Source: Massilia sp. (GTDB lineage Bacteria; Pseudomonadota; Gammaproteobacteria; Burkholderiales; Burkholderiaceae_D). Taken from it: a stretch of 64,000 bases of DNA. The position numbers were made by a program, and so were the translations under genes. The stretch covers positions 8,917 through 72,916 of the forward strand of contig JANNNC010000045.1 of assembly GCA_031398335.1 (NCBI GenBank), read 5' to 3'. The notes beneath the pieces are model-generated. The model was not told the origin of the DNA, did not search any database, and saw only the letters and a list, made by a program, of their open reading frames with translations. Positions 1 through 64,000 of this stretch are shown here, piece after piece (within the stretch, counting starts at the first letter, position 1; every line of letters begins with the position of its first letter).

Positions 1-828
1 TTGTTTCGGCCTTCCTTGCGCGCCAACGCGCGCCTGCTGTCCGCTGCGCTGTCTGCCAGTGCCACGCTGTGCGCCGCCAATGCCTGCGCCCAATCGGAGG
101 CCGGTGGCCCCCTCCAGACCGATCGCCCCGATTTCGTCGAATCGAGCAATGTCGTCGCGCCTGGCCGGGTACAGGTCGAGACCTCGCTGGCCTTCGAGCG
201 TACAACTGGCAAGGGCGTCGCGGAAACGATCGGCGCGACGCCGACCTTGATCCGCATTGGGACCGGTCAGGACTGGGAAGTCCGGCTGGAAACGGATGGC
301 TATATAAAACAACAGGTGAGCAGCGACGCGAGTCGCGAACGCATCCGGAACCATGGCTTTGCCGACTTGTCCCTTGGCGTGAAATGGCATCTGCGTGATG
401 GCAAGGGCATGGCGCCTTCGATGGCATTGCTGGCGCATGCCGACTTTGCTTCCGGTTCCGCGCCGATGCGCGGCAATGGTGTCCGGCCATCGGTACGCAT
501 GGTGGCGGAATGGGAATTGCCAGCCGGCTTGTCGCTTGGCCTGATGCCCGGTATCGCTTACGAGAAGACCGGCGATGGCCGTCGCTTTACCCAGGGCATC
601 TGGGGCATGGTGGTCGGCAAGGCCTGGACCGATCGCTTCCGTACGTTCGCCGAATTTGCGGCGCCCAGCATTGCGCGCGCGCGCTACGCCGCCGCGTTCT
701 CTACCTACAACGTCGGGGCCGCTTACCTGCTGTCCGACGACTGCCAGCTCGACCTGTCGATGCAGCAGGGTGCTAGCCGGAATGCCCCCGGCCGCGCTTG
801 GGCGCTCGGCTTGTCCACCCGTTTCTGA
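1..828 (+). CDS. Outer-membrane beta-barrel protein (MetA-pathway/'transporter' family-like); start at window edge
   Basis: 275-aa ORF with a signal-like N-terminus (..[13 protein letters not shown]), a 'LQTDRPDF' motif and a C-terminal aromatic end '..GLSTRF' typical of small OM barrels. The TTG sits at position 1, so the true start may lie upstream. Confidence 0.55.
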
Positions 829-860
829 CCCATTCACCACGGCCAATAAAGGAAACACCC

Positions 861-2465
861 ATGCGACTGCGCAAACGGCTGATCGGCTTTGCCGCCACCG
901 TCATTCTATTCACCCTGCTCAGCGGCGCGACTGGCTATTCGGTGGCCTATAAGCTCGTCGGCAGCATGCAGGACAGCCAAGTCAGCATCGAAGCCTTGCG
1001 CAACCAGATGCAGGCGGACATGATGCACGACGCGCTGCGTGCCGACGTCTTCGCCGCTGCGTTCGACGGCCTGCAGGAGGGGCAGCCACACAAGGCCGAT
1101 GCGCTGAAGGATTACGCCGAGCATGTGCAAGTGTTTACCGCGGCCCTGAAGCAGAACGAAGGGCTGGACCTCGATCCTGCCCTTGCGCTTAGCATCGCCG
1201 CAATGCGCAAGGATGTCGACCTGTATATCGCGCTGAGCCGCGAAGCGATCGACCTCGCTTACCGCGATCCGGCGGCGGCGCCGGCACTGATCTCACGCTT
1301 CCTGGTGATTTTCAAGACCCTCGAACAAGAAATGGGCGCCAGTAGCGACCTGATCGAGGAGACGGTCACCCGTGCCAAGCAGGCAGCCGACGCGACGGCC
1401 GCGACATCGATGACGATCATCCTCGTGCTCGGTGGCGCGGCCGTGCTGGCGGTGCTGGTCCTGTCGACATGGATTACGCGCTCAATCCTGCGCATCCTCG
1501 GTGCGGAGCCGAGCGACGTCAAACAACTTGTCAGTGCCGTCGAGCGCGGCGAACTCTACGCCCGGCCTGCGCTGCGTGCCGGCGACAACGAGAGCATCAT
1601 GGCGATGCTGGTGAAGATGGTCGCGACGCTTGGCGTTACCGTGACCGAGGCCCGTCGCGCCACCAACAAAGTGGCGTCGGCCAGCGCCGACCTGCGCCAG
1701 GGTAATCACGCTCTGTCGGCACGCACCGAGCATCAGGCCTCGGCGCTCGAAGAAACAGCTTCATCGATGGAAGAACTGACCGCGACGGTGCGCCAGAACG
1801 CCGACAATGCGGGCCAGGCCAACGCGCTGGCCGTTGCGGCGGCATCCGCGGCCTCCGAAGGCAGCCGGGTGGTGTCGCGCGTGGTCGATACGATGGACAC
1901 AATCAAGGGCAGCGCGCAGAAAATGACGGAAATCATTGGTGTCATCGATGCCATCGCATTCCAGACGAATATCCTGGCGCTGAACGCGGCGGTGGAAGCG
2001 GCGCGCGCAGGCGAGCAGGGCCGCGGCTTTGCCATCGTCGCTACCGAAGTGCGCGCCCTCGCCCACCGCTCGGCCGAGGCGGCAAGGCAAATCAAGGGCT
2101 TGATCAGCGCTTCGGTGAATGCGGTCGACGATGGCGCGCAGCTGGTGGGCCAGGCTGGCGACGCGATGCGCCAGATTGTCGAGGGCATCCACCGGGTGGC
2201 GGACGTCATGGCCGACATCAAGGCTGCCAGCGCCGAGCAAAGCGCCGGGATCGAACAGGTCAACGAGGCCATCATCCAGATGGATCAGGTAACGCAGCAG
2301 AACGCCGCACTGGTCGAAGAGGCTGCGGCGTCGGCCGAATCGTTGCGGAACCAGGCCGTGTTGCTGACCAAATCGCTCAGTGTATTCACACTGGAGGCAG
2401 GCGAACAGGCCCATGCCGCGGGACCTGCGCGTCCGGGGCAGGCACGGCGCCTGGCGCTAGCCTGA
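861..2465 (+). CDS. Methyl-accepting chemotaxis protein
   Basis: Internal ATG at 861 follows AAAGGAAAC. It has an N-terminal TM helix and the conserved MCP signalling hairpin '[37 protein letters not shown]'. Confidence 0.9.
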
Positions 2466-2726
2466 ATGTAAGAGCCTGGAAGACAGGCAAAGGACCGATG
2501 GAATTGCCGGTGCTGGCGTGAAGGAAGTCAGGGTATGTTATAAAACATAATGTTGACATTCATGCACATGTCAACAAAAACAATGACTTGCGGAACGAAA
2601 TATCTGACTTTTCGGTTATTAGTGTTGTATTGATACGTCGGAACCAGGGTTGAAACGGGGCTGTCCCAAGCAGGGATTGCCGTTTCTGCACTACAATACG
2701 AGATTCCCCAATCCGACTATCCCCCT

Positions 2727-3530
2727 GTGTCTAACCTTGTAGAAATACGTGATCTCGAGTTTGCCTATGGCGATCGCAAGATCCTGTCGAACCTGCGCAT
2801 GGATTTCCCCCGCGGCAAGCTCATTGCTGTCATGGGTGGTTCCGGTTGCGGCAAGACCACGGTGCTGCGCCTGATTGGCGGACAGATCCGTCCACAGCGC
2901 GGCGCGGTCTGGGTGGGCGGCGAAGTCGTGCACGAGCTGCGCACCGACGGCCTGTACCGCCTGCGCCGCAAGATGGGCATGCTGTTCCAGTTCGGCGCGC
3001 TGTTCACTGATCTCACCATTTTCGATAACGTCGCCTTCCCGCTGCGCGAGCACACCGACTTGTCGGAAGAGCTGATCCGCAACCTGGTGATGATGAAGCT
3101 GAACGCGGTCGGCCTGCGCAATGCCTCCAAGCTGAAACCGGCCGAGATTTCCGGCGGCATGGCGCGCCGCGTGGCGGTGGCGCGCGCCATCGCGCTCGAC
3201 CCCGAACTGATCATGTACGACGAGCCCTTCGCCGGCCTCGACCCCATCTCGATGGGCCTGACCGCCAATTTGATCCGCAACCTGAACGACGCGCTCGGTT
3301 CGACATCCATCCTGGTCTCGCACGATGTGAACGAAACCTTCGCCATCGCCGATTACGTCTACTTCATGTCGGCCGGCAAGATCGTTGCCGAAGGCACGCC
3401 GGCCGAGCTGCGCGTCTCCAAAGACCCGTATGTGAAACAGTTCGTCAATGCCGAACCCGATGGCCCGGTGCCCTTCCACTATCCAGGCAAATCGCTGATC
3501 GACGACCTGGGCCTGGGGGCGAAGCGATGA
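2727..3530 (+). CDS. mlaF: Phospholipid ABC transporter ATP-binding protein MlaF
   Basis: Walker A 'GGSGCGKTT', signature 'ISGGMARR' and Walker B 'LIMYDEP'. It is the first gene of an mla-type cluster. GTG start. Confidence 0.9.
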   Translation: MSNLVEIRDLEFAYGDRKILSNLRMDFPRGKLIAVMGGSGCGKTTVLRLIGGQIRPQRGAVWVGGEVVHELRTDGLYRLRRKMGMLFQFGALFTDLTIFDNVAFPLREHTDLSEELIRNLVMMKLNAVGLRNASKLKPAEISGGMARRVAVARAIALDPELIMYDEPFAGLDPISMGLTANLIRNLNDALGSTSILVSHDVNETFAIADYVYFMSAGKIVAEGTPAELRVSKDPYVKQFVNAEPDGPVPFHYPGKSLIDDLGLGAKR

Positions 3531-4309
3531 TCATGCGTTTCCTGGAGTCCACCGGCGCCACCGCGCGCGAATCGGTCGAAAGCCTCGGTTTTGCCACGCG
3601 CGCCTTTTTTAATTTGTTGCGTTTTTCGCCCGGCGCCTGGCGTCGTCCCAGCCTGATTTCCGAGCAAGTCCATTTTATTGGCAACTATTCGCTCCTCATC
3701 ACGGTCGTCTCGGGCCTGTTCGTCGGCCTGGTGCTGGGCCTGCAGTTCTACGTCAACCTGATCCAGTTCGGCGCCGAGGATAAACTCGGCTCGCTCACCG
3801 CCCTGTCGCTGATCCGCGAACTCGGTCCGGTGGTGACGGCGCTGCTGTTTGCGGGCCGCGCCGGCACCTCGCTCACCGCCGAGATCGGCCTGATGAAAGC
3901 CGGCGAGCAGTTGTCTGCCATGGAAATGATGGCGGTCAATCCGGTGCAGCGCGTGCTGGCGCCCCGTTTCTGGGGCGGCGTAATTGCCATGCCGGTGCTC
4001 GCTGCCGTGTTCTCGGCCGTCGGCATCATGGGCAGCTACCTGGTCGCCGTCAAAATGCTCAGTTTGGACGAAGGCGCGTTCTGGTCGCAAATGCAGGCTG
4101 GCGTCGACGTCAACCGCGATGTCGTCAGCAGTGTCATCAAGAGTTTCGTGTTTGGCATTGCCGTGACGTTCACGGCCGTGTTCCAGGGTTACCACGTGAA
4201 GCCAACCCCGGCCGACGTGGCGCGCGCCACCACGCGCACGGTCGTGATCGCCTCGCTGCTGGTACTGGGGCTGGATTTCGTCATGACCGCCCTGATGTTT
4301 GCACAATAA
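3527..4309 (+). CDS. mlaE: Phospholipid ABC transporter permease MlaE
   Basis: 260-aa polytopic membrane ORF with an ATGA overlap with mlaF. MlaE-like sequence (..LIRELGPVVTALLFAGRAG..). Confidence 0.9.
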   Translation: MIMRFLESTGATARESVESLGFATRAFFNLLRFSPGAWRRPSLISEQVHFIGNYSLLITVVSGLFVGLVLGLQFYVNLIQFGAEDKLGSLTALSLIRELGPVVTALLFAGRAGTSLTAEIGLMKAGEQLSAMEMMAVNPVQRVLAPRFWGGVIAMPVLAAVFSAVGIMGSYLVAVKMLSLDEGAFWSQMQAGVDVNRDVVSSVIKSFVFGIAVTFTAVFQGYHVKPTPADVARATTRTVVIASLLVLGLDFVMTALMFAQ

Positions 4310-4357
4310 ATCGTTTCGTATGGCCGCGCACAGACGGCCTGAACACTAGGAAATACT

Positions 4358-4831
4358 ATGCACCGTAAAATCATCGATGTCTGGGTTGGTCTGTTCGTCC
4401 TGTTGGGCGCTGCCGCTGTGTTGTTTCTGGCACTACAGGCGGGGAATATGAGCTCGCTCTCGTTCGCCGAGACCTACGCCGTCACTGGCAAATTCGATAA
4501 CATTGGTGGATTGAAGCCGCAAGCGCCAGTCAAGAGCGCCGGCGTCGTGGTCGGCCGGGTCGGCGACATCAGTTTCGACGACAAGACCTACCAGGCCATG
4601 GTTCGCCTTGACCTGGACCCGAACTACAAGTTCCCGAAAGATTCGTCGCTCAAGATCCTGACCGCAGGTTTGCTGGGCGAGCAATATATTGGCATCGAGC
4701 CGGGCGGCGACACGAAAAACCTCGTCGACGGCGATCGAATCAACCGTACGCAATCGGCCACCGTGCTGGAAGACCTGATCAATCAGTTCATCTACAGCAA
4801 GGCCGCCGATGGAAAGGAAGGCAGCGAATGA
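4358..4831 (+). CDS. mlaD: MCE-domain periplasmic component MlaD
   Basis: N-terminal TM anchor plus an MCE domain (..GLKPQAPVKSAGVVVGRV..). RBS AGGAAA lies upstream of the ATG. Confidence 0.9.
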   Translation: MHRKIIDVWVGLFVLLGAAAVLFLALQAGNMSSLSFAETYAVTGKFDNIGGLKPQAPVKSAGVVVGRVGDISFDDKTYQAMVRLDLDPNYKFPKDSSLKILTAGLLGEQYIGIEPGGDTKNLVDGDRINRTQSATVLEDLINQFIYSKAADGKEGSE

Positions 4832-5628
4832 AAAGCAAGAACATGAGGTCCCTGCGTGGACTGGCGCTGGCAGCGGGCGCCTGCGCCGCGCTGGCTGGCT
4901 GCGCCACCCCGAGCAACCCGCAAGATCCACTGGAAAAGTTGAACCGCGCAACCTTCGCATTCAACGACACGGTCGACCGGGTGGCCCTGAAGCCGGCCGC
5001 GACCGCCTATAAGAATGTGCTCCCGGGCTTCGTGCAAACGGGCGTGGGCAATTTCTTTGGTAATTTGTCGGATGCCTGGAGCTCGGTCAATAACCTGATG
5101 CAAGGCAAGGGCGAAGCCGGCGCGACCGATTTCATGCGGGTTGCATTGAATTCGACCTTCGGCATCGTCGGTATCCTCGACATCGCCTCGGAAGCTGGAT
5201 TGCAGAAACACAACGAAGATTTTGGACAAACCCTGGGCGTGTGGGGTGTTCCTGCGGGCCCCTACTTGATGTTGCCATTGTTGGGCCCATCTACGCTACG
5301 TGACACCGCTGCATTGCCTGCCGACATGTGGGCCGATGCCTGGACGACGGTGACGCCGGTGAGTACGCGTAACATCGGTATTGGCGTGCGTGCGGTCGAT
5401 CAGCGCGCCGCCATCCTGGACGCGTCGAGCCTGATGGAGGATGCTGCGCTCGACCGTTACGAATTCATTCGTGACGGCTATATGCAGCGCCGCGAAAGCC
5501 GCGTGCGTGACGGCGAATCTGCGCCGCGCGAGGACGCGCCAGCATCGGCTACGCCAGACACGCCGGCATCGAATACCCAGGTGGTGCCGACGCCGGCGTC
5601 AAGCGACGCCGGAAAGCAGCGGAAGTAA
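4828..5628 (+). CDS. mlaA: VacJ/MlaA family lipoprotein
   Basis: Lipobox 'LAGC' and the VacJ motif 'DPLEKLNRATFAFND'. ATGA overlap with mlaD. Confidence 0.85.
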   Translation: MKSKNMRSLRGLALAAGACAALAGCATPSNPQDPLEKLNRATFAFNDTVDRVALKPAATAYKNVLPGFVQTGVGNFFGNLSDAWSSVNNLMQGKGEAGATDFMRVALNSTFGIVGILDIASEAGLQKHNEDFGQTLGVWGVPAGPYLMLPLLGPSTLRDTAALPADMWADAWTTVTPVSTRNIGIGVRAVDQRAAILDASSLMEDAALDRYEFIRDGYMQRRESRVRDGESAPREDAPASATPDTPASNTQVVPTPASSDAGKQRK

Positions 5629-5702
5629 TAGTTCGTAAAACAGCTCGCACGACGCATGCAGTGTCCTGCAAGCTGTGTCTTCAAATACAGAAAAGAGAGC
5701 TT

Positions 5703-6350
5703 ATGAAACCAATCGCCCAACTCATTGCCACCGCCGCAACCCTCGTGTTCGCCACCAGCGTCATCGCCGCGCCAGCCCCGGCCACCAACGAGGCGCCGGA
5801 CGTGCTGGTGAAACGCATCAGCGCCGACGTGATCGACACCGTGAAAGCCGACAAGGACATCCAGGCCGGCAACCGCAACCGCATCATGGAACTGGTCAAT
5901 TCGAAGATCCTGCCGCACGTCGACGCCGAGAAGATGACGGCCCAGGCTGCCGGCCGCTTCTGGCGCCAGGCGACGCCGGAACAGCAAAAGCGCCTGTCGG
6001 AAGAATTCCGCACGCTGCTCGTGTACACGTATTCGGGCGCGCTGTCGCAGATCAAGAACGAAACGGTCGAATTCAAGCCGATGCGTTCGGAGTCGACCGA
6101 CACCGACGTCGAAGTGCGTTCCCAGGTGAACGTCGCCCGCGGCGAGCCGATCACCCTGAACTACCGCCTGGCGAAGGACACCGGTAGCTGGAAGATCTAC
6201 GACATCAACGTGCTGGGCGCGTGGCTGGTCGAGACCTACAAGGGCACGTTTGCTGCCGAGATCAACAAGTCGGGCGTCGACGGCCTGATCACCAAGCTGG
6301 CCGACCGCAACAAGCAACTGGCCAACAAGCCGTTGAAGGCCCCGAAGTAA
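5703..6350 (+). CDS. mlaC: Periplasmic phospholipid-binding protein MlaC (toluene tolerance Ttg2D family)
   Basis: Internal ATG at 5703 gives a signal peptide MKPIAQLIATAATLVFATSVIAAP. Its position in the mla cluster supports the call. Confidence 0.85.
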   Translation: MKPIAQLIATAATLVFATSVIAAPAPATNEAPDVLVKRISADVIDTVKADKDIQAGNRNRIMELVNSKILPHVDAEKMTAQAAGRFWRQATPEQQKRLSEEFRTLLVYTYSGALSQIKNETVEFKPMRSESTDTDVEVRSQVNVARGEPITLNYRLAKDTGSWKIYDINVLGAWLVETYKGTFAAEINKSGVDGLITKLADRNKQLANKPLKAPK

Positions 6351-6352
6351 GC

Positions 6353-6628
6353 ATGGCTGAAGCAAATCCGATGCTGTCCCTCGACGCCCTGACCTTCGAC
6401 ACCGCGCAAGCGGCGCTGGAGCAGGGCTGCGCCGCGATCCGGGCCGGCGAGACCGTGTTCGACTTGGGCGGCGTGCGCGCCGCCGATTCGTCCGGCGTCG
6501 CTTTGCTGCTGGCCTGGCAACGCCGCGCGCAGGATGCGGGGCAAAAGCTCACGTTTATTAATGTGCCGAGCAATATTGATGCGCTGACGCATTTGTATGG
6601 GTTGGACGGGGTGCTGGCACGCTCGTAA
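6353..6628 (+). CDS. mlaB: STAS-domain protein MlaB
   Basis: 91-aa ORF starting 3 nt after mlaC. STAS/anti-sigma-antagonist-like sequence (..DLGGVRAADSSGVALLLAW..). Confidence 0.75.
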   Translation: MAEANPMLSLDALTFDTAQAALEQGCAAIRAGETVFDLGGVRAADSSGVALLLAWQRRAQDAGQKLTFINVPSNIDALTHLYGLDGVLARS

Positions 6629-6635
6629 TATAGGG

Positions 6636-6662
6636 GTCATTGAGGCCAATGGCCTCAATGAC
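6636..6662. repeat. Perfect palindrome GTCATTGAGGCCA-A-TGGCCTCAATGAC
   Basis: 13-bp arms read directly from the sequence, 8 nt after the mlaB stop. There is no T-run, so it is not a canonical terminator. Confidence 0.8.
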
Positions 6663-6837
6663 GGGTTCACCGGGCGCCCCGTGCCCACGCGTGACGCGTG
6701 CGTTGCGGCGGCGTCTCAACTGGGCGCGCTGCGAATAACTTCTTCCTTCTCGATGCTGTGTCGGTGTGCTTTTGGAACCTGATCGGCTCGCTCGCATTAC
6801 CTCTTCCCTGACCGCCGCCGCTGACGCGACCTTACGC

Positions 6838-6856
6838 GTGGGCACAGCGTGCCCAC
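6838..6856. repeat. REP-like palindrome GTGGGCAC-AGC-GTGCCCAC (partial copy of the GTAGGGTGGGCAC family)
   Basis: Shares the GTGCCCACCC core with the palindromes at 19962-19989 and 42289-42322. A further GTGCCCAC lies at 6681-6688. Confidence 0.6.
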
Positions 6857-7014
6857 CCTGGGGTGCACTACCGCTAACGTTTCGAACATCACTGCGACCG
6901 CCCGCTGGTGACATCCTCAATGCCGTCAGGCTCTTGTATTCGCGATTTCCCCTATAATGGGCCGTTTCCCCGCCCGGTTTGCGCACGCTTCGTGCCCGGC
7001 CACTTCGAAGAATA

Positions 7015-7941
7015 ATGACAGCGATCCAGATTAACAGCGTCGAGAAAAGCTACAAGGCCTTCAAGGCCCTGAAAGGCGTTTCCCTGACAATCGAACAGGG
7101 CGAGTTCTTCGGCCTGCTGGGCCCGAACGGCGCCGGCAAGACGACCCTGATCTCCACCATTGCCGGCCTGATCCGGCCGGATGTCGGCAGCGTCAAGATC
7201 CACGGCCACGACGTCGTCACCGATTTCCGCGAAGCGCGACGAAAACTGGGCGTGGTGCCGCAGGAACTCGTGTTCGACCCGTTTTTTACGGTGCGCGAAA
7301 CGCTGCGCCTGCAATCCGGTTATTTCGGCATCAAGAACAACGACAAGTGGATCGACGAGGTCATGGACAACCTCGATTTGACCAATAAAGCCGACGTCAA
7401 CATGCGCGCCCTGTCGGGCGGCATGAAGCGGCGCGTGCTGGTGGCGCAAGCGCTGGTGCACAAGCCGCCGGTCATCGTGCTCGATGAGCCGACTGCCGGC
7501 GTCGACGTCGAACTGCGCCAGACCCTGTGGAAATTCATTTCTCGCCTGAACCGCGAAGGCGGGCACACGGTCGTGCTGACCACCCATTACCTGGAAGAAG
7601 CGCAGGCGATGTGCCAGCGCGTGGCGATGCTCAAATCCGGGCAGGTGGTCGCACTCGACACGATGAGTGCGCTGCTGCGCCGCGTGTCGGGTTCGCAGCT
7701 GATCGTGCACCTGAAAAGCGGAGAGCTACCGGCTGCGCTGCGCCACCTGGTCTCGCACGACGAGCACGGCAATGGCAACGGCAGCGGCAACAAATACAGC
7801 CTGCGCGTGAATGACTACCTTGAGGTCGAGCCGATCCTTTCTCGCCTGCGCGAGAGCGGGGCGGTCATCGACGAGATGCAGCTGCAGCAGGCCGACCTCG
7901 AAGATATTTTTATCCAAATTATGGAAAAGGGCGCGCTGTGA
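7015..7941 (+). CDS. ABC transporter ATP-binding protein (ABC-2 exporter type)
   Basis: Walker A 'GPNGAGKTT', signature 'LSGGMKRR' and Walker B 'VIVLDEPT'. The internal ATG at 7015 is the preferred start. Confidence 0.85.
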   Translation: MTAIQINSVEKSYKAFKALKGVSLTIEQGEFFGLLGPNGAGKTTLISTIAGLIRPDVGSVKIHGHDVVTDFREARRKLGVVPQELVFDPFFTVRETLRLQSGYFGIKNNDKWIDEVMDNLDLTNKADVNMRALSGGMKRRVLVAQALVHKPPVIVLDEPTAGVDVELRQTLWKFISRLNREGGHTVVLTTHYLEEAQAMCQRVAMLKSGQVVALDTMSALLRRVSGSQLIVHLKSGELPAALRHLVSHDEHGNGNGSGNKYSLRVNDYLEVEPILSRLRESGAVIDEMQLQQADLEDIFIQIMEKGAL

Positions 7942-8705
7942 GTGTCGTTTCTGTCGGTTTCCGCACCCTGTTTTATAAAGAGATGCTGCGCTTCTGGAAG
8001 GTCGCCACGCAAACCATCGCCGCGCCGATCCTCACCGCCATGCTGTATTTGCTGATCTTTGGCCACGTTTTGGAAGGCCGGGTCGAGGTGTATCCGGGCG
8101 TGAGCTACACCGCCTTCCTGGTGCCGGGCCTGGTGATGATGAGCGTGCTGCAGAACGCGTTTGCCAATGCGTCTTCGTCGCTGATCCAGTCCAAAATCAC
8201 CGGCAACCTGGTGTTCATCTTGCTGCCGCCCTTGTCGCACTGGGAAATCCTGCTCGCCTATGTGGCGGCCTCCGTCGTGCGCGGTGTGGTGGTCGGCGCC
8301 GGCGTGTTCGCCATTACCGCCTGGTTCGCGCACCTGAGTTTCGCCGCGCCCCTGTGGATCATCGTGTTCGCCCTGCTGGGCGCGGCCATTCTCGGCACGC
8401 TGGGCGTGATCGCCGGTATCTGGGCCGATAAATTCGACCAGCTCGCCGCATTCCAGAATTTCCTGATCATGCCGGCGACCTTCCTCGCCGGGGTGTTCTA
8501 TTCGATCCACTCGCTGCCAAGCTTCTGGCAAGCGGTCTCGCATTTCAACCCGTTCTTTTATATGATTGACGGGTTCCGCCACGGCTTCTTCGGCCAGTCC
8601 GATATTTCGCCGTGGACCAGCCTTGCCATCGTTTCCGCTTTCTTTGCGGTGCTGGCGGCCGTGGCGATCAACCTGCTGCGCGGCGGTTACAAGTTACGCC
8701 ACTGA
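7938..8705 (+). CDS. ABC-2 type transporter permease
   Basis: 255-aa membrane ORF of about 6 TM helices. GTGA overlap with the preceding ATPase. Confidence 0.85.
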   Translation: MSVVSVGFRTLFYKEMLRFWKVATQTIAAPILTAMLYLLIFGHVLEGRVEVYPGVSYTAFLVPGLVMMSVLQNAFANASSSLIQSKITGNLVFILLPPLSHWEILLAYVAASVVRGVVVGAGVFAITAWFAHLSFAAPLWIIVFALLGAAILGTLGVIAGIWADKFDQLAAFQNFLIMPATFLAGVFYSIHSLPSFWQAVSHFNPFFYMIDGFRHGFFGQSDISPWTSLAIVSAFFAVLAAVAINLLRGGYKLRH

Positions 8706-8733
8706 GTGCGTCATTGAACCCCATTGAATATAA

Positions 8734-8985
8734 ATGTTAGGAATTATCGTGTCGACCACTCCAGAACTGATCCACAGCTACATCGAAAACGGCCTGCAAT
8801 GCACCCACTTGCAGGTCGAGGGCGATGGACGTCACTTCTCGGCCCTGATCGTCTCGCCTGCCTTTGCCGGCAAGCGTCCGATCCAGCGCCACCAGCTGGT
8901 GTATGCGGCGCTGGGCGACCGCATGCGCGAAGAGATCCACGCACTGTCGATGAAAACCCTGACCCCTGAAGAGTACGGAGGCTAA
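8734..8985 (+). CDS. ibaG: BolA/IbaG family protein
   Basis: 83 aa with a BolA-like 'FSALIVSPAFAGKRPIQRHQLVY' segment. It sits between the mla genes and murA, as in the E. coli mla-ibaG-murA arrangement. The start may be GTG 8749. Confidence 0.8.
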   Translation: MLGIIVSTTPELIHSYIENGLQCTHLQVEGDGRHFSALIVSPAFAGKRPIQRHQLVYAALGDRMREEIHALSMKTLTPEEYGG

Positions 8986-10236
8986 ATGGACAAGCTGAAA
9001 ATCGTTGGCGGCAAACGCCTGAATGGCGACATCGCGGTCTCCGGCGCCAAGAACGCGGCGCTGCCCATCCTGTGCGCGGGCCTGCTCACCGCCGGCGACG
9101 TCGAATTGTCGAACGTGCCGCGCCTGCACGACGTCAAAACCATTTTGAAACTGCTCGAGCAGACCGGTTTGACCGTCATCCAGGACGACGAAAATGTCAC
9201 CCTGAACGGCGCCAACATCACCAGCCTGGAAGCGCCCTACGAGCTCGTGAAAACCATGCGCGCGTCGATCCTGGTGCTGGGCCCCCTGTTGGCGCGCTTC
9301 GGCGAAGCCAAGGTGTCGCTGCCGGGCGGCTGCGCGATCGGTTCGCGCCCGGTCGACCAGCACATCAAGGGCTTACGGGCGATGGGCGCCGAGATCACGA
9401 TCGAGGGCGGCTACATCTACGCGAAAGCGAAGAAATTAAAAGGCGCGCGCATCCTGACCGACATGATCACCGTCACCGGCACCGAGAATTTGCTGATGGC
9501 GGCGACCCTGGCCGAAGGCGAAACGGTACTGGAAAACGCCGCGCGCGAACCGGAAGTGACCGACCTCGCCAACCTGCTCGTCGCCATGGGCGCCAGGATC
9601 GAGGGCATCGGCACCGAGCGCCTGGTGATCCAGGGCGTGGCCGAGCTGCATGGCGCCAAACACGCCGTGATTTCCGACCGCATCGAAGCGGCGACTTTCC
9701 TGTGCGCGGTGGCGGCCACCGGCGGCGACATCCTCTTGACCAACACCCGCACCGACATCTTCGACGTCGCCCTCGACAAGCTGCGCGAAGTCGGCCTTCA
9801 AATGGAGATCGGGTCGAACACGATCCGCGCGCGCATGGATGGCCGTCCCCAGCCGGTGTCGTTCCGCACCACCGAGTATCCCGGCTTCCCGACCGACATG
9901 CAGGCCCAGTTCATGGCCGTCAACACGATCGCCGCCGGTCCGAGCCGCGTGACCGAGACGATTTTCGAGAATCGCTTCATGCATGTGCAAGAGATGAACC
10001 GCCTCGGCGCGCACATCTCGACCGAGGGCAATACCGCGTTCATCAAAGGCGTCGAACGCCTGGTGGGCGCGCAGGTGATGGCAACCGACCTGCGTGCCTC
10101 GGCCTCGCTGGTGATCGCCGCCATGGCCGCCGAGGGCACCTCCCTGATCGACCGCATCTATCACCTCGACCGCGGCTACGACCGCATGGAAGTGAAACTG
10201 TCGAAGGTCGGCGCCGAGATCGTGCGCATCAAGTAA
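8986..10236 (+). CDS. murA: UDP-N-acetylglucosamine 1-carboxyvinyltransferase
   Basis: 416 aa. MurA hallmarks '[12 protein letters not shown]' and the active-site loop '[15 protein letters not shown]'. Confidence 0.95.
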
Positions 10237-10254
10237 TCCATCAGTAAAGGCGCT

Positions 10255-10932
10255 ATGAGCATCGCAACACAATCGACCGAGCCGGGCCTGATCCTGGCGC
10301 TATCGAAAGGCCGGATTTTCGAGGACACGCTGCCCTTGCTGGAAGCGGCCGGCATCACCGTGCTGGAAAATCCGGACACCTCGCGCAAGCTGATTTTGGC
10401 GACCAACGATCCGGGCGTGCGCGTGCTGATCGTGCGCGCGACCGACGTGCCGACCTATGTCCAGTACGGCGCGGCCGACTTCGGCGTGGCCGGCAAGGAC
10501 GTGCTGCTCGAGCATGGCGGCGAAGGCCTGTACCAGCCGGTCGACCTGAACATCGCCGCCTGCCGCATGTCGGTGGCGGTGAATGCCGGTTTCGACTACG
10601 AGAAGGCCGTGCGCCAGGGTGCGCGCCTGCGCGTGGCGACCAAGTTCGTCAACACCGCGCGCCAGCACTTTGCCAGCAAGGGCGTGCACGTCGATCTGAT
10701 CAAACTGTACGGCTCGATGGAACTCGCGCCCCTGGTCGGCCTGTCGGACGCCATCGTCGACGTGGTCTCGACCGGCAATACGCTGCGCGCGAACAACCTG
10801 GTCGAAGTCGAGAAGATCATGGAGATCTCCTCGCGCCTGGTCGTGAACCAGGCAGCATTAAAGCTCAAGCGCGAGCGCCTGCAACCCATCATCGAGGCTT
10901 TTGAGAAGGCCTCGAAACAACTTCCGCAATAA
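10255..10932 (+). CDS. hisG: ATP phosphoribosyltransferase (short form)
   Basis: 225 aa. 'LALSKGRI', '[24 protein letters not shown]' and '[10 protein letters not shown]'. Confidence 0.95.
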
Positions 10933-10943
10933 GGCAAAACCCC

Positions 10944-12257
10944 ATGGCCCTACAGATCCGCACACTCGACTCCACCCACGACGGTTTTAAAGAGCAGCTG
11001 CATGCGCTGCTCGCTTTCGAGGCCGCGACCGACGATGCGATCGAAACGGCCGTGGGTCAGATCCTCGCCGACGTCAAGAAGCGCGGCGACGCCGCCGTGC
11101 TCGAATACACCAACCGGTTTGACCGCGTCGAGGCAACCAGCATGGCTGCCTTCGACCTTTCTCAGGAAGAGCTGCAAGCCGCATTGACCGCGCTGCCCGA
11201 AGCCCAGCGCGCCGCGCTGCAGACCGCGGCCGAGCGCATCCGCGCTTTTCACATGCGCCAGAAACAGGAACTCAAGGGCTTTACGTATACCGAACCGGAT
11301 GGCACGGTGCTCGGCCAGCGCGTCACCCCCTTGGACCGCGTCGGCATCTATGTCCCCGGCGGCAAGGCGGCCTATCCGTCGTCGGTGCTGATGAACGCGA
11401 TTCCGGCCCAGGTGGCTGGTGTCACCGACATTGTCATGGTGGTGCCGACCCCGGACGGCGTGAAGAATCAAATGGTGCTGGCTGCTGCCGCCATCGCCGG
11501 CGTAACGCGCGTGATCACCATCGGCGGCGCGCAGGCGGTGGCCGCACTGGCCTACGGCACCGAGACGATTCCGGCGGTCGATAAAATCGTCGGCCCGGGT
11601 AACGCCTATGTCGCCGCCGCCAAGCGCCGCGTGTTCGGCACGGACGGCATCGACATGATCGCGGGACCGTCCGAAATCCTGGTGCTGTGCGACGGCACCA
11701 CCGATCCGGACTGGGTGGCGATGGATTTGTTCTCGCAGGCGGAGCACGACGAGCTGGCGCAGGCGATCATGCTGTGCCCGGACGCCGCCTACATCGCCCA
11801 AGTGGAGGCGAGCATCCACAAGCTGCTGCCGACGATGCCGCGCCAGGAAACCATCGTCACCTCGCTGACCGACCGCGGCGCGCTCATCAAAGTGCGCGAC
11901 ATGGACGAAGCCTGCGCGATTGCCAACGACATCGCCGCCGAACACCTCGAGATCTCGGCCGAGAATCCGCAGCAGTGGGCCGATAAAATCCGCCACGCCG
12001 GCGCCATGTTCCTCGGCCAGTTTTCGTCGGAAGCCCTGGGCGACTATTGCTGCGGTCCGAACCACGTGCTGCCGACCTCGCGCACGGCGCGCTTCTCGTC
12101 GCCGCTGGGCGTGTACGACTTCCAGAAGCGCTCGTCGGTGCTGCAGGTGAGCGAGGCGGGCGCCCAGACGCTTGGTAAAGTCGCGGCCGAACTGGCCTAC
12201 GGCGAAGGCTTGCAGGCGCATGCCCGGAGTGCCGAATTGCGTATCAAGCAGTCATGA
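10944..12257 (+). CDS. hisD: Histidinol dehydrogenase
   Basis: 437 aa. 'AGPSEILV', 'QAEHDE' and '[13 protein letters not shown]'. Confidence 0.95.
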
Positions 12258-13096
12258 CGGACTGGGTCAACCAGGTATTTTGCGAGGATGCGCTGGCGGG
12301 ACTGGCGCGCATCCCCGATGGCGCCATCGACCTGCTCCTGACCGACCCGCCCTATAACCTGGGCAAGGACTACGGCAACGGCTCCGACCAGCAAAGCGTC
12401 GAAGCCTATCTCGCCTGGACCGAAAGCTGGATAGACGCCGCGCTGCCGAAACTTAAACCCAACGGCAGCCTCTACATCTTTCTCACCTGGCGCTTCGCGC
12501 CCGAGATCTTCGTGATGCTGAAAAAACGCATGACGATGATGAACGAGATCATCTGGGACCGGCGCGTGCCGTCGATGGGCGGCAGCGTGCGCAGTTTTTC
12601 ATCCGTGCACGATACCATCGGTTTTTTTGTGAACCGCAAGGATTATTATTTCGACCTCGATGCGGTCCGCATTCCGTACGATGCGGCGACCAAGAAAGCA
12701 CGCTCGCGCTCGATCTTTATTGGCGCCAAGTGGCTCGAGGTCGGCTACAACCCGAAGGATTTGTGGAGCGTGTCGCGCCTGCACCGCGAGCATCCGGAAC
12801 GCGCCGGCCATCCTACCCAGAAGCCGCTCGAGATCATCGAACGCATGATCAAGGCTTCCTGCCCGCCGGGCGGCGTCGTACTGGATCCCTTCATGGGCAG
12901 CGGCACCACGGCGATCGCGGCGCGCGGCCTGGGCCGCCAGTACGCCGGATTCGAACTGAATCCGGAGTACTGCGCCATCATCGCGGCACGCCTGGCGGCA
13001 CCAGCGCCGAGCCCCACCATCAAACAACGCAAGAGCATCGCGCGCGCCGCCAAGGCGGTCATTCGCGCGGCCAGCGCCACCGAGGAACAAGCATGA
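12254..13096 (+). CDS. Site-specific DNA methyltransferase, beta class (DPPY; N6-adenine or N4-cytosine), orphan
   Basis: Motif IV '[11 protein letters not shown]' lies near the N-terminus and motif I '[16 protein letters not shown]' near the C-terminus. ATGA overlaps join it to hisD (12254-12257) and hisC (13093-13096). No endonuclease gene is adjacent. Confidence 0.85.
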
Positions 13097-14190
13097 GCTT
13101 TATCGACAACCTGATCGCCAACGTCATCCGCGAAGACATCCGCGCCGGCAGCGCCTATGTCGTGCCCGATTCGAGGGGTTTGATCAAGCTCGATGCGATG
13201 GAAAACCCGTATGAATTGCCGGGTGAACTGCGCGAAGAACTGGCGCGGCGCCTGGCTGACGCGGTGCTGAACCGTTATCCGGTGGCCTCGTATGCAACCC
13301 TGAAGGGCAAGGTCATCGACAAGCTCGGCATCCCGGCCGGCTACGATGTCCTGCTCGGCAATGGCTCGGACGAGCTGATCCAGATCGTTGCCACCACCGT
13401 CGCCAACCAGAAACGGCGCGCCGCCGTGCTGGCGCCGGTGCCGGCCTTTGTCATGTATGCGCGCTCGGCCCAGTTCGCAGGCGCCGACTTCGTCGGGGTG
13501 AAGTTGAAAGAGGACTTCTCGCTCGACATGGAGGCCATGCTCGCCGCAATCGCCCTGCACCAGCCGGCGGTGGTGTTCCTGGCCTACCCCAACAACCCGA
13601 CCGGCAACCTGTTCGCAACCGAAGACATCGAAGCCATCCTGCACGCGCTCGGCGACACCGGCATTGCCGTGCTCGATGAAGCCTACCAGCCGTTTGCACG
13701 TGCAACCTTCATGGACCGCCTGGGTGACTTCGAGAACCTGGTCGTGATGCGCACCGTCTCCAAACTCGGCCTGGCCGGCATCCGCCTCGGCTACATGACG
13801 GCCGCTCCCCAGTTGCTGGCCGAGTTCGAGAAGGTGCGCCCGCCGTATAACGTCAACGTGCTGACCCAGGTGGCGGCCGAGTTCGTGCTCGACCATGTCG
13901 CCGTGCTCGACGCCCAGGCCGCCAGCATCATTGCCGAGCGCGAGCGCATGATGCCCGAACTGGCGGCGCTGCCGGGAGTCCAAGTATTTCCTTCCAAGGC
14001 GAATTTCATCACCCTGCGCGTGCCGGACGCGGCCGCCGTTTGCGCAAAACTCCTGGACGAGAAGGTGCTGATCAAAAATTTGAGTAAAATGCATGGATCG
14101 CTGGCCAATTGCATCCGTGTCACGGTCAGCACCCCGGAAGAAAATTCCGCATTCCTGAATGCCCTCAAGGCAGCGCTCACGCCAGCGTAA
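13093..14190 (+). CDS. hisC: Histidinol-phosphate aminotransferase
   Basis: Start taken at ATG 13093 (MSFIDNLI..). Class-II aminotransferase with the PLP-lysine region 'MRTVSKLGLAGIRLGY'. The 486-aa ORF-track extension overlaps the methylase and is rejected. Confidence 0.9.
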   Translation: MSFIDNLIANVIREDIRAGSAYVVPDSRGLIKLDAMENPYELPGELREELARRLADAVLNRYPVASYATLKGKVIDKLGIPAGYDVLLGNGSDELIQIVATTVANQKRRAAVLAPVPAFVMYARSAQFAGADFVGVKLKEDFSLDMEAMLAAIALHQPAVVFLAYPNNPTGNLFATEDIEAILHALGDTGIAVLDEAYQPFARATFMDRLGDFENLVVMRTVSKLGLAGIRLGYMTAAPQLLAEFEKVRPPYNVNVLTQVAAEFVLDHVAVLDAQAASIIAERERMMPELAALPGVQVFPSKANFITLRVPDAAAVCAKLLDEKVLIKNLSKMHGSLANCIRVTVSTPEENSAFLNALKAALTPA

Positions 14191-14218
14191 GCCGCCCTGA
14201 ACAGACGAGCACCCTTTC

Positions 14219-14809
14219 ATGACCCGCACCGCAGACATCACCCGCAACACCAACGAAACGCAGATCCGCGTTTCGCTCAATCTCGACGGCACCGGCCGCC
14301 AGAAACTGAACACCGGCGTGCCCTTCCTCGACCACATGCTCGACCAGATCGCGCGCCACGGCATGATCGACCTTGAAGTCGAGGCCGTGGGTGACCTGCA
14401 CATCGATGCCCACCACACGGTCGAGGACACCGGCATCACGCTCGGCATGGCGATCGCGAAAGCCGTCGGCGACAAGAAGGGCATGACCCGCTACGGCCAC
14501 TCCTACGTGCCGCTGGACGAAGCGCTGTCGCGCGTGGTGATCGATTTCTCGGGCCGTCCCGGCCTGGAAATGCACATCCCGTGGACGCGCGCGATGATCG
14601 GCACCTTCGATGTCGACCTGACGGGCGAATTCTTCCGCGGCTTCGTGAACCACGCCGGCGTGACCCTGCACATCGATAACCTGCGCGGCGTGAACGCGCA
14701 CCACCAGTGCGAAACCGTCTTCAAAGCCTTCGGGCGCGCGCTGCGCATGGCCACCACGCTCGACGAGCGCGCCGCCGGCATCATCCCTTCGACCAAAGGC
14801 AGCCTGTGA
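14219..14809 (+). CDS. hisB: Imidazoleglycerol-phosphate dehydratase
   Basis: 196 aa. '[16 protein letters not shown]', '[11 protein letters not shown]' and '[20 protein letters not shown]'. Confidence 0.95.
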
Positions 14810-14838
14810 TCGAATCTACTGAGCGGGTTGACTGAGCC

Positions 14839-15480
14839 ATGACGAACAAGATTGTGGTGGTCGACGGCCTGGGCAACCTGCGCTCGGTGGCGCAGGCGCT
14901 GCGCGCCGCGGCGCCGGAAGCGCACATCCTGGTCTCGAACAAGGCGGCCGACATCGATGCGGCCGACCGCATCGTGCTGCCGGGCCAGGGCGCGATGCGC
15001 GACTGCATGGCCAGCCTGCGCGAATCGGGCGCCGAGGAAGCGCTACGCCGCGCCGTCAACACGCGTCCGGTGATGGGCGTGTGCGTCGGCGAGCAGATGC
15101 TGTTCGACGAGAGCGAAGAAAATGGCGGCACGCCGGGCCTGGGCCTGTTCGCGGGCAAGGTCGTGCGCTTCCAGCTGGACGGGAAGTTGCAGGCTGATGG
15201 TTCGCGCTTCAAGGTCCCGCAGATGGGCTGGAACCGCGTGCGGCAGACCCGCTCGCACCCGCTGTGGGAAGGCGTCGACGACGGCAGCTATTTTTATTTT
15301 GTGCACAGCTATTACGTCGCTCCCGAAAACGTGAGCGACACCATCGGCGAAGCCGACTACGGCGGCGCCTACACCTGCGCCGTTGCGCGCGACAACATCG
15401 TCGCCACCCAGTTTCACCCCGAAAAAAGCGCGGCCGCCGGGCTGCGCCTGTATCGCAATTTTATTCATTGGAATCCGTGA
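14839..15480 (+). CDS. hisH: Imidazole glycerol phosphate synthase, glutaminase subunit
   Basis: 213 aa. 'VLPGQGA', catalytic Cys 'GVCVGEQML' and 'ATQFHPEKS'. Confidence 0.95.
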
Positions 15481-15527
15481 ACGCGCGCGTTCACGCCACC
15501 GTCTCCGCCACCTAACCGACACCGACC

Positions 15528-16304
15528 ATGCTGCTGATCCCCGCCATCGACCTGAAAGACGGTCACTGCGTTCGCCTTCAACAGGGCGATATGGACCTCG
15601 CCACCGTCTTCTCCGAAGACCCCGCCCAAATGGCCCTGCATTGGCTGAAGAAGGGCGCGCGCCGCCTGCACCTGGTCGACCTGAACGGCGCCTTCGCCGG
15701 CAAGCCGAAAAACGGGCCGGCCATCAAATCGATCCTGCAGGTAGTGCAGGAATATGCCGAACAAAACGGCATCGACGAGATCCCGGTCCAGCTGGGCGGC
15801 GGCATCCGCGACCTCGACACCATCGAGCGCTACCTGGACGACGGCATCAGCTACATCATCGTCGGCACCGCCGCGGTGAAGAACCCGGGCTTCCTGCACG
15901 ACGCCTGCGGCGCCTTCCCCGGTGCGATCATCGTCGGCCTCGACGCCAAGGACGGTAAAGTGGCCACCGACGGCTGGAGCAAAATGTCGGGCCACGAAGT
16001 GATCGACCTGGCGAAGAAGTTCGAGGGCTATGGCGTCGAATCGATCATTTATACGGACATCGGCCGCGACGGCATGATGGGCGGGATTAACATCGAAGCG
16101 ACCGTGCGCCTGGCGCAAGCGGTGCGCATCCCGATCATCGCTTCCGGCGGCCTGCACAACCTGGGCGACGTCGAGGCGCTGTGCGCGGTGCAGGACGAAG
16201 GCATCGAAGGCGTAATCTGCGGCCGCTCGATCTACGAAGGCACGATCGACCTGGCCTCGGCCCAGGCGCGCGCCGACGAACTGACCGAGGGCGAACAGGC
16301 TTAA
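15528..16304 (+). CDS. hisA: ProFAR isomerase
   Basis: 258 aa. '[17 protein letters not shown]' and '[14 protein letters not shown]'. Confidence 0.95.
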
Positions 16305-16323
16305 TCGGCCGGACGGACATCCT

Positions 16324-17085
16324 ATGCTCGCAAAACGCATCATTCCCTGCCTCGACGTGACCGGCGGGCGCGTCGTCAAGGGCGTCAATTTCACCGAACT
16401 GCGCGACGCCGGCGACCCGGTCGAAATCGCACGCCGCTATGACGGGCAAGGCGCCGACGAAATCACCTTCCTCGACATCACCGCCTCTTCCGACAACCGC
16501 GACCTGATCCTGCCGATCATCGAAGCGGTCGCCTCGACGGTTTTTATTCCCTTGACCGTCGGCGGCGGCGTGCGCAAGGTGGAAGACGTACGCCGGCTAT
16601 TAAATGCCGGCGCCGACAAGGTCAGCATGAACACCTCGGCCGTGCAGAATCCGCAGCTGGTGTTCGAGGCCTCGCAAAAGCACGGCGCCCAGTGCATCGT
16701 GGTGGCGATCGACGCCAAGCAGGTATCTCCCGGCAAGTGGGAAGTGTTTACGCATGGCGGACGCAATGCCACCGGTATGGATGCGGTGGCGTGGGCGATC
16801 CGGCTCGAGCAACTGGGCGCGGGCGAACTGTTATTGACCAGCATGGACCGCGACGGCACCAAGTCCGGCTTCGATCTCGGCCTGACGCGCGCCGTGTCGG
16901 ATGCGGTCGGCATTCCGGTGGTCGCCTCGGGCGGCGTCGGCGGCCTGCAAGACCTGGCCGACGGCGTCCTGAAAGGGCATGCGGACGCTGTGCTGGCCGC
17001 TTCGATTTTCCACTACGGGCAGCACACGGTCGGCGAAGCGAAACGCTTCATGGCCGAGCGCGGCATCCCGATGCGCCTGGAGTAA
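16324..17085 (+). CDS. hisF: Imidazole glycerol phosphate synthase, cyclase subunit
   Basis: 253 aa. 'KRIIPCLDV', '[13 protein letters not shown]' and '[15 protein letters not shown]'. Confidence 0.95.
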
Positions 17086-17088
17086 GGT

Positions 17089-17508
17089 ATGCCCCATTCG
17101 ACGACCAACAATGCGGCGTGGCTGAAAAAGGTGCGCTGGGACGAGAACGGTTTGGTTCCCGTCATCGCCCAGGAGGCCAGCACGGGCGACATCCTGATGT
17201 TCGCCTGGATGAACCGCGACGCCCTGGCGCGTACCGTGGAACTGGGCGAAGCCGTGTACTGGAGCCGCTCGCGTAAAAAGCTGTGGCACAAGGGCGAGGA
17301 GTCCGGGCATACGCAAAAAGTGCTGGAGATGCGCCTCGACTGCGACGAAGACGTGGTGCTGCTCAAAATCGAGCAGGCCGGCGGGATCGCCTGCCATACC
17401 GGTCGCCATTCCTGCTTCTACCAGCAATTCGACGGCGAAGACTGGCAGGCGGTGGAGCCGGTGCTGCAGGATCCAGAAACGATTTATACGAATAAGAAGG
17501 CCTCATGA
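17089..17508 (+). CDS. hisI: Phosphoribosyl-AMP cyclohydrolase
   Basis: 139 aa. 'LVPVIAQ', '[10 protein letters not shown]' and '[26 protein letters not shown]'. Confidence 0.95.
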
Positions 17509-17846
17509 GCACGACCCTGGCGCGTTTGGCGCACACCATCGAATCGCGCAAGCCGGTCAACGGTGGCGACCCGGCGACCTCGTATGTCGCGAAACTGTTC
17601 GCCAAGGGCGACGACGCGATCCTGAAAAAGATAGGCGAAGAGGCCACCGAGACCGTGATGGCGGCCAAAGACGCGCGCGTCTCCGGGGATGCCTCCGGGT
17701 TGCTGTACGAAGTGGCGGACCTGTGGTTCCATTCGATGGTGCTGCTGGCCAAATTCGACCTCACGCCGCAACAGGTGCTCGACGAACTGGCGCGCCGCGA
17801 AGGTTTATCCGGCCTCGACGAAAAAGCGTCGCGCAAGGAAGACTGA
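17505..17846 (+). CDS. hisE: Phosphoribosyl-ATP pyrophosphatase
   Basis: 113 aa. '[24 protein letters not shown]' and 'EVADLWFH'. ATGA overlap with hisI. Confidence 0.9.
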
Positions 17847-17951
17847 TTCACGCCGCGTCATTGCCGCGTAATCGTTCTCATATAAGATTGTTCAGATTGT
17901 TCAGATTGCCCTGCGGCCTGCTTGCCGCAACAACAGAGATTGGAGACACGC

Positions 17952-18326
17952 GTGGATAACTGCATTTTCTGCAAGATTGCCGCCAAGCAGATCCCGGCGC
18001 ACGTCGTGTTCGAAGACGACGACTTGCTGGCGTTCAAGGACATCAACCCGGCCGCGCCGGTCCACTTGCTGGTGATTCCGAAGCAGCACGTCGACACCTT
18101 GTCCGACGTCACCGAGGAACACACGGCCGTGCTGGGCAAGATGCTGGCGCTGGTGCCGAAGCTGGCCGCCGAACATGGCGTGGCGGTGACGACGGACGCC
18201 AATGGCAAGCCCAGCGGCGGCTATAAAACCCTGATCAACAGCGGGCCCAACGGCGGGCAGGAAGTCTATCACCTGCACATGCACGTGTACGGGGGCGCGC
18301 GTCCCTGGCGCGGCCTGGGCACCTGA
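17952..18326 (+). CDS. HIT (histidine triad) family protein
   Basis: 'CIFCKI' and the triad 'HLHMHV'. GTG 17952 follows GGAGAC and is preferred over the TTG at 17922. Confidence 0.85.
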   Translation: MDNCIFCKIAAKQIPAHVVFEDDDLLAFKDINPAAPVHLLVIPKQHVDTLSDVTEEHTAVLGKMLALVPKLAAEHGVAVTTDANGKPSGGYKTLINSGPNGGQEVYHLHMHVYGGARPWRGLGT

Positions 18327-18442
18327 CATTTTACTAAGTTATTACTAAGCGTTGCGAACGCCAGCATGGCTTATACTGGCACAGCATGTACGAATGAGGC
18401 TTCAACGATTGCGGGCGCCGAGCGCCTACTGAGGAGATCGAA

Positions 18443-18688
18443 ATGGGTTCAATGAGCATTTGGCACTGGGTCATCGTGCTGGTCGTGGTGGTGCTGCTGT
18501 TCGGCACCAAAAAGCTGGGCAATGTGGGCTCCGACATCGGTAAAGCGGTGAAGGGCTTCAAGGATGGTGTCAAGGGCGACGAAGAGAAGGCCGCAGCGAA
18601 TGCGACCACGCCGCCGCCGATCCACCCGAGCCAGGTAGCGGACAAATCGACGATCGACGTCGAGACCCGTGAAAAGCACCGTTCTTAA
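18443..18688 (+). CDS. tatA: Twin-arginine translocase subunit TatA
   Basis: 81 aa. A TM helix followed by '[23 protein letters not shown]'. RBS GAGGAG. Confidence 0.9.
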
Positions 18689-18703
18689 TCCGGTCGCCGC
18701 CGT

Positions 18704-19195
18704 ATGATCGACCTGGGACTGTCGAAGCTTGCCATCATCGGTGTGGTGGCGCTGATCGTGATCGGCCCTCAAAAGCTGCCGAAGGTGGCGCGCATGGCCG
18801 GCACGCTCTACGGTCGCGCCCAGCGCTACCTGCACGATGTCAAGTCCGAGGTCAGCCGCGAGATCCAGCTCGACGAACTGCGCAACCTGCACAAGGAAGT
18901 GCACGACAGCGCCGCCGAATTCAAGTCGGACGTCGAGTACCACATGTCGAGCAGCATTGGCGAGGTCGAAGCCGCCTGGCGCGGCGATATCCAGCCGAGC
19001 GCACCAAGCCCTGCCGCCAGCATGGATAACCTCGAGCGCAAGGCCAAGGACTTCCGGCGCAAGAAGCTCGTGCGCAGCTCCGCCGTGCCGGCCTGGTACA
19101 AGCATCGCAACGGCAGCAAGACCCGGGTCCTGTCGGGCGCCGCGCGCGTGCGCAAGTTTCGTCCCGGCGTGAAATCCACGAATTCATTCTTTTAG
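18704..19195 (+). CDS. tatB: Twin-arginine translocase subunit TatB
   Basis: 163 aa. 'MIDLGLSKLAIIGVVALIVIGPQKLP'. Confidence 0.85.
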   Translation: MIDLGLSKLAIIGVVALIVIGPQKLPKVARMAGTLYGRAQRYLHDVKSEVSREIQLDELRNLHKEVHDSAAEFKSDVEYHMSSSIGEVEAAWRGDIQPSAPSPAASMDNLERKAKDFRRKKLVRSSAVPAWYKHRNGSKTRVLSGAARVRKFRPGVKSTNSFF

Positions 19196-19201
19196 AACTA
19201 C

Positions 19202-19957
19202 ATGACCGAAGAAGCGCCAGTCGAAGAAACCTTCATTTCCCACCTCGTCGAACTGCGCGACCGCCTGGTCAAAGCCATCATCGGCGTGGCGATCGTCTGC
19301 ATCGGGCTGATGATCTGGCCGGGACCGGAGGAAATCTACAACTACCTGGCTGCACCGATGCTCGCCTCGTTGCCGCCGGGTGCGCAGATGATCGCCACCG
19401 GCGTCATCGCACCCTTCCTGGTGCCGATGAAGGTGACCCTGATGGTCGCGCTGATCGTGGCGCTGCCCTGGGTCTTCTACCAGATGTGGGCCTTCGTCGC
19501 CCCCGGCCTGTACGCGCACGAAAAACGCCTGGTGCTGCCGCTCGTGGTCTCGTCCTCGTTCCTGTTCATCGGCGGCGTCGCCTTCTGTTATTTCTTCGTG
19601 TTCGGGCGCGTGTTTCATTTCATTGCCGCCTTCGCGCCATCCTCGATCGCCGTCATGCCCGACATCGAGAACTACCTGGATTTCGTGATGTCGATGTGCC
19701 TGGCCTTCGGCGCCACCTTCGAGGTGCCGGTGGTGGTCGTGATCCTGGTGCGCATGGGGATCGTCAGCATCGAAAAGCTCAAGGAAATCCGCCCGTACCT
19801 GATCGTCGGCGCCTTCGTCATCGCCGCCATCGTCACGCCGCCGGACGTGGTCAGCCAGCTGGCGCTGGCCATCCCGATGTGCCTGCTGTTCGAACTGGGC
19901 CTGCTGGTCGCGCCGATGTTCGTGCGCATGACGCAGGCGCCGGAAGAGCCAGCCTGA
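19202..19957 (+). CDS. tatC: Twin-arginine translocase subunit TatC
   Basis: 251 aa with 6 TM helices. 'HLVELRDRL' and 'FVAPGLYAHEKR'. Confidence 0.95.
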   Translation: MTEEAPVEETFISHLVELRDRLVKAIIGVAIVCIGLMIWPGPEEIYNYLAAPMLASLPPGAQMIATGVIAPFLVPMKVTLMVALIVALPWVFYQMWAFVAPGLYAHEKRLVLPLVVSSSFLFIGGVAFCYFFVFGRVFHFIAAFAPSSIAVMPDIENYLDFVMSMCLAFGATFEVPVVVVILVRMGIVSIEKLKEIRPYLIVGAFVIAAIVTPPDVVSQLALAIPMCLLFELGLLVAPMFVRMTQAPEEPA

Positions 19958-19961
19958 GTTC

Positions 19962-19989
19962 GTAGGGTGGGCACGGATGCCCACCCTAC
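19962..19989. repeat. REP-like palindrome GTAGGGTGGGCAC-GGA-TGCCCACCCTAC followed by TTTTT (likely tatC terminator)
   Basis: Read directly from the sequence. It is the same 13-mer arm family as at 42289-42322. It overlaps the last codons of the convergent gene at 19986-20237. Confidence 0.75.
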
Positions 19990-20237
19990 TTTTTGAGCGA
20001 ACGAATGTGCTCAAGCAGGTCGTTTTCGCGTCCCTCGGCCACCAGCACAGCCGGCGTCTTGCCCTCGAAAGCGCCAAGCGGCGCCTCCATCCAGCTGCTC
20101 GCCACCGCGTCATTGCCGACGATGCTTTGCACCGCGTGCATGGCCGTGTAATACGCCTGCGCCTTGCGCGACTGCGCCTCGAAACGTTCGCGCAGCGCCG
20201 TCAGGGAGTCGGGAGTGAGTTGTGCGTCCTGGGTCAT
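19986..20237 (-). CDS. Stand-alone DUF2384 (Xre/MbcA/ParS antitoxin C-terminal, toxin-binding type) domain protein
   Basis: 83 aa. '..IVGNDAVASSWMEAPLGAFEGKTPAVLVAEGRENDLLEHIRSL' fits the DUF2384 pattern (A..W...P...lgG.tP..l....G...v...L). It has no HTH domain. ATGA overlap with the upstream gene. Confidence 0.6.
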   Translation of the reverse strand: MTQDAQLTPDSLTALRERFEAQSRKAQAYYTAMHAVQSIVGNDAVASSWMEAPLGAFEGKTPAVLVAEGRENDLLEHIRSLKK

Positions 20238-20980
20238 GAAAATCCGGTGTGTGAAGGGTCAAAAGGATCAGGTGTCGGGCGTCCGCCTTCGCCCTGTTCG
20301 ACGATGACATCGATCGCCTGCAAGGCGCTGGCCAGGCCGGTCACTGTTACCAGCCCGGGCAGCGTCATGATGTCGGGTCCGAGTTGCGCCTCTGCGTGGC
20401 CGACGAACAAAGCGCTTTCGCCCAGGCGGTCGGCCAGCGTCGTAAAACCCTGCTTGACGCCGCTGTACAGGTGGCCCACCGTATCAAAATCTTCGGCCGT
20501 CGGCGTCAGGCGCGATGCCCAAGGACGGCGCTGATAGGCAACAGGCGTCTCGAAACCAGGCGCCTGCGCCATCTCTTCCCCTTCAGGACGCTCGAGATAA
20601 ATGAAATGGGCGAGGGTGTCGCGCGTGAGCGGCGCCAGGCGCATCACCAGGCTGGCCGGATGGTAGCCGCCTGGCACCGGAAAATTCTGGCGCCGGAAAT
20701 GCGGCGGCGAGCCAATGCTCATCAGGAGATTGTTGACCGTGGCCAAGTGGGCCATTTCTTCCATGGCGACGCTGCGGATTTCCTTGCGCCAGCGATCGAT
20801 GGCCTCCAGCTGGGCCGGCGTCACGCCTTTCGTCCGCGCTTGTTTCAGGCTCCAGCCGGCGTACAGGTAAATGCACATCAGGCCGTGCTCGATCTCGGCC
20901 GCTTCGGTCAGCAAATAAATAAGTTGCTCGCGGTCGTTGACGCGTAGGTCGTGCTGGTCGGTCGGCATCGGTAAATTCAT
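20234..20980 (-). CDS. Ferritin-like domain protein (PF12902/VioB-N-like)
   Basis: 'LIYLLTEAAEIEHGLMCIYLYAGWSLK' and 'VAMEEMAHLATVNNLL' form di-metal-type EXXH helices. Start chosen at ATG 20980 (alternative 20968). Confidence 0.7.
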   Translation of the reverse strand: MNLPMPTDQHDLRVNDREQLIYLLTEAAEIEHGLMCIYLYAGWSLKQARTKGVTPAQLEAIDRWRKEIRSVAMEEMAHLATVNNLLMSIGSPPHFRRQNFPVPGGYHPASLVMRLAPLTRDTLAHFIYLERPEGEEMAQAPGFETPVAYQRRPWASRLTPTAEDFDTVGHLYSGVKQGFTTLADRLGESALFVGHAEAQLGPDIMTLPGLVTVTGLASALQAIDVIVEQGEGGRPTPDPFDPSHTGFS

Positions 20981-21176
20981 TCGAGAACTATACCGGAAGC
21001 GCCAGTGCGGACGCGGCACCGCACTCTGTGCAAAAAAACATCACTGTGCAGAAATATGGCAGGTACAAGTTGACGCGTTGATATAATTCCGTTTTTGCAA
21101 TTTTGCCCATGCGTTCATGCGCCACTGCGCCGCTGCAAACATTGTTGCCGGTTCTCTCCGCTATTTAAGGAACACT

Positions 21177-23483
21177 ATGAAACGTCCAGGATCCCGCCTG
21201 TCCCTCCCAAGCTGCCGCACCCTCATGTTCATGGCCGTCGCCAGCGCCTTCCCGCTGCAGGCAACGATGGCCCAGGAAACGCCGGCAGCGCAGGAAACGC
21301 CTGCCGTCCAGGCGGACGCAAAGGGCGGGCAGCGCCTCGACGTCGTGATCGTGACGGCCCAGCGCCGTGCCGAGAACATCAAGGACGTGCCGATGGCGAT
21401 CACCACGCTCAGCGGAGACCGGCTGGAAGCGGTCAGCGCCGGCGGCCAGGACATCCGTTTCCTCGCCAGCCGCGCGCCGAGCCTGAACGTGGAATCCGAC
21501 TACGGCCGTTCCTTCCCGCGCTTTTATATCCGCGGCCAGGGCAATACCGACTTCGACCTGAATGCGTCGCAGCCGGTCGGCCTCGTGGTCGACGACATCG
21601 TGCAGGAAAGCCCGATGTTGAAGGGCTTCCCGGTGTTCGACGTCGAGCAGGTGGAAGTGCTGCGCGGCCCGCAGGGTACCCTGTTCGGCCGTAACTCGCC
21701 GGCCGGCGTCATCAAGTTCGACTCCGTGCGTCCCGTCTTGGGCAAGACCGAGGGCTATGTCAGCGCCGGCATCGGCAACTACGGGTCGATGAACGTCGAA
21801 GGCGCCTACAATCTGCCGCTCAGCGACACGGTCGCCGCGCGCGTCTCGGTGCAAACGCAAAACCGCGACAACCGCGTTTTTAATAACCGTCCGACCGGGA
21901 CCCGCGCCTTCGAGGGCTACAGCGACAACGCCGGCCGCCTGCAAGTGCTGGTGCAGCCGAACAAACAGTTCTCGGCGCTGTTCAACCTGCATGCGCGCGA
22001 CCTCGACAACAACGCCACGCTGTTCCGCGCGAACATCATCAAGCAGGGCACGAACGAACTGGTCGACGGTTTCGACTACGACAGCTACCCGACCGACGGC
22101 GTCAACAAGCAGTGGCTGAAAACCAAGGGCGCCAACATGCGCCTGCGCTGGAACCTCGATCGCGTGACCCTGCACTCGATCACCGGCTACGAGAGCGCCG
22201 ATTTCTACAGCCGCGCCGACGTCGACGGCGGCTTCGGCGCCGTCTACGCGCAGCCGATGGGCCCGGGCTTCATTCCGTTCGTGGTTGAGACGGCCGACCT
22301 GCTGCCCGAGCACAAGCAGCTGAGCCAGGAATTCCGCGCCGAGTCGAACGTGCCGGGTCCGCTGCAGTGGATCGGCGGCCTGTTCTTCTTCAAGGAAGAC
22401 ATCCGCATCGACAGCATCAGCTTCGATTCGCTGGCGCCAGGTAACCCGCAAAATCCGTTCTTCGCGACCCAGGACCAGTCGACCAAGTCATGGGCCGCCT
22501 TCGGTTCGCTGAACTACACGGTCTCCGAGCAGCTCAAACTGCGCGCCGGCCTGCGCTATACCAACGACAAGAAGGACTTCTCGGCACGCCGCGTCGAGGC
22601 CACCACGGCCGGCCCGTTCGGCATCAACAACGACTCGAACAACGTCAGCTGGGATGTGAGCGGCACGTATGCCCTGAACAAGGACACGAATTTGTTCGCG
22701 CGCGTCGCCACCGGCTACCGCGCGCCGAGCATGCAGGGCCGCCTGAACGGCTTGCTTGATCGTCCGTCGTTCGCCGACGCCGAAAAAGCCCTGTCCTACG
22801 AGGCCGGCATCAAGCAAGACCTGTTCGACCGCCGCGCGCGCGTGTCGGCCAGCGTGTTCCAGTACCGTGTGAAAGACAAGCAGCTCACCGCCGGCAGCGG
22901 CGTGATCAACATGAACCAGCTGATCAACGCCGACAAGGTTACTGGCCAGGGCGTCGAGCTCGACTTCCAGGCCGTGCTGAGCGACTCGCTGCGCATGACC
23001 CTGGGCGGCAGCTACAACGACACCGAGATCCAGGACGCGTCGCTGTTCGTCCAGCAGTGCGGCAACTTCGCCAACACCGGCGGCCTGGCCGGCTGCACGG
23101 TGACCGATCCGGCAGGCCCGTTCGCCGGCACCGTGCGCATCGACGGCAACCCGATGCCGCGCGCACCGAAGTGGCAGGGTAATTTCACCTTGCGCTACAC
23201 GGTCCCGATGGGGCAGGGCGACTTCTTCGCCTACACCGACTGGGCTTACCGCAGCACCTACAACATGTTCCTGTACGAAGCGCGCGAGTACAAGGCCAAG
23301 TCGATGGTCGAAGGCGGCCTGCGCGTCGGCTACAAGTGGGATGAGGGCAAGTACGAAGTGGCTGCCTTTGCACGCAACATCACCGACAAGGTGCAAGTGG
23401 TCGGCGCCATCGACTTCGATAACCTGACCGGTATCCTGAACGAGCCGCGCACGGTCGGCGCCCAGTTCAAGGTCAATTTCTGA
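21177..23483 (+). CDS. TonB-dependent receptor
   Basis: Signal peptide, then plug motifs 'VIVTAQRRAENIKDVPMAITTL' and 'VEVLRGPQGTLFGRNSPAGVI'. C-terminal '..GAQFKVNF'. RBS AAGGAA before ATG 21177. Confidence 0.9.
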   Translation: MKRPGSRLSLPSCRTLMFMAVASAFPLQATMAQETPAAQETPAVQADAKGGQRLDVVIVTAQRRAENIKDVPMAITTLSGDRLEAVSAGGQDIRFLASRAPSLNVESDYGRSFPRFYIRGQGNTDFDLNASQPVGLVVDDIVQESPMLKGFPVFDVEQVEVLRGPQGTLFGRNSPAGVIKFDSVRPVLGKTEGYVSAGIGNYGSMNVEGAYNLPLSDTVAARVSVQTQNRDNRVFNNRPTGTRAFEGYSDNAGRLQVLVQPNKQFSALFNLHARDLDNNATLFRANIIKQGTNELVDGFDYDSYPTDGVNKQWLKTKGANMRLRWNLDRVTLHSITGYESADFYSRADVDGGFGAVYAQPMGPGFIPFVVETADLLPEHKQLSQEFRAESNVPGPLQWIGGLFFFKEDIRIDSISFDSLAPGNPQNPFFATQDQSTKSWAAFGSLNYTVSEQLKLRAGLRYTNDKKDFSARRVEATTAGPFGINNDSNNVSWDVSGTYALNKDTNLFARVATGYRAPSMQGRLNGLLDRPSFADAEKALSYEAGIKQDLFDRRARVSASVFQYRVKDKQLTAGSGVINMNQLINADKVTGQGVELDFQAVLSDSLRMTLGGSYNDTEIQDASLFVQQCGNFANTGGLAGCTVTDPAGPFAGTVRIDGNPMPRAPKWQGNFTLRYTVPMGQGDFFAYTDWAYRSTYNMFLYEAREYKAKSMVEGGLRVGYKWDEGKYEVAAFARNITDKVQVVGAIDFDNLTGILNEPRTVGAQFKVNF

Positions 23484-23513
23484 TCCTGAATTACTGACAG
23501 AATCACGCCGAAG

Positions 23514-23542
23514 CCGGCCCGTTCATCGGGCCGGTTTTTTTT
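23514..23542 (+). terminator. Rho-independent terminator
   Basis: CCGGCCCG-TTCAT-CGGGCCGG followed by T8. Confidence 0.85.
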
Positions 23543-23700
23543 GGCGTGGCGAATACGTAGGACTTTGCCTAGTCGTCAACGGGCGAATGGCCAATGTGTG
23601 CGCCGTGGATTTGCCGGTAGATTGGCAAGAGGGCGCGCGCCGCATTGCGCCGGAGTACGCGCCATCCGTTTTGCAGCACATCTGGCATGAAAGGAAGACT

Positions 23701-23955
23701 ATGGAAAGCTTGCACATCGATCGCCGCGCGAGACTGCCTGCGGCCAGCGCCAGTGCCGATCTCATCATGACGACAAGAATCGTACGGGAAGGCATCCTGT
23801 TGCAGGCCTGCCTCGGTACTGTGGGGGCGGTCGAATACTTGAAGACCTATGCCGTCAGCGGCGCCATCATTGGCAGGGTATTGTCGGGTGAACGGGTGCG
23901 CCAGGAAGACCGGGCCTTGCCGGCGCGGCAGGGCGCCGCGGGCGCCCTCTGCTGA
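23701..23955 (+). CDS. Hypothetical small protein (84 aa)
   Basis: ATG 23701 follows AAAGGAAG. No recognisable motif. Coding status is uncertain. Confidence 0.3.
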   Translation: MESLHIDRRARLPAASASADLIMTTRIVREGILLQACLGTVGAVEYLKTYAVSGAIIGRVLSGERVRQEDRALPARQGAAGALC

Positions 23956-24080
23956 TAGAACGGCGGAAGCACCAGGCGGCGCTTCCGGCGTCGTCACACC
24001 TCAGAACCTGAAGGTCGCGCGGGCGTAGTCATACCCGCCGTCGATCCCGCTCGGAGAAACCGATCGGGGACCTTGCCAGC

Positions 24081-25583
24081 TCAGGTGCCGCTGCATTGGG
24101 GCAGCGATTTGCGCGTATTGATCAGCGTTGCGCTGTCGCCCTCGGACGGCGTGTTGTCGGTGAATTTGCAGCCGTACTTCGGATCGGCCACGACCGATGG
24201 CGTCAGGACGTCGTCGCCTTCGGGCTTGATCCCTTGCTGCTCCCATTTCACCATCGCCTCGAAAGCGGCGACCTGCTCAGCGAGCGTGAAGTCGCAGTGG
24301 CTGATGCCGCGGATCGCGCGCTGCACCAGCAGGCCCGACGTGCCGGCCGCGTCGGCCCGGCGTTTATAGATCTGCTCCATTTTAAAGGGCACGTACATGT
24401 CGCCCAGGGTGTGGATGGTGACCATCGGGACCTTGATCAGGGCATTCGTCTTCGGCACCCAGCGCAGGCCGTCGCGGCGCAGGCGGTTTGCCTCGGGCTG
24501 GGCCTGGACCCGGAAGATCGACGCGTTATAGGCCTGTTCCTCGGCACTCAAGGCCGGGTCGGCATCGAGCTGGAAGACGATGTCCTTGGTGCTCACCACG
24601 TCTTCGCCCAGAATGCCGTTGATCTTGCCGTCGCGTCCGAACGTGCCCCAGACGGTGGCTTGCAGCGGGCCGGCATACGCATAGTCGAACAGGGGGCGCG
24701 GGCCGCCGGTCAGGTTCTGGACGATCTGTTTCAGGCGCAAACCCTGAGCGGTCGGCACGGCCTGGCCGTTCGGTGTGCCGCCCGGGAAGCTGGAGAAGAG
24801 TTTGGCTTGCACCTGCGGCCCGATGCTCGCCCAGTTCGCCACTGGCCAGCTGGTGGCGGGCATGCCGGCTTCCACCTGCGCGGCGCTCTGGTAGGCGGCA
24901 AAATAATCGAACAGTTCGGTGTCGCCGAGCACCGCGCACATCGGCACGGCGCCGTTGTAGCGAATGCGGTTATTCGCCGTGGCGATGTTTTCCTCGTCGA
25001 CGGCGGCGGCCGTGATATGCCCGCCCATCGACACGCCCATGATGTAAGTTTTGAACGGGGCAGTCAGGGTCCTGCCGTTCTGGCGCGCGATGTTGACGAA
25101 TTCGATCGCCAGCGCGTTCGTGTCTTCCACGCCGGCGCGCACGTCATAGTAATTCTTGCTGTAGCTGGACGCCGCCCAGGCATAGCCCTGGTTCAGCAGG
25201 TGGCGCCGGATCGCCGGCGGCGACACCGACAGGTTGGCGCCTTCGCCGGCATAACCGTGCGCGTACATCACCAGCATGCCGTTCCAGTTCTTCGGCACCT
25301 CGACCTGGTAGCTCGCATTGTTCATCACGCCCGACCAGCGGTCGCTGGCCGGCGTGCCGGCCAACTCCGCGAAGGTCGTCGCCGTCTGGACTGCCGCGAA
25401 GGTGCGCGTATCCTGGGCCCGCGTCGATTCCGGGGCGACGGTGACGGGAACGGGGGTGACCACTGCCTGCGGCGGGCGGGCCGTTGACTCGTCGTCGCTG
25501 CCGCCGCAGGCGGACAGGAAGAGCGTCGCCAACAGCGGCGCGATGTGTCGACGCGATACGAAAATGCCGAGCTGCTTTTTCAT
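24081..25583 (-). CDS. Secreted lipoprotein, alpha/beta-hydrolase fold
   Basis: Lipobox 'LSAC' and nucleophile elbow 'GVSMGGH'. 500 aa. Confidence 0.75.
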   Translation of the reverse strand: MKKQLGIFVSRRHIAPLLATLFLSACGGSDDESTARPPQAVVTPVPVTVAPESTRAQDTRTFAAVQTATTFAELAGTPASDRWSGVMNNASYQVEVPKNWNGMLVMYAHGYAGEGANLSVSPPAIRRHLLNQGYAWAASSYSKNYYDVRAGVEDTNALAIEFVNIARQNGRTLTAPFKTYIMGVSMGGHITAAAVDEENIATANNRIRYNGAVPMCAVLGDTELFDYFAAYQSAAQVEAGMPATSWPVANWASIGPQVQAKLFSSFPGGTPNGQAVPTAQGLRLKQIVQNLTGGPRPLFDYAYAGPLQATVWGTFGRDGKINGILGEDVVSTKDIVFQLDADPALSAEEQAYNASIFRVQAQPEANRLRRDGLRWVPKTNALIKVPMVTIHTLGDMYVPFKMEQIYKRRADAAGTSGLLVQRAIRGISHCDFTLAEQVAAFEAMVKWEQQGIKPEGDDVLTPSVVADPKYGCKFTDNTPSEGDSATLINTRKSLPQCSGT

Positions 25584-25731
25584 CGAAGATCTCCAAAGTT
25601 ATTGTTTTGCACAGCGAAACTAGGGTCCGCGTGGTGGTTTAATTCTAGAGTTAATTGGAGAACAATGTAAGCGAAGGATGATGGCGTGACTGGCCAGCAA
25701 CGGCCCATACAAAGCGGGCAAAGCACAGGCG

Positions 25732-25757
25732 AAAAAAAACCGGGGCAACAGCCCCGG
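25732..25757 (-). terminator. Rho-independent terminator (downstream of the PHB depolymerase gene)
   Basis: On the minus strand: CCGGGG-CTGTTG-CCCCGG followed by T8. Confidence 0.85.
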
Positions 25758-25776
25758 CAAAGTCCTGCGCCTTCGG

Positions 25777-27513
25777 TTACGGGCAACTGCCGATGATGTA
25801 ATAGCCAGCCGCGGTCTGCGCCAGCGTGGATGTGTAAAAGGTGTTGTTCAGGCCCATGTTCTGGTTCGAGCCGTTCGCCAGTGCGTAGCCGCCGCTGTTA
25901 TGCGCGCGTCCCGCCGTGACGTGGGCGTAATTGCTGGCCGTGGTCGTGGTGCAGGCAAAGCCGGAGCTGGTGCTGCCGCTGACGGTGGCCGAGCGCGCGC
26001 TCTCCACGCCGCCGTTGCCGAGCGCCGAGACTTGATAGCTGTAGCTCGTTGCCGCCGCCAGGCCGGTGTCGGTATAGCCGGTGGCCGCCAGCGCAGCGCC
26101 ATTCACTTTGCTGCCGTTGCGGTAGACGTTGTAGCCGGTGGCGCCGTTCGACGCGTTCCAGGTCAGTGCGATGCTGCTGGACGTGCGCGCGCCGACCGCG
26201 AGACCTGCCGGCGCTTGCAAGGCCGGTGGCGCGCCGACCAGGAACTGGCCGATGGCGCAGGCGCTGGACGTGAGCCCGGTGCCGCTGTCGGTGGCCGTCA
26301 CGCTGCCGCTGTAATAGCCATCGGCGCGCGCCGTGTAGGCCTTACTGAAACTGGCGCCGCTGCCGGCTTGCGCGTCGTTGACCGGCGTCGGCCCGTTCAA
26401 GACCACCTTGTAGCTGCCGATGCTGCCGCTCGCCGCGCCGTTCACCGTCACGGTGGAGCCCGACACGCTGGCGCTGCACGAACTCATCGCAGGCGGTGCG
26501 ACCTGGGCCACGCGCAGGTTGTTCTTGAACCAGAAGTCCATCACGAAGGCCGGGTAATTCACCTTGCTGGCGTCGACGTAATTTGCACTCTGGCCGCCGC
26601 TGCCGGCCGGCCAGGCATGGCCCATGCCGGTCACCGTGATCTCCGAGGTACGCAGCTTGCCGTTCGCATCCGTGTATGGGATATTGCTGCCCCCGGTCGG
26701 CACCGTCACGGCCGCGCCCTTGGTAAACGTACCACCGTAAGCGATGCGCATGGCCGCCGCATCGAGCGGGCCATAGCCCTGCGCCACGGTGTAGTCGTTG
26801 GTCCCCCAGATGACGCCGGCCACCTGCGTGGCGAATTGCGCGACATTGGCGCCGGCCAGGGTTTTGCAGTTGTTGCCGGCGGTGGTGGCCGTGTACCCGG
26901 ACGGCACCGCGCCGATCTGCAGGGTCGTCACGCCCGGCGGCGGGCCGGCGTTGATGCCGACGCCGGCAAAGATGTCGGGCGCCAGGCAGCCCATCACCAT
27001 GGTCTGGGCGCCGCCCGAGGACAGGCCGGCGACATACACCTGTTTCGGGTCGATCGCATACTGCGGGTTGTTCACGAAGCGGTTGATCAGGTCGAGCAGG
27101 ATGCCCGAGTGGCCGGTCGTGCGGCTGTGGGTGCTCTTGGCCCAGTCCCAGCAATGCGAGCCGTACAGGTTGCCGGTGGCATTCGGCGCGAGGATCACGG
27201 CGCCATAGCTGTCGGCCACGCCTTTCCAGTTGTAGCCCTTGTCGGAAGTGCCGTCGATGACGTCGCCGGCGGCGGTCTGGGCGCAGCCGTGCAGCACCAG
27301 CACCAGCGCGCGCTTGCCGGCCAGCGTGGGGTTGGTCGCTGGCCAGTAGTAATAGCCGGTCAGGGCGCCGCCGTTGACGGTATCGCTGGCCCAGGTCTGG
27401 TTGCCGCTCCAGCTGCCGGGACCGGCCTGCACCTGGGCCTGGGCGCCTGCCCAGGGGAGCAATGCGGCGATAAATACAGCCTGGCGGGCTGCCTGTTGAA
27501 ACGAACATGCCAT
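25777..27513 (-). CDS. phaZ: Extracellular poly(3-hydroxybutyrate) depolymerase (catalytic + Fn3 + C-terminal substrate-binding domain)
   Basis: Start at ATG 27513 (RBS GGAGG) gives signal peptide MACSFQQAARQAVFIAALLPWAGAQA. Oxyanion region 'LVLVLHGC', lipase box 'GLSSGG', Fn3 'SIALTWNASNGATGYNVYRNG' and a C-terminal 'NYAHVTAGRAH..YY..GSCP' PHB-binding-type domain. Confidence 0.8.
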   Translation of the reverse strand: MACSFQQAARQAVFIAALLPWAGAQAQVQAGPGSWSGNQTWASDTVNGGALTGYYYWPATNPTLAGKRALVLVLHGCAQTAAGDVIDGTSDKGYNWKGVADSYGAVILAPNATGNLYGSHCWDWAKSTHSRTTGHSGILLDLINRFVNNPQYAIDPKQVYVAGLSSGGAQTMVMGCLAPDIFAGVGINAGPPPGVTTLQIGAVPSGYTATTAGNNCKTLAGANVAQFATQVAGVIWGTNDYTVAQGYGPLDAAAMRIAYGGTFTKGAAVTVPTGGSNIPYTDANGKLRTSEITVTGMGHAWPAGSGGQSANYVDASKVNYPAFVMDFWFKNNLRVAQVAPPAMSSCSASVSGSTVTVNGAASGSIGSYKVVLNGPTPVNDAQAGSGASFSKAYTARADGYYSGSVTATDSGTGLTSSACAIGQFLVGAPPALQAPAGLAVGARTSSSIALTWNASNGATGYNVYRNGSKVNGAALAATGYTDTGLAAATSYSYQVSALGNGGVESARSATVSGSTSSGFACTTTTASNYAHVTAGRAHNSGGYALANGSNQNMGLNNTFYTSTLAQTAAGYYIIGSCP

Positions 27514-27815
27514 GGAATGCCTCCGTTGCGTGAACCACGTTGAGAAGCCCGGGCGCGAGGACGCGACGGCGTCGCACGGGGCGCACCGGGGTTGGTGAAA
27601 CGGGAGAGCAGGCAGCCGCGCGAAAAGCGCTAAGAGGCAGGCGAGGGAAGAAGGTTCATGGGACTTGTCTCCGGCTGTCGGTATAGTTTTATCGCGACGG
27701 GAAGTCGCCAATGTATTCTAGGCTTCGCATCGCGGCGCACAAGCGGCGCGCAGGCACGCCGTTTGTGCGGTTTTGCACAGCGATGGTGCAGGGGCGCGCG
27801 AACGCGAACGGCCAT

Positions 27816-27841
27816 AAAAAAACCGGGACGCGCGGTCCCGG
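27816..27841 (-). terminator. Rho-independent terminator (downstream of the DUF885 gene)
   Basis: On the minus strand: CCGGGAC-CGCGC-GTCCCGG followed by T7. Confidence 0.85.
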
Positions 27842-27876
27842 TTGTATGCCATTGCCTTGCCATTGCCTCGTGACGA

Positions 27877-29838
27877 TCAATCGCGCATCAACTCCGCGAT
27901 CATCTTCACCGGCGCATTGCCGTAGCTGAGCAACTGGTCGTGGAACTGCTTCTGGTTGAAGCGTTCGCCCAGCGCCTGGCGGCGCTGCTCGCGCAATTCC
28001 ATGATCTCGGCATAGCCGCTGAAATAGCTGGTCAGCTGCACCGACGACAGCTGCACGCGGCGCCACTTCTCCGTCGCTTCCTGGCGCGTCTGGAAGGCCT
28101 GGCGCGTCAACAGGTCGAGCGCTTCCTCGCGGCCGATGCCGTTCACGTGCACCGAGTAGTCGAGGATGGTGTTGGTCACGCTGCGCAGGTTCCACTTCGA
28201 GTACATCAGCCACATCTCGGGCGCGTTGCCGCCGTAGCCCGATTCGAGCATCATGCGCTCGCCATACACGGCCCAGCCTTCTACCATGGCGCCATTCCCG
28301 AACAGGGATTTCACCAATGATGGCGAGCGGTTCGCATGCACCAGCTGGGCGTAGTGGCCGGGGATCGCCTCGTGGATGTTCAGGATCTGCAGGATCCACT
28401 CGTTGTACTCGCGCAGGCTGCTTTCGGCCTGCTCCGCCGTGAGCCCGTCCAGGGGCGTCACATTGTAATACGTCTTGTCCTTCGGACGGTAGGGACCCGG
28501 CGCGTCGATGCTGGCGCCGGCCACGCCGCGCTGGTACATCGGCGTCTCGCGCACTTCGAGCGGCTTGCCCGGGTCGAGCGTCAATAAATCGTTCTTGATG
28601 ACCCAGTCCTGCAGCAGCGGGATCTGGCGCCGGATCTCGGGGAAGAAGTTTTCGCGCGCGACGTGGCGGGTGGACAGGCGGTCGATCAGCATGCCGATCT
28701 TCTGGAAGCGGTCGTTCGGCTTGTTGGTGCCGGCCATGTAGCGCGGCCAGAGTTCGTCCGCAATCGCATTCATGCGCGTGAGGAGTTCTTCGCGCGCCGC
28801 CAGCGCCTTGCGGTAAGTCTGCTCGGCGCTGCTGGCCGACTGGATCTCGAGCGCGAATTTTTGTTCGTACAAGGCTTTCCCGAGCCTGAACGGACGCGCC
28901 TTGCCGCTGGCCGATTGCGTCTTTTCGAGGTTGCTCAGGAAGTCGACATACGCGACCACGGCGCTGCCGGCTTCGGCGATGCGGCGCGCAAACAGCGCCT
29001 TTTCCTGCGCATTTAAAATCGAGCTCTGCGCGGCCTGGCCGAGGTCGGCCAACACCACCAGCGTGCCCGGCGCCTGCGCGATCGCCAACTGCGTGTGTTC
29101 GCGCGTCGGATTCACGATCGACGCTTGCGCCGCCTGGTAATAGGCCGGCACGTTGTCCAGGCGTTTCAGGATGGTGCGCAGGCGCTGCGGTTTCGCGGCG
29201 TAGTCGGTATTCAATACCAGGTCGAGCGGCTGGGCGATGTTGTACTGCGCCGGGTTCCATTCGAATTCGCGCAGCGTCGTCAGACGCCAGCGGTCGGTCT
29301 CGAGCTTGTTGACCAGGAGGGCCAGGTCGGTGCGCTGGCGCGGCGACAGCTGGCGCGTGTCGATCTTGCGGAATTTTTCCAGCCACTCGTTGGTGAACGC
29401 GAGTTTTTTCGCGCGCGTGGCGGCATCCGGCAGTGTCAGGTTGGCGGCGGCCTCGAACTTGCCGACCGCGATGGCACCCTCCGGATCGATGCGCCACAGC
29501 GCTGTCAGGTACTGCATGCTGAGCGAATCGGCGCGGCGGTCGAGGCGCTTCTCGTTCGATGCCGTTGCGGGTGCCTGGGCCTGCGCCTGGGCCGGTTGCG
29601 CAGCGACGGCAGCGACAACGACGCTGGTGGCGGCAGCGGCGGCCAGCGCCTTGCCTTGCTTGCCCTTGACCGGCTTGCCCTTGGCCTTGGCGACAGGGGC
29701 GGCGACGCGCTTGGCGGTACCCTTCGATTTCACGACCTTGGCCGCTTTCGGCTTTGCGGTTTTTGCTTGCTTGGCGCTGGCCGGCGCCAGCGCGAGGCTG
29801 GCGATCATGGCTGCCAGCACGAGTTTCGATTTCATCAT
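27877..29838 (-). CDS. DUF885 family protein with Lys/Ala-rich N-terminal extension
   Basis: 653 aa. Signal peptide and the DUF885 hallmark 'HEAIPGHYAQ'. Residues ~22-95 are a low-complexity AK-rich tract. Confidence 0.85.
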   Translation of the reverse strand: MMKSKLVLAAMIASLALAPASAKQAKTAKPKAAKVVKSKGTAKRVAAPVAKAKGKPVKGKQGKALAAAAATSVVVAAVAAQPAQAQAQAPATASNEKRLDRRADSLSMQYLTALWRIDPEGAIAVGKFEAAANLTLPDAATRAKKLAFTNEWLEKFRKIDTRQLSPRQRTDLALLVNKLETDRWRLTTLREFEWNPAQYNIAQPLDLVLNTDYAAKPQRLRTILKRLDNVPAYYQAAQASIVNPTREHTQLAIAQAPGTLVVLADLGQAAQSSILNAQEKALFARRIAEAGSAVVAYVDFLSNLEKTQSASGKARPFRLGKALYEQKFALEIQSASSAEQTYRKALAAREELLTRMNAIADELWPRYMAGTNKPNDRFQKIGMLIDRLSTRHVARENFFPEIRRQIPLLQDWVIKNDLLTLDPGKPLEVRETPMYQRGVAGASIDAPGPYRPKDKTYYNVTPLDGLTAEQAESSLREYNEWILQILNIHEAIPGHYAQLVHANRSPSLVKSLFGNGAMVEGWAVYGERMMLESGYGGNAPEMWLMYSKWNLRSVTNTILDYSVHVNGIGREEALDLLTRQAFQTRQEATEKWRRVQLSSVQLTSYFSGYAEIMELREQRRQALGERFNQKQFHDQLLSYGNAPVKMIAELMRD

Positions 29839-29919
29839 TGTGTTCGGCCCGTAAAGATGGTGATTCGGGTGGGCGGCGCGGCTGCCGTTTTCAGCGCGGC
29901 GGCGCGGCAGCGCGCCAGA

Positions 29920-30390
29920 TTAGCATTTTTCGCGCGGATTGCGCTGCCCCGGCTTTGTAACAAACGCCGGGCCCAGCGCGGCCAGGGCCGCTTCCTGAGG
30001 CAAGCGGCTGGCCTCTTCCATGACGCTGGCGGGCAGCCAGTCGGGGAAGGGCGTTTCACTGTTTTCATGGTGGCCACGCTTGCTGTGCTCCTGCACCACC
30101 CGCGCCAGGTGCGCTGGGTCAAACACTGGCGCGGCGGCGGCCAGCGCCGGCCACAGGCGCCGGTGCACCAGCGTGACCTTGTGTTCGACCAGGCGGCAGA
30201 CGAGGATGCCGGCGTCCTCGCTGACCGCCCCCAGCACCGCGAAAATGTGTTTACCCTGCGGGTGGCCCCACCAGCTGCCCTTGATCGGCTCCCCGGCGAT
30301 CGCATGGGTCAGCGTCGGCACGGGCCCGCGTGCGGAGGCCAGTACGACGCCGTGTTCGCGCACGAAGGCGAGCGCTGCGAGGGCATCCAT
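29920..30390 (-). CDS. Hypothetical protein (156 aa)
   Basis: TGATG overlap with the upstream gene and host-like codon usage. No motif recognised. Confidence 0.55.
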   Translation of the reverse strand: MDALAALAFVREHGVVLASARGPVPTLTHAIAGEPIKGSWWGHPQGKHIFAVLGAVSEDAGILVCRLVEHKVTLVHRRLWPALAAAAPVFDPAHLARVVQEHSKRGHHENSETPFPDWLPASVMEEASRLPQEAALAALGPAFVTKPGQRNPREKC

Positions 30391-30872
30391 CAGTCGACGA
30401 AGCCCGCGCGGATCAAGGCCTGGTGGCGCGCATTGACGGCGGCGACGGCGTGTTTGCCGCGCGCGATGTTGTTCAAGACGATCTCGCTGTCCCTGGTAAA
30501 CCGGTGGCCAATGCGTACCGTGTACGAGCGCGTGGCCCAGCTCTTGAAACCGTTGATAAAAGTCGCTTCATCCACGTCGCGCCACTTCACGCCGACGACG
30601 CCCTTCTTCCAGGGCAGCACGCCCGCATGCACCCAGACGCCGAGATCGTCCAGGTACAGCTGCACGCTGCGCACCAGCAGGAATTCGTAGGCGACCAGCA
30701 TGGCCGACAGGACCAGCACCGCCAGGGCCGCCATCTCGTGCCACAGGAAGGCCAGCGGCAGTACGACGGCGAACAGGATCACGGCCAGCGCCAGCACGCC
30801 GGCATAGGCCAGCCACGATTTGACGCCGATGACCTGGGCCGTCGATGCAGCGAGTGCGTTCTGTTCTTCCAA
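30390..30872 (-). CDS. Membrane protein, two TM helices + bacterial PH-like (YdbS/bPH_2-like) domain
   Basis: 160 aa. Two hydrophobic helices are followed by a ~90-aa soluble domain (..LYLDDLGVWVHAGVLPWKKGVVGVKWRDVD..). The family call is inference. Confidence 0.55.
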   Translation of the reverse strand: MEEQNALAASTAQVIGVKSWLAYAGVLALAVILFAVVLPLAFLWHEMAALAVLVLSAMLVAYEFLLVRSVQLYLDDLGVWVHAGVLPWKKGVVGVKWRDVDEATFINGFKSWATRSYTVRIGHRFTRDSEIVLNNIARGKHAVAAVNARHQALIRAGFVD

Positions 30873-30936
30873 GATGGCGTTCCGATTAAAAGCGGAATCA
30901 TCACATGGATCGCCCGGCAGCGCCAGATGCGTGGTT

Positions 30937-33900
30937 CTAAGCCCCGAGTCCCTGCTGCAGCATGGCCAGCATCTCGCCCGGCGCCATGCGCGCCGACAGG
31001 TCGCCGCCCTCGAGCAGGCTGTCGGCCAGGTCGCGCTTGTGGCGGTGCAGGTCGACGATGCCTTCCTCGATCGTGTGGCGCGCCACCAGCCGGTAAATCG
31101 TCACCGGCCGCAGCTGGCCCATGCGGTGGGCGCGGTCCGAGGCCTGGTCCTCGACCGCCGGGTTCCACCACGGGTCCATGTGGATCACGTAGTCGGCCGC
31201 CGTGAGGTTGATGCCTACCCCGCCCGCCTTCAGGCTGATGAGGAATAAATCGCCTTCCCCGGCCTGGAAGGCGTCCACCCGCTTTTTACGCGCCTGCATC
31301 GGCGTCGAGCCATCGAGGTACTGGTAGCGGATACCGCGCGCATCGAGGTGTTTGCGGATCAGGGATAAATGATCGACGAACTGGCTGAACACCAGCACCT
31401 TGTGGCGGTTCTCGAGCAGGCCCTCGACCAGGTGCGCGAACGTCGCCAGCTTGCTGCTGGCAATGCCGAGACCGGGCGCGACCAGCTCGGGATTGCAGCA
31501 GGCGCGGCGCAAGCGCATCATCTCGGCCAGGATCGCGATCGACTTCTGGCTTTGTGGCGCTTCCAGGGACGCCAGTTTGTCGAGCGCTTCGCGGCGCAGC
31601 GATTCGTACAGGGCCATCTCCTCCGGACTGAGTTCGACCGGCAGCACGATCTCGGTGCGCGGCGGCAGTTCGGTCAATACTTGCGCTTTGGTCCGGCGCA
31701 AAATGAATGGCTGTGTCAGGCGTTTCAAACGCGCGCGGGCCGCGCTTTCGGCGCGTTTATCTTGCGCCTTTTCGATCGGGCCCGCAAAGCGCAACTGAAA
31801 CTGGTCGGCCGTGCCGAGCAGGCCCGGATTGATGAAGCGGAACAGGTTCCAGAGTTCTCCCAAGTGGTTTTCCAGCGGCGTGCCGGTGGCGACCATCCGG
31901 AAGTCGCCCTGCAGCGCCATCACCGCCTGCGAGCGCCGGGTTGCCGCGTTCTTGAACGACTGCGCCTCGTCCATCACGATCGTGTGCCAGCGCTTTTTTG
32001 CGAACAGCGGCGCTTCCAGCTGCAGCAAGCCGTAGCTGGCGACAATCACGTCGAAGTTACCGGCTCCTTCGATCATGTCGGCGCGCTCGCCCGGCCCGAA
32101 CAGTTTGATCTTCAAGGTCGGCGCGAAGCGCGCTGCTTCCGCGAGCCAGTTGGTGCACACCGAAGTCGGCGCCACCACCAGGGTCGGGCCGTTCGGCGCG
32201 CGCAGCAGCATCAGGGCCAGCGCCTGCAGGGTTTTGCCGAGGCCCATGTCGTCGGCCAGGCAGGCGCCGACGCCCCAGTGCGCTAGGCGCGCCAGCCAGT
32301 CGAAACCGTCGCGCTGGTAGTCGCGCAGCTCGGCTTGCAGGGTCGACGGCAGTTGCGGCTCGTAAGCGGCGTTGTCCGCCATTTTTTTAATATGCGCGCG
32401 CCAGGCTTTATCCGCTTCGACGCCGCCGGCGCCGAGCGCCAGCTCTTCCAGCGCGAAGCTGGCCAGTGGATGGACCCGCAATACTTCGCCGTCGGCGTCC
32501 GTAAAAGCGGCGACGTCGAGCAGGCGCCGGTGCAATTCGTTGGTCAGCGCCAGGAACTGGTTGTCGCCGAGCGCGACGAAACGGCCGTCGCCGGCGCGCA
32601 CCTTGTCGAGCAGCTCGCGTAAATCCATCACGCGGCCCTCGTCGATGGCCACTTCGCCATTCGCGGCAAACCAGTCCTTGTCGCGCTTGATGTTGACGCG
32701 CACCGCGTTGGAAGCCACCTTCTTGCTGACGCGGAAAGGCTCGCCCTCGGGCCAGCCGATGACGATCTTGTCGGCGTCAACCTCCTGCAGTTCGCTCACC
32801 AGTTCCAGGCACGCGATCGGCTGTCCCAGCAGCCATTCGCCGTGTTCTTCTTCGGCGCTCTCCAGGGCGCGGCAAGAGGCGACCAGCTGGCGCTCGGCTT
32901 CGCGCTCGGCATTCAGGTCGCGCCTGGCTTCGGTGCGGATGCCGTTGAAATCGGCGATCACGCGCTCAAGGCCGCTGCCCGGCGCGTAATAGGCGCCGGT
33001 GCCGGGCAGCGGGCGTACCAGAATGCGCATGCGCAGGCCATGCTGATACGGCAGCAGGTGCACGTGCAGGCGCGCGTCGGCATTGATGCATTCGATGTCG
33101 GCCGCGCTGGCGCCGATGTCCGACTGCACGGTGACGATCGACGAGATCGCCCCGATCGCCTGCAGCACGCGCACTTCTGCTTCCAAGGGCACCACCAGCG
33201 CCTCGCCGACGATGGCGCCGATACGGCGGTGCTCGTCGCGCACGCGCACCACGCGCAGGCGGGTCGGCGTCTCGCGCGTGACGACGACGTCGCCGCTGGT
33301 GTCGCCTACCTGCGGGCGCAGGGAAATGGTCACGTGCTCGCGCCCGGCTTTCACCAGCAGTTCCGGCTCGCCCGGCAGCAGTTCCACGCGGGTGCCGGGT
33401 GCATCGAACCAGAACAGCAGCGGGTGGCCGATCAGGGCGGCCAGCGCCTTGCCGATATCGAACTCGTAGCGCAGGCCGCTGCCGTAATACTGGCGCGCCG
33501 CGCCAATGCTGGAGACCGCCAATAAATCTTGCGCCGTCAAAAAATCGAGCGTGGCCGCGTCTTCCGTCAGGCGTTTCAGGCCCATCGGACGGCCGCGGCT
33601 CCAGGCGCCTTGCGCGTCGCGCTTCTGTTCGCGTGGCTCCAGCTCCTGCACGCCCAGGTGCTCGTCGTAGCGGATCAGCCAGACCAGGCGCGACTCTTTG
33701 ACGACTTCGACGTTCACCGCCGGCTGCAGGTTGATCAGCGCGTTCAGCTGGCGCTCCCACGGCTGCTCGCGCTCGAACCAGTGCGTCATGTCGGTGAAGC
33801 GATGCTGCTGGCGCAGGGCGATGGCGCGCTGTTCGTGCTTGACACCGCCCAGTTGCCCAAGCAGGCCGGCCAGTTGCGCGCTCAGGAAATCGAAGCCGGC

Positions 33901-35070
33901 GCTTTCCGACTGCGCCAGCGCTTCTTCCAGCCGCGCGCGCTGGGTCGACAACTGCGGCATGCCGAGCCACCAGTGCAGCAGGGCCCGGAACAGCACCGGC
34001 TGCAGCGCCGTTTCCCAGTTCCGCGACGGCAGCACTTCAGCATCGACCGTGCCGCCGCGGATCTGGCGCAGCATGCTCAGTTGTTGGTACACCGCCGTGT
34101 CGTGGCTCTGCACGGCGCGCGTGGCGCTGTCGAGATAGCTCTCGACCGCCTTTTGCTGTTTGCTGTCGCCTCGGCGCAGCAGGGCGGCGACATACAGGTG
34201 GCCGCCGATACCCGCGAACACGGCCTTTCTCTTGCCGGTCTCGCGCCGCAGCAGTTTTAAGGCCGCATCAAAACCTGCCAGCGCTTCGTCGATGTGGTCG
34301 CGCAGCAGCAGCAGCACGCTGCGGTAGAACAGGGCGGCCGAATCGTCGAGGTCTTGCAGCAGGGCGCCGGCTTCATCCAGGCGACCGCACAGGATCAAAT
34401 GCTCGGCCAAGCTGATCCGCAATTCCATCGCGGTGCCGCCCTGGGCGACGTGGCTTTCCACATATGCGCGCACATTTGGTGCCGTGTCCGGCTCGCGCTG
34501 GACGTGCTTGATCAACACCGACAACACCTCGTCGCGCAGCGCCGGGTGGATGTGATCGATGAGGTCCGGCTCGAACGGCCGCGCGCAAATCTCGACCAGC
34601 GGGTGCAGATAGGCCGCCTCGTGGCAACGCAGGCAAGCCGCCAGGAGCGGTGCAACCGTCTTCACGCCTTCGCCGCCCACCAGCGCCATGCGCAGCAGGG
34701 CCAGGCCCTGGCGGTAGCTGCGCAGCACCGGATGGCCCTGCCAGTCGCGCCGCAGTGGATTCACGGCCTCGTAGACTTCACGCAGCTCATTGAACCGGCT
34801 GCTGCGCAGCAGTGCATCGATTGCCGGCCATGCTGCTGCGGGTTCGAGAACGCTGCCACGTGACGCCAGTTGCGTTACCAGGCCGGACCCGTGCAGATCC
34901 GCCATGGTGTGAACCAGGTCGTCTTCGCCATCGAATTCGCCAAGCGCCTCGAGATGTTCGCGCAGGCGCGTGCGGCCAAGCGGCTCGCCGGCTACTGCCA
35001 GCAGCGCCATGATCAGTTTGTCGCGCGCCGTGAACGCGCCGTAATGATCGAACAGGGCGGGTTTGGTCAT
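30937..35070 (-). CDS. SNF2-family helicase/ATPase with long N-terminal helical and 'SNF2-associated'-like region
   Basis: 1377 aa. Motif I 'LADDMGLGKT', II 'VMDEAQSFKN', III 'TGTPLENHLGELW', V 'LISLKAGGVGINLT' and VI 'WWNPAVEDQASDRAHRMGQ'. No nuclease motif was seen. Confidence 0.9.
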   Translation of the reverse strand: MTKPALFDHYGAFTARDKLIMALLAVAGEPLGRTRLREHLEALGEFDGEDDLVHTMADLHGSGLVTQLASRGSVLEPAAAWPAIDALLRSSRFNELREVYEAVNPLRRDWQGHPVLRSYRQGLALLRMALVGGEGVKTVAPLLAACLRCHEAAYLHPLVEICARPFEPDLIDHIHPALRDEVLSVLIKHVQREPDTAPNVRAYVESHVAQGGTAMELRISLAEHLILCGRLDEAGALLQDLDDSAALFYRSVLLLLRDHIDEALAGFDAALKLLRRETGKRKAVFAGIGGHLYVAALLRRGDSKQQKAVESYLDSATRAVQSHDTAVYQQLSMLRQIRGGTVDAEVLPSRNWETALQPVLFRALLHWWLGMPQLSTQRARLEEALAQSESAGFDFLSAQLAGLLGQLGGVKHEQRAIALRQQHRFTDMTHWFEREQPWERQLNALINLQPAVNVEVVKESRLVWLIRYDEHLGVQELEPREQKRDAQGAWSRGRPMGLKRLTEDAATLDFLTAQDLLAVSSIGAARQYYGSGLRYEFDIGKALAALIGHPLLFWFDAPGTRVELLPGEPELLVKAGREHVTISLRPQVGDTSGDVVVTRETPTRLRVVRVRDEHRRIGAIVGEALVVPLEAEVRVLQAIGAISSIVTVQSDIGASAADIECINADARLHVHLLPYQHGLRMRILVRPLPGTGAYYAPGSGLERVIADFNGIRTEARRDLNAEREAERQLVASCRALESAEEEHGEWLLGQPIACLELVSELQEVDADKIVIGWPEGEPFRVSKKVASNAVRVNIKRDKDWFAANGEVAIDEGRVMDLRELLDKVRAGDGRFVALGDNQFLALTNELHRRLLDVAAFTDADGEVLRVHPLASFALEELALGAGGVEADKAWRAHIKKMADNAAYEPQLPSTLQAELRDYQRDGFDWLARLAHWGVGACLADDMGLGKTLQALALMLLRAPNGPTLVVAPTSVCTNWLAEAARFAPTLKIKLFGPGERADMIEGAGNFDVIVASYGLLQLEAPLFAKKRWHTIVMDEAQSFKNAATRRSQAVMALQGDFRMVATGTPLENHLGELWNLFRFINPGLLGTADQFQLRFAGPIEKAQDKRAESAARARLKRLTQPFILRRTKAQVLTELPPRTEIVLPVELSPEEMALYESLRREALDKLASLEAPQSQKSIAILAEMMRLRRACCNPELVAPGLGIASSKLATFAHLVEGLLENRHKVLVFSQFVDHLSLIRKHLDARGIRYQYLDGSTPMQARKKRVDAFQAGEGDLFLISLKAGGVGINLTAADYVIHMDPWWNPAVEDQASDRAHRMGQLRPVTIYRLVARHTIEEGIVDLHRHKRDLADSLLEGGDLSARMAPGEMLAMLQQGLGA

Positions 35071-37004
35071 GCAGCCAGGTTCTCGATCTCCAGCCGCGGC
35101 AGCCCCTCAGGCAGCGCGATGCCGAACACGCGCAAATAAAACGCCAGCTCCGCCTCCAGCGTGCGCACGACGCTGTCTGCTTTCCTGAAACCGTGGCCTT
35201 CTCCCTCGAGCGTCAGGTAAGCCACCGGCACCCCGCGCGCGCGCAAGGCATCGACCATCGTTTCCGACTGCTGCGGCGGCACCACCTTGTCGTCCAGGCC
35301 CTGGAAGAAAATCATCGGCCGTATTAACGCGTCCGTGTGGTGGATCGGCGAGCGCTCGCGGTACACGGCCTGCGCTTGCGCCTTGGGCGCGATCAGGTAT
35401 TCGTTGTAGTGCGATTCGAACTTGTGCGAGTCGGCGTCCAGCCCGGCGAGATCCGACACGCCGTAATAACTGGCGCCGGCCTTGAACACATCGTGGAAGG
35501 TGAGGGCGCACAGGGTGGTCAGGCCGCCGGCGCTGCTGCCGCGAATCAGGAGGCGCTCGGGGTCGACCAGCTTTTCATCGGCCAGGTAACGGGCGCCGGC
35601 CACGCAATCCTCGACGTCGATGATGCCCCATTGCCCCTTGAGCAGGTCGCGGTAGATGCGCCCGAAGCCGGAGCTGCCGCCGTAGTTCACGTCGAGCACG
35701 GCGAAGCCGCGGCTGGTCCAGAACTGGGTGGCGAGTTTTAATGTACTGGTGGCCATGCTAGTGGGGCCGCCGTGGCCGATCACGATCAGGGGCGGCAGCT
35801 CGTTTGCCGGCAGCGCGAAATCGCTATTGGCCGGTGCGTAATAAAACGCGTAGGCAGTGCGGCCATTCGCGCTCGGGTAGCGGATGCTGCGCGGGACGGA
35901 TAGGTATCCCTCGCCTGGCAGGTCGGCGATCGATTGCACCAGTACGCTGCGTTCTCCGGTGGCTGGGTCGATCAGGGCCAGTTCCAGCGCGATCGTCGGC
36001 GAGCCGGCCAGCACCGCGACAAGCTCGGGCGAGACGCGCAATTCCCGGATCTCCTGGTACGGCGTGTCGATCGGGGTCAGGCTGCAGCCGCGCGTCGACA
36101 GGCGGCCCAGGCGGCTGATGCCGTCCTCGATATAGGTGCAGATGATTTCGTCCTCCGACCTGAACCCGTACATCGAGCCGCCGAAGTTCCACTGCGGTCC
36201 GCCGAACTCGGCGTCGCGCGGGCACAGCGGGTGCACGACGCCGCCCTCGAAGCGGTACAAATTCCACCAGCCGCTGCGGTCCGAGACAAAATGCAGCAGG
36301 CCGTCGGGCGACCATTCGGGCTGGCAGATCGATTCGTCGATCCTGCCCGCCACCAGGCGGCCGTCGACCAGGCTGCCGTCCGCGGCGATATCGGCGACCC
36401 ACAGTTCGGTGCCCTGCCAGGGCATGCGCGGATGGTCCCAGCACAGCCAGGCCAGCTGGCGGCCATCCGGGGAGAGTCGCGGCGCCGCGTAGAAATCGTT
36501 GCCGTCGACGAGGATGGTCTCGCTGCCGTCAAAACCCAGCGCGCAGATGGTATTGACCGGATAGGCTTCGCCCGCCAGGTGGTCTTCGCGCACCGCGACC
36601 AGGCGCGCGCGGGCGCGGTCCGGCACGAAGTCGGCGTAGCGCACGGCTTCTTCCCTGGTCAGCATGACGGGTGCGCCGCCGTCCTCGACCTGGTACAGGT
36701 GGTTGTCGGCGAAGTGGGAAAACCAGACCGTGCCCCCATCGACCGCATATGCGCCGCCGCCGTACTCGTGCACGCGGGTGCGCACGTTGAGCGGGGCTGG
36801 CGTCAGTTCGGATGCGGCACCCGCGCGCAGGCGCTGCAGCGTGGTGCGGCCCGCTTCGCTGGCGCGGCCGGCCAGCCACAGCACGTCAGGCCCGTCGAGC
36901 GCGATGTGCGACAGCGGCACGGCGCCGGCCGCAACCACGGCGGCGCTGATCGGGGAAGTCCAGGTGCCGCTGGGGGCGGCCTGCTTGCGGGTCGGCTCGT
37001 TCAT
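35067..37004 (-). CDS. S9 family serine peptidase (prolyl oligopeptidase/acylaminoacyl-peptidase type), cytoplasmic
   Basis: 645 aa. Beta-propeller N-terminal half, nucleophile 'GSSAGG' and His region 'EGEGHGF'. No signal peptide. ATGA overlap with the SNF2 gene. Confidence 0.85.
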   Translation of the reverse strand: MNEPTRKQAAPSGTWTSPISAAVVAAGAVPLSHIALDGPDVLWLAGRASEAGRTTLQRLRAGAASELTPAPLNVRTRVHEYGGGAYAVDGGTVWFSHFADNHLYQVEDGGAPVMLTREEAVRYADFVPDRARARLVAVREDHLAGEAYPVNTICALGFDGSETILVDGNDFYAAPRLSPDGRQLAWLCWDHPRMPWQGTELWVADIAADGSLVDGRLVAGRIDESICQPEWSPDGLLHFVSDRSGWWNLYRFEGGVVHPLCPRDAEFGGPQWNFGGSMYGFRSEDEIICTYIEDGISRLGRLSTRGCSLTPIDTPYQEIRELRVSPELVAVLAGSPTIALELALIDPATGERSVLVQSIADLPGEGYLSVPRSIRYPSANGRTAYAFYYAPANSDFALPANELPPLIVIGHGGPTSMATSTLKLATQFWTSRGFAVLDVNYGGSSGFGRIYRDLLKGQWGIIDVEDCVAGARYLADEKLVDPERLLIRGSSAGGLTTLCALTFHDVFKAGASYYGVSDLAGLDADSHKFESHYNEYLIAPKAQAQAVYRERSPIHHTDALIRPMIFFQGLDDKVVPPQQSETMVDALRARGVPVAYLTLEGEGHGFRKADSVVRTLEAELAFYLRVFGIALPEGLPRLEIENLAA

Positions 37005-37141
37005 GGGGGTCGCGTCGTGAGTATGAAAGGTGGAACAGTATTATAAGAGTGCGGGACGATTGGCGGCGTTCGCGGCCCATCGCAAATGGAAGGCAAGGAA
37101 TGCGATAATAGCCGTCCTCCGACGCCCCTATATTGTCAGCC

Positions 37142-38224
37142 ATGCCACAATTTGCCCCGCTCAAGAACGACACCTTCCTGCGCGCGCTGCTGCGCCAGCC
37201 GACCGAGTACACGCCCGTGTGGCTGATGCGGCAGGCGGGACGCTACCTGCCGGAATACCGCGCCACGCGTGCGCGCGCCGGTTCGTTCCTGGGCCTGGCA
37301 AAGAACCCGGACTACGCCACCGAGGTTACGCTGCAACCGCTCGACCGCTATCCGCTGGACGCCTCGATCCTGTTTTCGGACATCCTGACGGTGCCCGATG
37401 CGATGGGCCTGGGCCTGTATTTCGCCGACGGCGAAGGCCCGAAATTCGAGCGTCCGCTGCGTACCGAGGCCGACGTGATGGCCTTGAACGTACCGGATAT
37501 GGAATCGCTCGACTACGTCTTCAAGGCCGTCACGCAAATTCGCACCGAGATCAATGGCCGCGTGCCGCTGATCGGTTTTTCCGGCAGCCCGTGGACACTG
37601 GCCTGCTACATGGTCGAGGGCCAGGGCTCGCGCGAATTCCACACCATCAAAAAAATGCTGTACGCGCGCCCGGACCTGATGCACCGCATCCTCGACATCA
37701 ACGCCACCGCCGTCGCCCAGTACCTGAACGCGCAAATCGACGCCGGCGCCCAGGCCGTCATGATCTTCGACTCATGGGGAGGTGCGCTGGCCGACGGCGC
37801 CTACCAGGAATTCTCGCTGCGCTACATGGAGCGCGTGCTGGCCCAGCTCCAGCGCGAGAAGGATGGCGTGCGCATTCCGGCTATCGTCTTCACCAAGGGC
37901 GGCGGCATCTGGCTGGATGAAATGGCGAACTGCGGCGCCGATGCGCTCGGCCTCGACTGGACCGTCAACCTGGGCCGCGCGCGCGCCCTGGTGGGCGATC
38001 GGGTCGCCCTGCAAGGCAACCTCGATCCGGCGATTTTGTTTGCCGCGCCCGAGCAAATCCGTCTCGAGGTGGAGCGCTCGCTGACGGCCTACGGCGCGCC
38101 ATCCGAAGGCGCCGGCCACGTCTTCAACCTGGGCCACGGCATCTCGCAATTCACCCCGCCGGAGTCGGTCACGGCGATGGTCGAGGCGGTGCATGCGTTC
38201 AGCCGGCAGCAACGCGCTGCCTGA
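37142..38224 (+). CDS. hemE: Uroporphyrinogen decarboxylase
   Basis: '[16 protein letters not shown]' and '[15 protein letters not shown]'. Start at ATG 37142. Confidence 0.95.
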
Positions 38225-38293
38225 GCAAAATTGTTGCGGCGCCACATGTGCGGCGCCCCGCCAAACGCAGCAAACTGGAATCGAAAATCACAC

Positions 38294-38768
38294 TTGTACA
38301 CATGTTGCGAAACAGTGCGATTGAAACCTGTGGACATGTACAGTGCTGAGCAGAAAATCATAAGTGGTTGAAATTGCTGAAGTTTATCTTTGAATCCTGG
38401 CGCACATAACCACTTGGAAGCTATTCTTCCTGCATAGAAATCGCAGTTTCCAGCGCCTTGTTCACAAAGTTATACACAGGCTGTTTGGCTCAGCCATAAA
38501 AATTCCTGCGTTGACAAGCACTTACGCGTGGCATCGTAGAGTCTTGTTTAAATCTTCACAGCTTTTAATCATTTACGAGAAGAAAAAGCGCAGTTATACA
38601 CAATCGTTGCACTCCAGGAAGCGAGTTGCTGTGGACTACGTCACAATTCGCAAGTCGTTGAATTCAAATGCATTATTCGATTGGCTTCTTGGCTGACCCG
38701 TACATCATTTGACTTAACGTAAACTTCCCACACGGTCAAGCGCTTCATTCTCCACAAAGTTTTCCACA
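38294..38768. promoter_or_regulatory. Cluster of DnaA-box-like 9-mers in AT-rich spacer (candidate DnaA-binding region)
   Basis: One mismatch to TTATCCACA: TTATACACA (38470-78), TTATACACA (38594-602), TTCTCCACA (38748-56) and TTTTCCACA (38760-68). Two mismatches: 38294-302, 38329-37(rc), 38458-66 and 38630-38(rc). Confidence 0.45.
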
Positions 38769-38789
38769 GCTTTTATACAAGGTCGGACA

Positions 38790-40796
38790 TTGGCGCACTG
38801 CATTCTTCGAATTGCACTCGATACACCGCTCAACAGCGTGTTCGATTACGGCTGGCCGCATGAGGAGGGGACCAGGCCCCAGGCCGGCCAGCTGGCGCTG
38901 GTCAGTTTCGGGCGCCGCGAAGTCGTCGGCCTGATCGTCGCCGTCGTGCAGGACACCGAAGTCCCACCGGACAAGTTGAAAAACGCGATCGCCGTGCGTG
39001 AGGGCTTATCTCCGCTCTCGCCGCAATGGCTGGCGCTGGCCGCCTTCGCGGCCGATTACTACCAGCGCCCGCTGGGCGAAGTGGCGCTGCCCGGCCTGCC
39101 GAAAAATCTAAGGGTGCCGACAACCGTGGCGCTGGACCGGGCACTGAAAAAAATGGCCAAGCTGGGCCCGCCCGGCGACCCTTCTCCGATCGGCATGCCC
39201 GCCCTGAACCGCGAACAGCGCGAAGCGGCCGATGCCATCGGCGGCGCGATTGGTTTCACGCCGCTGCTGCTGTACGGCGTCACCGGCAGCGGCAAAACGG
39301 AGGTGTATTTGCAGGCCTGCGCCCAGGTGCTGGCGCGCGACCCGCAGGCGCAAATCCTGATCCTGGTCCCCGAGATCAACCTCACGCCGCAACTGGAAGG
39401 GAACATCCGCGCGCGCTTCCCGGGCCTGATGCTGGCGACCTTGCATTCGAGCCTGTCGGAAGGCGAACGCATGCTGCACTGGTTAGCCGCGCACCAGGGG
39501 CACGCCCGCATCGTGCTCGGCACGCGCCTGGCGATCCTGGCCTCGCTGCCGCACCTGCAACTGCTCGTCATCGACGAGGAACACGACCCCTCGTACAAGC
39601 AGCAGGAAGGGCTACGGTATTCGGCGCGCGACCTGGCGGTGTGGCGCGCGCGCCAGCTCGCCATCCCGATCGTGCTCGGTTCGGCCACGCCCTCGCTGGA
39701 AAGCTGGCACCACGCGCAGACGGGCCGCTATCGCAAGCTCGAATTGCGCGAGCGCGCCGTGCGCGACGCCGTGCTGCCGACCGTGCGCCTGCTCGACATG
39801 GAGCGCGACAAGCCGAAGGAGGGACTGACGGCCGGCCTGTTGGGGGCTTTGCGCCAGCGCCTCGAACGTGGCGAACAGTCGCTGCTGTTTTTGAACCGGC
39901 GCGGCTATGCGCCGGTGATTACCTGCGAGGCCTGCGGCTGGATCAGCGACTGCACCCGCTGCACCTCGTTCATGGTGCTGCACAAGCCCGAGCACCGGCT
40001 GCGCTGCCACCACTGCAGCCTGGAATTGCGCATCCCGCGCCATTGCCCGACCTGCGGCAACGTCGACCTGCAGCCTTTGGGACGCGGCACCCAGCGCTTC
40101 GAGGAGGGACTCGCCGCGATGTTCCCCGAGGCGCGCATCCTGCGCATCGACGCCGATTCGACGAGAAAGAAGGGTAGCGCCCAGGAAGCCTTCGACACCG
40201 TCCACCGCGGCGAAGTCGACATCCTGATCGGCACCCAAATGGTCGCCAAGGGCCACGATTTCAAAAAGCTGACCCTGGTCGGCATTTTGAATCCGGACAC
40301 GGCCCTGTTCTCGCAGGATTACCGCGCCAGCGAGCGCCTGTTTGCGCAGCTGATGCAGGTGGCGGGCCGCGCCGGCCGCGCCGGCAACGCTTCCGAGGTG
40401 CTGATCCAGACCCGCTATGCGGCCCATCCGCTGTACTCGGCCGTGGTACGCCATGACTACGACCGCTTTGCCGGCAGCCTGCTCGAAGAACGCAGGCAGG
40501 CCGCGCTGCCGCCCTATATGTACCAGGCGTTGCTGCGCGCCGAGGCGCCGGAACTGGCCACCGCCATCGCCTTTCTGGAGGAGGCGCGCGACATCCTGCC
40601 GAGCGATGCCGTGACCCTGAACGACCCGATCCCGATGACGATGACCCGGGTCCACAACGTCGACCGCGCCCAGCTGCTGGCCGAGTCGGCGTCACGCCCG
40701 GCGCTGCAGGCCTTCCTCAAGGAGTGGCTGTCCCTGCTGCGCGCGATGAAGAGCCGCGTGCGCTGGTCGCTCGAAGTGGACCCGCTCGACATTTAA
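38790..40796 (+). CDS. priA: Primosomal protein N' (replication restart helicase PriA)
   Basis: Walker A 'GVTGSGKTE', 'VIDEEHD' and the Cys-rich Zn region 'CEACGW..CTRC..CHHC..CPTCG'. The TTG start is uncertain. Confidence 0.9.
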   Translation: MAHCILRIALDTPLNSVFDYGWPHEEGTRPQAGQLALVSFGRREVVGLIVAVVQDTEVPPDKLKNAIAVREGLSPLSPQWLALAAFAADYYQRPLGEVALPGLPKNLRVPTTVALDRALKKMAKLGPPGDPSPIGMPALNREQREAADAIGGAIGFTPLLLYGVTGSGKTEVYLQACAQVLARDPQAQILILVPEINLTPQLEGNIRARFPGLMLATLHSSLSEGERMLHWLAAHQGHARIVLGTRLAILASLPHLQLLVIDEEHDPSYKQQEGLRYSARDLAVWRARQLAIPIVLGSATPSLESWHHAQTGRYRKLELRERAVRDAVLPTVRLLDMERDKPKEGLTAGLLGALRQRLERGEQSLLFLNRRGYAPVITCEACGWISDCTRCTSFMVLHKPEHRLRCHHCSLELRIPRHCPTCGNVDLQPLGRGTQRFEEGLAAMFPEARILRIDADSTRKKGSAQEAFDTVHRGEVDILIGTQMVAKGHDFKKLTLVGILNPDTALFSQDYRASERLFAQLMQVAGRAGRAGNASEVLIQTRYAAHPLYSAVVRHDYDRFAGSLLEERRQAALPPYMYQALLRAEAPELATAIAFLEEARDILPSDAVTLNDPIPMTMTRVHNVDRAQLLAESASRPALQAFLKEWLSLLRAMKSRVRWSLEVDPLDI

Positions 40797-40840
40797 AGCC
40801 GAAACGGCGTATCGTCAGGCTTGCAACTATGGAGATGAGC

Positions 40841-42280
40841 ATGAAGAAATTAACAGTCGATGTCGCCGTGATCGGCACCGGCACCGCCGGCATGTCGGCC
40901 TACCGCGCCGCGGTGGCCCAGGGCGCGCGCACGGTCGTCATCGAAAGCGGGCCTTACGGCACCACCTGCGCGCGGGTCGGCTGCATGCCGAGCAAACTCC
41001 TGATCGCCGCGGCCGACGCCGCCCACATGCTCGACCTCGCACCCGGCTTCGGTGTGCACCCGGGCGCAAAACGCATCGACGGGCGCGCCGTGATGGAACG
41101 CGTGCGCAAGGAGCGCGACCGCTTCGTCGGCTTCGTGCTGGAAAGCGTGGAGGGTTTTCCGATCGAGGACCGCATCCGCGGCCGTGCCCGCTTCACCGGC
41201 CCGCACACGCTACGCATCGACGACCATACCGAAATCGAAGCGGCGCGCATCGTGATCGCCACCGGTTCCACGCCGGTGATCCTGCCGCAGTTGCAGGACG
41301 TCGGCCGCGGCATCGTCACCAGCGACGACGTGTTTTATTGGGACGATTTACCAGCCTCGGTGGCGGTGATCGGCACCGGCGTGATCGGCCTGGAGCTGGG
41401 CCAGGCCTTGAGCCGCCTTGGCGTCAAGGTCAGCCTGTTCGCGCGCGGCGGCAGCGTCGCCCAGCTGAGCGACCCGGAAGTGCTGGCTGCCGCGCGCCGT
41501 ACGCTGGCCCAGGAACTCGACCTGCGCTTCCAGACCGAAGTCGTGCGCGCCGAGCAGCAGGGAGAGCAAGTGCTGCTCACCACGCGCGACGCGCTCGGCA
41601 AGGAGACGGGCGAACATTTTGAATACGTGCTGCTGGCGACCGGGCGCGCGCCGAACGTGCACGGCATGGGGCTGGAAGAGACCGGACTGGAACTGGAAGC
41701 GAACGGCGTGCCCGGTTTCGACAGCCGCACCATGCAGTGCGGGACCAGTCATATTTTTATTGCCGGCGACGCCAACAACGAGCTGCCGCTGCTGGCCGAG
41801 GCGGCCGACCACGGCAAGATCGCCGGCGAGAATGCGGGCCGCTATCCGGACGTGCGTCCTGGCCTGCGGCGCACGCCGTTAGGGATTGCGTTCACCGAGC
41901 CGAACATCGCCACGCTGGGTAAAAGTTACAAGACGCTGTGCGCGGGCGGCCGGCCTAAATTCGCGATCGGGCAGGTCTCGTTCGAGAACCAGGGCCGCAG
42001 CCGGGTCATGTTGCAGAACAAGGGGATGCTGCGCGTGTATGCCGAATATGGCACCTGCCGTTTTCTCGGCGCCGAGATGATCGGGCCGCGCGGCGAGCAC
42101 ATCGCGCATTTGCTGGCCTGGGCGGTGCAGGCGCATTTGACGGTGCCGCAGATGCTCGACATGCCCTTCTACCATCCCGTGATCGAAGAGGGCGTGCGCA
42201 CCGCGCTGCGCGATTTGGCGGCGAAGCTGGCGAAGGGGACGAACCAGACCGATGCGGCCGATTCGGAGCCCGGAACCTGA
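40841..42280 (+). CDS. Dihydrolipoyl dehydrogenase-like class I pyridine nucleotide-disulfide oxidoreductase
   Basis: FAD fold 'VAVIGTGTAGMSA', redox disulfide 'CARVGC' and NAD fold 'VAVIGTGVIGLELG'. ATG 40841 follows GGAG. Confidence 0.8.
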   Translation: MKKLTVDVAVIGTGTAGMSAYRAAVAQGARTVVIESGPYGTTCARVGCMPSKLLIAAADAAHMLDLAPGFGVHPGAKRIDGRAVMERVRKERDRFVGFVLESVEGFPIEDRIRGRARFTGPHTLRIDDHTEIEAARIVIATGSTPVILPQLQDVGRGIVTSDDVFYWDDLPASVAVIGTGVIGLELGQALSRLGVKVSLFARGGSVAQLSDPEVLAAARRTLAQELDLRFQTEVVRAEQQGEQVLLTTRDALGKETGEHFEYVLLATGRAPNVHGMGLEETGLELEANGVPGFDSRTMQCGTSHIFIAGDANNELPLLAEAADHGKIAGENAGRYPDVRPGLRRTPLGIAFTEPNIATLGKSYKTLCAGGRPKFAIGQVSFENQGRSRVMLQNKGMLRVYAEYGTCRFLGAEMIGPRGEHIAHLLAWAVQAHLTVPQMLDMPFYHPVIEEGVRTALRDLAAKLAKGTNQTDAADSEPGT

Positions 42281-42288
42281 CTGGTCTT

Positions 42289-42322
42289 GTAGGGTGGGCA
42301 CTTCAAGCCGTGCCCACCCTAC
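42289..42322. repeat. REP-like palindrome GTAGGGTGGGCAC-TTCAAGCC-GTGCCCACCCTAC
   Basis: Perfect 13-bp arms between convergent genes. Same family as 19962-19989. Confidence 0.8.
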
Positions 42323-42324
42323 GA

Positions 42325-42810
42325 TCAATTCAAATAACTCGCATCCAGGTTCCCCTGCTCTGCCATCTGGCGCAGGATGCGCATCGTGTCGATATCGGCT
42401 TCCTGGTAAGCCGACTTCTTGAATTCCTCGTACATCCTGGTCGCGCCGTCGGTCGCCTCGCCCATGCCGTCGTCGTAACTGAAACGCACGTACAGCATGT
42501 GTTCGGACGGCGCCTCGATGGTCATCGTCAGCAGCGAAGCGCTGATATCGCCCTGGGCCGGGACTTCATACCGCACTTCGTGCAGCGGGCTCAGGAGGAC
42601 GGTGTCCTCGATGACCAGGTCGCCGTAGCGCAGGCGGCGTTTGAAACTGCCGGCTTCGCGCGCGCTGATGTCGCACTCGTCCAGGTGCGGGATGAACAGC
42701 TTGGGCGACTCGGCCCGGATCACCAGGCCGCGCCAGACCTGCTCGCGGGTCAGGGTGTCCATCAGCGGGTTCAGCGGGTCGTTCACTTCAATCAGGTGTT
42801 CAAATTTCAT
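42325..42810 (-). CDS. SRPBCC-superfamily protein (DUF1857-like)
   Basis: 161-aa ORF with host-like codon usage. The family call is from overall resemblance only. Confidence 0.55.
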   Translation of the reverse strand: MKFEHLIEVNDPLNPLMDTLTREQVWRGLVIRAESPKLFIPHLDECDISAREAGSFKRRLRYGDLVIEDTVLLSPLHEVRYEVPAQGDISASLLTMTIEAPSEHMLYVRFSYDDGMGEATDGATRMYEEFKKSAYQEADIDTMRILRQMAEQGNLDASYLN

Positions 42811-42888
42811 TGTGTCGTGCTCGCAAAGGGTAGGCGCGGGGCGCCAAAGGGGCGATGGTAGCCGAAATGAGGCCGGATTGCGCGCTGC

Positions 42889-43587
42889 CTAGTTCGACAG
42901 CAGGATCGCATTCTGGCGGCGCTGCAAGAAAGCAATGCCAATCAGGATGGCGAACGAAATCGCCAGCAATACCAGTGCATATGCGTGCGCCGTCCCATAA
43001 TTCAACTTCTGCGCTTCATCATAAAGCGCGATCGAGGCCACCCGCGTCTGCCCGGGGATATTCCCGCCCAACATCAGGACCACGCCGAACTCTCCCATCG
43101 TGTGCGCAAAGCTGAGCGAGACGCCCGTCAAAATCCCGTGTTTCGACAGCGGCAGCACGATGGCCCAGAAGGTCTGGCGCTTCGTCAGGCCGAGCGCCAG
43201 CGCCGATTGCACCAGGTCGCGCCCGACACCGCGAAACGCCGCCTGGAAAGGTTGCACCGCGAACGGCAGGCTGTACAGCACGGAACCGGCGACCAGTCCC
43301 GCGAACGAAAACGGTAACGGGTGGCCGAAGACCGACATCCAGGCCGCGCCCACCGGTTGCTGCGGCGCCATCAGCATCAGCAAATAAAAACCGATGACGG
43401 TGGGCGGCAGCACGATCGGCAGGCTGACCAGGGTCTCGACGAAGATGATGCCGCGCATCTTGCTGTTATTGAGCCAGTTGGCCAGCGGAATGCCGATCAC
43501 CAGCAGCACGACCGAGGTGACGGCGGCCAGGCGCAGCGTCAGGCCGATGGCGTCCCACAACTCGGACGGAAACTGCCAATCGGTCAT
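42889..43587 (-). CDS. modB: Molybdate ABC transporter permease
   Basis: 232 aa. 'LSFAHTMGEFGVVLMLGGNIPGQT' (the EAA-loop region typical of ModB). Confidence 0.9.
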   Translation of the reverse strand: MTDWQFPSELWDAIGLTLRLAAVTSVVLLVIGIPLANWLNNSKMRGIIFVETLVSLPIVLPPTVIGFYLLMLMAPQQPVGAAWMSVFGHPLPFSFAGLVAGSVLYSLPFAVQPFQAAFRGVGRDLVQSALALGLTKRQTFWAIVLPLSKHGILTGVSLSFAHTMGEFGVVLMLGGNIPGQTRVASIALYDEAQKLNYGTAHAYALVLLAISFAILIGIAFLQRRQNAILLSN

Positions 43588-44354
43588 TCGGCCGCGCCCG
43601 CAGGCACACTAAAACCGTTGCGCGCCAGGATCGCGCGCGCCTCGGGGGAAGCCAGGAAGCGCACGAAGCCGCTTGCGTGCGGATTGGCGGCGCCGGCCCT
43701 GGTCACGATCGCGCCTTGCTCGATCGGAGACAAGCCGGTCGATGGCACCAGCGCATGGCGGCCGACGCCTTTCAACCTGGTCGCATGCAGGGTGGCAAAC
43801 GAAATGATGCCGACTTGCGCATTGCCGGTCTGGACGAACTGGGCGGTCTGGGCGATGTTTTCGCCGACCACGAGTTTCGGTTGCACCTTGTCCCAGAGAC
43901 CATCGCGCACCAGGGCTGCCTTGGCCGCGCGCCCATACGGCGCCGTGACCGGGTTGGCGATCGCCACCCGTTTGACACGCTCATCGGCGACGAGGGCGGC
44001 CAGGCCACGGGCAGGATCGACCTGCGGGTCCAGCGTCCACAGCGCGATGCGGCCGATGGCATACGGCACCAGGGTGGCGCCGTCGGCGACGCCGAGCTTG
44101 CCGAGCTGGCGCGGGTAGTCCATGTCGGCCGACAAAAACACCTCGAAGGGGGCACCGTTGCGAATTTGTGCAAAAAAGTTGCCGGATGCGCCAAGCGAGA
44201 CCTTCGGCTCGACATCCGGCGCCGTTTTCCGGTACGCGGCGACGAGTTCATCGATACAATAGCCGAGATCGCTGGCAGCGGCGACCAGCAGCGGGCGCGC
44301 CAGTGCCGGTCCTGCCAAGGTCCATGCCAGTAATAAAATAAGCAATTTTTTCAT
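43584..44354 (-). CDS. modA: Molybdate ABC transporter periplasmic binding protein
   Basis: Start at ATG 44354 gives signal peptide MKKLLILLLAWTLAGPALA. 'SLGASGNFFAQIRNGAPFEVFLSAD'. ATGA-type overlap with modB. Confidence 0.85.
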   Translation of the reverse strand: MKKLLILLLAWTLAGPALARPLLVAAASDLGYCIDELVAAYRKTAPDVEPKVSLGASGNFFAQIRNGAPFEVFLSADMDYPRQLGKLGVADGATLVPYAIGRIALWTLDPQVDPARGLAALVADERVKRVAIANPVTAPYGRAAKAALVRDGLWDKVQPKLVVGENIAQTAQFVQTGNAQVGIISFATLHATRLKGVGRHALVPSTGLSPIEQGAIVTRAGAANPHASGFVRFLASPEARAILARNGFSVPAGAAE

Positions 44355-44434
44355 GCTGAACATTGTAGCGCGGGGCGCATCTCTCTCGGATGTCGCTTCG
44401 TTACAATGCTCACCTGTTTTCCAGAATAATTCCC

Positions 44435-46516
44435 ATGTCCAACGCACCAAAATTCGGCCTGAACGGGCCGCAAAGCGAAGCCGCGCTTTATCTCGACGGC
44501 CCCTGCCTGGTGCTGGCCGGCGCCGGCTCGGGCAAGACACGCGTGATCACGCAAAAGATCGCCTACATGATCGAAGACCGCGGCTACGATCCGCGCACGA
44601 TCGCCGCCCTGACGTTTACCAATAAAGCCGCGCTCGAGATGCAGGAGCGTATCGCCAAATTGCTGAAACAGCCGAAGCAGGCCAAGCAGTTGACGGTGTC
44701 GACCTTCCACTCGCTGGGTGTGAAAATCCTGCGCCAGGAAGCGGCCGGCGTCGGCTTGAAAGACCGTTTTTCGATCATGGACAGCGACGACTGCTACACG
44801 ATCGTCTCCGACCTCGGCCTGACGACCGATAAGCAGGAAATCCGCCGCATCCAGAATGCGATCTCGCTGTGGAAGAACGGCCTGATCGACCCGGAAGCTG
44901 CCATCAATGCCGCGAAAGACGAGGACGAAGCCCAGGCCGGACGCATCTACCGCAGCTATGTGGCGACGCTGGCCGCCTACCAGGCGGTCGACTTCGATGA
45001 CCTGATCCGCCTGCCGGTGGAACTGTTCCGGAATAACGATCCGATCCGCGACCGCTGGCAGAGGAAGCTGCGCTACCTCTTGATGGACGAGTACCAGGAC
45101 ACGAATACCTGCCAGTACGAGCTGGTGAAATTGCTGGTGACGGGCATCGGCAAGAAGCCGATGTTCACGGCGGTCGGCGACGACGACCAGGCGATCTACG
45201 CCTGGCGCGGCGCCTCGGTCGAAAACATCAAGACCCTGCAAACCGATTTTCCCGACCTGCGCGTGATTAAACTCGAGCAGAACTACCGCTCGACCACGCG
45301 CATCCTGCAGGCGGCCAATGCCGTGATCGGGAATAACCCGAAGCTCTTTGAAAAATCGCTCTGGTCCGAACACGGGTTAGGTGAGCCGATCAAGGTGCTG
45401 GGCATGCAGAGCGACGAGCAGGAAGCCGACCAGATCGCGATCATGATTTCGTCGGACCATTTTCAGCGCAAAAATAAATGGACCGATTTCGCGATCCTTT
45501 ACCGCGGCAACCACCAGGCCCGCATCATCGAGCAGGCGCTGCGCAAGGAGCGCATTCCGTACACGATTTCCGGCGGCCAGAGCTTTTTCGACAAGGCCGA
45601 GATCAAGGACATCATCGCCTACCTGCGCCTGATCGCAAACGAGGGCGACGACCCCGCGTTTATTCGCGCGGTGACGACGCCGAAACGCGGCGTCGGCATG
45701 GCGACCCTGGAAGTGTTGGGCGAATTTTCCAAACAATGGAATTGCTCGCTGTTCGAGGCGGCGCTCAAAGGCGGCATCGAGGGCAAGCTGGCCGATCGCC
45801 AATTACACCCGCTGCGCGATTTCTGCCATTTCATCAATGAACTCGAATCGCGCGCCAGCCGCCCGGGGCCATCGGGCAGCGGAGAACATGCCGCCGAGGT
45901 ACTGGACGACATGATGAAAGAGATGAACTACGAGCATTACCTGTACGAGAACTTCGATGACCGCGCCGCCCAGGCGAAATGGCAGAACGTGATGGAGTTC
46001 ACCAACTGGCTCAAGGAGCGCGGCAACGGCGGGCGCGACGGCACCGGCGACGAGAAGAATTTGCTGGAGCTGACGCAGATGGTGGCGCTGATGTCGATGC
46101 TGGAAGGCCAGGACGAAGAGCAGGACGCGGTGCGCATGTCGACCCTGCACGCCTCGAAAGGGCTGGAGTATCCGCACGTCTACCTGGTCGGCGTGGAAGA
46201 GGGGATCTTGCCCCATAAAGGCGACCCGGATGACCCGATCGAAAAGATCGCCGCGCGCATCCAGGAAGAGCGGCGCCTGATGTACGTCGGCATCACGCGC
46301 GCCCAGCGCACGCTGCACGTCACCTGGTGCAAGAAGCGAAAGCGCGCCGGCGAGCTGGTGCACTGCGACCCTTCCCGCTTCATCAAGGAGATGGCGCTCG
46401 ACGAGGGCATTGCGGTGCCGCTCGAGTCCGAGGTGATCAGCCCGAAGGACCGCCTGGCGAGTTTGAAGGCGCTGTTGAATACCCCGAAGCCGGATGCCGC
46501 CAAGCTGCTGTCATAA
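44435..46516 (+). CDS. rep: UvrD/Rep family ATP-dependent DNA helicase (Rep-like)
   Basis: 'GAGSGKTRVIT', 'LLMDEYQDTN' and 'VGDDDQAIYAWRGA'. Start at ATG 44435. Confidence 0.85.
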   Translation: MSNAPKFGLNGPQSEAALYLDGPCLVLAGAGSGKTRVITQKIAYMIEDRGYDPRTIAALTFTNKAALEMQERIAKLLKQPKQAKQLTVSTFHSLGVKILRQEAAGVGLKDRFSIMDSDDCYTIVSDLGLTTDKQEIRRIQNAISLWKNGLIDPEAAINAAKDEDEAQAGRIYRSYVATLAAYQAVDFDDLIRLPVELFRNNDPIRDRWQRKLRYLLMDEYQDTNTCQYELVKLLVTGIGKKPMFTAVGDDDQAIYAWRGASVENIKTLQTDFPDLRVIKLEQNYRSTTRILQAANAVIGNNPKLFEKSLWSEHGLGEPIKVLGMQSDEQEADQIAIMISSDHFQRKNKWTDFAILYRGNHQARIIEQALRKERIPYTISGGQSFFDKAEIKDIIAYLRLIANEGDDPAFIRAVTTPKRGVGMATLEVLGEFSKQWNCSLFEAALKGGIEGKLADRQLHPLRDFCHFINELESRASRPGPSGSGEHAAEVLDDMMKEMNYEHYLYENFDDRAAQAKWQNVMEFTNWLKERGNGGRDGTGDEKNLLELTQMVALMSMLEGQDEEQDAVRMSTLHASKGLEYPHVYLVGVEEGILPHKGDPDDPIEKIAARIQEERRLMYVGITRAQRTLHVTWCKKRKRAGELVHCDPSRFIKEMALDEGIAVPLESEVISPKDRLASLKALLNTPKPDAAKLLS

Positions 46517-46755
46517 TGCCCGCACTTGAAAAAATGCCAGGAACCGCCGTGGAACACGAAGACCGTTTTGTCGATATCGAAATCAAGCTGGCGCACATGG
46601 AAGACCTGGTCGACTCGCTGAACCAGACCGTCTACCAGCAGGCGCGCCGCATCGACCAATTGGAGGCCATGGTGCAGCAGCTGGCCGAGCACCTGCGCAC
46701 GATGCGCGAGGTCGGGCGCCAGACGCCGGTGAACGAGCGCCCGCCGCATTATTGA
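46516..46755 (+). CDS. slyX: SlyX family protein
   Basis: Coiled-coil 'RFVDIEIKLAHMEDLVDSLNQTVYQQ..QLEAMVQQL'. TAATG overlap with rep. Alternative start at 46534. Confidence 0.7.
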   Translation: MPALEKMPGTAVEHEDRFVDIEIKLAHMEDLVDSLNQTVYQQARRIDQLEAMVQQLAEHLRTMREVGRQTPVNERPPHY

Positions 46756-46823
46756 TGCGGTGCGTGAATTGCGTCGAAGCGACGTAAGCCGAGACGCATA
46801 TTCAACCACTGCGGTAGCGCACC

Positions 46824-48119
46824 CTACAATTTGCTAGTGCCGAGCGACTCGCCAAGCCGCTTGCCCAAACAAAGTAAGGTCACCGTCGGCGGCAGCCCCC
46901 ACGGCTCCGGAATCACCGACGCATCGCACACGAACAACCCCGGCGTGGCCGTCTGCAAATTTGCATCGACTCCCTCCCCGATGCGCACGCTGCCGCCCGG
47001 ATGCGCCGCGAAATGCCAGGATGTAAAGATGTGATGCGCCCCCGCCTCGCGCAGGATCGCCTTCGCCATCCCGACCCCATGCTTCAATTTTTGACGGTCG
47101 CTGTCCTGCAGCGTTTTATCCGCCCAGCGCGGCCCGACGCGGCCGCCGATGGCGTCGCGGATCTTGACCATCATCGACAGGGTGCGCCGGTGCGCAAACA
47201 GGCGGTCGACGCGGCCGACCTGCAGCGCAAAGGCCTGGTACATCGGCTGCGGCAGGGTCAGGTCGGCCAGGGCGACGCCTGCGTCATGTAAATGCAGGCC
47301 GCCCGCCATCGGCACCTCGGCGCCGCCGTCGATGTCGTCCACGCTGCCCATCACCGCCACCACCGGATCGCTGAAGAAGGGAGATTCGCGCGGTCCCAGG
47401 CCTGAACTGTGCAACAAGCGCGGGCTACCGAGGCCGCCGCCGGCGAGCACGACGATCGGCGCGAACAGGGTGCGCAGCTTGCCGCCCACCTGCACCTCGA
47501 CCCCGGCCGCGCGGTCCCCTTCCACCAGCACCCGCAGCACGCGGGCACGGTCGACCAGTTGTGCGCCGTGGCGGCAGGCCTCATCGAGAAAATCGCGCGC
47601 CGTCCACTTGGCGCCGAACGGACAGCCGTAGACGCAGCGCCAGCAGCCGCTGCGGCAGGACGCGGGCCGGATCATTTTTTCCAATTTTTGCCAGTCGAGC
47701 GACAAGGCGCGCGCCGCCGTCATCATGCGCGCCGCCATCGGGCCAATTAACTTGTCCGGCAGGGGGGCCATCGGCAGTTCGGCGCGCAAGGCGGCGAGCG
47801 CCGGTTCGAGATCGATGCCGTAGCGCGCGAACAGCGCCTGCGGCGGCGGGGCGGCGGTCGCAAAATTGATGGCCGAGCTGCCGCCGGCCGTGATGCCGGC
47901 CACCAGCAGCGAGGCGTCGCGCTGCACATACGCGCCCTTGCCGGGGACCGCGGCCATGCCCGCCATCTGGCCAAGCGTCCCCTTCAAGGGGTCGGCGCCG
48001 CCCTGTTCCAGCACCAGCACGCGCATGCCGGCTTGGGCCAGTTCGCGCGCCGTGCTGGCGCCGCCCGGACCGCTTCCGACGACGATCGCATCATACGAGG
48101 ACTGAAAAATAGGAAGCAT
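46824..48119 (-). CDS. GMC-type FAD-dependent oxidoreductase
   Basis: Start at ATG 48119. 'YDAIVVGSGPGGAS' FAD-binding motif. 431 aa. Confidence 0.75.
   Translation of the reverse strand: MLPIFQSSYDAIVVGSGPGGASTARELAQAGMRVLVLEQGGADPLKGTLGQMAGMAAVPGKGAYVQRDASLLVAGITAGGSSAINFATAAPPPQALFARYGIDLEPALAALRAELPMAPLPDKLIGPMAARMMTAARALSLDWQKLEKMIRPASCRSGCWRCVYGCPFGAKWTARDFLDEACRHGAQLVDRARVLRVLVEGDRAAGVEVQVGGKLRTLFAPIVVLAGGGLGSPRLLHSSGLGPRESPFFSDPVVAVMGSVDDIDGGAEVPMAGGLHLHDAGVALADLTLPQPMYQAFALQVGRVDRLFAHRRTLSMMVKIRDAIGGRVGPRWADKTLQDSDRQKLKHGVGMAKAILREAGAHHIFTSWHFAAHPGGSVRIGEGVDANLQTATPGLFVCDASVIPEPWGLPPTVTLLCLGKRLGESLGTSKL
48079..48102. repeat. Direct repeat copy 1 (ACGACGATCGCATCATACGAGGAC)
   Basis: 24/24 identical to 50325-50348. 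It lies inside the 5' end of the oxidoreductase gene (encodes SSYDAIVV on the minus strand). Confidence 0.95.
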
Positions 48120-48224
48120 GGCGGGAAGGGCGGTTGGGTGCCCGATGCTAGCACGCGCAGCCGCGGTTCCCACGCGTTCCCAAGTTTTCAATGCCAGTTT
48201 CGAGTCTTGCTGTGGCAGGAGTCA

Positions 48225-48437
48225 CTACATACCCGTATTGGCTGGCCACGGGGTGAAAAGAGCAAGAACTGCATTGCTGCCAGAAATCGTCACGCCCATG
48301 CCTTGATACTGATTCGTTATCGGGGTCTGATCAGAAAATTCATCGAATGTCAGCGTGATCGGCTCCGCCCACAGGTGAGCAGAAAAACCTGCCAACAGAG
48401 CAAGGCTGCCGGCGAAAGTAGCGATACGGTTGCTCAT
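48225..48437 (-). CDS. Small secreted protein fragment (70 aa), possibly truncated
   Basis: ATG 48437 follows AAGGAG. Signal peptide MSNRIATFAGSLALLAGFSAHLWA. It ends abruptly after ~45 mature residues. Confidence 0.4.
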   Translation of the reverse strand: MSNRIATFAGSLALLAGFSAHLWAEPITLTFDEFSDQTPITNQYQGMGVTISGSNAVLALFTPWPANTGM

Positions 48438-48702
48438 TGGAATGCTCCTTAACAAGATTTGCATCCCTTGCAAAACGTCAATGTTATGGGGGAGCATGAG
48501 CTTCGACTTCGACTAGAGTGGACCTCCACCGGCCATGACGATCAATCAGCGACACTAAATTTTTTCGCCTACGCCGGTTCCATCACGCAGTCCAACTGGT
48601 TTCTACTTGAGCTGATGTACTACACCGACGCAGGATAGGCTTTCGCCACTACTTGTAATGCAAGCTCGGATGGCGCCGGCGCGAGCAGAGCGGCAGGCCC
48701 GT

Positions 48703-48725
48703 AAAAAACGCCCACATCGTGGGCT
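48703..48725 (-). terminator. Rho-independent terminator after the antitoxin gene
   Basis: On the minus strand: GCCCAC-GAT-GTGGGCG followed by T6. Confidence 0.75.
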
Positions 48726-48729
48726 TGGT

Positions 48730-49044
48730 TCAGAGCGCGGCGATCTCGTCGAGCAACTTGGGGTTGCGATCCATCAGGCTCAGTAGGATGGCGGCCTGGG
48801 CATTCGGCTTGGCGGTGCCCTGCTCCCAGTTCTTGATGGTGCGCGCCTCGGTTCGCAACCGGCGTGCGAACACAGGCTGAGACACGTGGAGCTTCTCGCG
48901 CACAGCGCGGACCCTAGCCGGTGTCATTTCCGGCGGAGCCTTGCGCTCTACTTCCGAGGTGCGGAGCGTAGCCTTTCCCTGGCGCGCGCCTTCCAGGGCG
49001 TCGAAGCCTTCCATCAGGTCGGAAAAAATATCTCGCTTGGTCAT
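48730..49044 (-). CDS. XRE-family HTH antitoxin (HigA-like)
   Basis: 104 aa. HTH '..VREKLHVSQPVFARRLRTEARTIKNWEQG..'. ATGA overlap with the toxin gene upstream. Confidence 0.8.
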   Translation of the reverse strand: MTKRDIFSDLMEGFDALEGARQGKATLRTSEVERKAPPEMTPARVRAVREKLHVSQPVFARRLRTEARTIKNWEQGTAKPNAQAAILLSLMDRNPKLLDEIAAL

Positions 49045-49387
49045 TTTTTGGCACTCCTTGCCTTGATTTCTGCTTCAAGACGCTGCTTCAGCATCTTGCG
49101 TTGGTCCGGGGTGAGGTCGTGCGCTTCGTCCTTGTCGTAGACGGTGAACAGCCAGAACTGGTCGGCCGCATCCTTCCAGAAGTAGATGATGCGCAAGCCG
49201 CCGCGCTTCCCCTTGCCGCGCCGTTCGTCGGCATACCTGATCTTCCGTAGCCCCCGGTCCCCTTGATCACGTCGCCGGCCTCGGGGTCCTTCATCAGCTC
49301 GCTCTGCAGCTCCTTGAACGATGCGTCGTCGAAATATTCGTCGCGCAAGCGCTGAAAAGGAGGGAGCTCGATAAAGGTGGCTTTCAT
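49041..49387 (-). pseudogene. RelE/HigB-like toxin, disrupted by a 1-nt frameshift
   Basis: The N-terminal half 'MKATFIELPPFQRL..DPEAGDVIKGTGG' (frame of ORF 49088..49387) continues as 'LRKIRYADERRGKGKRGGLRIIYFW..FWLFTVYDKDE' in the frame of ORF 49041..49400. The switch occurs at the G/C run around 49248-49256. Confidence 0.7.
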
Positions 49388-49492
49388 GTAGTGAACCCAA
49401 GTTGGGGATATAAGGATGGCTTTTTTTTGTAACTCGTTGCGGAAACTCCGCTATTTGCGGGGTTTCCGGCCTCCATTGTCCGCTGCGGGATG

Positions 49493-50071
49493 CTACCGAG
49501 CAAGGGCTTCCGATGCAGGTTTTACAACCCTCATCACGCTGGCACGGGAGACACCATAGGTGCGTGCCAAGGAGCTGATCGATTGGCCAGTCTGATGCTG
49601 CTGTAGCATTGCCGCCCGCTGGGCATCCGTCGTGCTGGCTGGGCGGCCCAAGGTCTTGCCCTCAGCCTTCGCCCGCGCCAGGCCGGACTGGGTGCGTTCC
49701 ACCAGCAGATCGCGCTCCATCTCGGCCACGGCGGCCAGCATCAGCTTGCCGGCGGCGCTGGTGAGGTCGAGCTTCCCCAGCTGCAGGACGATGACCTCAA
49801 TGCGGCGAGCGGCCAGCGCCTTGATCGTGGCGCCGACGTCCTGGGCATCACGGCCGAGGCGGTCGAGCTTTGTCACCACCAAGGTTTCGCCGTCGCGGAT
49901 CTGGCTGAGCATCTTGGCGAACTGCGGGCGCTGCGCCGCCGAGACCTTCCCCGACACGCCCTCGTCGGCATGCCAGAAGTCGATGGCATAGCCGGCCGCC
50001 TCGATCTCCCGGCGCTGGTTCTCCGTCGTCTGTTCCTTCGTGTTGACCCGGCCGTATCCGAAAATTGCCAT
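49493..50071 (-). CDS. Resolvase/invertase-type serine recombinase homolog with Asn at the catalytic Ser position
   Basis: 192 aa. 'GYGRVNTKEQ' against the consensus 'GYxRVSTxxQ'. 'KLDRLGRD' is conserved. C-terminal HTH. Confidence 0.85.
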   Translation of the reverse strand: MAIFGYGRVNTKEQTTENQRREIEAAGYAIDFWHADEGVSGKVSAAQRPQFAKMLSQIRDGETLVVTKLDRLGRDAQDVGATIKALAARRIEVIVLQLGKLDLTSAAGKLMLAAVAEMERDLLVERTQSGLARAKAEGKTLGRPASTTDAQRAAMLQQHQTGQSISSLARTYGVSRASVMRVVKPASEALAR

Positions 50072-50087
50072 TTGCTCTCACTCCGTT

Positions 50088-50127
50088 GTCCAAGGACGTC
50101 CAATAGCGTCCAATAACGTCCATATTA
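50088..50127. repeat. Four phased 10-bp repeats GTCCA(A/T)NNNN upstream of the recombinase
   Basis: GTCCAAGGAC, GTCCAATAGC, GTCCAATAAC and GTCCATATTA run in tandem. They are followed by the perfect palindrome TGAACATGTTCA (50131-50142). Confidence 0.8.
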
Positions 50128-50324
50128 CATATGAACATGTTCAAAAGTAAGTAGACTATTTTATGAACATTTCAGAGCACGGCCGAGCCGACCTGTCCAC
50201 AAACGGTCGATTGTGGTTAGGCAGGCTCGCCTGACTGCTCAGCTGTGTACAATAGTTTGCCCAGCTTCGGCAGACGGTATATAGCCGAGCAGTTCCCGCG
50301 TCGGTGGTGAGCCAGGAAACCCCT

Positions 50325-50348
50325 ACGACGATCGCATCATACGAGGAC
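50325..50348. repeat. Direct repeat copy 2 (ACGACGATCGCATCATACGAGGAC)
   Basis: 24/24 identical to 48079-48102. It lies 60 nt downstream of the msrA stop. Confidence 0.95.
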
Positions 50349-50408
50349 CACAAATGGGGTGCTTGGCGGGAAGCACTCCCTTGACCACGCGGATGCGATG
50401 CGCTCGCA

Positions 50409-50930
50409 TCAGGCGCGATGGGGCAGTTTCCAGTCGGGCCGCACGAAGTGGCACGTATACCCGTTCGGTATGCGTTCCAGGTAATCCTGGTGCTCCGGCT
50501 CGGCTTCCCAGAATGGGCCTGCAGGCGCGATCTCGGTGACGACCTTGCCGGGCCACAGGCCGGATGCGTCGACGTCGGCAACGGTGTCCTCGGCCACGCG
50601 CCTTTGCTCATCATTCAGGTAAAAAATGGCGGAGCGGTAGCTGACGCCGAGGTCGTTGCCCTGGCGGTTGGGTGTGCTCGGGTCGTGAATCTGGAAGAAA
50701 AATTCCAGGATCTGGCGCAAGCTGATCCGGGCCGGATCGGACACGACTTCGAGCGCTTCGGCGTGCGTGCCATGGTTGCGGTAAGTCGCGTTGGGCACGT
50801 CGCCGCCGGTATAGCCGACGCGGGTGGACAGTACGCCGGGCTGGCGGCGCAGCAGCGCCTGCATGCCCCAGAAGCATCCGCCTGCCAGGATGGTGGTTTC
50901 AGTGTGCGCGGTCATCGTCGATTCTTTCAT
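50409..50930 (-). CDS. msrA: Peptide-methionine (S)-S-oxide reductase
   Basis: '[11 protein letters not shown]' active site and 'GYTGG..PNATY'. The start is ambiguous (50930 or 50915). Confidence 0.9.
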
Positions 50931-51073
50931 TGTGGTGGAAGGCCGCATCCTGCGCGGTGTTAAGTACTCGACCGGAAATAAATGTGAATTCTGGCAGCCA
51001 AAACACATTTATTTTTGGGCGAGTACTTTAGCGCTTCATGATAACGGCTCCTCCCGTTTGAACGCGCACCGCC

Positions 51074-51766
51074 TTATTTTTTCGCCGGCAGCACCGTCCG
51101 CAAGCCATGCGTCACCACCAGCGGAAACACGCTCGCATGGTCCTCGTCCGCAAACCCCTTTACTTGCGTGCGCAGGGCCGGATAACGGTACGCCTTCAAG
51201 GCAGTGTCGAACTCGCGCAGGTCGGCCAGCATGTCGGCGTCTTCTTCAAGCCGCGCGCGCTTCTTGCCGGGCGCGAGGGTTTCGCGGCTGCCGATGCCAA
51301 AATAAACGGTCGCCGGCAGCTCGCGGTGGCGCTCGCCGTAGGCTTCCAGGCGGTCGAACATCACGCCGGCGTCGTACCAGAGCGAGGGGCTGCCGAGGAT
51401 GTAGTGCTCGAACAGGCGCGGTTCCGTGAACAGGATCTGCAGGCCGAGCAGGCTGCCGTAGGAATGGCCGACGAAGAACTTGCGCTTCATGTCGGCGCGG
51501 TAGTCGTGCTTGCGCGGCACGGTCGGCGTGTCGTCGCGGCGGCGGCTGAACGTCCCCGTGTCGCCCTTGGCGTAGGACAGGCCGACCACGATCGTCTCTT
51601 CCATGCCCGCATGTTTGCTCAGGCGCTGCGAGATGTTGCGCACGACCGGAAAGGCGTAGTTGGCGTCGGTGACGAACACCACCGGGTACTCGCGCGTGCC
51701 CTCGCGGTAGGAATCGGGCAGGGCGACGAAGACCTGGTAAACATCTTTGTATGCAGTTTGTTTCAC
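51074..51766 (-). CDS. Alpha/beta hydrolase (putative esterase, IroE/esterase-D-like)
   Basis: 'YPVVFVTDANY' and nucleophile 'VGHSYGS'. 230 aa. Confidence 0.7.
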   Translation of the reverse strand: MKQTAYKDVYQVFVALPDSYREGTREYPVVFVTDANYAFPVVRNISQRLSKHAGMEETIVVGLSYAKGDTGTFSRRRDDTPTVPRKHDYRADMKRKFFVGHSYGSLLGLQILFTEPRLFEHYILGSPSLWYDAGVMFDRLEAYGERHRELPATVYFGIGSRETLAPGKKRARLEEDADMLADLREFDTALKAYRYPALRTQVKGFADEDHASVFPLVVTHGLRTVLPAKK

Positions 51767-51858
51767 TGTGCCGGCACGACAATAAGCCTGCTATGATCTG
51801 GCGCGCATCTGCCCGCGGCGATCCCGCGGCAGCCTTTTTCGTGTCCGTGAGAGAGACC

Positions 51859-53994
51859 ATGAATCGTCCACAAATGCTCATCATCGCAGCCAGCCTGGCC
51901 GTCGCCGGCGCCGCCTTCGCAGCACCCGCCGGATCCGGCACCGTGCTCGACGCCTCGAACCCCTTTGCCAAGCCAAGCGCGCTGCCGTTCAATTACCCGG
52001 CCTTCGACAAGATCAAGGACGAGCACTTCCTGCCGGCCTACGCTGCCGGCATGCGCGAGCAGCTGCGCGAAGTGGCCGGCATCGCCAACAGCGCCAAGGC
52101 GCCGACCTTCGAGAATACGATCGTCGCCATGGAGCGTTCCGGGCAGATGCTCTCGCGCGTCTCGGCCGTGTTCTCGAACCTGCAGACCGCCAACACGAAC
52201 GACCGCCTGGACGCGGTCGACCGCGAGATGTCGCCGAAACTGGCCGCCCACAGCGATGCGATCTACCTGAACCCGAAGCTGTTCAAGCGGGTCGAGACCC
52301 TGCACGCCAAGCGCGACAAGCTGGGCCTGGATGCGGAAGCGACCTTCCTGCTCGAGCGCTACTACAAGGAATTCGTGCGCGCCGGCGCCAGACTCTCCGG
52401 CGCCGACAAGGAAAAGCTCAAAGCCTATAACGGCCAGATCGCCTCTCTGCAATCGGACTTCTCGCAGCGCGTGCTGAAGGAAGCGAATGCCTCGGCGCTG
52501 GTGGTAAACACCCGCGCCGAACTAGCCGGCCTGTCGGACGCCGAGATCACTGCCGCCGCCGCCGAAGCAAAGAAGCGCGGCCTGGACGGCAAGTACGTCA
52601 TCGGCATCGCCAACACCACGATCCAGGCGCCATTGGCCAGCCTGACGAATCGCTCGGTACGCGAGCGCCTGCAAGCCGCCTCGATGAACCGCGGTAGCCG
52701 GGGCGGCGAGTTCGACACGCGCGAGCTGGTCCTGAAACTGGCGAAGCTGCGCGCCGAACGCGCGACCCTGCTCGGCTACCCGAACTACGCCGCCTATTCG
52801 CAGGAACTGGAAACGGCGAAGAACCCGGCCGCCGTGAACAAGCTGCTGGCCGAACTGGCCAAGCCTGCAATCGGCAACGCCCGGAAAGAAGCGGCCGAGA
52901 TGCAGAAGATTGTCGACGCCCAGAAGGGCGGCTTCCAGGTCGCCGCCCACGACTGGGCGTATTACACCGACAAGGTGCGCGCGGCCCAGTACAACTTCGA
53001 CGAGAACCAGCTGCGCCCGTATTTCGAGCTGAACAACGTATTGGTCAATGGCGTCTTCTTTGCCGCGACCAAGGAGTTCGGCATCACGTTTAAAGAGCGC
53101 AAGGATTTGCCGGTCTACGACCCGGACGTGCGCACCTTCGACGTGTTCGACCACGACGGCAAGCAGCTGGCGATCTTCCTGTTCGATCCCTACGCACGCG
53201 GCAATAAGCAGGGCGGCGCCTGGATGAACGAATACGTGTCGCAGTCTCACCTGCTGGGCAAGCATCCGGTCGTGGGCAACCATCAGAACATCCCGAAGCC
53301 GCCTGGTGGCGAGCCGACCCTGCTGACCTACGACGAAGTGCGCACCATGTTCCACGAGTTCGGCCACGCGCTGCACGGCATGTTCTCGAACGTGAAGTAC
53401 CCGCATTTTTCGGGCACCAGCGTGCCGCGCGACTTCGTCGAGTATCCGTCGCAGGTCAACGAGATGTGGGCGATCTGGCCCGAGGTGCTGTCGAACTACG
53501 CCAGGCACCATAAAACCGGCGCGCCGATGCCGAAGGAATTGCTCGATAAGGTCATCGCGTCGAAAAAATTCAACCAGGGCTTCATGACCAGCGAATACCT
53601 GGCCGCGTCCCTGATCGACCAGCGCTGGCACCAGCTGACCCCGGCGCAGATCCCGACTGACGTGCTGGCCTTCGAAGCGGCCTCGCTGAAGGGCGCCGGC
53701 GTCGACTTCGCCCCGGTGCCGCCGCGCTACCGCACGACCTATTTTTCGCACTCGATGAACGGCGGCTACTCGGCCGGCTACTACGCGTACCTGTGGAGCG
53801 AAAAACTCGACGCCGACACGGTCGAGTGGTTCAAGGAAAACGGCGGCCTGTCGCGCAAGAACGGCGACCACTTCCGCAAGACCCTGCTCTCGCGCGGCGG
53901 GACCACCGAGGCGATGAACCTGTTCAAGGATTTCCGCGGGCGTGATCCGGTGATCGAGCCGCTGCTGGAACGCCGTGGGCTGACCGGTAATTGA
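51859..53994 (+). CDS. dcp: M3 family peptidyl-dipeptidase (Dcp-like), copy 1
   Basis: Signal peptide from ATG 51859 and zinc motif 'HEFGHALH'. 711 aa. Confidence 0.9.
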   Translation: MNRPQMLIIAASLAVAGAAFAAPAGSGTVLDASNPFAKPSALPFNYPAFDKIKDEHFLPAYAAGMREQLREVAGIANSAKAPTFENTIVAMERSGQMLSRVSAVFSNLQTANTNDRLDAVDREMSPKLAAHSDAIYLNPKLFKRVETLHAKRDKLGLDAEATFLLERYYKEFVRAGARLSGADKEKLKAYNGQIASLQSDFSQRVLKEANASALVVNTRAELAGLSDAEITAAAAEAKKRGLDGKYVIGIANTTIQAPLASLTNRSVRERLQAASMNRGSRGGEFDTRELVLKLAKLRAERATLLGYPNYAAYSQELETAKNPAAVNKLLAELAKPAIGNARKEAAEMQKIVDAQKGGFQVAAHDWAYYTDKVRAAQYNFDENQLRPYFELNNVLVNGVFFAATKEFGITFKERKDLPVYDPDVRTFDVFDHDGKQLAIFLFDPYARGNKQGGAWMNEYVSQSHLLGKHPVVGNHQNIPKPPGGEPTLLTYDEVRTMFHEFGHALHGMFSNVKYPHFSGTSVPRDFVEYPSQVNEMWAIWPEVLSNYARHHKTGAPMPKELLDKVIASKKFNQGFMTSEYLAASLIDQRWHQLTPAQIPTDVLAFEAASLKGAGVDFAPVPPRYRTTYFSHSMNGGYSAGYYAYLWSEKLDADTVEWFKENGGLSRKNGDHFRKTLLSRGGTTEAMNLFKDFRGRDPVIEPLLERRGLTGN

Positions 53995-54131
53995 TGGTCG
54001 GTTTGCACGGCCAACGATGCACATTGTTTGCATAACAATGACATCAACGTCATCCCACCGCGACCCACACATTTTTCCCGCGTAGGCCCCCAACCTGCGC
54101 ACTCCTGCAACACATAATCAAACGAGACTTC

Positions 54132-56294
54132 ATGAACCGTCCTCACCTCCTGCTGCTTGCCGCCAGCGTCGCCGTGGCCAACCTGGCCTATGCCCAGCCG
54201 GCCACGCCTGTCGTGCCCGCAACGCATACCCAGCCCGCCACGGCCTTCGACGCGTCGAACCCGTTCGCCGCCAAGAGCACGCTGCCGTTCGAATACCCGG
54301 CCTTCGACAAGATCAAGGACGAACACTTCGGCCCGGCCTACCTGGAAGGCATGCGCCAGCAGGCGGCCGAGATCGAGGCGATCGCCAACAACAAGGCGGC
54401 GCCCACCTTCGACAACACGATCGTCGCGATGGAGCGCTCGGGCCAGCTCCTGAACCGCGTCGGCGTCGTCTTCGGTACCCTGTCCGGCTCGTACACCAAC
54501 GACACCCTGAAAGCCCTGGACAAGGAAATGGCGCCCAAGCTGTCCGCCCACAGCGACGCGATCCGCCTGAACCCGACACTCTACGCGCGCATCAAGGCGC
54601 TGTACGACAAGCGCAGCAAGCTCAAGCTCGACGCCGAGTCCGTCTACCTGCTCGAGCGCTACCACACCGATTTCGTGCGCGCCGGCGCCAAGCTGTCGAA
54701 CGCGGACAAGGAAAGGCTGAAGGCGTATAACAGCCAGCTGGCGACCTTGCAGACGACCTTCGCGCAAAACGTGCTGAATGAATCGAATGCGTCGGCCCTG
54801 ATCGTCGACACCCGGGCGGAACTGGCCGGCATGTTGGATAAACAGATCGACGCTGCCGCCGTCGAAGCGAAGAAGCGCGGCAAGGACGGCAAGTTCGCCA
54901 TCCCTGTGGTGAACACCACCGGCCAGGCCGGCCTGTCGGTGCTGACCAATCGCGCGACCCGCGAAAAGCTGCTGGCGGCGTCCATCGCACGCGGCTCGCG
55001 CGGCGGCGAATTCGACAATACGGAAGAAGTCCTGCAAATCGCCAGGCTGCGCGCCGAACGCGCCGCCCTCTTGGGCTACCCGAGCCACGCGGCCTACATG
55101 CTGGAAGACCAGACCGCGAAGAACACGGAAGCCGTCAACAGCCTGCTGGCCGAATTCGCCAAGCCGGCCGTGAACAACGCGCGCAAGGAAGCGGCCGAAA
55201 TCCAGAAGGTGATCGATGCCGAGAAGGGTGGTTTCCAGCTCGCCGCCCACGACTGGGCCTTCTACAGCGACAAGGTGCGCGCCCAGCGCTACGCCTTCGA
55301 CGCGGCGCAGCTGCGTCCCTACTTCGAACTGAACCGCGTGCTGGTCGACGGCGTCTTCTTTGCCGCCACCAAGGAATTCGGCATCACTTTCAAGGAACGC
55401 AAGGACCTTCCGACCTATAACGAAGACGTGCGCACCTTCGACGTGTTCGACGCCGACGGTTCGCAACTGGCCATCTTCACGTTCGACCCGTACGCGCGCT
55501 CGAACAAGCGCGGCGGCGCCTGGGCGAATGCCCTGGTCGGGCAGAGCAGCCTGATGGGCACCAAGCCCGTCATCGCCAACAACCTGAACGTGGCCAAGCC
55601 GGCCGCGGGCGAACCGACCCTCTTGACCTACGACGAAGTGCGCACCACTTTCCACGAGTTCGGCCATGCGCTGCACGGCATGTTCTCGAACGTGAAATAC
55701 CCGCGCTTCTCGGGCTCGCGCGTGCCGCGCGACTACGTCGAGTTCCCGTCGCAGGTCAACGAGATGTGGATGGCCTGGCCGGAAGTGCTGGCGAATTACG
55801 CCAAGCATTACCAGACCGGCGCGCCGATGCCGAAAGAGCTGCTCGATAAAGTGCAGGCCTCGCAGCAGTTCAACGAAGGCTTCCGCACCACCGAGTACCT
55901 CGCCGCCTCGCTGCTGGACCAGAGCTGGCACCAGCTGAGCGCCTCGCAGATCCCGACCGACGTGCTGGCGTTCGAAGCGGCCGCGTTGAAAAAGGCCGGC
56001 GTCGATTTCGCACCGGTGCCGCCGCGCTACCGCACGACCTATTTCTCGCACGTGTTCTCGGGCGGGTATTCGTCGGGCTACTACGGTTACCTGTGGGCCG
56101 AGAAGCTGGACGCCGACACCGTGAACTGGTTCAAGGAAAATGGCGGCCTGACGCGCAAGAACGGCGACCACTTCCGCAAGACCCTGCTCTCGCGCGGCGG
56201 CACGCTGGACGCGATGCAGATGTACCGCAATTTCAGCGGGCGTGATGCGCAGGTGCAGCCGCTGCTGGAGAAGCGTGGGTTGACCGGGCAGTAA
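54132..56294 (+). CDS. dcp: M3 family peptidyl-dipeptidase (Dcp-like), copy 2
   Basis: 720 aa. Colinear with copy 1 and sharing many identical blocks, e.g. 'TYDEVRT.FHEFGHALHGMFSNVKYP'. Has its own signal peptide. Confidence 0.9.
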   Translation: MNRPHLLLLAASVAVANLAYAQPATPVVPATHTQPATAFDASNPFAAKSTLPFEYPAFDKIKDEHFGPAYLEGMRQQAAEIEAIANNKAAPTFDNTIVAMERSGQLLNRVGVVFGTLSGSYTNDTLKALDKEMAPKLSAHSDAIRLNPTLYARIKALYDKRSKLKLDAESVYLLERYHTDFVRAGAKLSNADKERLKAYNSQLATLQTTFAQNVLNESNASALIVDTRAELAGMLDKQIDAAAVEAKKRGKDGKFAIPVVNTTGQAGLSVLTNRATREKLLAASIARGSRGGEFDNTEEVLQIARLRAERAALLGYPSHAAYMLEDQTAKNTEAVNSLLAEFAKPAVNNARKEAAEIQKVIDAEKGGFQLAAHDWAFYSDKVRAQRYAFDAAQLRPYFELNRVLVDGVFFAATKEFGITFKERKDLPTYNEDVRTFDVFDADGSQLAIFTFDPYARSNKRGGAWANALVGQSSLMGTKPVIANNLNVAKPAAGEPTLLTYDEVRTTFHEFGHALHGMFSNVKYPRFSGSRVPRDYVEFPSQVNEMWMAWPEVLANYAKHYQTGAPMPKELLDKVQASQQFNEGFRTTEYLAASLLDQSWHQLSASQIPTDVLAFEAAALKKAGVDFAPVPPRYRTTYFSHVFSGGYSSGYYGYLWAEKLDADTVNWFKENGGLTRKNGDHFRKTLLSRGGTLDAMQMYRNFSGRDAQVQPLLEKRGLTGQ

Positions 56295-56351
56295 GCTAAT
56301 TTGTCGGCGGTGCCGGTTATTGGCACCGTCACGAATAATCCGATGTTGTAC

Positions 56352-56381
56352 CGCGTGGAGTCCTGACTCCACGCGTTTTTC
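56352..56381 (+). terminator. Rho-independent terminator
   Basis: CGCGTGGAGTC-CTG-GACTCCACGCG followed by T5. Confidence 0.85.
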
Positions 56382-56461
56382 GTGCGTTCGCACACCCCAC
56401 CATTTCCTGCAACCGGGGTATAAACTGCAGCTGTCCCCCTTCTCAAAATTCTCTACAAACG

Positions 56462-56674
56462 ATGAGTGTTCAATCCTTGAACGGTATTACTTTAGAATCC
56501 CTGTTAACCCGCCTCGTCGAACATTACGGCTGGGAGGGACTCGGCCGCCGGATCGACATCAATTGTTTTCAGAAAGATCCGAGCATCAAGTCGAGCCTGA
56601 AGTTTTTGCGCCGCACGCCCTGGGCGCGCGAGCAGGTCGAGGCTTTGTTCCTCGAGACCCGCTTCACCAACTAG
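56462..56674 (+). CDS. VF530/DUF2132 family DNA-binding protein
   Basis: 70 aa. '[49 protein letters not shown]'. Confidence 0.75.
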
Positions 56675-56695
56675 CGATAGCTAAGAGAGAACGCC

Positions 56696-56980
56696 ATGCT
56701 GAACGAGAACGATTCGAACCTGAAGGCGCACCTGAAAACGCTGCACCGCAGCCTGTCCGAGACCGACGAGGTCGACGAAGAGCTGCAGATGCTGCTGCGC
56801 CAGCTCGACGGCGACATCAAGCAGGTGCTCGAGCGCCGCGCCGACGCCGACCTCGACGCCAACACCTATGGCCTCGGCTCGCGTACCCAGGAGCTCAGCG
56901 CCCGTTTTACGGCAAGGCACCCGAACGTGGCCTCGGCCCTGCGCGAGCTCGGAAATATGCTCTCGAGCATGGGAATTTAG
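56696..56980 (+). CDS. DUF4404 family protein
   Basis: 94 aa, helical. The C-terminal '..ARHPNVASALRELGNMLSSMGI' is typical of the family. Confidence 0.65.
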   Translation: MLNENDSNLKAHLKTLHRSLSETDEVDEELQMLLRQLDGDIKQVLERRADADLDANTYGLGSRTQELSARFTARHPNVASALRELGNMLSSMGI

Positions 56981-57069
56981 ACGTTCCTCATCCACAAGTC
57001 ATTGATAGATAAGCCATTTTCAGGGCGGGGAGCAGCCGGCAAACCGGTTTTCCGGTAGAATACCGGCCA

Positions 57070-59334
<2,265 letters not shown>

Positions 59335-59357
59335 GCGTCCTCGTCGTCAAGTTCGGC

Positions 59358-59400
59358 AAAAAGCCGGTCCCCGCAGCGCTGTGGGGACCGGCTTTTGTTT
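59358..59400. terminator. Rho-independent terminator (A-run/T-run flanked, potentially bidirectional)
   Basis: AGCCGGTCCCC...GGGGACCGGCT flanked by AAAAA and TTTTGTTT. Confidence 0.8.
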
Positions 59401-59565
59401 GTCATGAATGCCTTGTTGCACATTGGCGACGTAACATTGTCGGGCTTGCACCAATGTGTTGTATCGGCCACGGAGGAGCGCCACTAAACCACACAAGTGT
59501 GCCAGCCTATTTGACGAAACCATGTAAGATAATTCCTTTGGGAAACACTCGTTAGCTGATAAATA

Positions 59566-60788
59566 ATGTTCCAGTCGCTCAGACGATTGAACAATGCCGG
59601 CGTAGCGCCTGGCCCCAGCTTGCCCCACAAGGAATATGCAGTGATCGATCTTCATACTTATATGCTGGCAGTCGGCATCGGCAACATTGCGTTCGCCTTG
59701 CTGATGGTGGCGTACGTGCGCAGCAGCAGCAGCACGCCCGGCTTGTCGGTATGGATGTGGGCGCGCATGGTGTTTGGCATGACCCAGCTGCTGGCCTGGG
59801 CGCGTCCGGCCAGCGGCCTGCCCCTGCTGGCGCTGGTCGAATCGGCGGGCTGGATTGCCGGCCTGACGCTCGAGGCGGCTGCCTACGCCATGTTCTTCGG
59901 CTATCCGCAGTTGCGGCGCTACCTGGTGCCGATGGCGGTGCTCGGCCTGCTGCTGTCCTGTGCAGCCTCCCTGAATGGCGTGCCCTACGCGCAGCCGGTC
60001 GTGTATGTGTCGCTGATGATGGGCGTCGGCTCGTTCGCCACGGGCGCCATCCTCGTGCATCCGCGCCTGCCGGAAGCGACCGCCCTGCAGCGCCTGATCG
60101 GCGCCAACGACATGGGCGCCGGCGCCGCGCTGGCCGCGTGGGCGAGCTTGGTGCTGCTCGGCGTGCCGGCGGCGACGTGGAGCGAATCGATGGCGTATAT
60201 CGCCGGCTACCTGCTGCTGATCGTGAACGGCTTCGGTTTTATCCTGATGAGCAAGCAGCGCGATGACGCGCGCATGGAGCGCCTGGCCACCACCGACGAC
60301 CTGACGGGCCTGTTGAACCGGCGCGCCTTCTTTGCGCGCGCCGACGCGGCGCGCCTGCTCTCGCTGCGCCTGCACCAGCCGATCACGCTCTTGATGTTCG
60401 ACATCGACCATTTCAAGCAGCTCAATGACCGCTTTGGCCATGCCACCGGCGACGAGGCGCTTGTCAAATTTTCCGCCACCTGTAGCGACTCCCTGCGCGA
60501 GCACGACATCCTGGGCCGCCTGGGCGGAGAAGAATTCGCGCTGGCGCTGCCGGGGACGGACCTGGACGGTGCGCTGCACGCCGCCGAGCGCCTGCGCCTG
60601 GCCGTGGTCGATACCCGCCTGCTCACCTGCGCCAACAGCGATACGATGACGGTCAGTATCGGCGTGGTGCTGGTCGATCCGGAAGAAGACCTGGCGACCG
60701 CGCTCGCGCGCGCCGACCACGCCCTGTATGAAGCCAAGGGGGCAGGGCGCAACCGGGTGCAGGCCGGCGTAGTGAGCCGACGCCGCGC

Positions 60789-60792
<4 letters not shown>
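59566..60792 (+). CDS. Membrane-anchored diguanylate cyclase (GGDEF domain, GGEEF active site, RxxD I-site)
   Basis: Multi-TM N-terminus. 'DIDHFKQLNDRFGHATGD', and 'REHDILGRLGGEEF' (RxxD lies 5 residues before GGEEF). The exact start is uncertain. Confidence 0.85.
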
Positions 60793-63509
<2,717 letters not shown>

Positions 63510-63614
63510 GGAAAGAGTCCAGGGTTGCGCGAAGGATGAGCAGCCTGCGAGCTTACACGGTTTATTTAGCACATGCGCAACGGAACGTGCAGGGTAGGTC
63601 AGTAGGCGAATCGG

Positions 63615-63645
63615 AAAAAGAAAAAGGGCCCGACAAGTCGGACCC
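63615..63645 (-). terminator. Rho-independent terminator after tRNA-Asp
   Basis: On the minus strand: GGGUCCG-ACUUGU-CGGGCCC followed by TTTTTCTTTTT. Confidence 0.75.
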
Positions 63646-63659
63646 TTAATCTCTGATGC

Positions 63660-63736
63660 TGGCGGAGCGGACGGGGCTCGAACCCGCGACCCCCGGCGTG
63701 ACAGGCCGGTATTCTAACCAACTGAACTACCGCTCC
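63660..63736 (-). tRNA. tRNA-Asp (GTC)
   Basis: The reverse complement is GGAGCGGTAGTTCAGTTGGTTAGAATACCGGCCTGTCACGCCGGGGGTCGCGGGTTCGAGCCCCGTCCGCTCCGCCA. It forms a full cloverleaf with an encoded CCA. Confidence 0.95.
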
Positions 63737-63773
63737 GTTTTTACTGATCGGTTCTTCATTTCAAAACTGAATC

Positions 63774-63849
63774 TGGTGGGCGCTGAGAGGCTCGAACTCC
63801 CGACCTAATCCTTGTAAGGGATCCGCTCTACCAACTGAGCTAAGCGCCC
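63774..63849 (-). tRNA. tRNA-Val (TAC)
   Basis: The reverse complement is GGGCGCTTAGCTCAGTTGGTAGAGCGGATCCCTTACAAGGATTAGGTCGGGAGTTCGAGCCTCTCAGCGCCCACCA. It forms a cloverleaf with anticodon loop CTTACAA. Confidence 0.95.
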
Positions 63850-63903
63850 GGCCTGCCGTATTCAGTTCATCTGACGTTTGTCACCGCGTCTGAAGAGGCC
63901 CGA

Positions 63904-63933
63904 ATCATAGCGTATGGCTGCGCGGATGTGCAA
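63904..63933 (-). promoter_or_regulatory. Sigma70-like promoter for the tRNA-Val/Asp operon
   Basis: On the minus strand: TTGCAC-18 nt-TATGAT, with an AT-rich upstream tract, about 50 nt before the tRNA-Val 5' end. Confidence 0.45.
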
Positions 63934-64000
63934 GGGTTTTTCTGAGAAAAAGTAAAAATGCCGCCGTTGCATCCGGCGCCCCGCACACGAACGCTGGCCT

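Follow-up and report, generated by a model that had tools for sequence, protein, structure and literature searches.

Organisation of the locus

The locus described here places a gene for DNA methylation in the middle of the histidine biosynthesis operon of a Massilia species. The window, by which we mean the whole stretch of 64,000 nucleotides analysed, carries on its forward strand an ORF for a 280-aa beta-class DNA methyltransferase (MT) between hisD and hisC, in the gene order murA-hisG-hisD-MT-hisC-hisB-hisH-hisA-hisF-hisI-hisE, neighbouring genes being -4 to 47 nt apart throughout (Table 1). The ATG of the methylase (12254-12256) overlaps the TGA of hisD (12255-12257), and its own TGA (13094-13096) overlaps the ATG of hisC (13093-13095); the ORF, the sequence and the profile matches all bear out an earlier note on this DNA, which had described a beta-class methylase joined to both neighbours through ATGA. 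The ribosome-binding site of hisC (GAGGAA, 13082-13087) lies inside the stretch that codes for the C-terminal tail of the methylase. A 579-aa antisense ORF at 12745-14484 was dismissed as a high-GC artefact.

Table 1. Coordinates of the genes and sequence features at the methylase-bearing his locus (positions in the window)
Feature	Position	Strand	Basis or remark
murA	8986..10236	+	ORF; EPSP_synthase (PF00275) at the same position in relatives; 18-nt gap to hisG downstream
hisG, ATP phosphoribosyltransferase	10255..10932	+	ORF; PF01634 HisG at the orthologous position in relatives; synteny
hisD, histidinol dehydrogenase	10944..12257	+	Pfam Histidinol_dh E 5.9e-166; TIGR00069 522 bits
Orphan beta-class N6-adenine DNA methyltransferase, predicted target GTWWAC	12254..13096	+	PF01555 195.5 bits; PDB 8URK E 1.8e-115
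ATGA overlap, methylase start/hisD stop	12254..12257	+	Read in sequence; same -4 overlap in 49/78 genome loci
Motif IV DPPY, residues 31-34	12344..12355	+	GAC CCG CCC TAT; catalytic loop holding the flipped adenine
Target-recognition residues R152, I154, F155, W160 (TRD); R175, H177, E179 (loop-6F)	12704..12790	+	Mapped onto M.BceJIV
Motif I FMGSGTT, residues 213-219	12890..12910	+	TTC ATG GGC AGC GGC ACC ACG; SAM-binding loop
C-terminal tail, short, basic, residues about 248-280	12995..13093	+	Alignment; length varies among relatives
ATGA overlap, hisC start/methylase stop	13093..13096	+	Read in sequence; -4 overlap in 24/78 genome loci
hisC, histidinol-phosphate aminotransferase	13093..14190	+	TIGR01141 319 bits, cut-off 276.55
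hisB-hisH-hisA-hisF-hisI-hisE, remainder of operon	14219..17846	+	ORFs; gaps -4 to 47 nt; Pfam labels of orthologues
Terminator-like hairpin, 12-bp stem then T run	19962..19989	+	First strong one downstream; after tatC

Across positions 6000-21000, promoter- and terminator-like sites did not exceed their frequency in shuffled sequence, which also holds for the interval between 6000 and 19900, and the scan found no promoter-like site within hisD-hisC. Neither a leader nor a riboswitch turned up near the operon in an Rfam scan, and the transcription unit probably begins further upstream than murA. Both junctions are crossed in RNA-run contigs of relatives, two of which span hisD-MT-hisC (X23, 10951-13283; X25, 11975-14894), while a metatranscriptome contig covers the hisD-MT junction (12098-12358); these are assembled contigs of relatives at 82-90% identity and may contain DNA. 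They lend support to the co-transcription with the his genes that had been proposed, and we infer a single murA-his transcript in this organism. The methylase would then be transcribed within that transcript, without a promoter of its own, its translation would be coupled to termination of hisD, and initiation of hisC would in turn be coupled to termination of the methylase. A shared transcript together with translational coupling would make the dosage of the methylase follow the expression of the his operon.

The methylase and its family

The Pfam profile N6_N4_Mtase (PF01555) matches the methylase with an E-value of 1.5e-57, above its cut-off of 26.7 bits, and aligns residues 25-243 to profile positions 1-219 of 221. 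The two catalytic motifs stand where they had been reported, DPPY near the N-terminus and FMGSGTT near the C-terminus, and since motif IV precedes motif I the enzyme has the circularly permuted order of the beta class. These motifs are intact: DPPY, which corresponds to D59/P60/Y62 of M.BceJIV, is unchanged in 127/127 family members. The cofactor residues F213, S216, T218 and E234 are identical to F241, S244, T246 and E262 of M.BceJIV, and I263 of that enzyme is replaced by L235.

By alignment and in the tree, the window gene is a member of the M.BceJIV/Ralstonia family of GTWWAC orphan methylases, as part of a sister clade. The closest PDB match is M.BceJIV itself (8URK, 9C3S, 9C3T, 9C3U, entries borne out by the structure paper), ungapped over 241 residues, and the identity of 64.7% between the window enzyme and Burkholderia M.BceJIV compares with 65.6% between M.BceJIV and a Ralstonia homologue. 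Proteins of the family range from 263 to 395 aa among the relatives. The earlier assignment to the CcrM/M.HinfI type holds at the level of class, given the motif order, and fails at the level of family: CcrM membership was ruled out, as the model (NCBIfam NF050803, cut-off 830) scored 108.1 bits. The YhdJ-type adenine methylases (NCBIfam NF008572) were ruled out likewise, at 149.8 bits against 292.

Recognition residues and the predicted target

The structural work on M.BceJIV allows the target of the window enzyme to be considered residue by residue. Of the M.BceJIV residues listed in the structure paper as contacts to bases, to the flipped adenine or to the cofactor, 22/26 are identical in the window enzyme. 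The residues of the TRD and loop-6F map onto R180, L182, F183, W188, R203, H205 and Q207 of M.BceJIV; those base-reading residues that are identical comprise R152, F155, W160, R175, H177, M108-G110, T78, W79, H119 and D120, and the adenine-pocket residues D31, P32, Y34, Y40 and K190 are intact. The enzyme is predicted most likely to methylate GTWWAC at the fifth base, in both strands. This target has been assigned experimentally in both Burkholderia and Ralstonia; for the present enzyme it is predicted by homology, and the literature searched gave no methylome for this organism or for any of the Oxalobacteraceae.

Two changes deserve attention in this regard. M.BceJIV Q108, which contacts the flipped cytosine, is R80 in the window enzyme, and Q207, which contacts N2 of the outer guanine, is E179. 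Position 80 is R in 69/69 his-clade and Q in 45/45 trp-clade enzymes, and position 179 is E in 68/69 his-clade and Q in 45/45 trp-clade enzymes. Being fixed by clade at the contacts to the outer G:C pair, these residues mean that recognition of that pair could differ, and an enzyme of the same family and operon coupling might have a relaxed or replaced outer G:C or, less likely, an N4-cytosine target. We regard such an altered specificity as unlikely, because the readers of T2, W3, W4 and A5 are all identical or conservatively changed and the adenine pocket is intact; L182 varies even within the trp clade, which includes GTWWAC-methylating genera; and the two substitutions may themselves be compatible with G:C, as a hydrogen bond could run from guanine N2 to Glu and from Arg to cytosine O2/N3.

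GTWWAC occurs 13 times in the window against 11-16 expected, and is not depleted. One of the 13 sites is intergenic and the non-coding share of the window is about 12%, which gives no enrichment in what is a small sample. Across 66 orthologous loci there was no positionally conserved GTWWAC site that would hint at autoregulation.

Conservation, age and selection

The synteny comparison proposed earlier reveals that hisD-MT-hisC is not peculiar to this genome. The order murA-hisG-hisD-MT-hisC-hisB is present in all 80 best genome loci as far as the contigs reach, with both hisD and hisC visible in 78 of them, and this recurrence makes the arrangement more than chance; the his context was also found in 62/120 metagenome loci. 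Where the gap between methylase and hisC is other than -4 in the 78 genome loci, it is mostly <=35 nt. A methylase follows hisD in Massilia, Duganella, Janthinobacterium, Undibacterium, Noviherbaspirillum, Glaciimonas and Herbaspirillum: in contigs of Undibacterium, Noviherbaspirillum and Glaciimonas it lies directly 3' of hisD and is followed by hisC, and in a Herbaspirillum MAG it lies directly after hisD and is followed by hisB instead of hisC. A profile built from deep his-clade metagenome sequences served this wider taxon sampling better than a mixed Burkholderia/Ralstonia/Massilia profile, which recovered only Massilia, Duganella and Janthinobacterium. The his-operon placement is common to every Oxalobacteraceae genus sampled. 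Literature searches for a his-embedded methylase found nothing relevant, and the his-operon clade of the M.BceJIV family appears to be undescribed; the trp-operon placement of its sister clade is already in the literature.

The tree separates the enzymes embedded in his from those embedded in trp, each group as a clade of its own, so that phylogeny is congruent with genomic context. The methylase core has dN/dS values of 0.04-0.11, compared with 0.08-0.17 for hisD and 0.14-0.40 for hisC, and its GC3 is 0.80 where the operon spans 0.80-0.89. These values mark an old gene that has been kept by purifying selection. The enzyme of Massilia sp. Leaf139 is 95% identical to that of the window, no phage relative exceeds 37% identity, and the closer matches in plasmid records (66-71%) are all from Burkholderia, Caballeronia and Ralstonia, nearly all of them megabase chromids. 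The view that the gene is a recent insertion, selfish or horizontally acquired, and decaying or functionless, could draw on its general Type II methylase resemblance (PADLOC label MTase_II) and on nothing further; it is contradicted by the operon-like composition, the strong purifying selection, the same position in at least seven named genera and the agreement of phylogeny with context, and we consider it extremely improbable.

Orphan status and relatives elsewhere

Scanning about 40 of the roughly 57 window genes turned up neither an endonuclease nor a specificity subunit nor a mobile gene, in keeping with the earlier note, which had found none adjacent. Some relatives outside the his and trp clades (loci L154, L178, L125, L119 and L161) do carry a conserved 200-aa ORF directly upstream of the methylase, called here ORF x, which has weak NCBIfam similarity to type II restriction enzymes of the UpaP162 family and no match in PDB (by sequence or profile), Pfam or PADLOC. 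One of these x-MT relatives carries a truncated x. The ORF x relatives suggest that the family may descend from a restriction-modification pair. At L154 the order is scpA-x-MT-scpB, and here, as in trpB-MT-trpA, a member of the methylase family is embedded with the same ATGA overlaps; further relatives adjoin minC, ogg and a NUDIX gene, where embedding is not seen.

These relatives bear on two other accounts of the window gene. According to the first, it supplies the modification activity of a Type II restriction-modification system that has been split, with the endonuclease gene at some distant place in the genome; the ORF upstream of the methylase in the relatives, with its weak UpaP162-family similarity, gives this some ground. 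ORF x is nevertheless absent, even with a relaxed search, from the window and from the 142 his-context and 48 trp-context loci, GTWWAC is not avoided in the window, and the chromosomal position is fixed across the family, unlike that of mobile restriction-modification systems; a split system is therefore very unlikely.

The second account holds that the gene is a selfish remnant of a restriction-modification system, locked by its position into an essential operon and persisting mainly through that position and not through benefit to the host. With codon overlaps inside a biosynthetic operon, almost any spontaneous deletion would yield a histidine auxotroph, and the repeated embedding with ATGA overlaps, the other relatives that adjoin housekeeping genes and the x-MT pair with its probable endonuclease would all fit. 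However, a useless trapped gene could still decay in frame, so the low dN/dS of the methylase and its invariant catalytic residues across several genera argue against this account, as does the Burkholderia homologue, deletion of which changes motility and gene expression. Such positional addiction seems to us quite improbable, though less so than a split system.

The reading that we hold to be probable is a functional, vertically inherited orphan m6A methylase, coupled to the his operon, with GTWWAC as its likely target and an epigenetic or housekeeping rather than a restriction role. That the mark is most likely epigenetic or housekeeping, as had been suggested earlier, finds support in the closest solved relative being the orphan regulator M.BceJIV and in the undepleted GTWWAC sites; by analogy, the methylase may have a regulatory role.

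Comparison with known systems

M.BceJIV (BCAM0992) of Burkholderia cenocepacia is a studied orphan m6A methylase with the target GTWWAC; its gene lies inside an amino-acid operon without a promoter of its own, and its deletion alters motility and gene expression. Protection against HpaI, BstZ17I, AccI and HincII has been used to assay this enzyme. The window enzyme resembles it as a beta-class m6A methylase of about 65% identity with an ungapped core, as an orphan, and in being placed within an amino-acid operon without its own promoter. The two differ in the host operon, which is trp in Burkholderia (trpF-trpB-MT-trpA-accD) and his in the window; the trpB-trpA location of the described family members is not shared by the window gene, and is a contextual, not a biochemical, trait. 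They differ further at their ends: about 28 disordered residues extend the N-terminus of M.BceJIV (deleted for crystallisation, in the Delta29 construct), and the window protein carries a basic tail at its C-terminus instead. Residues Q108/Q207 of M.BceJIV are R80/E179 in the window enzyme, and the two enzymes belong to separate clades. The Ralstonia enzyme is reported to be a conserved orphan whose GTWWAC sites are promoter-enriched. M.RsoORF1982P and M.Rso31ORF22890P of Ralstonia solanacearum belong to the same family as the window enzyme, and over the aligned core identity reaches 66% for the homologue of R. syzygii (locus L082). In its placement between trpB and trpA and in its Q/Q signature, the Ralstonia enzyme follows the trp clade.

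CcrM of Caulobacter (target GANTC) and M.HinfI share with the window enzyme the DPPY motif and the placement of motif IV before motif I, and CcrM is also an orphan with a role in cell physiology. In sequence, however, CcrM is distant (PDB 6PBD, E 3e-23), the 280 aa of the window enzyme stand against 366 in the 6PBD chain, and the predicted target is other than GANTC. We take the window enzyme to lack the C-terminal domain of CcrM. M.RsrI and M.MboIIA have the same fold and Pfam family (E about 1e-40), but work with a linked endonuclease while the window methylase has none nearby; it is the x-MT pairs of the relatives that resemble this kind of Type II system. Dam of E. coli, cited in the BCAM0992 paper as a housekeeping-operon example, offers a parallel as an orphan adenine methylase co-transcribed with unrelated housekeeping genes, near trpS. 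Dam is nevertheless of the alpha class, methylates GATC and is homologous in fold at most, and it lacks the codon overlaps by which the window methylase is held between two enzymes of a single pathway.

Implications

It is tempting to arrange the family into a single history, in which a two-gene restriction-modification module of ORF x and methylase enters housekeeping operons through start/stop overlaps, loses its endonuclease and is then long kept, having become fixed in his in the Oxalobacteraceae, in trp in the Burkholderiaceae and in scpA-scpB in a lineage that still has x. We offer this history as a tentative possibility. If it is true, embedding in operons would be a selected strategy that ties methylation to growth or amino-acid status or hinders deletion, and domestication would have happened twice independently, once in his and once in trp. 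The x-MT relatives, including the one with a truncated x, could then let one trace how a restriction-modification system became a domesticated orphan.

For annotation of the genomes that carry it, the gene may be described as a probable GTWWAC-type orphan m6A methylase instead of a generic 'site-specific DNA-methyltransferase', and the two clade-fixed changes in base-reading residues make the family a test case for the evolution of specificity. Moreover, the M.BceJIV family is among the few groups of bacterial orphan methylases for which genetics, methylomes and crystal structures are all available, and a large, apparently undescribed sister clade in another amino-acid operon, present throughout the sampled genera of Oxalobacteraceae, should help to address by natural comparison why biosynthetic operons harbour an epigenetic writer.

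Identity and operon setting of the methyltransferase

The claim of the earlier note that a 280-aa beta-class DNA methyltransferase (MT) lies between hisD and hisC, with ATGA overlaps at both ends, is borne out in every detail by the ORF calls, profiles and motifs. The protein matches Pfam N6_N4_Mtase from end to end (E 1.5e-57), and its motifs DPPY (residues 31-34) and FMGSGTT (residues 213-219) stand in beta-class order. The upstream hisD is secure (Pfam E 5.9e-166; TIGR00069), and the downstream hisC exceeds the cut-off of TIGR01141 with 319 bits. The gene order is murA-hisG-hisD-MT-hisC-hisB-hisH-hisA-hisF-hisI-hisE, with intergenic gaps of -4 to 47 nt. The antisense ORF that spans MT, hisC and a portion of hisB is a shadow ORF of the kind typical of high-GC DNA, and a simple GC3-based gene caller was misled by it.

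The best match of MT among solved structures is PDB 8URK/9C3S/9C3T/9C3U (E 1.8e-115, 241 residues aligned gap-free), described by the depositors as the orphan beta-class methylase M.BceJIV from Burkholderia cenocepacia, which modifies N6 of the fifth base in GTWWAC (PMC11380664). The same enzyme, BCAM0992, lies between trpB and trpA without an adjacent restriction gene or a promoter of its own; GTWWAC methylation is due to it, and its deletion alters motility and gene expression (PMC7364216). GTWWAC was assigned independently to the Ralstonia homologue, which has been called conserved across Burkholderiaceae (PMC5390034). The likeness to CcrM/M.HinfI noted earlier holds at the level of the beta class but not beyond it: CcrM was rejected as the identity of MT, given an equivalog model score far under cut-off and M.BceJIV as the best structure match, and the score of MT against the YhdJ equivalog model likewise fell far under its cut-off.

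Among the window genes scanned (about 40 of ~57), none encodes an endonuclease or a specificity subunit or belongs to a mobile element, in agreement with the earlier statement that none of these is adjacent. The genes scanned are housekeeping ones (a chemoreceptor, mlaFEDAC, an ABC-2 transporter, bolA/ibaG, murA, the his genes, a HIT protein and tatABC), followed further along by a TonB receptor, an SNF2 helicase, hemE, priA, a UvrD/Rep helicase and peptidases.

Features of the window and of homologous loci (window positions unless a locus is named; L, homologous locus; X, sequencing run containing relatives; ORF x, an ORF beside the methylase in some relatives)
Feature	Position	Strand	Remark
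mlaF-mlaE-mlaD-mlaA-mlaC, ABC-2 transporter pair, bolA/ibaG, murA	2727-10236		leads straight into hisG
MT ORF	12254-13096	+	280 aa
hisD stop/MT ATG	12254-12257		shared ATGA
MT position 80	12491-12493		codon
MT position 179	12788-12790		codon
MT C-terminal tail	12995-13093		
hisC Shine-Dalgarno	13082-13087		GAGGAA, within last methylase codons
MT stop/hisC start	13093-13096		shared ATGA
Antisense shadow ORF	12745-14484	-	579 aa
Terminator	19962-19989		first strong one; follows tatC
ORF	24081-25583	-	500 aa, gene-like codon composition (GC3 0.86), no Pfam match at E 1e-6
Two small ORFs	29920-30872		no Pfam match; near SNF2/S9 genes
SNF2-family helicase, then S9 prolyl-oligopeptidase-family protein	30937-37004	-	1377 aa and 645 aa, same strand
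GTAAAC	38719-38724		71 nt upstream of priA start codon (38790)
UvrD/Rep-type helicase gene	44390-46516		GTWWAC site 224 nt inside gene
Two tandem M3-family peptidase genes	51751-56294	+	747 and 720 aa
Two adjacent tRNA genes	63663-63849	-	window end; Rfam, 68-69 bits
Contig from run X23	10951-13283		relatives
Contig from run X25	11975-14894		relatives
Metatranscriptome contig	12098-12358		relatives; across hisD/MT junction
ORF x	L154:1838-2443	-	overlaps methylase start by 4 nt
ORF x	L178:239-850	+	overlaps methylase start by 4 nt
ORF x	L125:6976-7578	+	short gap to methylase
ORF x	L119:1791-2390	-	short gap to methylase
ORF x	L161:1435-2001	-	short gap to methylase
ORF x remnant	L166:9974-10276	-	C-terminal 101 residues (C-terminal half), beside intact methylase
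scpA-x-MT-scpB	L154:236-3312	-	inserted x-MT pair

Distribution across the Oxalobacteraceae

A scan of species-representative genomes yielded at least 586 relatives of MT, the best 80 of which are all Oxalobacteraceae (Massilia, Telluria, Duganella, Pseudoduganella and Janthinobacterium); the closest among these, Massilia sp. Leaf139 (95%), is by this locus the cultured organism nearest to the window. With 94% of sampled words shared, the window DNA is from, or nearly identical to, a contig of a metagenome run on freshwater sediment. Synteny comparison, which the earlier note had proposed, finds that the hisD-MT-hisC placement recurs: the order murA-hisG-hisD-MT-hisC-hisB stands in every one of the best 80 genome loci, as far as the contigs reach, and a profile built from deep his-clade branches led to named proteins of further genera, with hisD-MT-hisC on Undibacterium, Noviherbaspirillum and Glaciimonas contigs and hisD-MT-hisB, with hisC not in that position, in a Herbaspirillum MAG (L206). 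Embedding in the his operon is thus common to all Oxalobacteraceae genera sampled. The arrangement hisD-MT-hisB, in an operon without hisC, also occurs in L105, L108, L129, L149, L151, L164, L174 and L180, a sub-lineage of the his clade in which MT stands where hisC would be.

Among 120 metagenome loci, collected by a pattern scan for an invariant ten-residue peptide and unranked by similarity to the window, the context was his in 62, trpB-MT-trpA in 45 and other in 13. The DNA of B. cenocepacia and of R. syzygii itself shows the order trpF-trpB-MT-trpA-accD, and the trp-embedded and his-embedded enzymes form two clades without mixing in a midpoint-rooted neighbour-joining tree without bootstrap support. 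For the trp clade, published work already covers the enzyme family, its status as an orphan, its epigenetic role and its location within an amino-acid operon. In the literature searched, we found no description of the his-embedded sister clade seen in the Oxalobacteraceae genera sampled, of its two fixed base-contact substitutions or of the x-MT relatives.

Predicted specificity

The residues listed in the structure paper as touching the bases, the flipped adenine or the cofactor were mapped onto MT (the paper's numbering is that of the Burkholderia locus ORF +1 and of the window protein +28), and 22 of 26 are identical to those of M.BceJIV. Among those unchanged are the residues that read the major groove (R152, F155 and W160) and the minor groove (R175 and H177), together with the M108-G109-G110 wedge and the pocket for the adenine (D31, P32, Y34, Y40 and K190). 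Of the changes, I263 to L235 is conservative, while L182 to I154 is unlikely to set specificity, since this position is L, R or I across trp-clade enzymes and Arg in the Ralstonia homologue. The other two, Q108 to R80 and Q207 to E179, are polar changes at contacts to the outer G:C pair and mark the clades: position 80 is R in 69/69 his-clade and Q in 45/45 trp-clade enzymes, and position 179 is E in 68/69 and Q in 45/45, respectively. Given that the window enzyme is about as close to the Burkholderia enzyme (64.7% identity) as the latter is to a Ralstonia homologue (65.6%), and that GTWWAC has been assigned experimentally in both Burkholderia and Ralstonia, we predict with reasonable confidence that GTWWAC is also the target of the window enzyme.

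The window holds 13 GTWWAC sites where Markov models expect 11-16, and the site is therefore not avoided. The sole intergenic one lies upstream of priA, and another falls inside the UvrD/Rep-type helicase gene; the promoter of the rep helicase is among the reported targets of the homologous methylase in B. cenocepacia.

The C-terminal tails of the Oxalobacteraceae enzymes vary greatly in length (whole protein 263-395 aa), are Lys/Ala/Pro-rich and histone H1-like in some, and may bind DNA non-specifically; in the Burkholderia enzymes, an extension at the N-terminus takes their place.

Selection and ancestry

A recent or decaying insertion of MT is excluded by several lines of evidence. The dN/dS of the methylase core (0.04-0.11) is no higher than that of hisD (0.08-0.17) and well under that of hisC (0.14-0.40), and its GC3 and codon usage are like those of the rest of the his operon. 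Across 78 genome loci, the ATGA overlap recurs at hisD/MT in 49 and at MT/hisC in 24, the remaining gaps being mostly ≤35 nt. Moreover, no phage homologue exceeded 37% identity, and the matches in plasmid records at 66-71% all belong to Burkholderia, Caballeronia and Ralstonia, nearly all on megabase chromids.

Relatives outside both clades may bear on the origin of the family. Directly upstream of the methylase in 6 of the 13 other-context loci lies a conserved ORF of ~200 aa (ORF x; 63-87% identity between loci) without a match in Pfam, PADLOC or PDB. All three copies scanned (L154, L178 and L125) matched the NCBIfam model of UpaP162-family type II restriction enzymes weakly and at co-located positions (E 4e-5 to 2e-4, under its curated cut-off), and their consistency suggests that ORF x is probably the ancestral endonuclease partner of the methylase. 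Neither the window nor any his-context or trp-context locus holds ORF x, even by relaxed search, and x-bearing loci occur in both the sister group and the outgroup of the his clade. The simplest reading, we infer, is that a restriction-modification pair gave rise to the family and that the his and trp clades would be orphans after endonuclease loss, possibly independent in each; the midpoint-rooted tree, which lacks bootstrap values, gives at most a tentative order of events in the his, trp and x history. In L166, where a truncated x and the methylase are followed by an 8-oxoguanine glycosylase gene, endonuclease loss seems to have been caught in progress.

In L154, scpA and scpB enclose an inserted x-MT pair; the scpA/x and x/MT junctions are ATGA overlaps, and scpB is overlapped by 32 nt. 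The pair is welded in like the his-operon MT, but the host is a chromosome-segregation operon. That the x-MT module was captured recurrently, under selection, by different housekeeping operons is a tentative and rather doubtful idea.

Expression and proposed mechanism

Assembled contigs from RNA-labelled runs with relatives span the methylase, running from hisD to hisC and hisB (X23 and X25, for example), and metatranscriptome contigs cross the hisD/MT and MT/hisC junctions. These support the co-transcription proposed earlier and are not decisive, as such contigs can include DNA. In a scan of 6000-21000, promoter- and terminator-like sites occurred no more often than in shuffled sequence, and no promoter-like site lay within hisD-hisC; an Rfam scan revealed no leader at the his operon. 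The mla-to-murA block is also kept upstream of hisG in Undibacterium, Noviherbaspirillum, Glaciimonas and Herbaspirillum contigs, and the his genes may therefore be transcribed from far upstream.

Transcription of MT would be driven by the promoter or promoters of murA-his, ribosomes ending hisD would reinitiate at the overlapping ATG, and those ending MT would pass over to hisC. By homology, MT would methylate GTWWAC on both strands, a mark that in Burkholderia and Ralstonia is promoter-enriched and modulates transcription, and the level of the enzyme would track the expression of the his operon.

Follow-up and report, generated by a model that had tools for sequence, protein, structure and literature searches.

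Insertion of DNA at the 5′ end of a protein-coding gene is known from the dusA-specific islands, which encode DAI tyrosine integrases and are marked by 21-bp semiconserved attL/attR sites and a remnant 5′ end of the gene (Farrugia et al. 2015, PMC4482086). A different kind of product comes from homology-facilitated illegitimate recombination, i.e., the combination of one homologous anchor with one illegitimate join; orphan immunity-gene arrays at T6SS loci are related displacement scars (PMC5361080). A third arrangement, found in plasmid multimer-resolution/addiction systems and in Tn3-family transposons, combines a res-like site with the gene for a small serine resolvase and a neighbouring type II toxin–antitoxin (TA) pair in one block. 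The res-tnpR-TA modules of Tn3-family transposons were reportedly described by Lima-Mendez et al. in 2020.

The locus presented here lies in a 64,000-nt stretch of Massilia sp. DNA (the window) and shows features of all three. Like the dusA islands, it has an insert (the islet) where a protein-coding gene begins, imperfect direct repeats that share a conserved core of roughly 21–24 bp (here a 24-nt core in a 53-nt repeat of 85% identity), and a remnant 5′ end on one side with the intact gene on the other. Unlike them, it has no integrase in the islet, its site in the oxidoreductase gene (oxred) is not recurrently occupied in 39 relatives, its functional 5′ end and promoter are of native type rather than island-specific, and its insert is only 2.2 kb long and made up of relics. 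With homology-facilitated illegitimate recombination it shares foreign or variant DNA beside homologous DNA, one junction between unrelated truncated sequences, fragments of displaced or incoming genes that were kept, and the absence of recombinase-specific sites. However, the microhomology at its junction is only about 2 nt, and its stub duplicates the start of a gene, which is an unusual though possible geometry. The res-like site, resolvase gene and TA pair stand in one block as in the plasmid and Tn3 modules, but the islet lacks a DDE transposase, 38-bp terminal inverted repeats and a 5-bp duplication.

The repeat and its two copies

The sequence ACGACGATCGCATCATACGAGGAC occurs exactly twice in the window, on the same strand and with 24/24 identity (Table 1), as an earlier sequence-only reading had reported; there is no further match with up to three mismatches, and none is expected in shuffled sequence. 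The same reading rightly placed the 24-mer, which encodes SSYDAIVV on the minus strand, near the start of a GMC/FAD oxidoreductase gene (GMC_oxred_N, 5.5e-21, Pfam), and the coordinates confirm that copy 2 sits 60 nt beyond the msrA stop codon. The weaker similarity noted beside the 24-mer amounts to 82% over 22 nt, and the perfect 24-mer is the core of a 53–56-bp imperfect (85%) duplication of the msrA–oxred junction. Both copies align to a single 56-nt stretch (5989–6044) of an empty site in a relative, L001. Both junctions are also present in an independent Logan contig, L039 (SRR20217203), with 99.2% identity, which excludes an assembly artefact.

Over 53 nt the copies are 84.9% identical, with seven mismatches and one gap, all eight of which lie outside the 24-mer. 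For an in-situ duplication decaying uniformly, the chance of such a distribution is (29/53)^8 = 0.008. The pattern of differences matches the conservation profile of orthologues, which have 18.4/24 identical bases in the 24-mer vs. 11.5/22 outside it, with 22–23/24 in the nearest orthologues. Upstream of codons 7–14 the two copies differ, as orthologous alleles do. Three other species share 20 of the 24 bases, and the nearest orthologue reaches 23/24, so the repeat does not call for the special insertion mechanism that had been left unexplained. A 24/24 match was found in 1/276 pairs and is at the upper end of the range for orthologous alleles, for which reason the stretch may have been used for crossover or homogenised.

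The decayed codons 1–6 of copy 2 read (K)HPIC-, and its 5′UTR is of the L001 type. MHPI-type N-termini occur in the oxred family, and copy 2 reads as a decaying stub of such an allele, with ATG changed to AAG and 1 nt deleted. All 119 oxred homologues start with M-x-P-x-[F/L]-x-x-SYDAIV, never with MWSSYD, which removes the basis for the ancestral TTG-W start formerly presumed at copy 2.

Table 1. Features of the repeat, the islet and the adjoining genes (positions in the window)
Feature	Position	Strand	Basis or remark
oxred, intact GMC/FAD oxidoreductase gene, 431 aa	46824-48119	-	Pfam GMC_oxred_N and GMC_oxred_C
Copy 1, duplicated junction segment of about 56 nt	48076-48131	-	24-mer 48079-48102, codons 1-6, 12 nt of 5′UTR; L001 alignment
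Native-type oxred upstream region	48132-48182	-	conserved GTGCTAGCATCGG motif at 48142-48154
70-codon N-terminal fragment, PEP-CTERM-type secreted protein	48228-48437	-	signal peptide and about 45 aa
35-nt promoter-like relic, TTACAA...TATCCT	48628-48662	-	97% with islands L041, L049, L050; putative function
Intrinsic-terminator-like hairpin and T-run	48710-48724	-	3′ of antitoxin gene
HTH antitoxin gene, NadS/MqsA-like, intact	48730-49044	-	Pfam and NCBIfam
PF06296-like toxin pseudogene	49041-49387	-	1-nt deletion in G-run (plus-strand C-run 49251-49255)
Small serine recombinase, resolvase/invertase type, 192 aa	49493-50071	-	PF00239 2.7e-32, HTH_7
res-like region, conserved	50072-50215	-	upstream of resolvase gene; putative site function
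IS3-family transposase (orfB) relic, last ~35 codons, decayed	50216-50324	-	cut at both ends
Copy 2, orphaned 5′ stub of oxred allele	50322-50377	-	24-mer 50325-50348; L001 alignment; sequence reading
msrA	50409-50915	-	PMSR 8.8e-54

The native start of the oxidoreductase gene

Orthologues of oxred with 82–90% amino acid identity were found in 38 loci of Massilia and relatives, and the N-terminus at copy 1, MLPIFQSSYDAIVV, is the family norm. The GTGCTAGCATCGG motif, probably an extended −10 promoter, recurs about 40 nt 5′ of the ATG in L005–L007, L009, L011–L017, L019, L034, L038 and L048. A GTG[C/G]TAGCATCG motif, contained in the 60–80 nt just 5′ of copy 1, precedes oxred in 14 or more Massilia species; upstream homology to relatives stops at 48155–48182. 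Because N-terminus and upstream motif both follow the genus norm, the start at copy 1 and its promoter motif are of the genus-wide native type, which contradicts the proposal that an incoming element had rebuilt the start of the gene.

Contents of the islet

The 2.2 kb between the copies is a patchwork of relics with at least five breakpoints. Its GC content is 0.51–0.56 at 48050–48650 and 50000–50300 vs. 0.60–0.73 in the flanks, in agreement with the AT-richer DNA described earlier. At the copy 1 end lies the truncated PEP-CTERM-type gene, which ends where the native promoter sequence starts; in phmmer searches it matches only the first 65–70 residues of proteins of 157–343 aa, the closest typed homologue has a PEP-CTERM domain, and no homologue was found upstream of oxred in any relative. 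On the copy 2 side the islet stops at a break inside the IS3 transposase relic, whose 109 bp are cut exactly at copy 2. Over 100 nt the relic is 78% identical to the 3′ end of an IS3 transposase CDS on a Massilia putida plasmid, with 74 further plasmid IS3 matches; the similarity proper covers 50229–50322, and the part from 50216 to the stop codon (50218–50220) was assigned by inspection. What is left of orfB is about 100 nt of its 3′ end, with indels and no terminal inverted repeat. An IS3-family insertion sequence was rejected, as orfA/orfB and terminal TG...CA inverted repeats are absent and only a relic is present.

The core of the islet is a res–resolvase–TA module. The recombinase has its PF00239 domain at residues 3–139 and HTH_7 at 142–182, as small serine recombinases do; NCBIfam returned an Mpi-like invertase below cutoff, and the more than 6800 homologues include proteins 80–91% identical in Massilia and soil metagenomes. 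The region upstream contains the palindrome TGAACATGTTCA (50132–50143; once in the window), TGTTCA/TGAACA motifs and 10-bp tandem repeats (50088–50122), and has a sharp conservation boundary at about 50209–50215 in L041, L045–L047 and L049. PF00239, a conserved palindromic upstream region with putative res function and a TA pair are the parts of a Tn3-type res–resolvase (+ TA) module. A Tn3-family transposon was nevertheless rejected, as there is no TnpA ORF, there are no terminal inverted repeats, and the repeat is 24–56 nt rather than 5. The toxin gene consists of two overlapping reading frames with a −1 frameshift, which is identical in L039; adding one G yields a toxin of 115 aa that matches the intact L049 toxin over its whole length with 85% identity, and the antitoxin is 81% identical (aa) to that of L049. 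The operon is thus not intact, with a frameshifted toxin beside an intact antitoxin. The cargo had been listed as a resolvase-type recombinase, a HigB/HigA-like pair and a secreted-protein fragment: the resolvase, a toxin/antitoxin pair and the signal-peptide fragment stand, but the toxin is frameshifted and the pair is not strictly HigBA (PF06296-like; NadS/MqsA-like).

This core is what deletion has left of a larger island of the L049/L041 type, which in its full form has replicase, AlpA-like and DUF4224 genes as well as an intact TA pair; the promoter-like 35 nt precede an Exc-like/DUF4224 gene pair in L041, L049 and L050. Because of its replicase, AlpA-like and DUF4224 genes, the full-length relative L049 looks like an integrative or plasmid-like island rather than a Tn3 transposon. 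Islands that encode PF00589 integrases and have AlpA-like and DUF4224 genes contain homologues of the resolvase module, and the module is found in six or more other contexts, where a repeat search of L041, L045 and L046 found no flanking repeat and none of eight context loci showed similarity to the oxred region. Terminal inverted repeats of the islet were not found. Neither the ORFs of the islet nor a tblastn search of the window with three island integrases revealed a tyrosine integrase, as the sequence-only reading had said, and the search it had suggested for other copies of the 2.2-kb unit yielded no second copy and no free form. A discrete element bounded by attL and attR, the main claim of that reading, was rejected because the ends are the IS3-relic break and a truncated gene and the core is a deleted island fragment; there is also no other copy and no recurrent use of the site.

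The insertion slot in relatives

The islet lies in a chromosomal slot between the M3-peptidase gene (dcp) and oxred whose contents vary among Massilia genomes: it may be empty or hold msrA, an esterase gene, the gene of an FMN-binding protein, or others. The neighbour of oxred is msrA in L001, L003 and L004, an esterase gene in L002, L006, L008 and L010, and an FMN_bind_2 gene in L048; L013, L014 and L016 show no esterase or msrA match upstream of oxred, and dcp homology reaches within about 100 nt of it. The empty sites foreseen by the sequence-only reading exist in the three Massilia relatives L001, L003 and L004, where msrA is followed after 20–50 nt by oxred with a single copy of the sequence. 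Relative to these sites the 2.2 kb is an insertion, and relatives without the cargo carry no second 24-mer. The msrA 3′ flank (50378–50408) is nearly identical to the msrA–oxred spacer of L001, and the window flanks are collinear with relatives. A second oxred 5′ copy or an insert at this site was seen in 0/38 relatives and not in L048, and no integrase was found at the site in the 38.

Origin of the repeat and the islet

The 24-bp repeat is most plausibly the remnant of an oxred start, a stub left beside island, IS and gene fragments, rather than the ends of a new mobile element. The odds slightly favour an origin of repeat and islet by general, not site-specific, recombination between two variants of the hypervariable slot, in which one join would be homologous and the other illegitimate. 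In one variant msrA would abut a promoter-less oxred, as in L001 and L004; in the other, oxred would have its own genus-typical promoter, preceded by remnants of the island (res–resolvase–TA), IS3 and the PEP-CTERM gene. One end of the exchanged DNA would have been set by homologous recombination in the shared flank, and the other, with its break in codon 15 of oxred, would have been attached by an illegitimate join within the IS3 transposase gene, which would make the product one of homology-facilitated illegitimate recombination. This would leave a 56-nt orphan oxred stub by msrA, the relic patchwork and the other allele intact; the stub would later have lost its start codon and one base, and the toxin gene would have decayed too. 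The two alleles would be identical over 24 nt because strong conservation sets in with codons 7–14 (SSYDAIVV), where the FAD-binding fold starts. We infer in which order and direction the events took place and which type of join was made; illegitimate joining at copy 2 is suggested by the anatomy of the junction, where the oxred stub and the IS3 relic, two truncated genes, meet with a microhomology of at most 2 nt (GG). A scan of phylogenetic affinity along oxred did not locate the homologous crossover point: it returned a patch (47920–47520) that resembles L007 and does not start at the junction. Donor and recipient are not among the genomes compared, the nearest of which is about 90% identical in nucleotides and 92% in amino acids.

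A credible but unlikely alternative is the Campbell-type integration of a circular or linear DNA, in which the promoter and codons 1–14 of oxred were already fused to the IS3 relic, by RecA-type recombination or single-strand annealing, with the 24–53-bp homology as the anchor and thereby duplicated. The 24-mer would then be the crossover stretch and the body of oxred would be the recipient's. A direct duplication flanking an insert is exactly the topology of a single crossover, the 24/24 identity exceeds that of any orthologue found (23/24 at most), and no donor-like shift of affinity is seen in the first 200 nt of oxred; about 24 nt is also near the reported lower limit for RecA-dependent recombination to be efficient in E. 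coli. However, two rare events would be needed, i.e., an illegitimate codon 14/IS3 fusion and then recombination on short, partly mismatched homology, and the unit has no other copy or free form among the sequences searched. It is distinctly unlikely that a tyrosine-integrase island of the L049/L045 kind entered the 5′ end of oxred with a replacement promoter and 5′ end, and that later deletions took the integrase and most of the cargo while leaving attL and attR. Neither the islet nor the collinear flanks hold an integrase, the target is not used recurrently (an island or second copy in 0/38 relatives and none in L048), and the supposedly island-borne 5′ end and promoter are genus-native sequence. 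The truncated IS3 relic beside the core leaves no room for arm sites, so that a deletion would have had to stop precisely where the core ends, and in L045 the integrase gene (2294–3310) directly follows a cytochrome c gene (1509–2147), with no oxred gene called in the locus. What speaks for such an island is its dusA-like signature (PMC4482086), namely a perfect-core imperfect repeat with an orphaned 5′ end and an intact gene, as well as an islet core that is a fragment of an island whose module homologues keep company with PF00589 integrases, AlpA-like and DUF4224 genes.

The small resolvase-type recombinase is the only recombinase gene in the islet, is intact and has a conserved res-like site upstream, but that it inserted the islet by a new integrative reaction leaving a 24-bp repeat is highly improbable. 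Its res-like site lies at least 110 nt inside the junction with the IS3 relic between, the other islet end is a truncated gene, and the module occurs in six or more other contexts, with no flanking repeat found in L041, L045 and L046 and no similarity to the oxred region at any of eight loci. Serine recombinases exchange strands at a 2-bp overlap. Next to negligible is the probability of a target-site duplication made by a transposase, or of an assembly artefact, even though a direct repeat does flank the insert: the similarity runs imperfectly to 53–56 nt with allele-type differences, terminal inverted repeats and a transposase gene are both absent, and an independent assembly holds both junctions.

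Implications

We regard as quite improbable the reading, drawn by analogy, that codons 7–14 of oxred are an unrecognised attachment site of L049-type Oxalobacteraceae islands that bring a replacement promoter and gene start, with this locus a decayed case, or, in a more exotic version, that a small serine recombinase integrates DNA at the 24-mer. If the attachment-site reading were true, the 5′ end of oxred would be a new island family target at which the gene start is replaced as in the dusA islands. On the preferred reading, i.e., recombination between two variants of the slot, the locus would be an ordinary kind of recombination scar, and no exotic mechanism would be required for the 24-mer.

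Duplicated oxidoreductase start and empty sites

The 24-mer ACGACGATCGCATCATACGAGGAC occurs at two sites in the window, 48079-48102 (copy 1) and 50325-50348 (copy 2), with no further site when up to three mismatches are allowed and none expected by chance. Its minus-strand translation, SSYDAIVV, corresponds to codons 7-14 of the 431-residue GMC/FAD oxidoreductase (46824-48119), and copy 2 sits 60 nt past the stop codon of msrA (50409-50915). The perfect direct repeat of this gene start, first noticed from the sequence alone, is thus confirmed, as is the weaker similarity beside both copies, which extends imperfectly toward the upstream side of the oxidoreductase gene (82% over 22 nt; 84.9% over 53 nt when the 24-mer is included). 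The GC content of the islet between the copies is lower at both of its ends. An independent assembly of the locus, the Logan contig L039 (SRR20217203, 2911 nt), spans 47623-50513 with four substitutions and one 20-nt difference in repeat number, showing that both junctions and the frameshift in the toxin gene of the islet are real, which contradicts an assembly artefact.

A search with the oxidoreductase protein returned 38 loci, nearly all from Massilia and with 58-90% amino acid identity, none of which carries the resolvase, the toxin–antitoxin (TA) pair or the secreted-protein fragment of the islet. The empty site envisaged by the sequence-only reading was found in the relatives L001, L003 and L004, where the oxidoreductase gene begins 20-50 nt past msrA with a single copy of the sequence. 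Positions 5989-6044 of L001 (12 nt of leader followed by 44 nt from the gene start) align both to 48076-48131 and to 50322-50377. The single-copy sites and this double alignment show that the window has a 2.2-kb insertion bracketed by a duplicated segment of ~56 nt. Neither a second oxidoreductase start nor an integrase was found upstream of the gene in any relative examined; hence, no relative lacking the cargo carries both 24-mers. An exact scan of genome and metagenome contigs for the 24-mer gave no match, the nearest orthologue differing by one base. Exact-protein look-ups for msrA and the oxidoreductase, whose nearest homologue is 92% identical, also gave no match and hence yielded no empty site at strain level.

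In Massilia, the DNA separating dcp, an M3 peptidase gene, from the oxidoreductase gene is a hypervariable slot that varies even among the closest relatives (~90% nucleotide identity). Upstream of position 6001 in L001-L017, the slot holds an esterase gene adjoining the oxidoreductase gene (L002, L006, L008, L010), an esterase remnant (L007), an esterase gene and msrA (L001, L004), msrA alone (L003) or ~2 kb of other DNA (L005); L013, L014 and L016 have no esterase or msrA match there, and dcp homology reaches to within ~100 nt of the oxidoreductase gene. In L048, an FMN_bind_2 gene lies upstream of position 5522. The window also carries tandem dcp-like M3 peptidase paralogues (51751-53994 and ~54235-56000+; ~76% mutual DNA identity), as do several relatives. 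Between msrA and the esterase gene, a stretch of ~70 bp missing from L001 contains a 25-nt inverted repeat (50962-51028; 88% complementary, 17-nt loop). This repeat is present once in the window, drew nothing from Rfam beyond a spurious sub-threshold miRNA match, and might act as a terminator or represent a small hairpin element that inserted there.

Native and orphaned starts

The sequence-only reading held that an inserted element had rebuilt the oxidoreductase start and that the ancestral one was a TTG-W start at copy 2. However, all 119 retrieved homologues start with M-x-P-x-[F/L]-x-x-S-Y-D-A-I-V, most commonly in the form MLPIFRSSYDAIV, and none with MWSSYD. Within 40-80 nt upstream of copy 1, GTGCTAGCATCGG lies at 48142-48154, and both L048 and at least 14 Massilia species have GTG[C/G]TAGCATCG equally far from the ATG. 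We infer from this sequence pattern that the upstream GTGCTAGCAT motif is the gene's own predicted extended -10 promoter. The motif is missing where msrA (L001, L003, L004) or an esterase gene (L002, L008, L010) abuts the gene; across the slots of L001-L017 and L048, it was seen only where no gene abuts the start codon. Homology to relatives in the stretch upstream of copy 1 stops at 48155-48182. The family-norm N-terminus and the genus-wide motif identify copy 1 as a normal Massilia oxidoreductase start with its normal promoter, rather than a rebuilt one.

The flank of copy 2 is nearly identical to the msrA–oxidoreductase spacer of L001, GCATCGCATCCGCGTGGTCAA. The codons of copy 2 read AAG CAC CCC ATT TGT GG- TCC TCG, i.e., an MHPI-type allele, a type of N-terminus that occurs in the family, with the start mutated to AAG and one base deleted. 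The L001-type flank, the AAG and the deleted base indicate that copy 2 is the decaying stub of a different allele.

Anatomy of the islet

Features of the islet between the two copies (window positions)
Feature	Position	Orientation	Remarks
IS3-family transposase gene relic	50324-50216	minus (gene orientation)	last ~35 codons, next to the stub
Conserved upstream sequence (~140 nt) and resolvase gene module	50215-49515	gene orientation	
Serine recombinase gene	49493-50071		192 aa
Toxin gene	49041-49387		split over two frames
HTH antitoxin gene	48730-49044		
Promoter-like piece	48628-48662		35 nt; 97% identical to L041 and L049, there preceding Exc-like and DUF4224 genes
PEP-CTERM-type N-terminal fragment	48437-48228		70 codons, signal peptide; ORF stops where the native promoter sequence begins

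The ORFs and the signal peptide bear out the cargo recognized earlier, namely a recombinase, a TA pair and a secreted-protein fragment. The islet is nevertheless not the discrete att-bounded element that had been supposed: it is a patchwork with at least five breakpoints within 2.2 kb, no terminal inverted repeats were found, and genome and metagenome searches found no other copy of the unit apart from L039. No tRNA genes were found near the islet or in related islands, and Rfam gave only sub-threshold chance matches.

The transposase relic aligns over 100 nt, at 78% identity, with the 3′-terminal part of an IS3 transposase CDS from a Massilia putida plasmid, and 74 further plasmid IS3 genes also match it. 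The relic has indels and no terminal inverted repeat, and is cut exactly at the oxidoreductase stub and again ~9 nt past its stop codon. Two candidate inverted repeats were rejected: the copy 2-side end of the islet (GGGGTTTCC...), considered as a Tn3-type repeat, has no partner and is the coding tail of the IS3 transposase, and GGGGTCTGA, at 48322 within the PEP-CTERM fragment, is unmatched. In an exhaustive HMMER search, matches to this fragment were confined to the N-terminal 65-70 residues of 157-343-aa proteins, the closest typed match being a PEP-CTERM protein; a word-indexed protein search returned only the self-match, and the fragment has no relationship to the L041 PEP-CTERM gene.

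The resolvase module recurs in L041-L047 and L049 at 77-84% identity in otherwise different contexts, with a sharp left boundary in most. Its upstream part has TGTTCA/TGAACA motifs, the unique palindrome TGAACATGTTCA and 10-bp repeats. A region of ~140 nt is conserved upstream of this resolvase family (window 50072-50215, L041 163-300, L045 7866-8000, L049 4767-4895) and contains AACGACCGTTTnTGAACAGG, TGTTCATAAAATAG and the 12-bp palindrome; homology starts at ~50209-50215 in L041, L045-L047 and L049, and ~40 nt deeper into the region in L043 and L044. The region looks like a res or crossover site where flanks are exchanged. Between the palindrome and the resolvase ribosome-binding site, a tandem repeat of GGACGTTATT and variants (50088-50122; L039 ~395-445) has three units in the window, five in the near-identical strain of L039, and one or degenerate units in other homologues; this tract may be slippage-prone, affecting resolvase expression.

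The order of res-like region, resolvase, toxin and antitoxin is matched in the metagenome contig L049 at 79% nucleotide identity, with the toxin intact; adding one G to the G-run of the window toxin gives a 115-aa protein 85% identical to that of L049. After the TA pair, ~750 bp of L049 are missing from the islet. Since L049 also has genes for replicase/PriCT, Arc-like, AlpA-like, DUF4224 and NinX proteins, and L045 and L046 have tyrosine integrase genes, the islet core derives by deletion from a larger family of integrative or plasmid-like islands. The promoter-like piece belongs to a 35-41-nt sequence, GCATTRCAAGTAGTGGCGAAAGCCTATCCTGCG (also L041 3258-3292, L049 2430-2464, L050 3428-3468), that is 93-97% identical between contexts otherwise ~80% identical or unrelated. 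It follows ATGTCAGGT-type repeats in L041 and L049 and may be a promoter or operator of an island excision module.

Origin of the repeat

An in-situ duplication, e.g., a target-site duplication, is unlikely to have made the repeat, as all eight differences between the copies lie outside the 24-mer, which under uniform decay has a probability of (29/53)^8 = 0.008. The differences instead follow the conservation profile of orthologues: an orthologue pair has on average 18.4 of 24 identical bases in the 24-mer segment, versus 11.5 of 22 immediately upstream of it; the final 20 bases of the 24-mer are identical in L003, L004 and L007, with L004 matching at 23 of 24. Insertion of the islet by its resolvase is likewise improbable, given that the conserved site lies at least 110 nt inside the junction, behind the IS3 relic, that the module occurs in other contexts, three of which (L041, L045 and L046) were searched for direct repeats and gave none flanking it, and that none of the eight context loci is similar to the oxidoreductase region. 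The closest site-specific analogue is an integrase island of the dusA type, in which attL and attR are semiconserved over 21 bp, the 5′ end is replaced and a remnant of the 5′ end persists (PMC4482086). An insert at a gene 5′ end, a semiconserved repeat and a remnant 5′ end are common to both; however, the islet has no integrase, the supposed replacement 5′ end is of native type, the oxidoreductase site is not recurrently used among relatives, and a truncated IS3 gene flanks the core on its island side.

With these explanations unlikely or lacking key features, we favour general recombination between two slot variants as the source of the repeat, and the locus as a product of homology-facilitated illegitimate recombination, a process described in PMC3240628. 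One end of the exchanged DNA would have recombined in shared flanking DNA, and the other would have been broken in oxidoreductase codon 15 and joined illegitimately inside the IS3 gene; the incoming DNA could have been of either slot variant. A Campbell-type variant, in which the 24-53-bp homology itself anchored the exchange, has some weight because only one of 276 orthologue pairs is identical over all 24 bases. Sliding-identity and informative-site scans for a change of lineage along the oxidoreductase gene resolved no mosaic boundary, because no available genome is closer than ~90%. Separately, a 400-nt patch of the gene (47520-47920) distinctly resembles M. jejuensis (L007) more than L001, L002 or L004 (informative sites 39:13, 37:15 and 47:10, respectively, with balanced flanks), which suggests an older homologous exchange within the gene.

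Thus, of the sequence-only reading, the insertion with a duplicated gene start stands, while the att-bounded element with an unexplained mechanism does not: the locus is best read as a recombination scar, composed of an orphaned oxidoreductase allele stub and relics of an island, an IS and a gene.

Implications

The main value of the locus is as a caution, in that a repeat resembling attL/attR around recombinase and TA genes proved, on comparison with relatives, to be an orphaned allele stub beside relics. The minority att-site reading, if true, would add a new protein-gene attachment site of the dusA type. No new insertion mechanism is indicated, and this kind of scar is already known. Beyond this, the locus records the hypervariable dcp–oxidoreductase slot of Massilia, together with a resolvase module that is widespread and preceded by a conserved site.

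Follow-up and report, generated by a model that had tools for sequence, protein, structure and literature searches.

A chromosomal resolvase gene of Massilia with asparagine in place of the catalytic serine, probably a recently inactivated part of a stranded stability module

In the window (the whole 64,000-nucleotide stretch of Massilia sp. DNA analysed here), a gene for a small serine recombinase of the resolvase type lies within a chromosomal islet of ~2.2 kb, with a predicted Tn3-like res upstream and a toxin-antitoxin pair downstream (Table 1). The islet is an extra segment when compared with G015 (apparently Massilia sp. CMS3.1), the nearest islet-free genome, in which a gene for a GMC-type oxidoreductase sits directly beside msrA. 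It is bounded by the 24-bp repeats of Table 1, which duplicate the 5′ end of this oxidoreductase gene.

Table 1. Features of the resolvase islet, in coordinates of the window.
Feature	Position	Strand	Basis or remark
Small serine recombinase (resolvase) gene, 192 aa	49493..50071	-	Pfam, phmmer, and family alignments
Predicted Tn3-like res with three predicted subsites	50107-50219 (113 bp)	-	Family alignment, half-site table
res site I, putative crossover site, 26 bp	50194..50219	-	12-bp inverted halves around central AC
Predicted res site II (TGTTCA-N20-TGAACA)	50138..50169	-	Family alignment
Predicted res site III (TGTTCA-N19-TGGACG), nearest the gene	50107..50137	-	Family alignment
Four phased 10-bp repeats ([A/T]TGGAC-type)	50085..50123	-	Overlap site III and extend toward the start codon
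Left 24-bp perfect direct repeat	48079..48102	+	Within the 5′ end of the GMC-type oxidoreductase gene
Right 24-bp direct repeat	50325..50348	+	Followed by a decayed oxidoreductase 5′ end and native sequence to msrA
RelE/HigB-like toxin gene, frameshifted	49041..49387	-	Two overlapping ORFs, homologue alignment
Intact HTH antitoxin gene, MqsA/NadS-like, 104 aa	48730..49044	-	Start overlaps the toxin stop (ATGA)
Terminator-like hairpin and T-run just past the antitoxin gene	48710..48724	-	

The 24-bp repeat lies within a longer, imperfect duplication (~53 bp) of the 5′ end of the oxidoreductase gene (48079-48131 and 50325-50377). Its two copies agree at 26 of the first 27 bp and at ~65% of the 29 that follow; the ATG survives in the left copy, while the right copy is without a start codon and has a 1-base gap. 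On the left flank, the match to three relatives (G004, G018, and G055) continues to about 48158, and on the right flank the match to G015 starts at 50322. Therefore, with the sequence of relatives on both sides, both flanks of the islet look native. The interval from the oxidoreductase gene to the first M3 peptidase gene (window 46000-52500 compared with relatives) is variable in the genus: G015 has msrA and an esterase gene in it, G043 is without msrA, and G004 is without both, with ~150 bp between the flanks.

The Pfam Resolvase domain (PF00239) covers residues 3-139 of the encoded protein (profile positions 1-144 of 145, E 2.7e-32, 112.3 bits against a cut-off of 23.3), and the phmmer alignment with gamma-delta resolvase is full-length (E 2.5e-21). 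At the C-terminus, the Pfam HTH_7 match reaches 23.2 bits, slightly below the 23.8-bit cut-off, and the alignment with gamma-delta resolvase continues through the HTH of that enzyme, to about residue 181-185. The open reading frame begins ATG GCA ATT TTC GGA TAC GGC CGG GTC AAC ACG, that is, MAIFGYGRVNTKEQ, and codon 10 (50042-50044) is AAC for asparagine, where the family state is AGC or TCN for serine. In the phmmer alignments, Asn10 stands opposite Ser10 of gamma-delta resolvase (2gm4, 1zr2, and 1gdt) and of Gin (4m6f), in the motif G-Y-x-R-V-S-T, so that the nucleophilic serine is absent from the window protein and asparagine occupies its column. An alternative start codon or a misaligned column was ruled out: the conserved GYGRV lies in frame immediately before the Asn, and therefore no other start gives the serine back, and the Pfam and PDB alignments concur. 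The equivalents of Y6, R8, Q14, Q19, D36, S39, R45, D67, R68, R71, E118, R119, E124, and R125 are present, and the 15 remaining catalytic positions are the same as the family consensus. The AGC codon of the relatives and the AAC of the window differ by a single G-to-A transition at base 50043. An earlier reading of this locus, made from the letters alone (hereafter the sequence-only reading), had proposed that asparagine replaces the nucleophilic serine by one transition from AGC in an otherwise intact catalytic pocket, and the alignments to PF00239, gamma-delta resolvase, and Gin, together with the family consensus and the AGC codons of relatives, agree with it on each of these points.

To place the substitution within the family, we followed up a further suggestion of the sequence-only reading and surveyed homologues for serine versus asparagine at this column, which found asparagine in the window protein only. 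Serine occupies position 10 in 119 of 119 nearest database proteins (79-91% identity, drawn from a collection of 5.8 billion proteins and mostly from Massilia and other Oxalobacteraceae) and in all 85 homologues taken from genome loci, with identities down to 65%. When metagenome contigs were scanned for the 26-bp context of codon 10 with either base permitted, two contigs matched and both read AGC. No Asn-bearing clade was found among the 119 database proteins, the 85 genome loci, and the 2 metagenome contigs; Asn10 is a singleton (1 of 196 distinct family sequences, with Ser in all other 195), not a clade feature. In the alignment of these 196 sequences, S10N is the sole private residue of the window protein and also its sole deviation from columns that are at least 97% conserved; apart from S10N, the protein shows no surplus of rare or private substitutions such as decay would leave. 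Other family members have private replacements of their own at other catalytic residues (R8Q, Q14K, Q14P, Q19E, R45S, and R125C), one other member is an N-terminally broken copy, and one relative has a copy with a stop codon (G015:C5). Therefore, inactivation appears to be sporadic and a normal fate in this resolvase family. With the phrases tried, a literature search gave no relevant report of natural serine recombinases without this serine.

The consequences of losing this serine can be judged from laboratory mutants. In Tn3 resolvase, the S10A mutant cleaves DNA at <0.0001 of the wild-type rate, despite the presence of Thr11, and is inactive in recombination, cleavage, and topoisomerisation, while its site I binding and synapsis are only somewhat reduced; in other serine recombinases, too, every mutant reported for this serine lacks activity (PMC2794168). 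The window allele resembles these mutants in that the same position is replaced, and differs from them in being natural and in carrying Asn; the phenotype expected to be shared is the loss of cleavage and recombination with DNA binding mostly kept (PMC2794168). Judging from the homologue mutants, the Asn10 protein almost certainly cannot cut DNA, and it probably folds, dimerises, and still binds res. The claim of the sequence-only reading that the recombinase is dead therefore appears well supported, with the nucleophile column confirmed and mutagenesis of homologues (PMC2794168) pointing the same way. The enzyme could in principle still be active via another nucleophile, for example Thr11, which directly follows Asn10 in an active site that is otherwise intact. 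However, gamma-delta resolvase has the same Ser10-Thr11 pair, and in the closely related Tn3 resolvase the S10A mutant, with its own Thr11, is dead; therefore, the neighbouring Thr is unlikely to act as a substitute, and we regard such residual activity as barely conceivable.

Another possibility is that sequencing or assembly wrongly introduced the A at 50043 and that the true codon is AGC. The allele comes from one draft assembly (224 contigs, with a contamination estimate of 4%) and is one base away from the family state, and the frameshift of the nearby toxin gene lies in a homopolymer run, a context that is miscalled by some platforms. However, divergence of the gene from its nearest relatives amounts to 15-18% of bases, so real substitutions on its lineage should far outnumber the short-read consensus errors to be expected over 579 bp. 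Such an error would, moreover, need to strike exactly this base, and comparable natural hits on catalytic residues are found in other family members, as listed above. We consider an error highly improbable.

The DNA common to family members consists of the gene and ~145 bp upstream of it, and three inverted-repeat subsites are conserved across 37 aligned upstream regions. Site III abuts site II, with the palindrome TGAACATGTTCA at their junction, and the phased 10-bp repeats are common to the nearest relatives (L026, L027, and L032). In site I of the window, the outer left hexamer is TAACCA, three mismatches from the TGTTCA of the family, and the right hexamer is TGGACA; the outer left half-site of site I is also the least conserved half-site family-wide. 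Homology between elements stops at site I, and such a break has likewise been described between Tn3-family transposons (PMC7157771). In ~10 of the 37 upstream regions, TGTTAG/CTAACA (or CCAACA) replaces TGTTCA/TGAACA at sites I, II, and III together. This covariation over all three subsites suggests that the hexamers are the recognition motif of the resolvase, and the three-subsite, Tn3-like organization of the res points to an enzyme that would resolve cointegrates or multimers rather than act as an integrase. No sigma-70-like promoter was found in the res region at the scan threshold; a TTACTT-17-TAATAT pair read by eye in the res is weak and is not relied on.

The window gene is similar to TnpR of Tn3 and gamma-delta in domain order (the PF00239 catalytic domain followed by a predicted C-terminal HTH) and, Ser10 excepted, in its catalytic residues, and the region upstream is similar to their res in its length of ~113 bp, in its three inverted-repeat subsites, and in having site III by the gene and site I distal. 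It differs from them in (i) the Asn at the nucleophile position, (ii) the lack of a nearby Tn3-family transposase gene, (iii) a site I that, as read from the alignment, is 26 bp long (12-2-12) with a non-palindromic central AC, and (iv) the half-site motif TGTTCA, which is specific to the family of the window resolvase.

As for a parent element, no ORF for a Tn3-type DDE transposase was found in 44000-56000 of the window, and no terminal inverted repeats came to notice. Across 85 loci of the family, all-against-all clustering of ORFs gave no recurrent partner gene (transposase or integrase), with no ORF cluster in more than 9 of the loci. Therefore, without a recurring neighbour, the res and its resolvase gene appear to be a self-contained module that is found in many settings. 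At L076 (2744-4333) and about 8 other loci, a gene for an AAA_25 (RepA/DnaB-like) ATPase lies ~0.7-2.3 kb upstream of res; some copies may thus be parts of integrated replicative elements.

Two known arrangements resemble that of the window. On plasmid pSCD of Sulfuricella denitrificans (NC_022358), a resolvase, a HigB-family toxin, and an HTH regulator follow in the same order on one strand, and the recombinase is 64% identical to that of the window; at the DNA level, only the recombinase gene aligns (65% identity), and the toxin-antitoxin genes are likened by gene order. This gene order suggests a plasmid stability cassette, although the pSCD copy is on a plasmid, whereas that of the window is chromosomal, with a frameshifted toxin gene and a resolvase without the serine. 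In Tn3-family transposons, type II toxin-antitoxin pairs are associated with res and lie beside site I (Lima-Mendez et al. 2020, PMC7157771). The window likewise has a type II pair directly beside a tnpR-res unit, but here the pair follows the resolvase gene, at the end away from res.

The toxin gene of the window has lost one base in the G-run at 49251-49255, as judged against the three intact sequences among four aligned Massilia homologues, and its C-terminal piece matches PF06296 RelE with E 3e-4, below the cut-off. The antitoxin matches MqsA_antitoxin with 30.1 bits against a 30-bit cut-off. Elsewhere in the genus, the toxin-antitoxin pair is found without the resolvase. A homologous Massilia toxin gene (L106; G008:C56, about 46674-47381) has a 1-base deletion at a different place (GCCGG-GACG); therefore, inactivation of the toxin with the antitoxin left intact happened independently. 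The islet also holds a 90-aa ORF (48225-48497, minus strand) that has no Pfam or NCBIfam match; its N-terminal hydrophobic, signal-like segment may mark a fragment of a secreted protein. A 35-bp stretch (48628-48662) is 97% identical to L015:3258-3292 and L016:3249-3283, two contigs from soil metagenomes on which the nearest resolvase homologue is also encoded, 2.4 kb away from the match; the stretch could represent a short repeat element or a terminator that they share.

Within its own genome, the resolvase appears to have no substrate pair. The core pattern of site I, with one mismatch allowed, occurs once in the 5.04-Mb assembly (98% complete), and a second res in direct repeat was not found in this assembly. 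No cognate active paralogue was found in the genome either, the best other resolvase being only 34% identical. Therefore, with one res only, there is nothing to resolve, and catalysis is not expected to be under selection. The sequence-only reading had suggested that a dead recombinase would freeze the islet in place. This did not hold, since the res is of the cointegrate or multimer type and is present as a single site, and neither of the 24-bp flanking repeats contains any of the TGTTCA/TGAACA-type hexamers; therefore, the resolvase was probably never the excisionase of the islet. We know of no resolvase-type enzyme that excises from such flanking-repeat sites. Insertion of the islet by the resolvase was also considered and is unsupported, again because the flanking repeats are without half-site hexamers.

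Between the window gene and twelve relatives, pairwise dN/dS was 0.07-0.24, values that do not stand out from those of other family pairs, which span 0.02-0.33 with a median of 0.10. Therefore, the gene seems to have been under normal purifying selection over essentially all of the measurable history of its lineage. The private nucleotide changes of the window gene (4 synonymous and 4 non-synonymous) are comparable to those of its relatives. Relaxed selection was not seen by dN/dS or by the counts of private changes, and 4 plus 4 changes are too few to split a recent loss from retention. These results would be expected from a very recent mutation and equally from a protein that is still under constraint: with no closer relative in existence, neither the low dN/dS nor the otherwise intact protein tells one from the other. 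The dN/dS comparison, which the sequence-only reading had put forward as a way to tell a decaying gene from a retained one, thus yielded values of purifying selection that fit both outcomes. Nothing shows selection for Asn.

We favour, with a probability of about 0.75, a recent loss-of-function missense mutation in a stranded and decaying stability module made up of the resolvase and the toxin-antitoxin pair. By descent, the enzyme would be a genuine resolvase with a Tn3-like res of its own just upstream, and one recent G-to-A transition would have turned its Ser10 into Asn. The module would stand alone in its ~2.2-kb islet with the toxin-antitoxin pair, in a form that resembles a stranded cassette for plasmid or transposon stability, and with a single copy of res the catalysis would be unselected, so that a loss-of-function allele could persist, relaxed selection being the presumed cause. 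The Asn10 protein may still occupy res via the TGTTCA/TGAACA half-sites and may damp its own transcription, without cleaving DNA. Resolvases repress promoters embedded in res and are autorepressors (PMC7157771), and residual autorepression by the Asn10 protein is therefore plausible. Beside S10N, two further signs of decay are seen, namely divergence in the outer left hexamer of site I and the frameshift of the adjacent toxin gene. As counter-evidence, nothing else in the resolvase protein shows decay.

That same lack of other damage leaves room for a different account, in which the Asn10 protein is retained as a dead res-binding regulator. It would repress the resolvase promoter, and perhaps also transcription that reads through into the toxin-antitoxin genes, or it would interfere with incoming cognate elements. 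In favour of this, all residues but Asn10 are typical of the family, with a dN/dS as low as that of the active relatives; sites II and III are undamaged, as are the phased repeats by the start codon; autorepression at res is known for resolvases (PMC7157771); and an intact antitoxin gene lies downstream on the same strand, with the only terminator-like site coming after it. However, Asn10 is a singleton among the 196 distinct sequences and no lineage shows its retention, the substitution tests are powerless to tell a recent change from a retained one, the broken toxin gene and the degraded site I point to decay of the module, and the promoter scan of the region gave no sigma-70-like site. We consider retention as a regulator unlikely. 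The sequence-only reading had offered it as the other possible outcome, that the protein had been kept for DNA binding or regulation, and in this form the idea is possible; positive evidence for it did not emerge. With Asn in 1 of 196 sequences there is no Asn clade that would speak for retention, and a very recent mutation accounts just as well for the otherwise intact protein.

A bolder version, which we regard as a long shot, is that the resolvase without a nucleophile is kept purely as a res-binding protein, either (i) as an autorepressor that sets the level of the orphaned antitoxin or (ii) as a dominant-negative subunit that poisons the resolution of incoming plasmids or transposons with the same res, which would amount to a kind of exclusion function. 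If the protein were kept as a regulator or as a subunit that interferes, nature would offer here an example of a recombinase converted into a DNA-binding protein, but no evidence points there.

The replacement of the nucleophile is thus real but ordinary, and is most simply seen as decay of a stranded remnant of a mobile element. On the favoured account of recent loss, the locus would be a clean example of how a stranded module decays in a chromosome, with a catalytic residue hit, a toxin gene frameshifted, and a crossover site eroded. It may also serve as a warning to annotators, in that "recombinase family protein" here denotes an enzyme that is almost certainly unable to recombine. A by-product of the analysis, maybe the more useful part, is that it defines, for a widespread family of Oxalobacteraceae resolvases, a res whose half-sites covary as TGTTCA or TGTTAG; the records examined annotate this family only generically. 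The sub-family with TGTTAG/CTAACA-type half-sites (L038, L040, L044, L046, L051, L065, L070, L081, L099, and L104) looks like a natural switch of specificity that could be traced to residues of the HTH.
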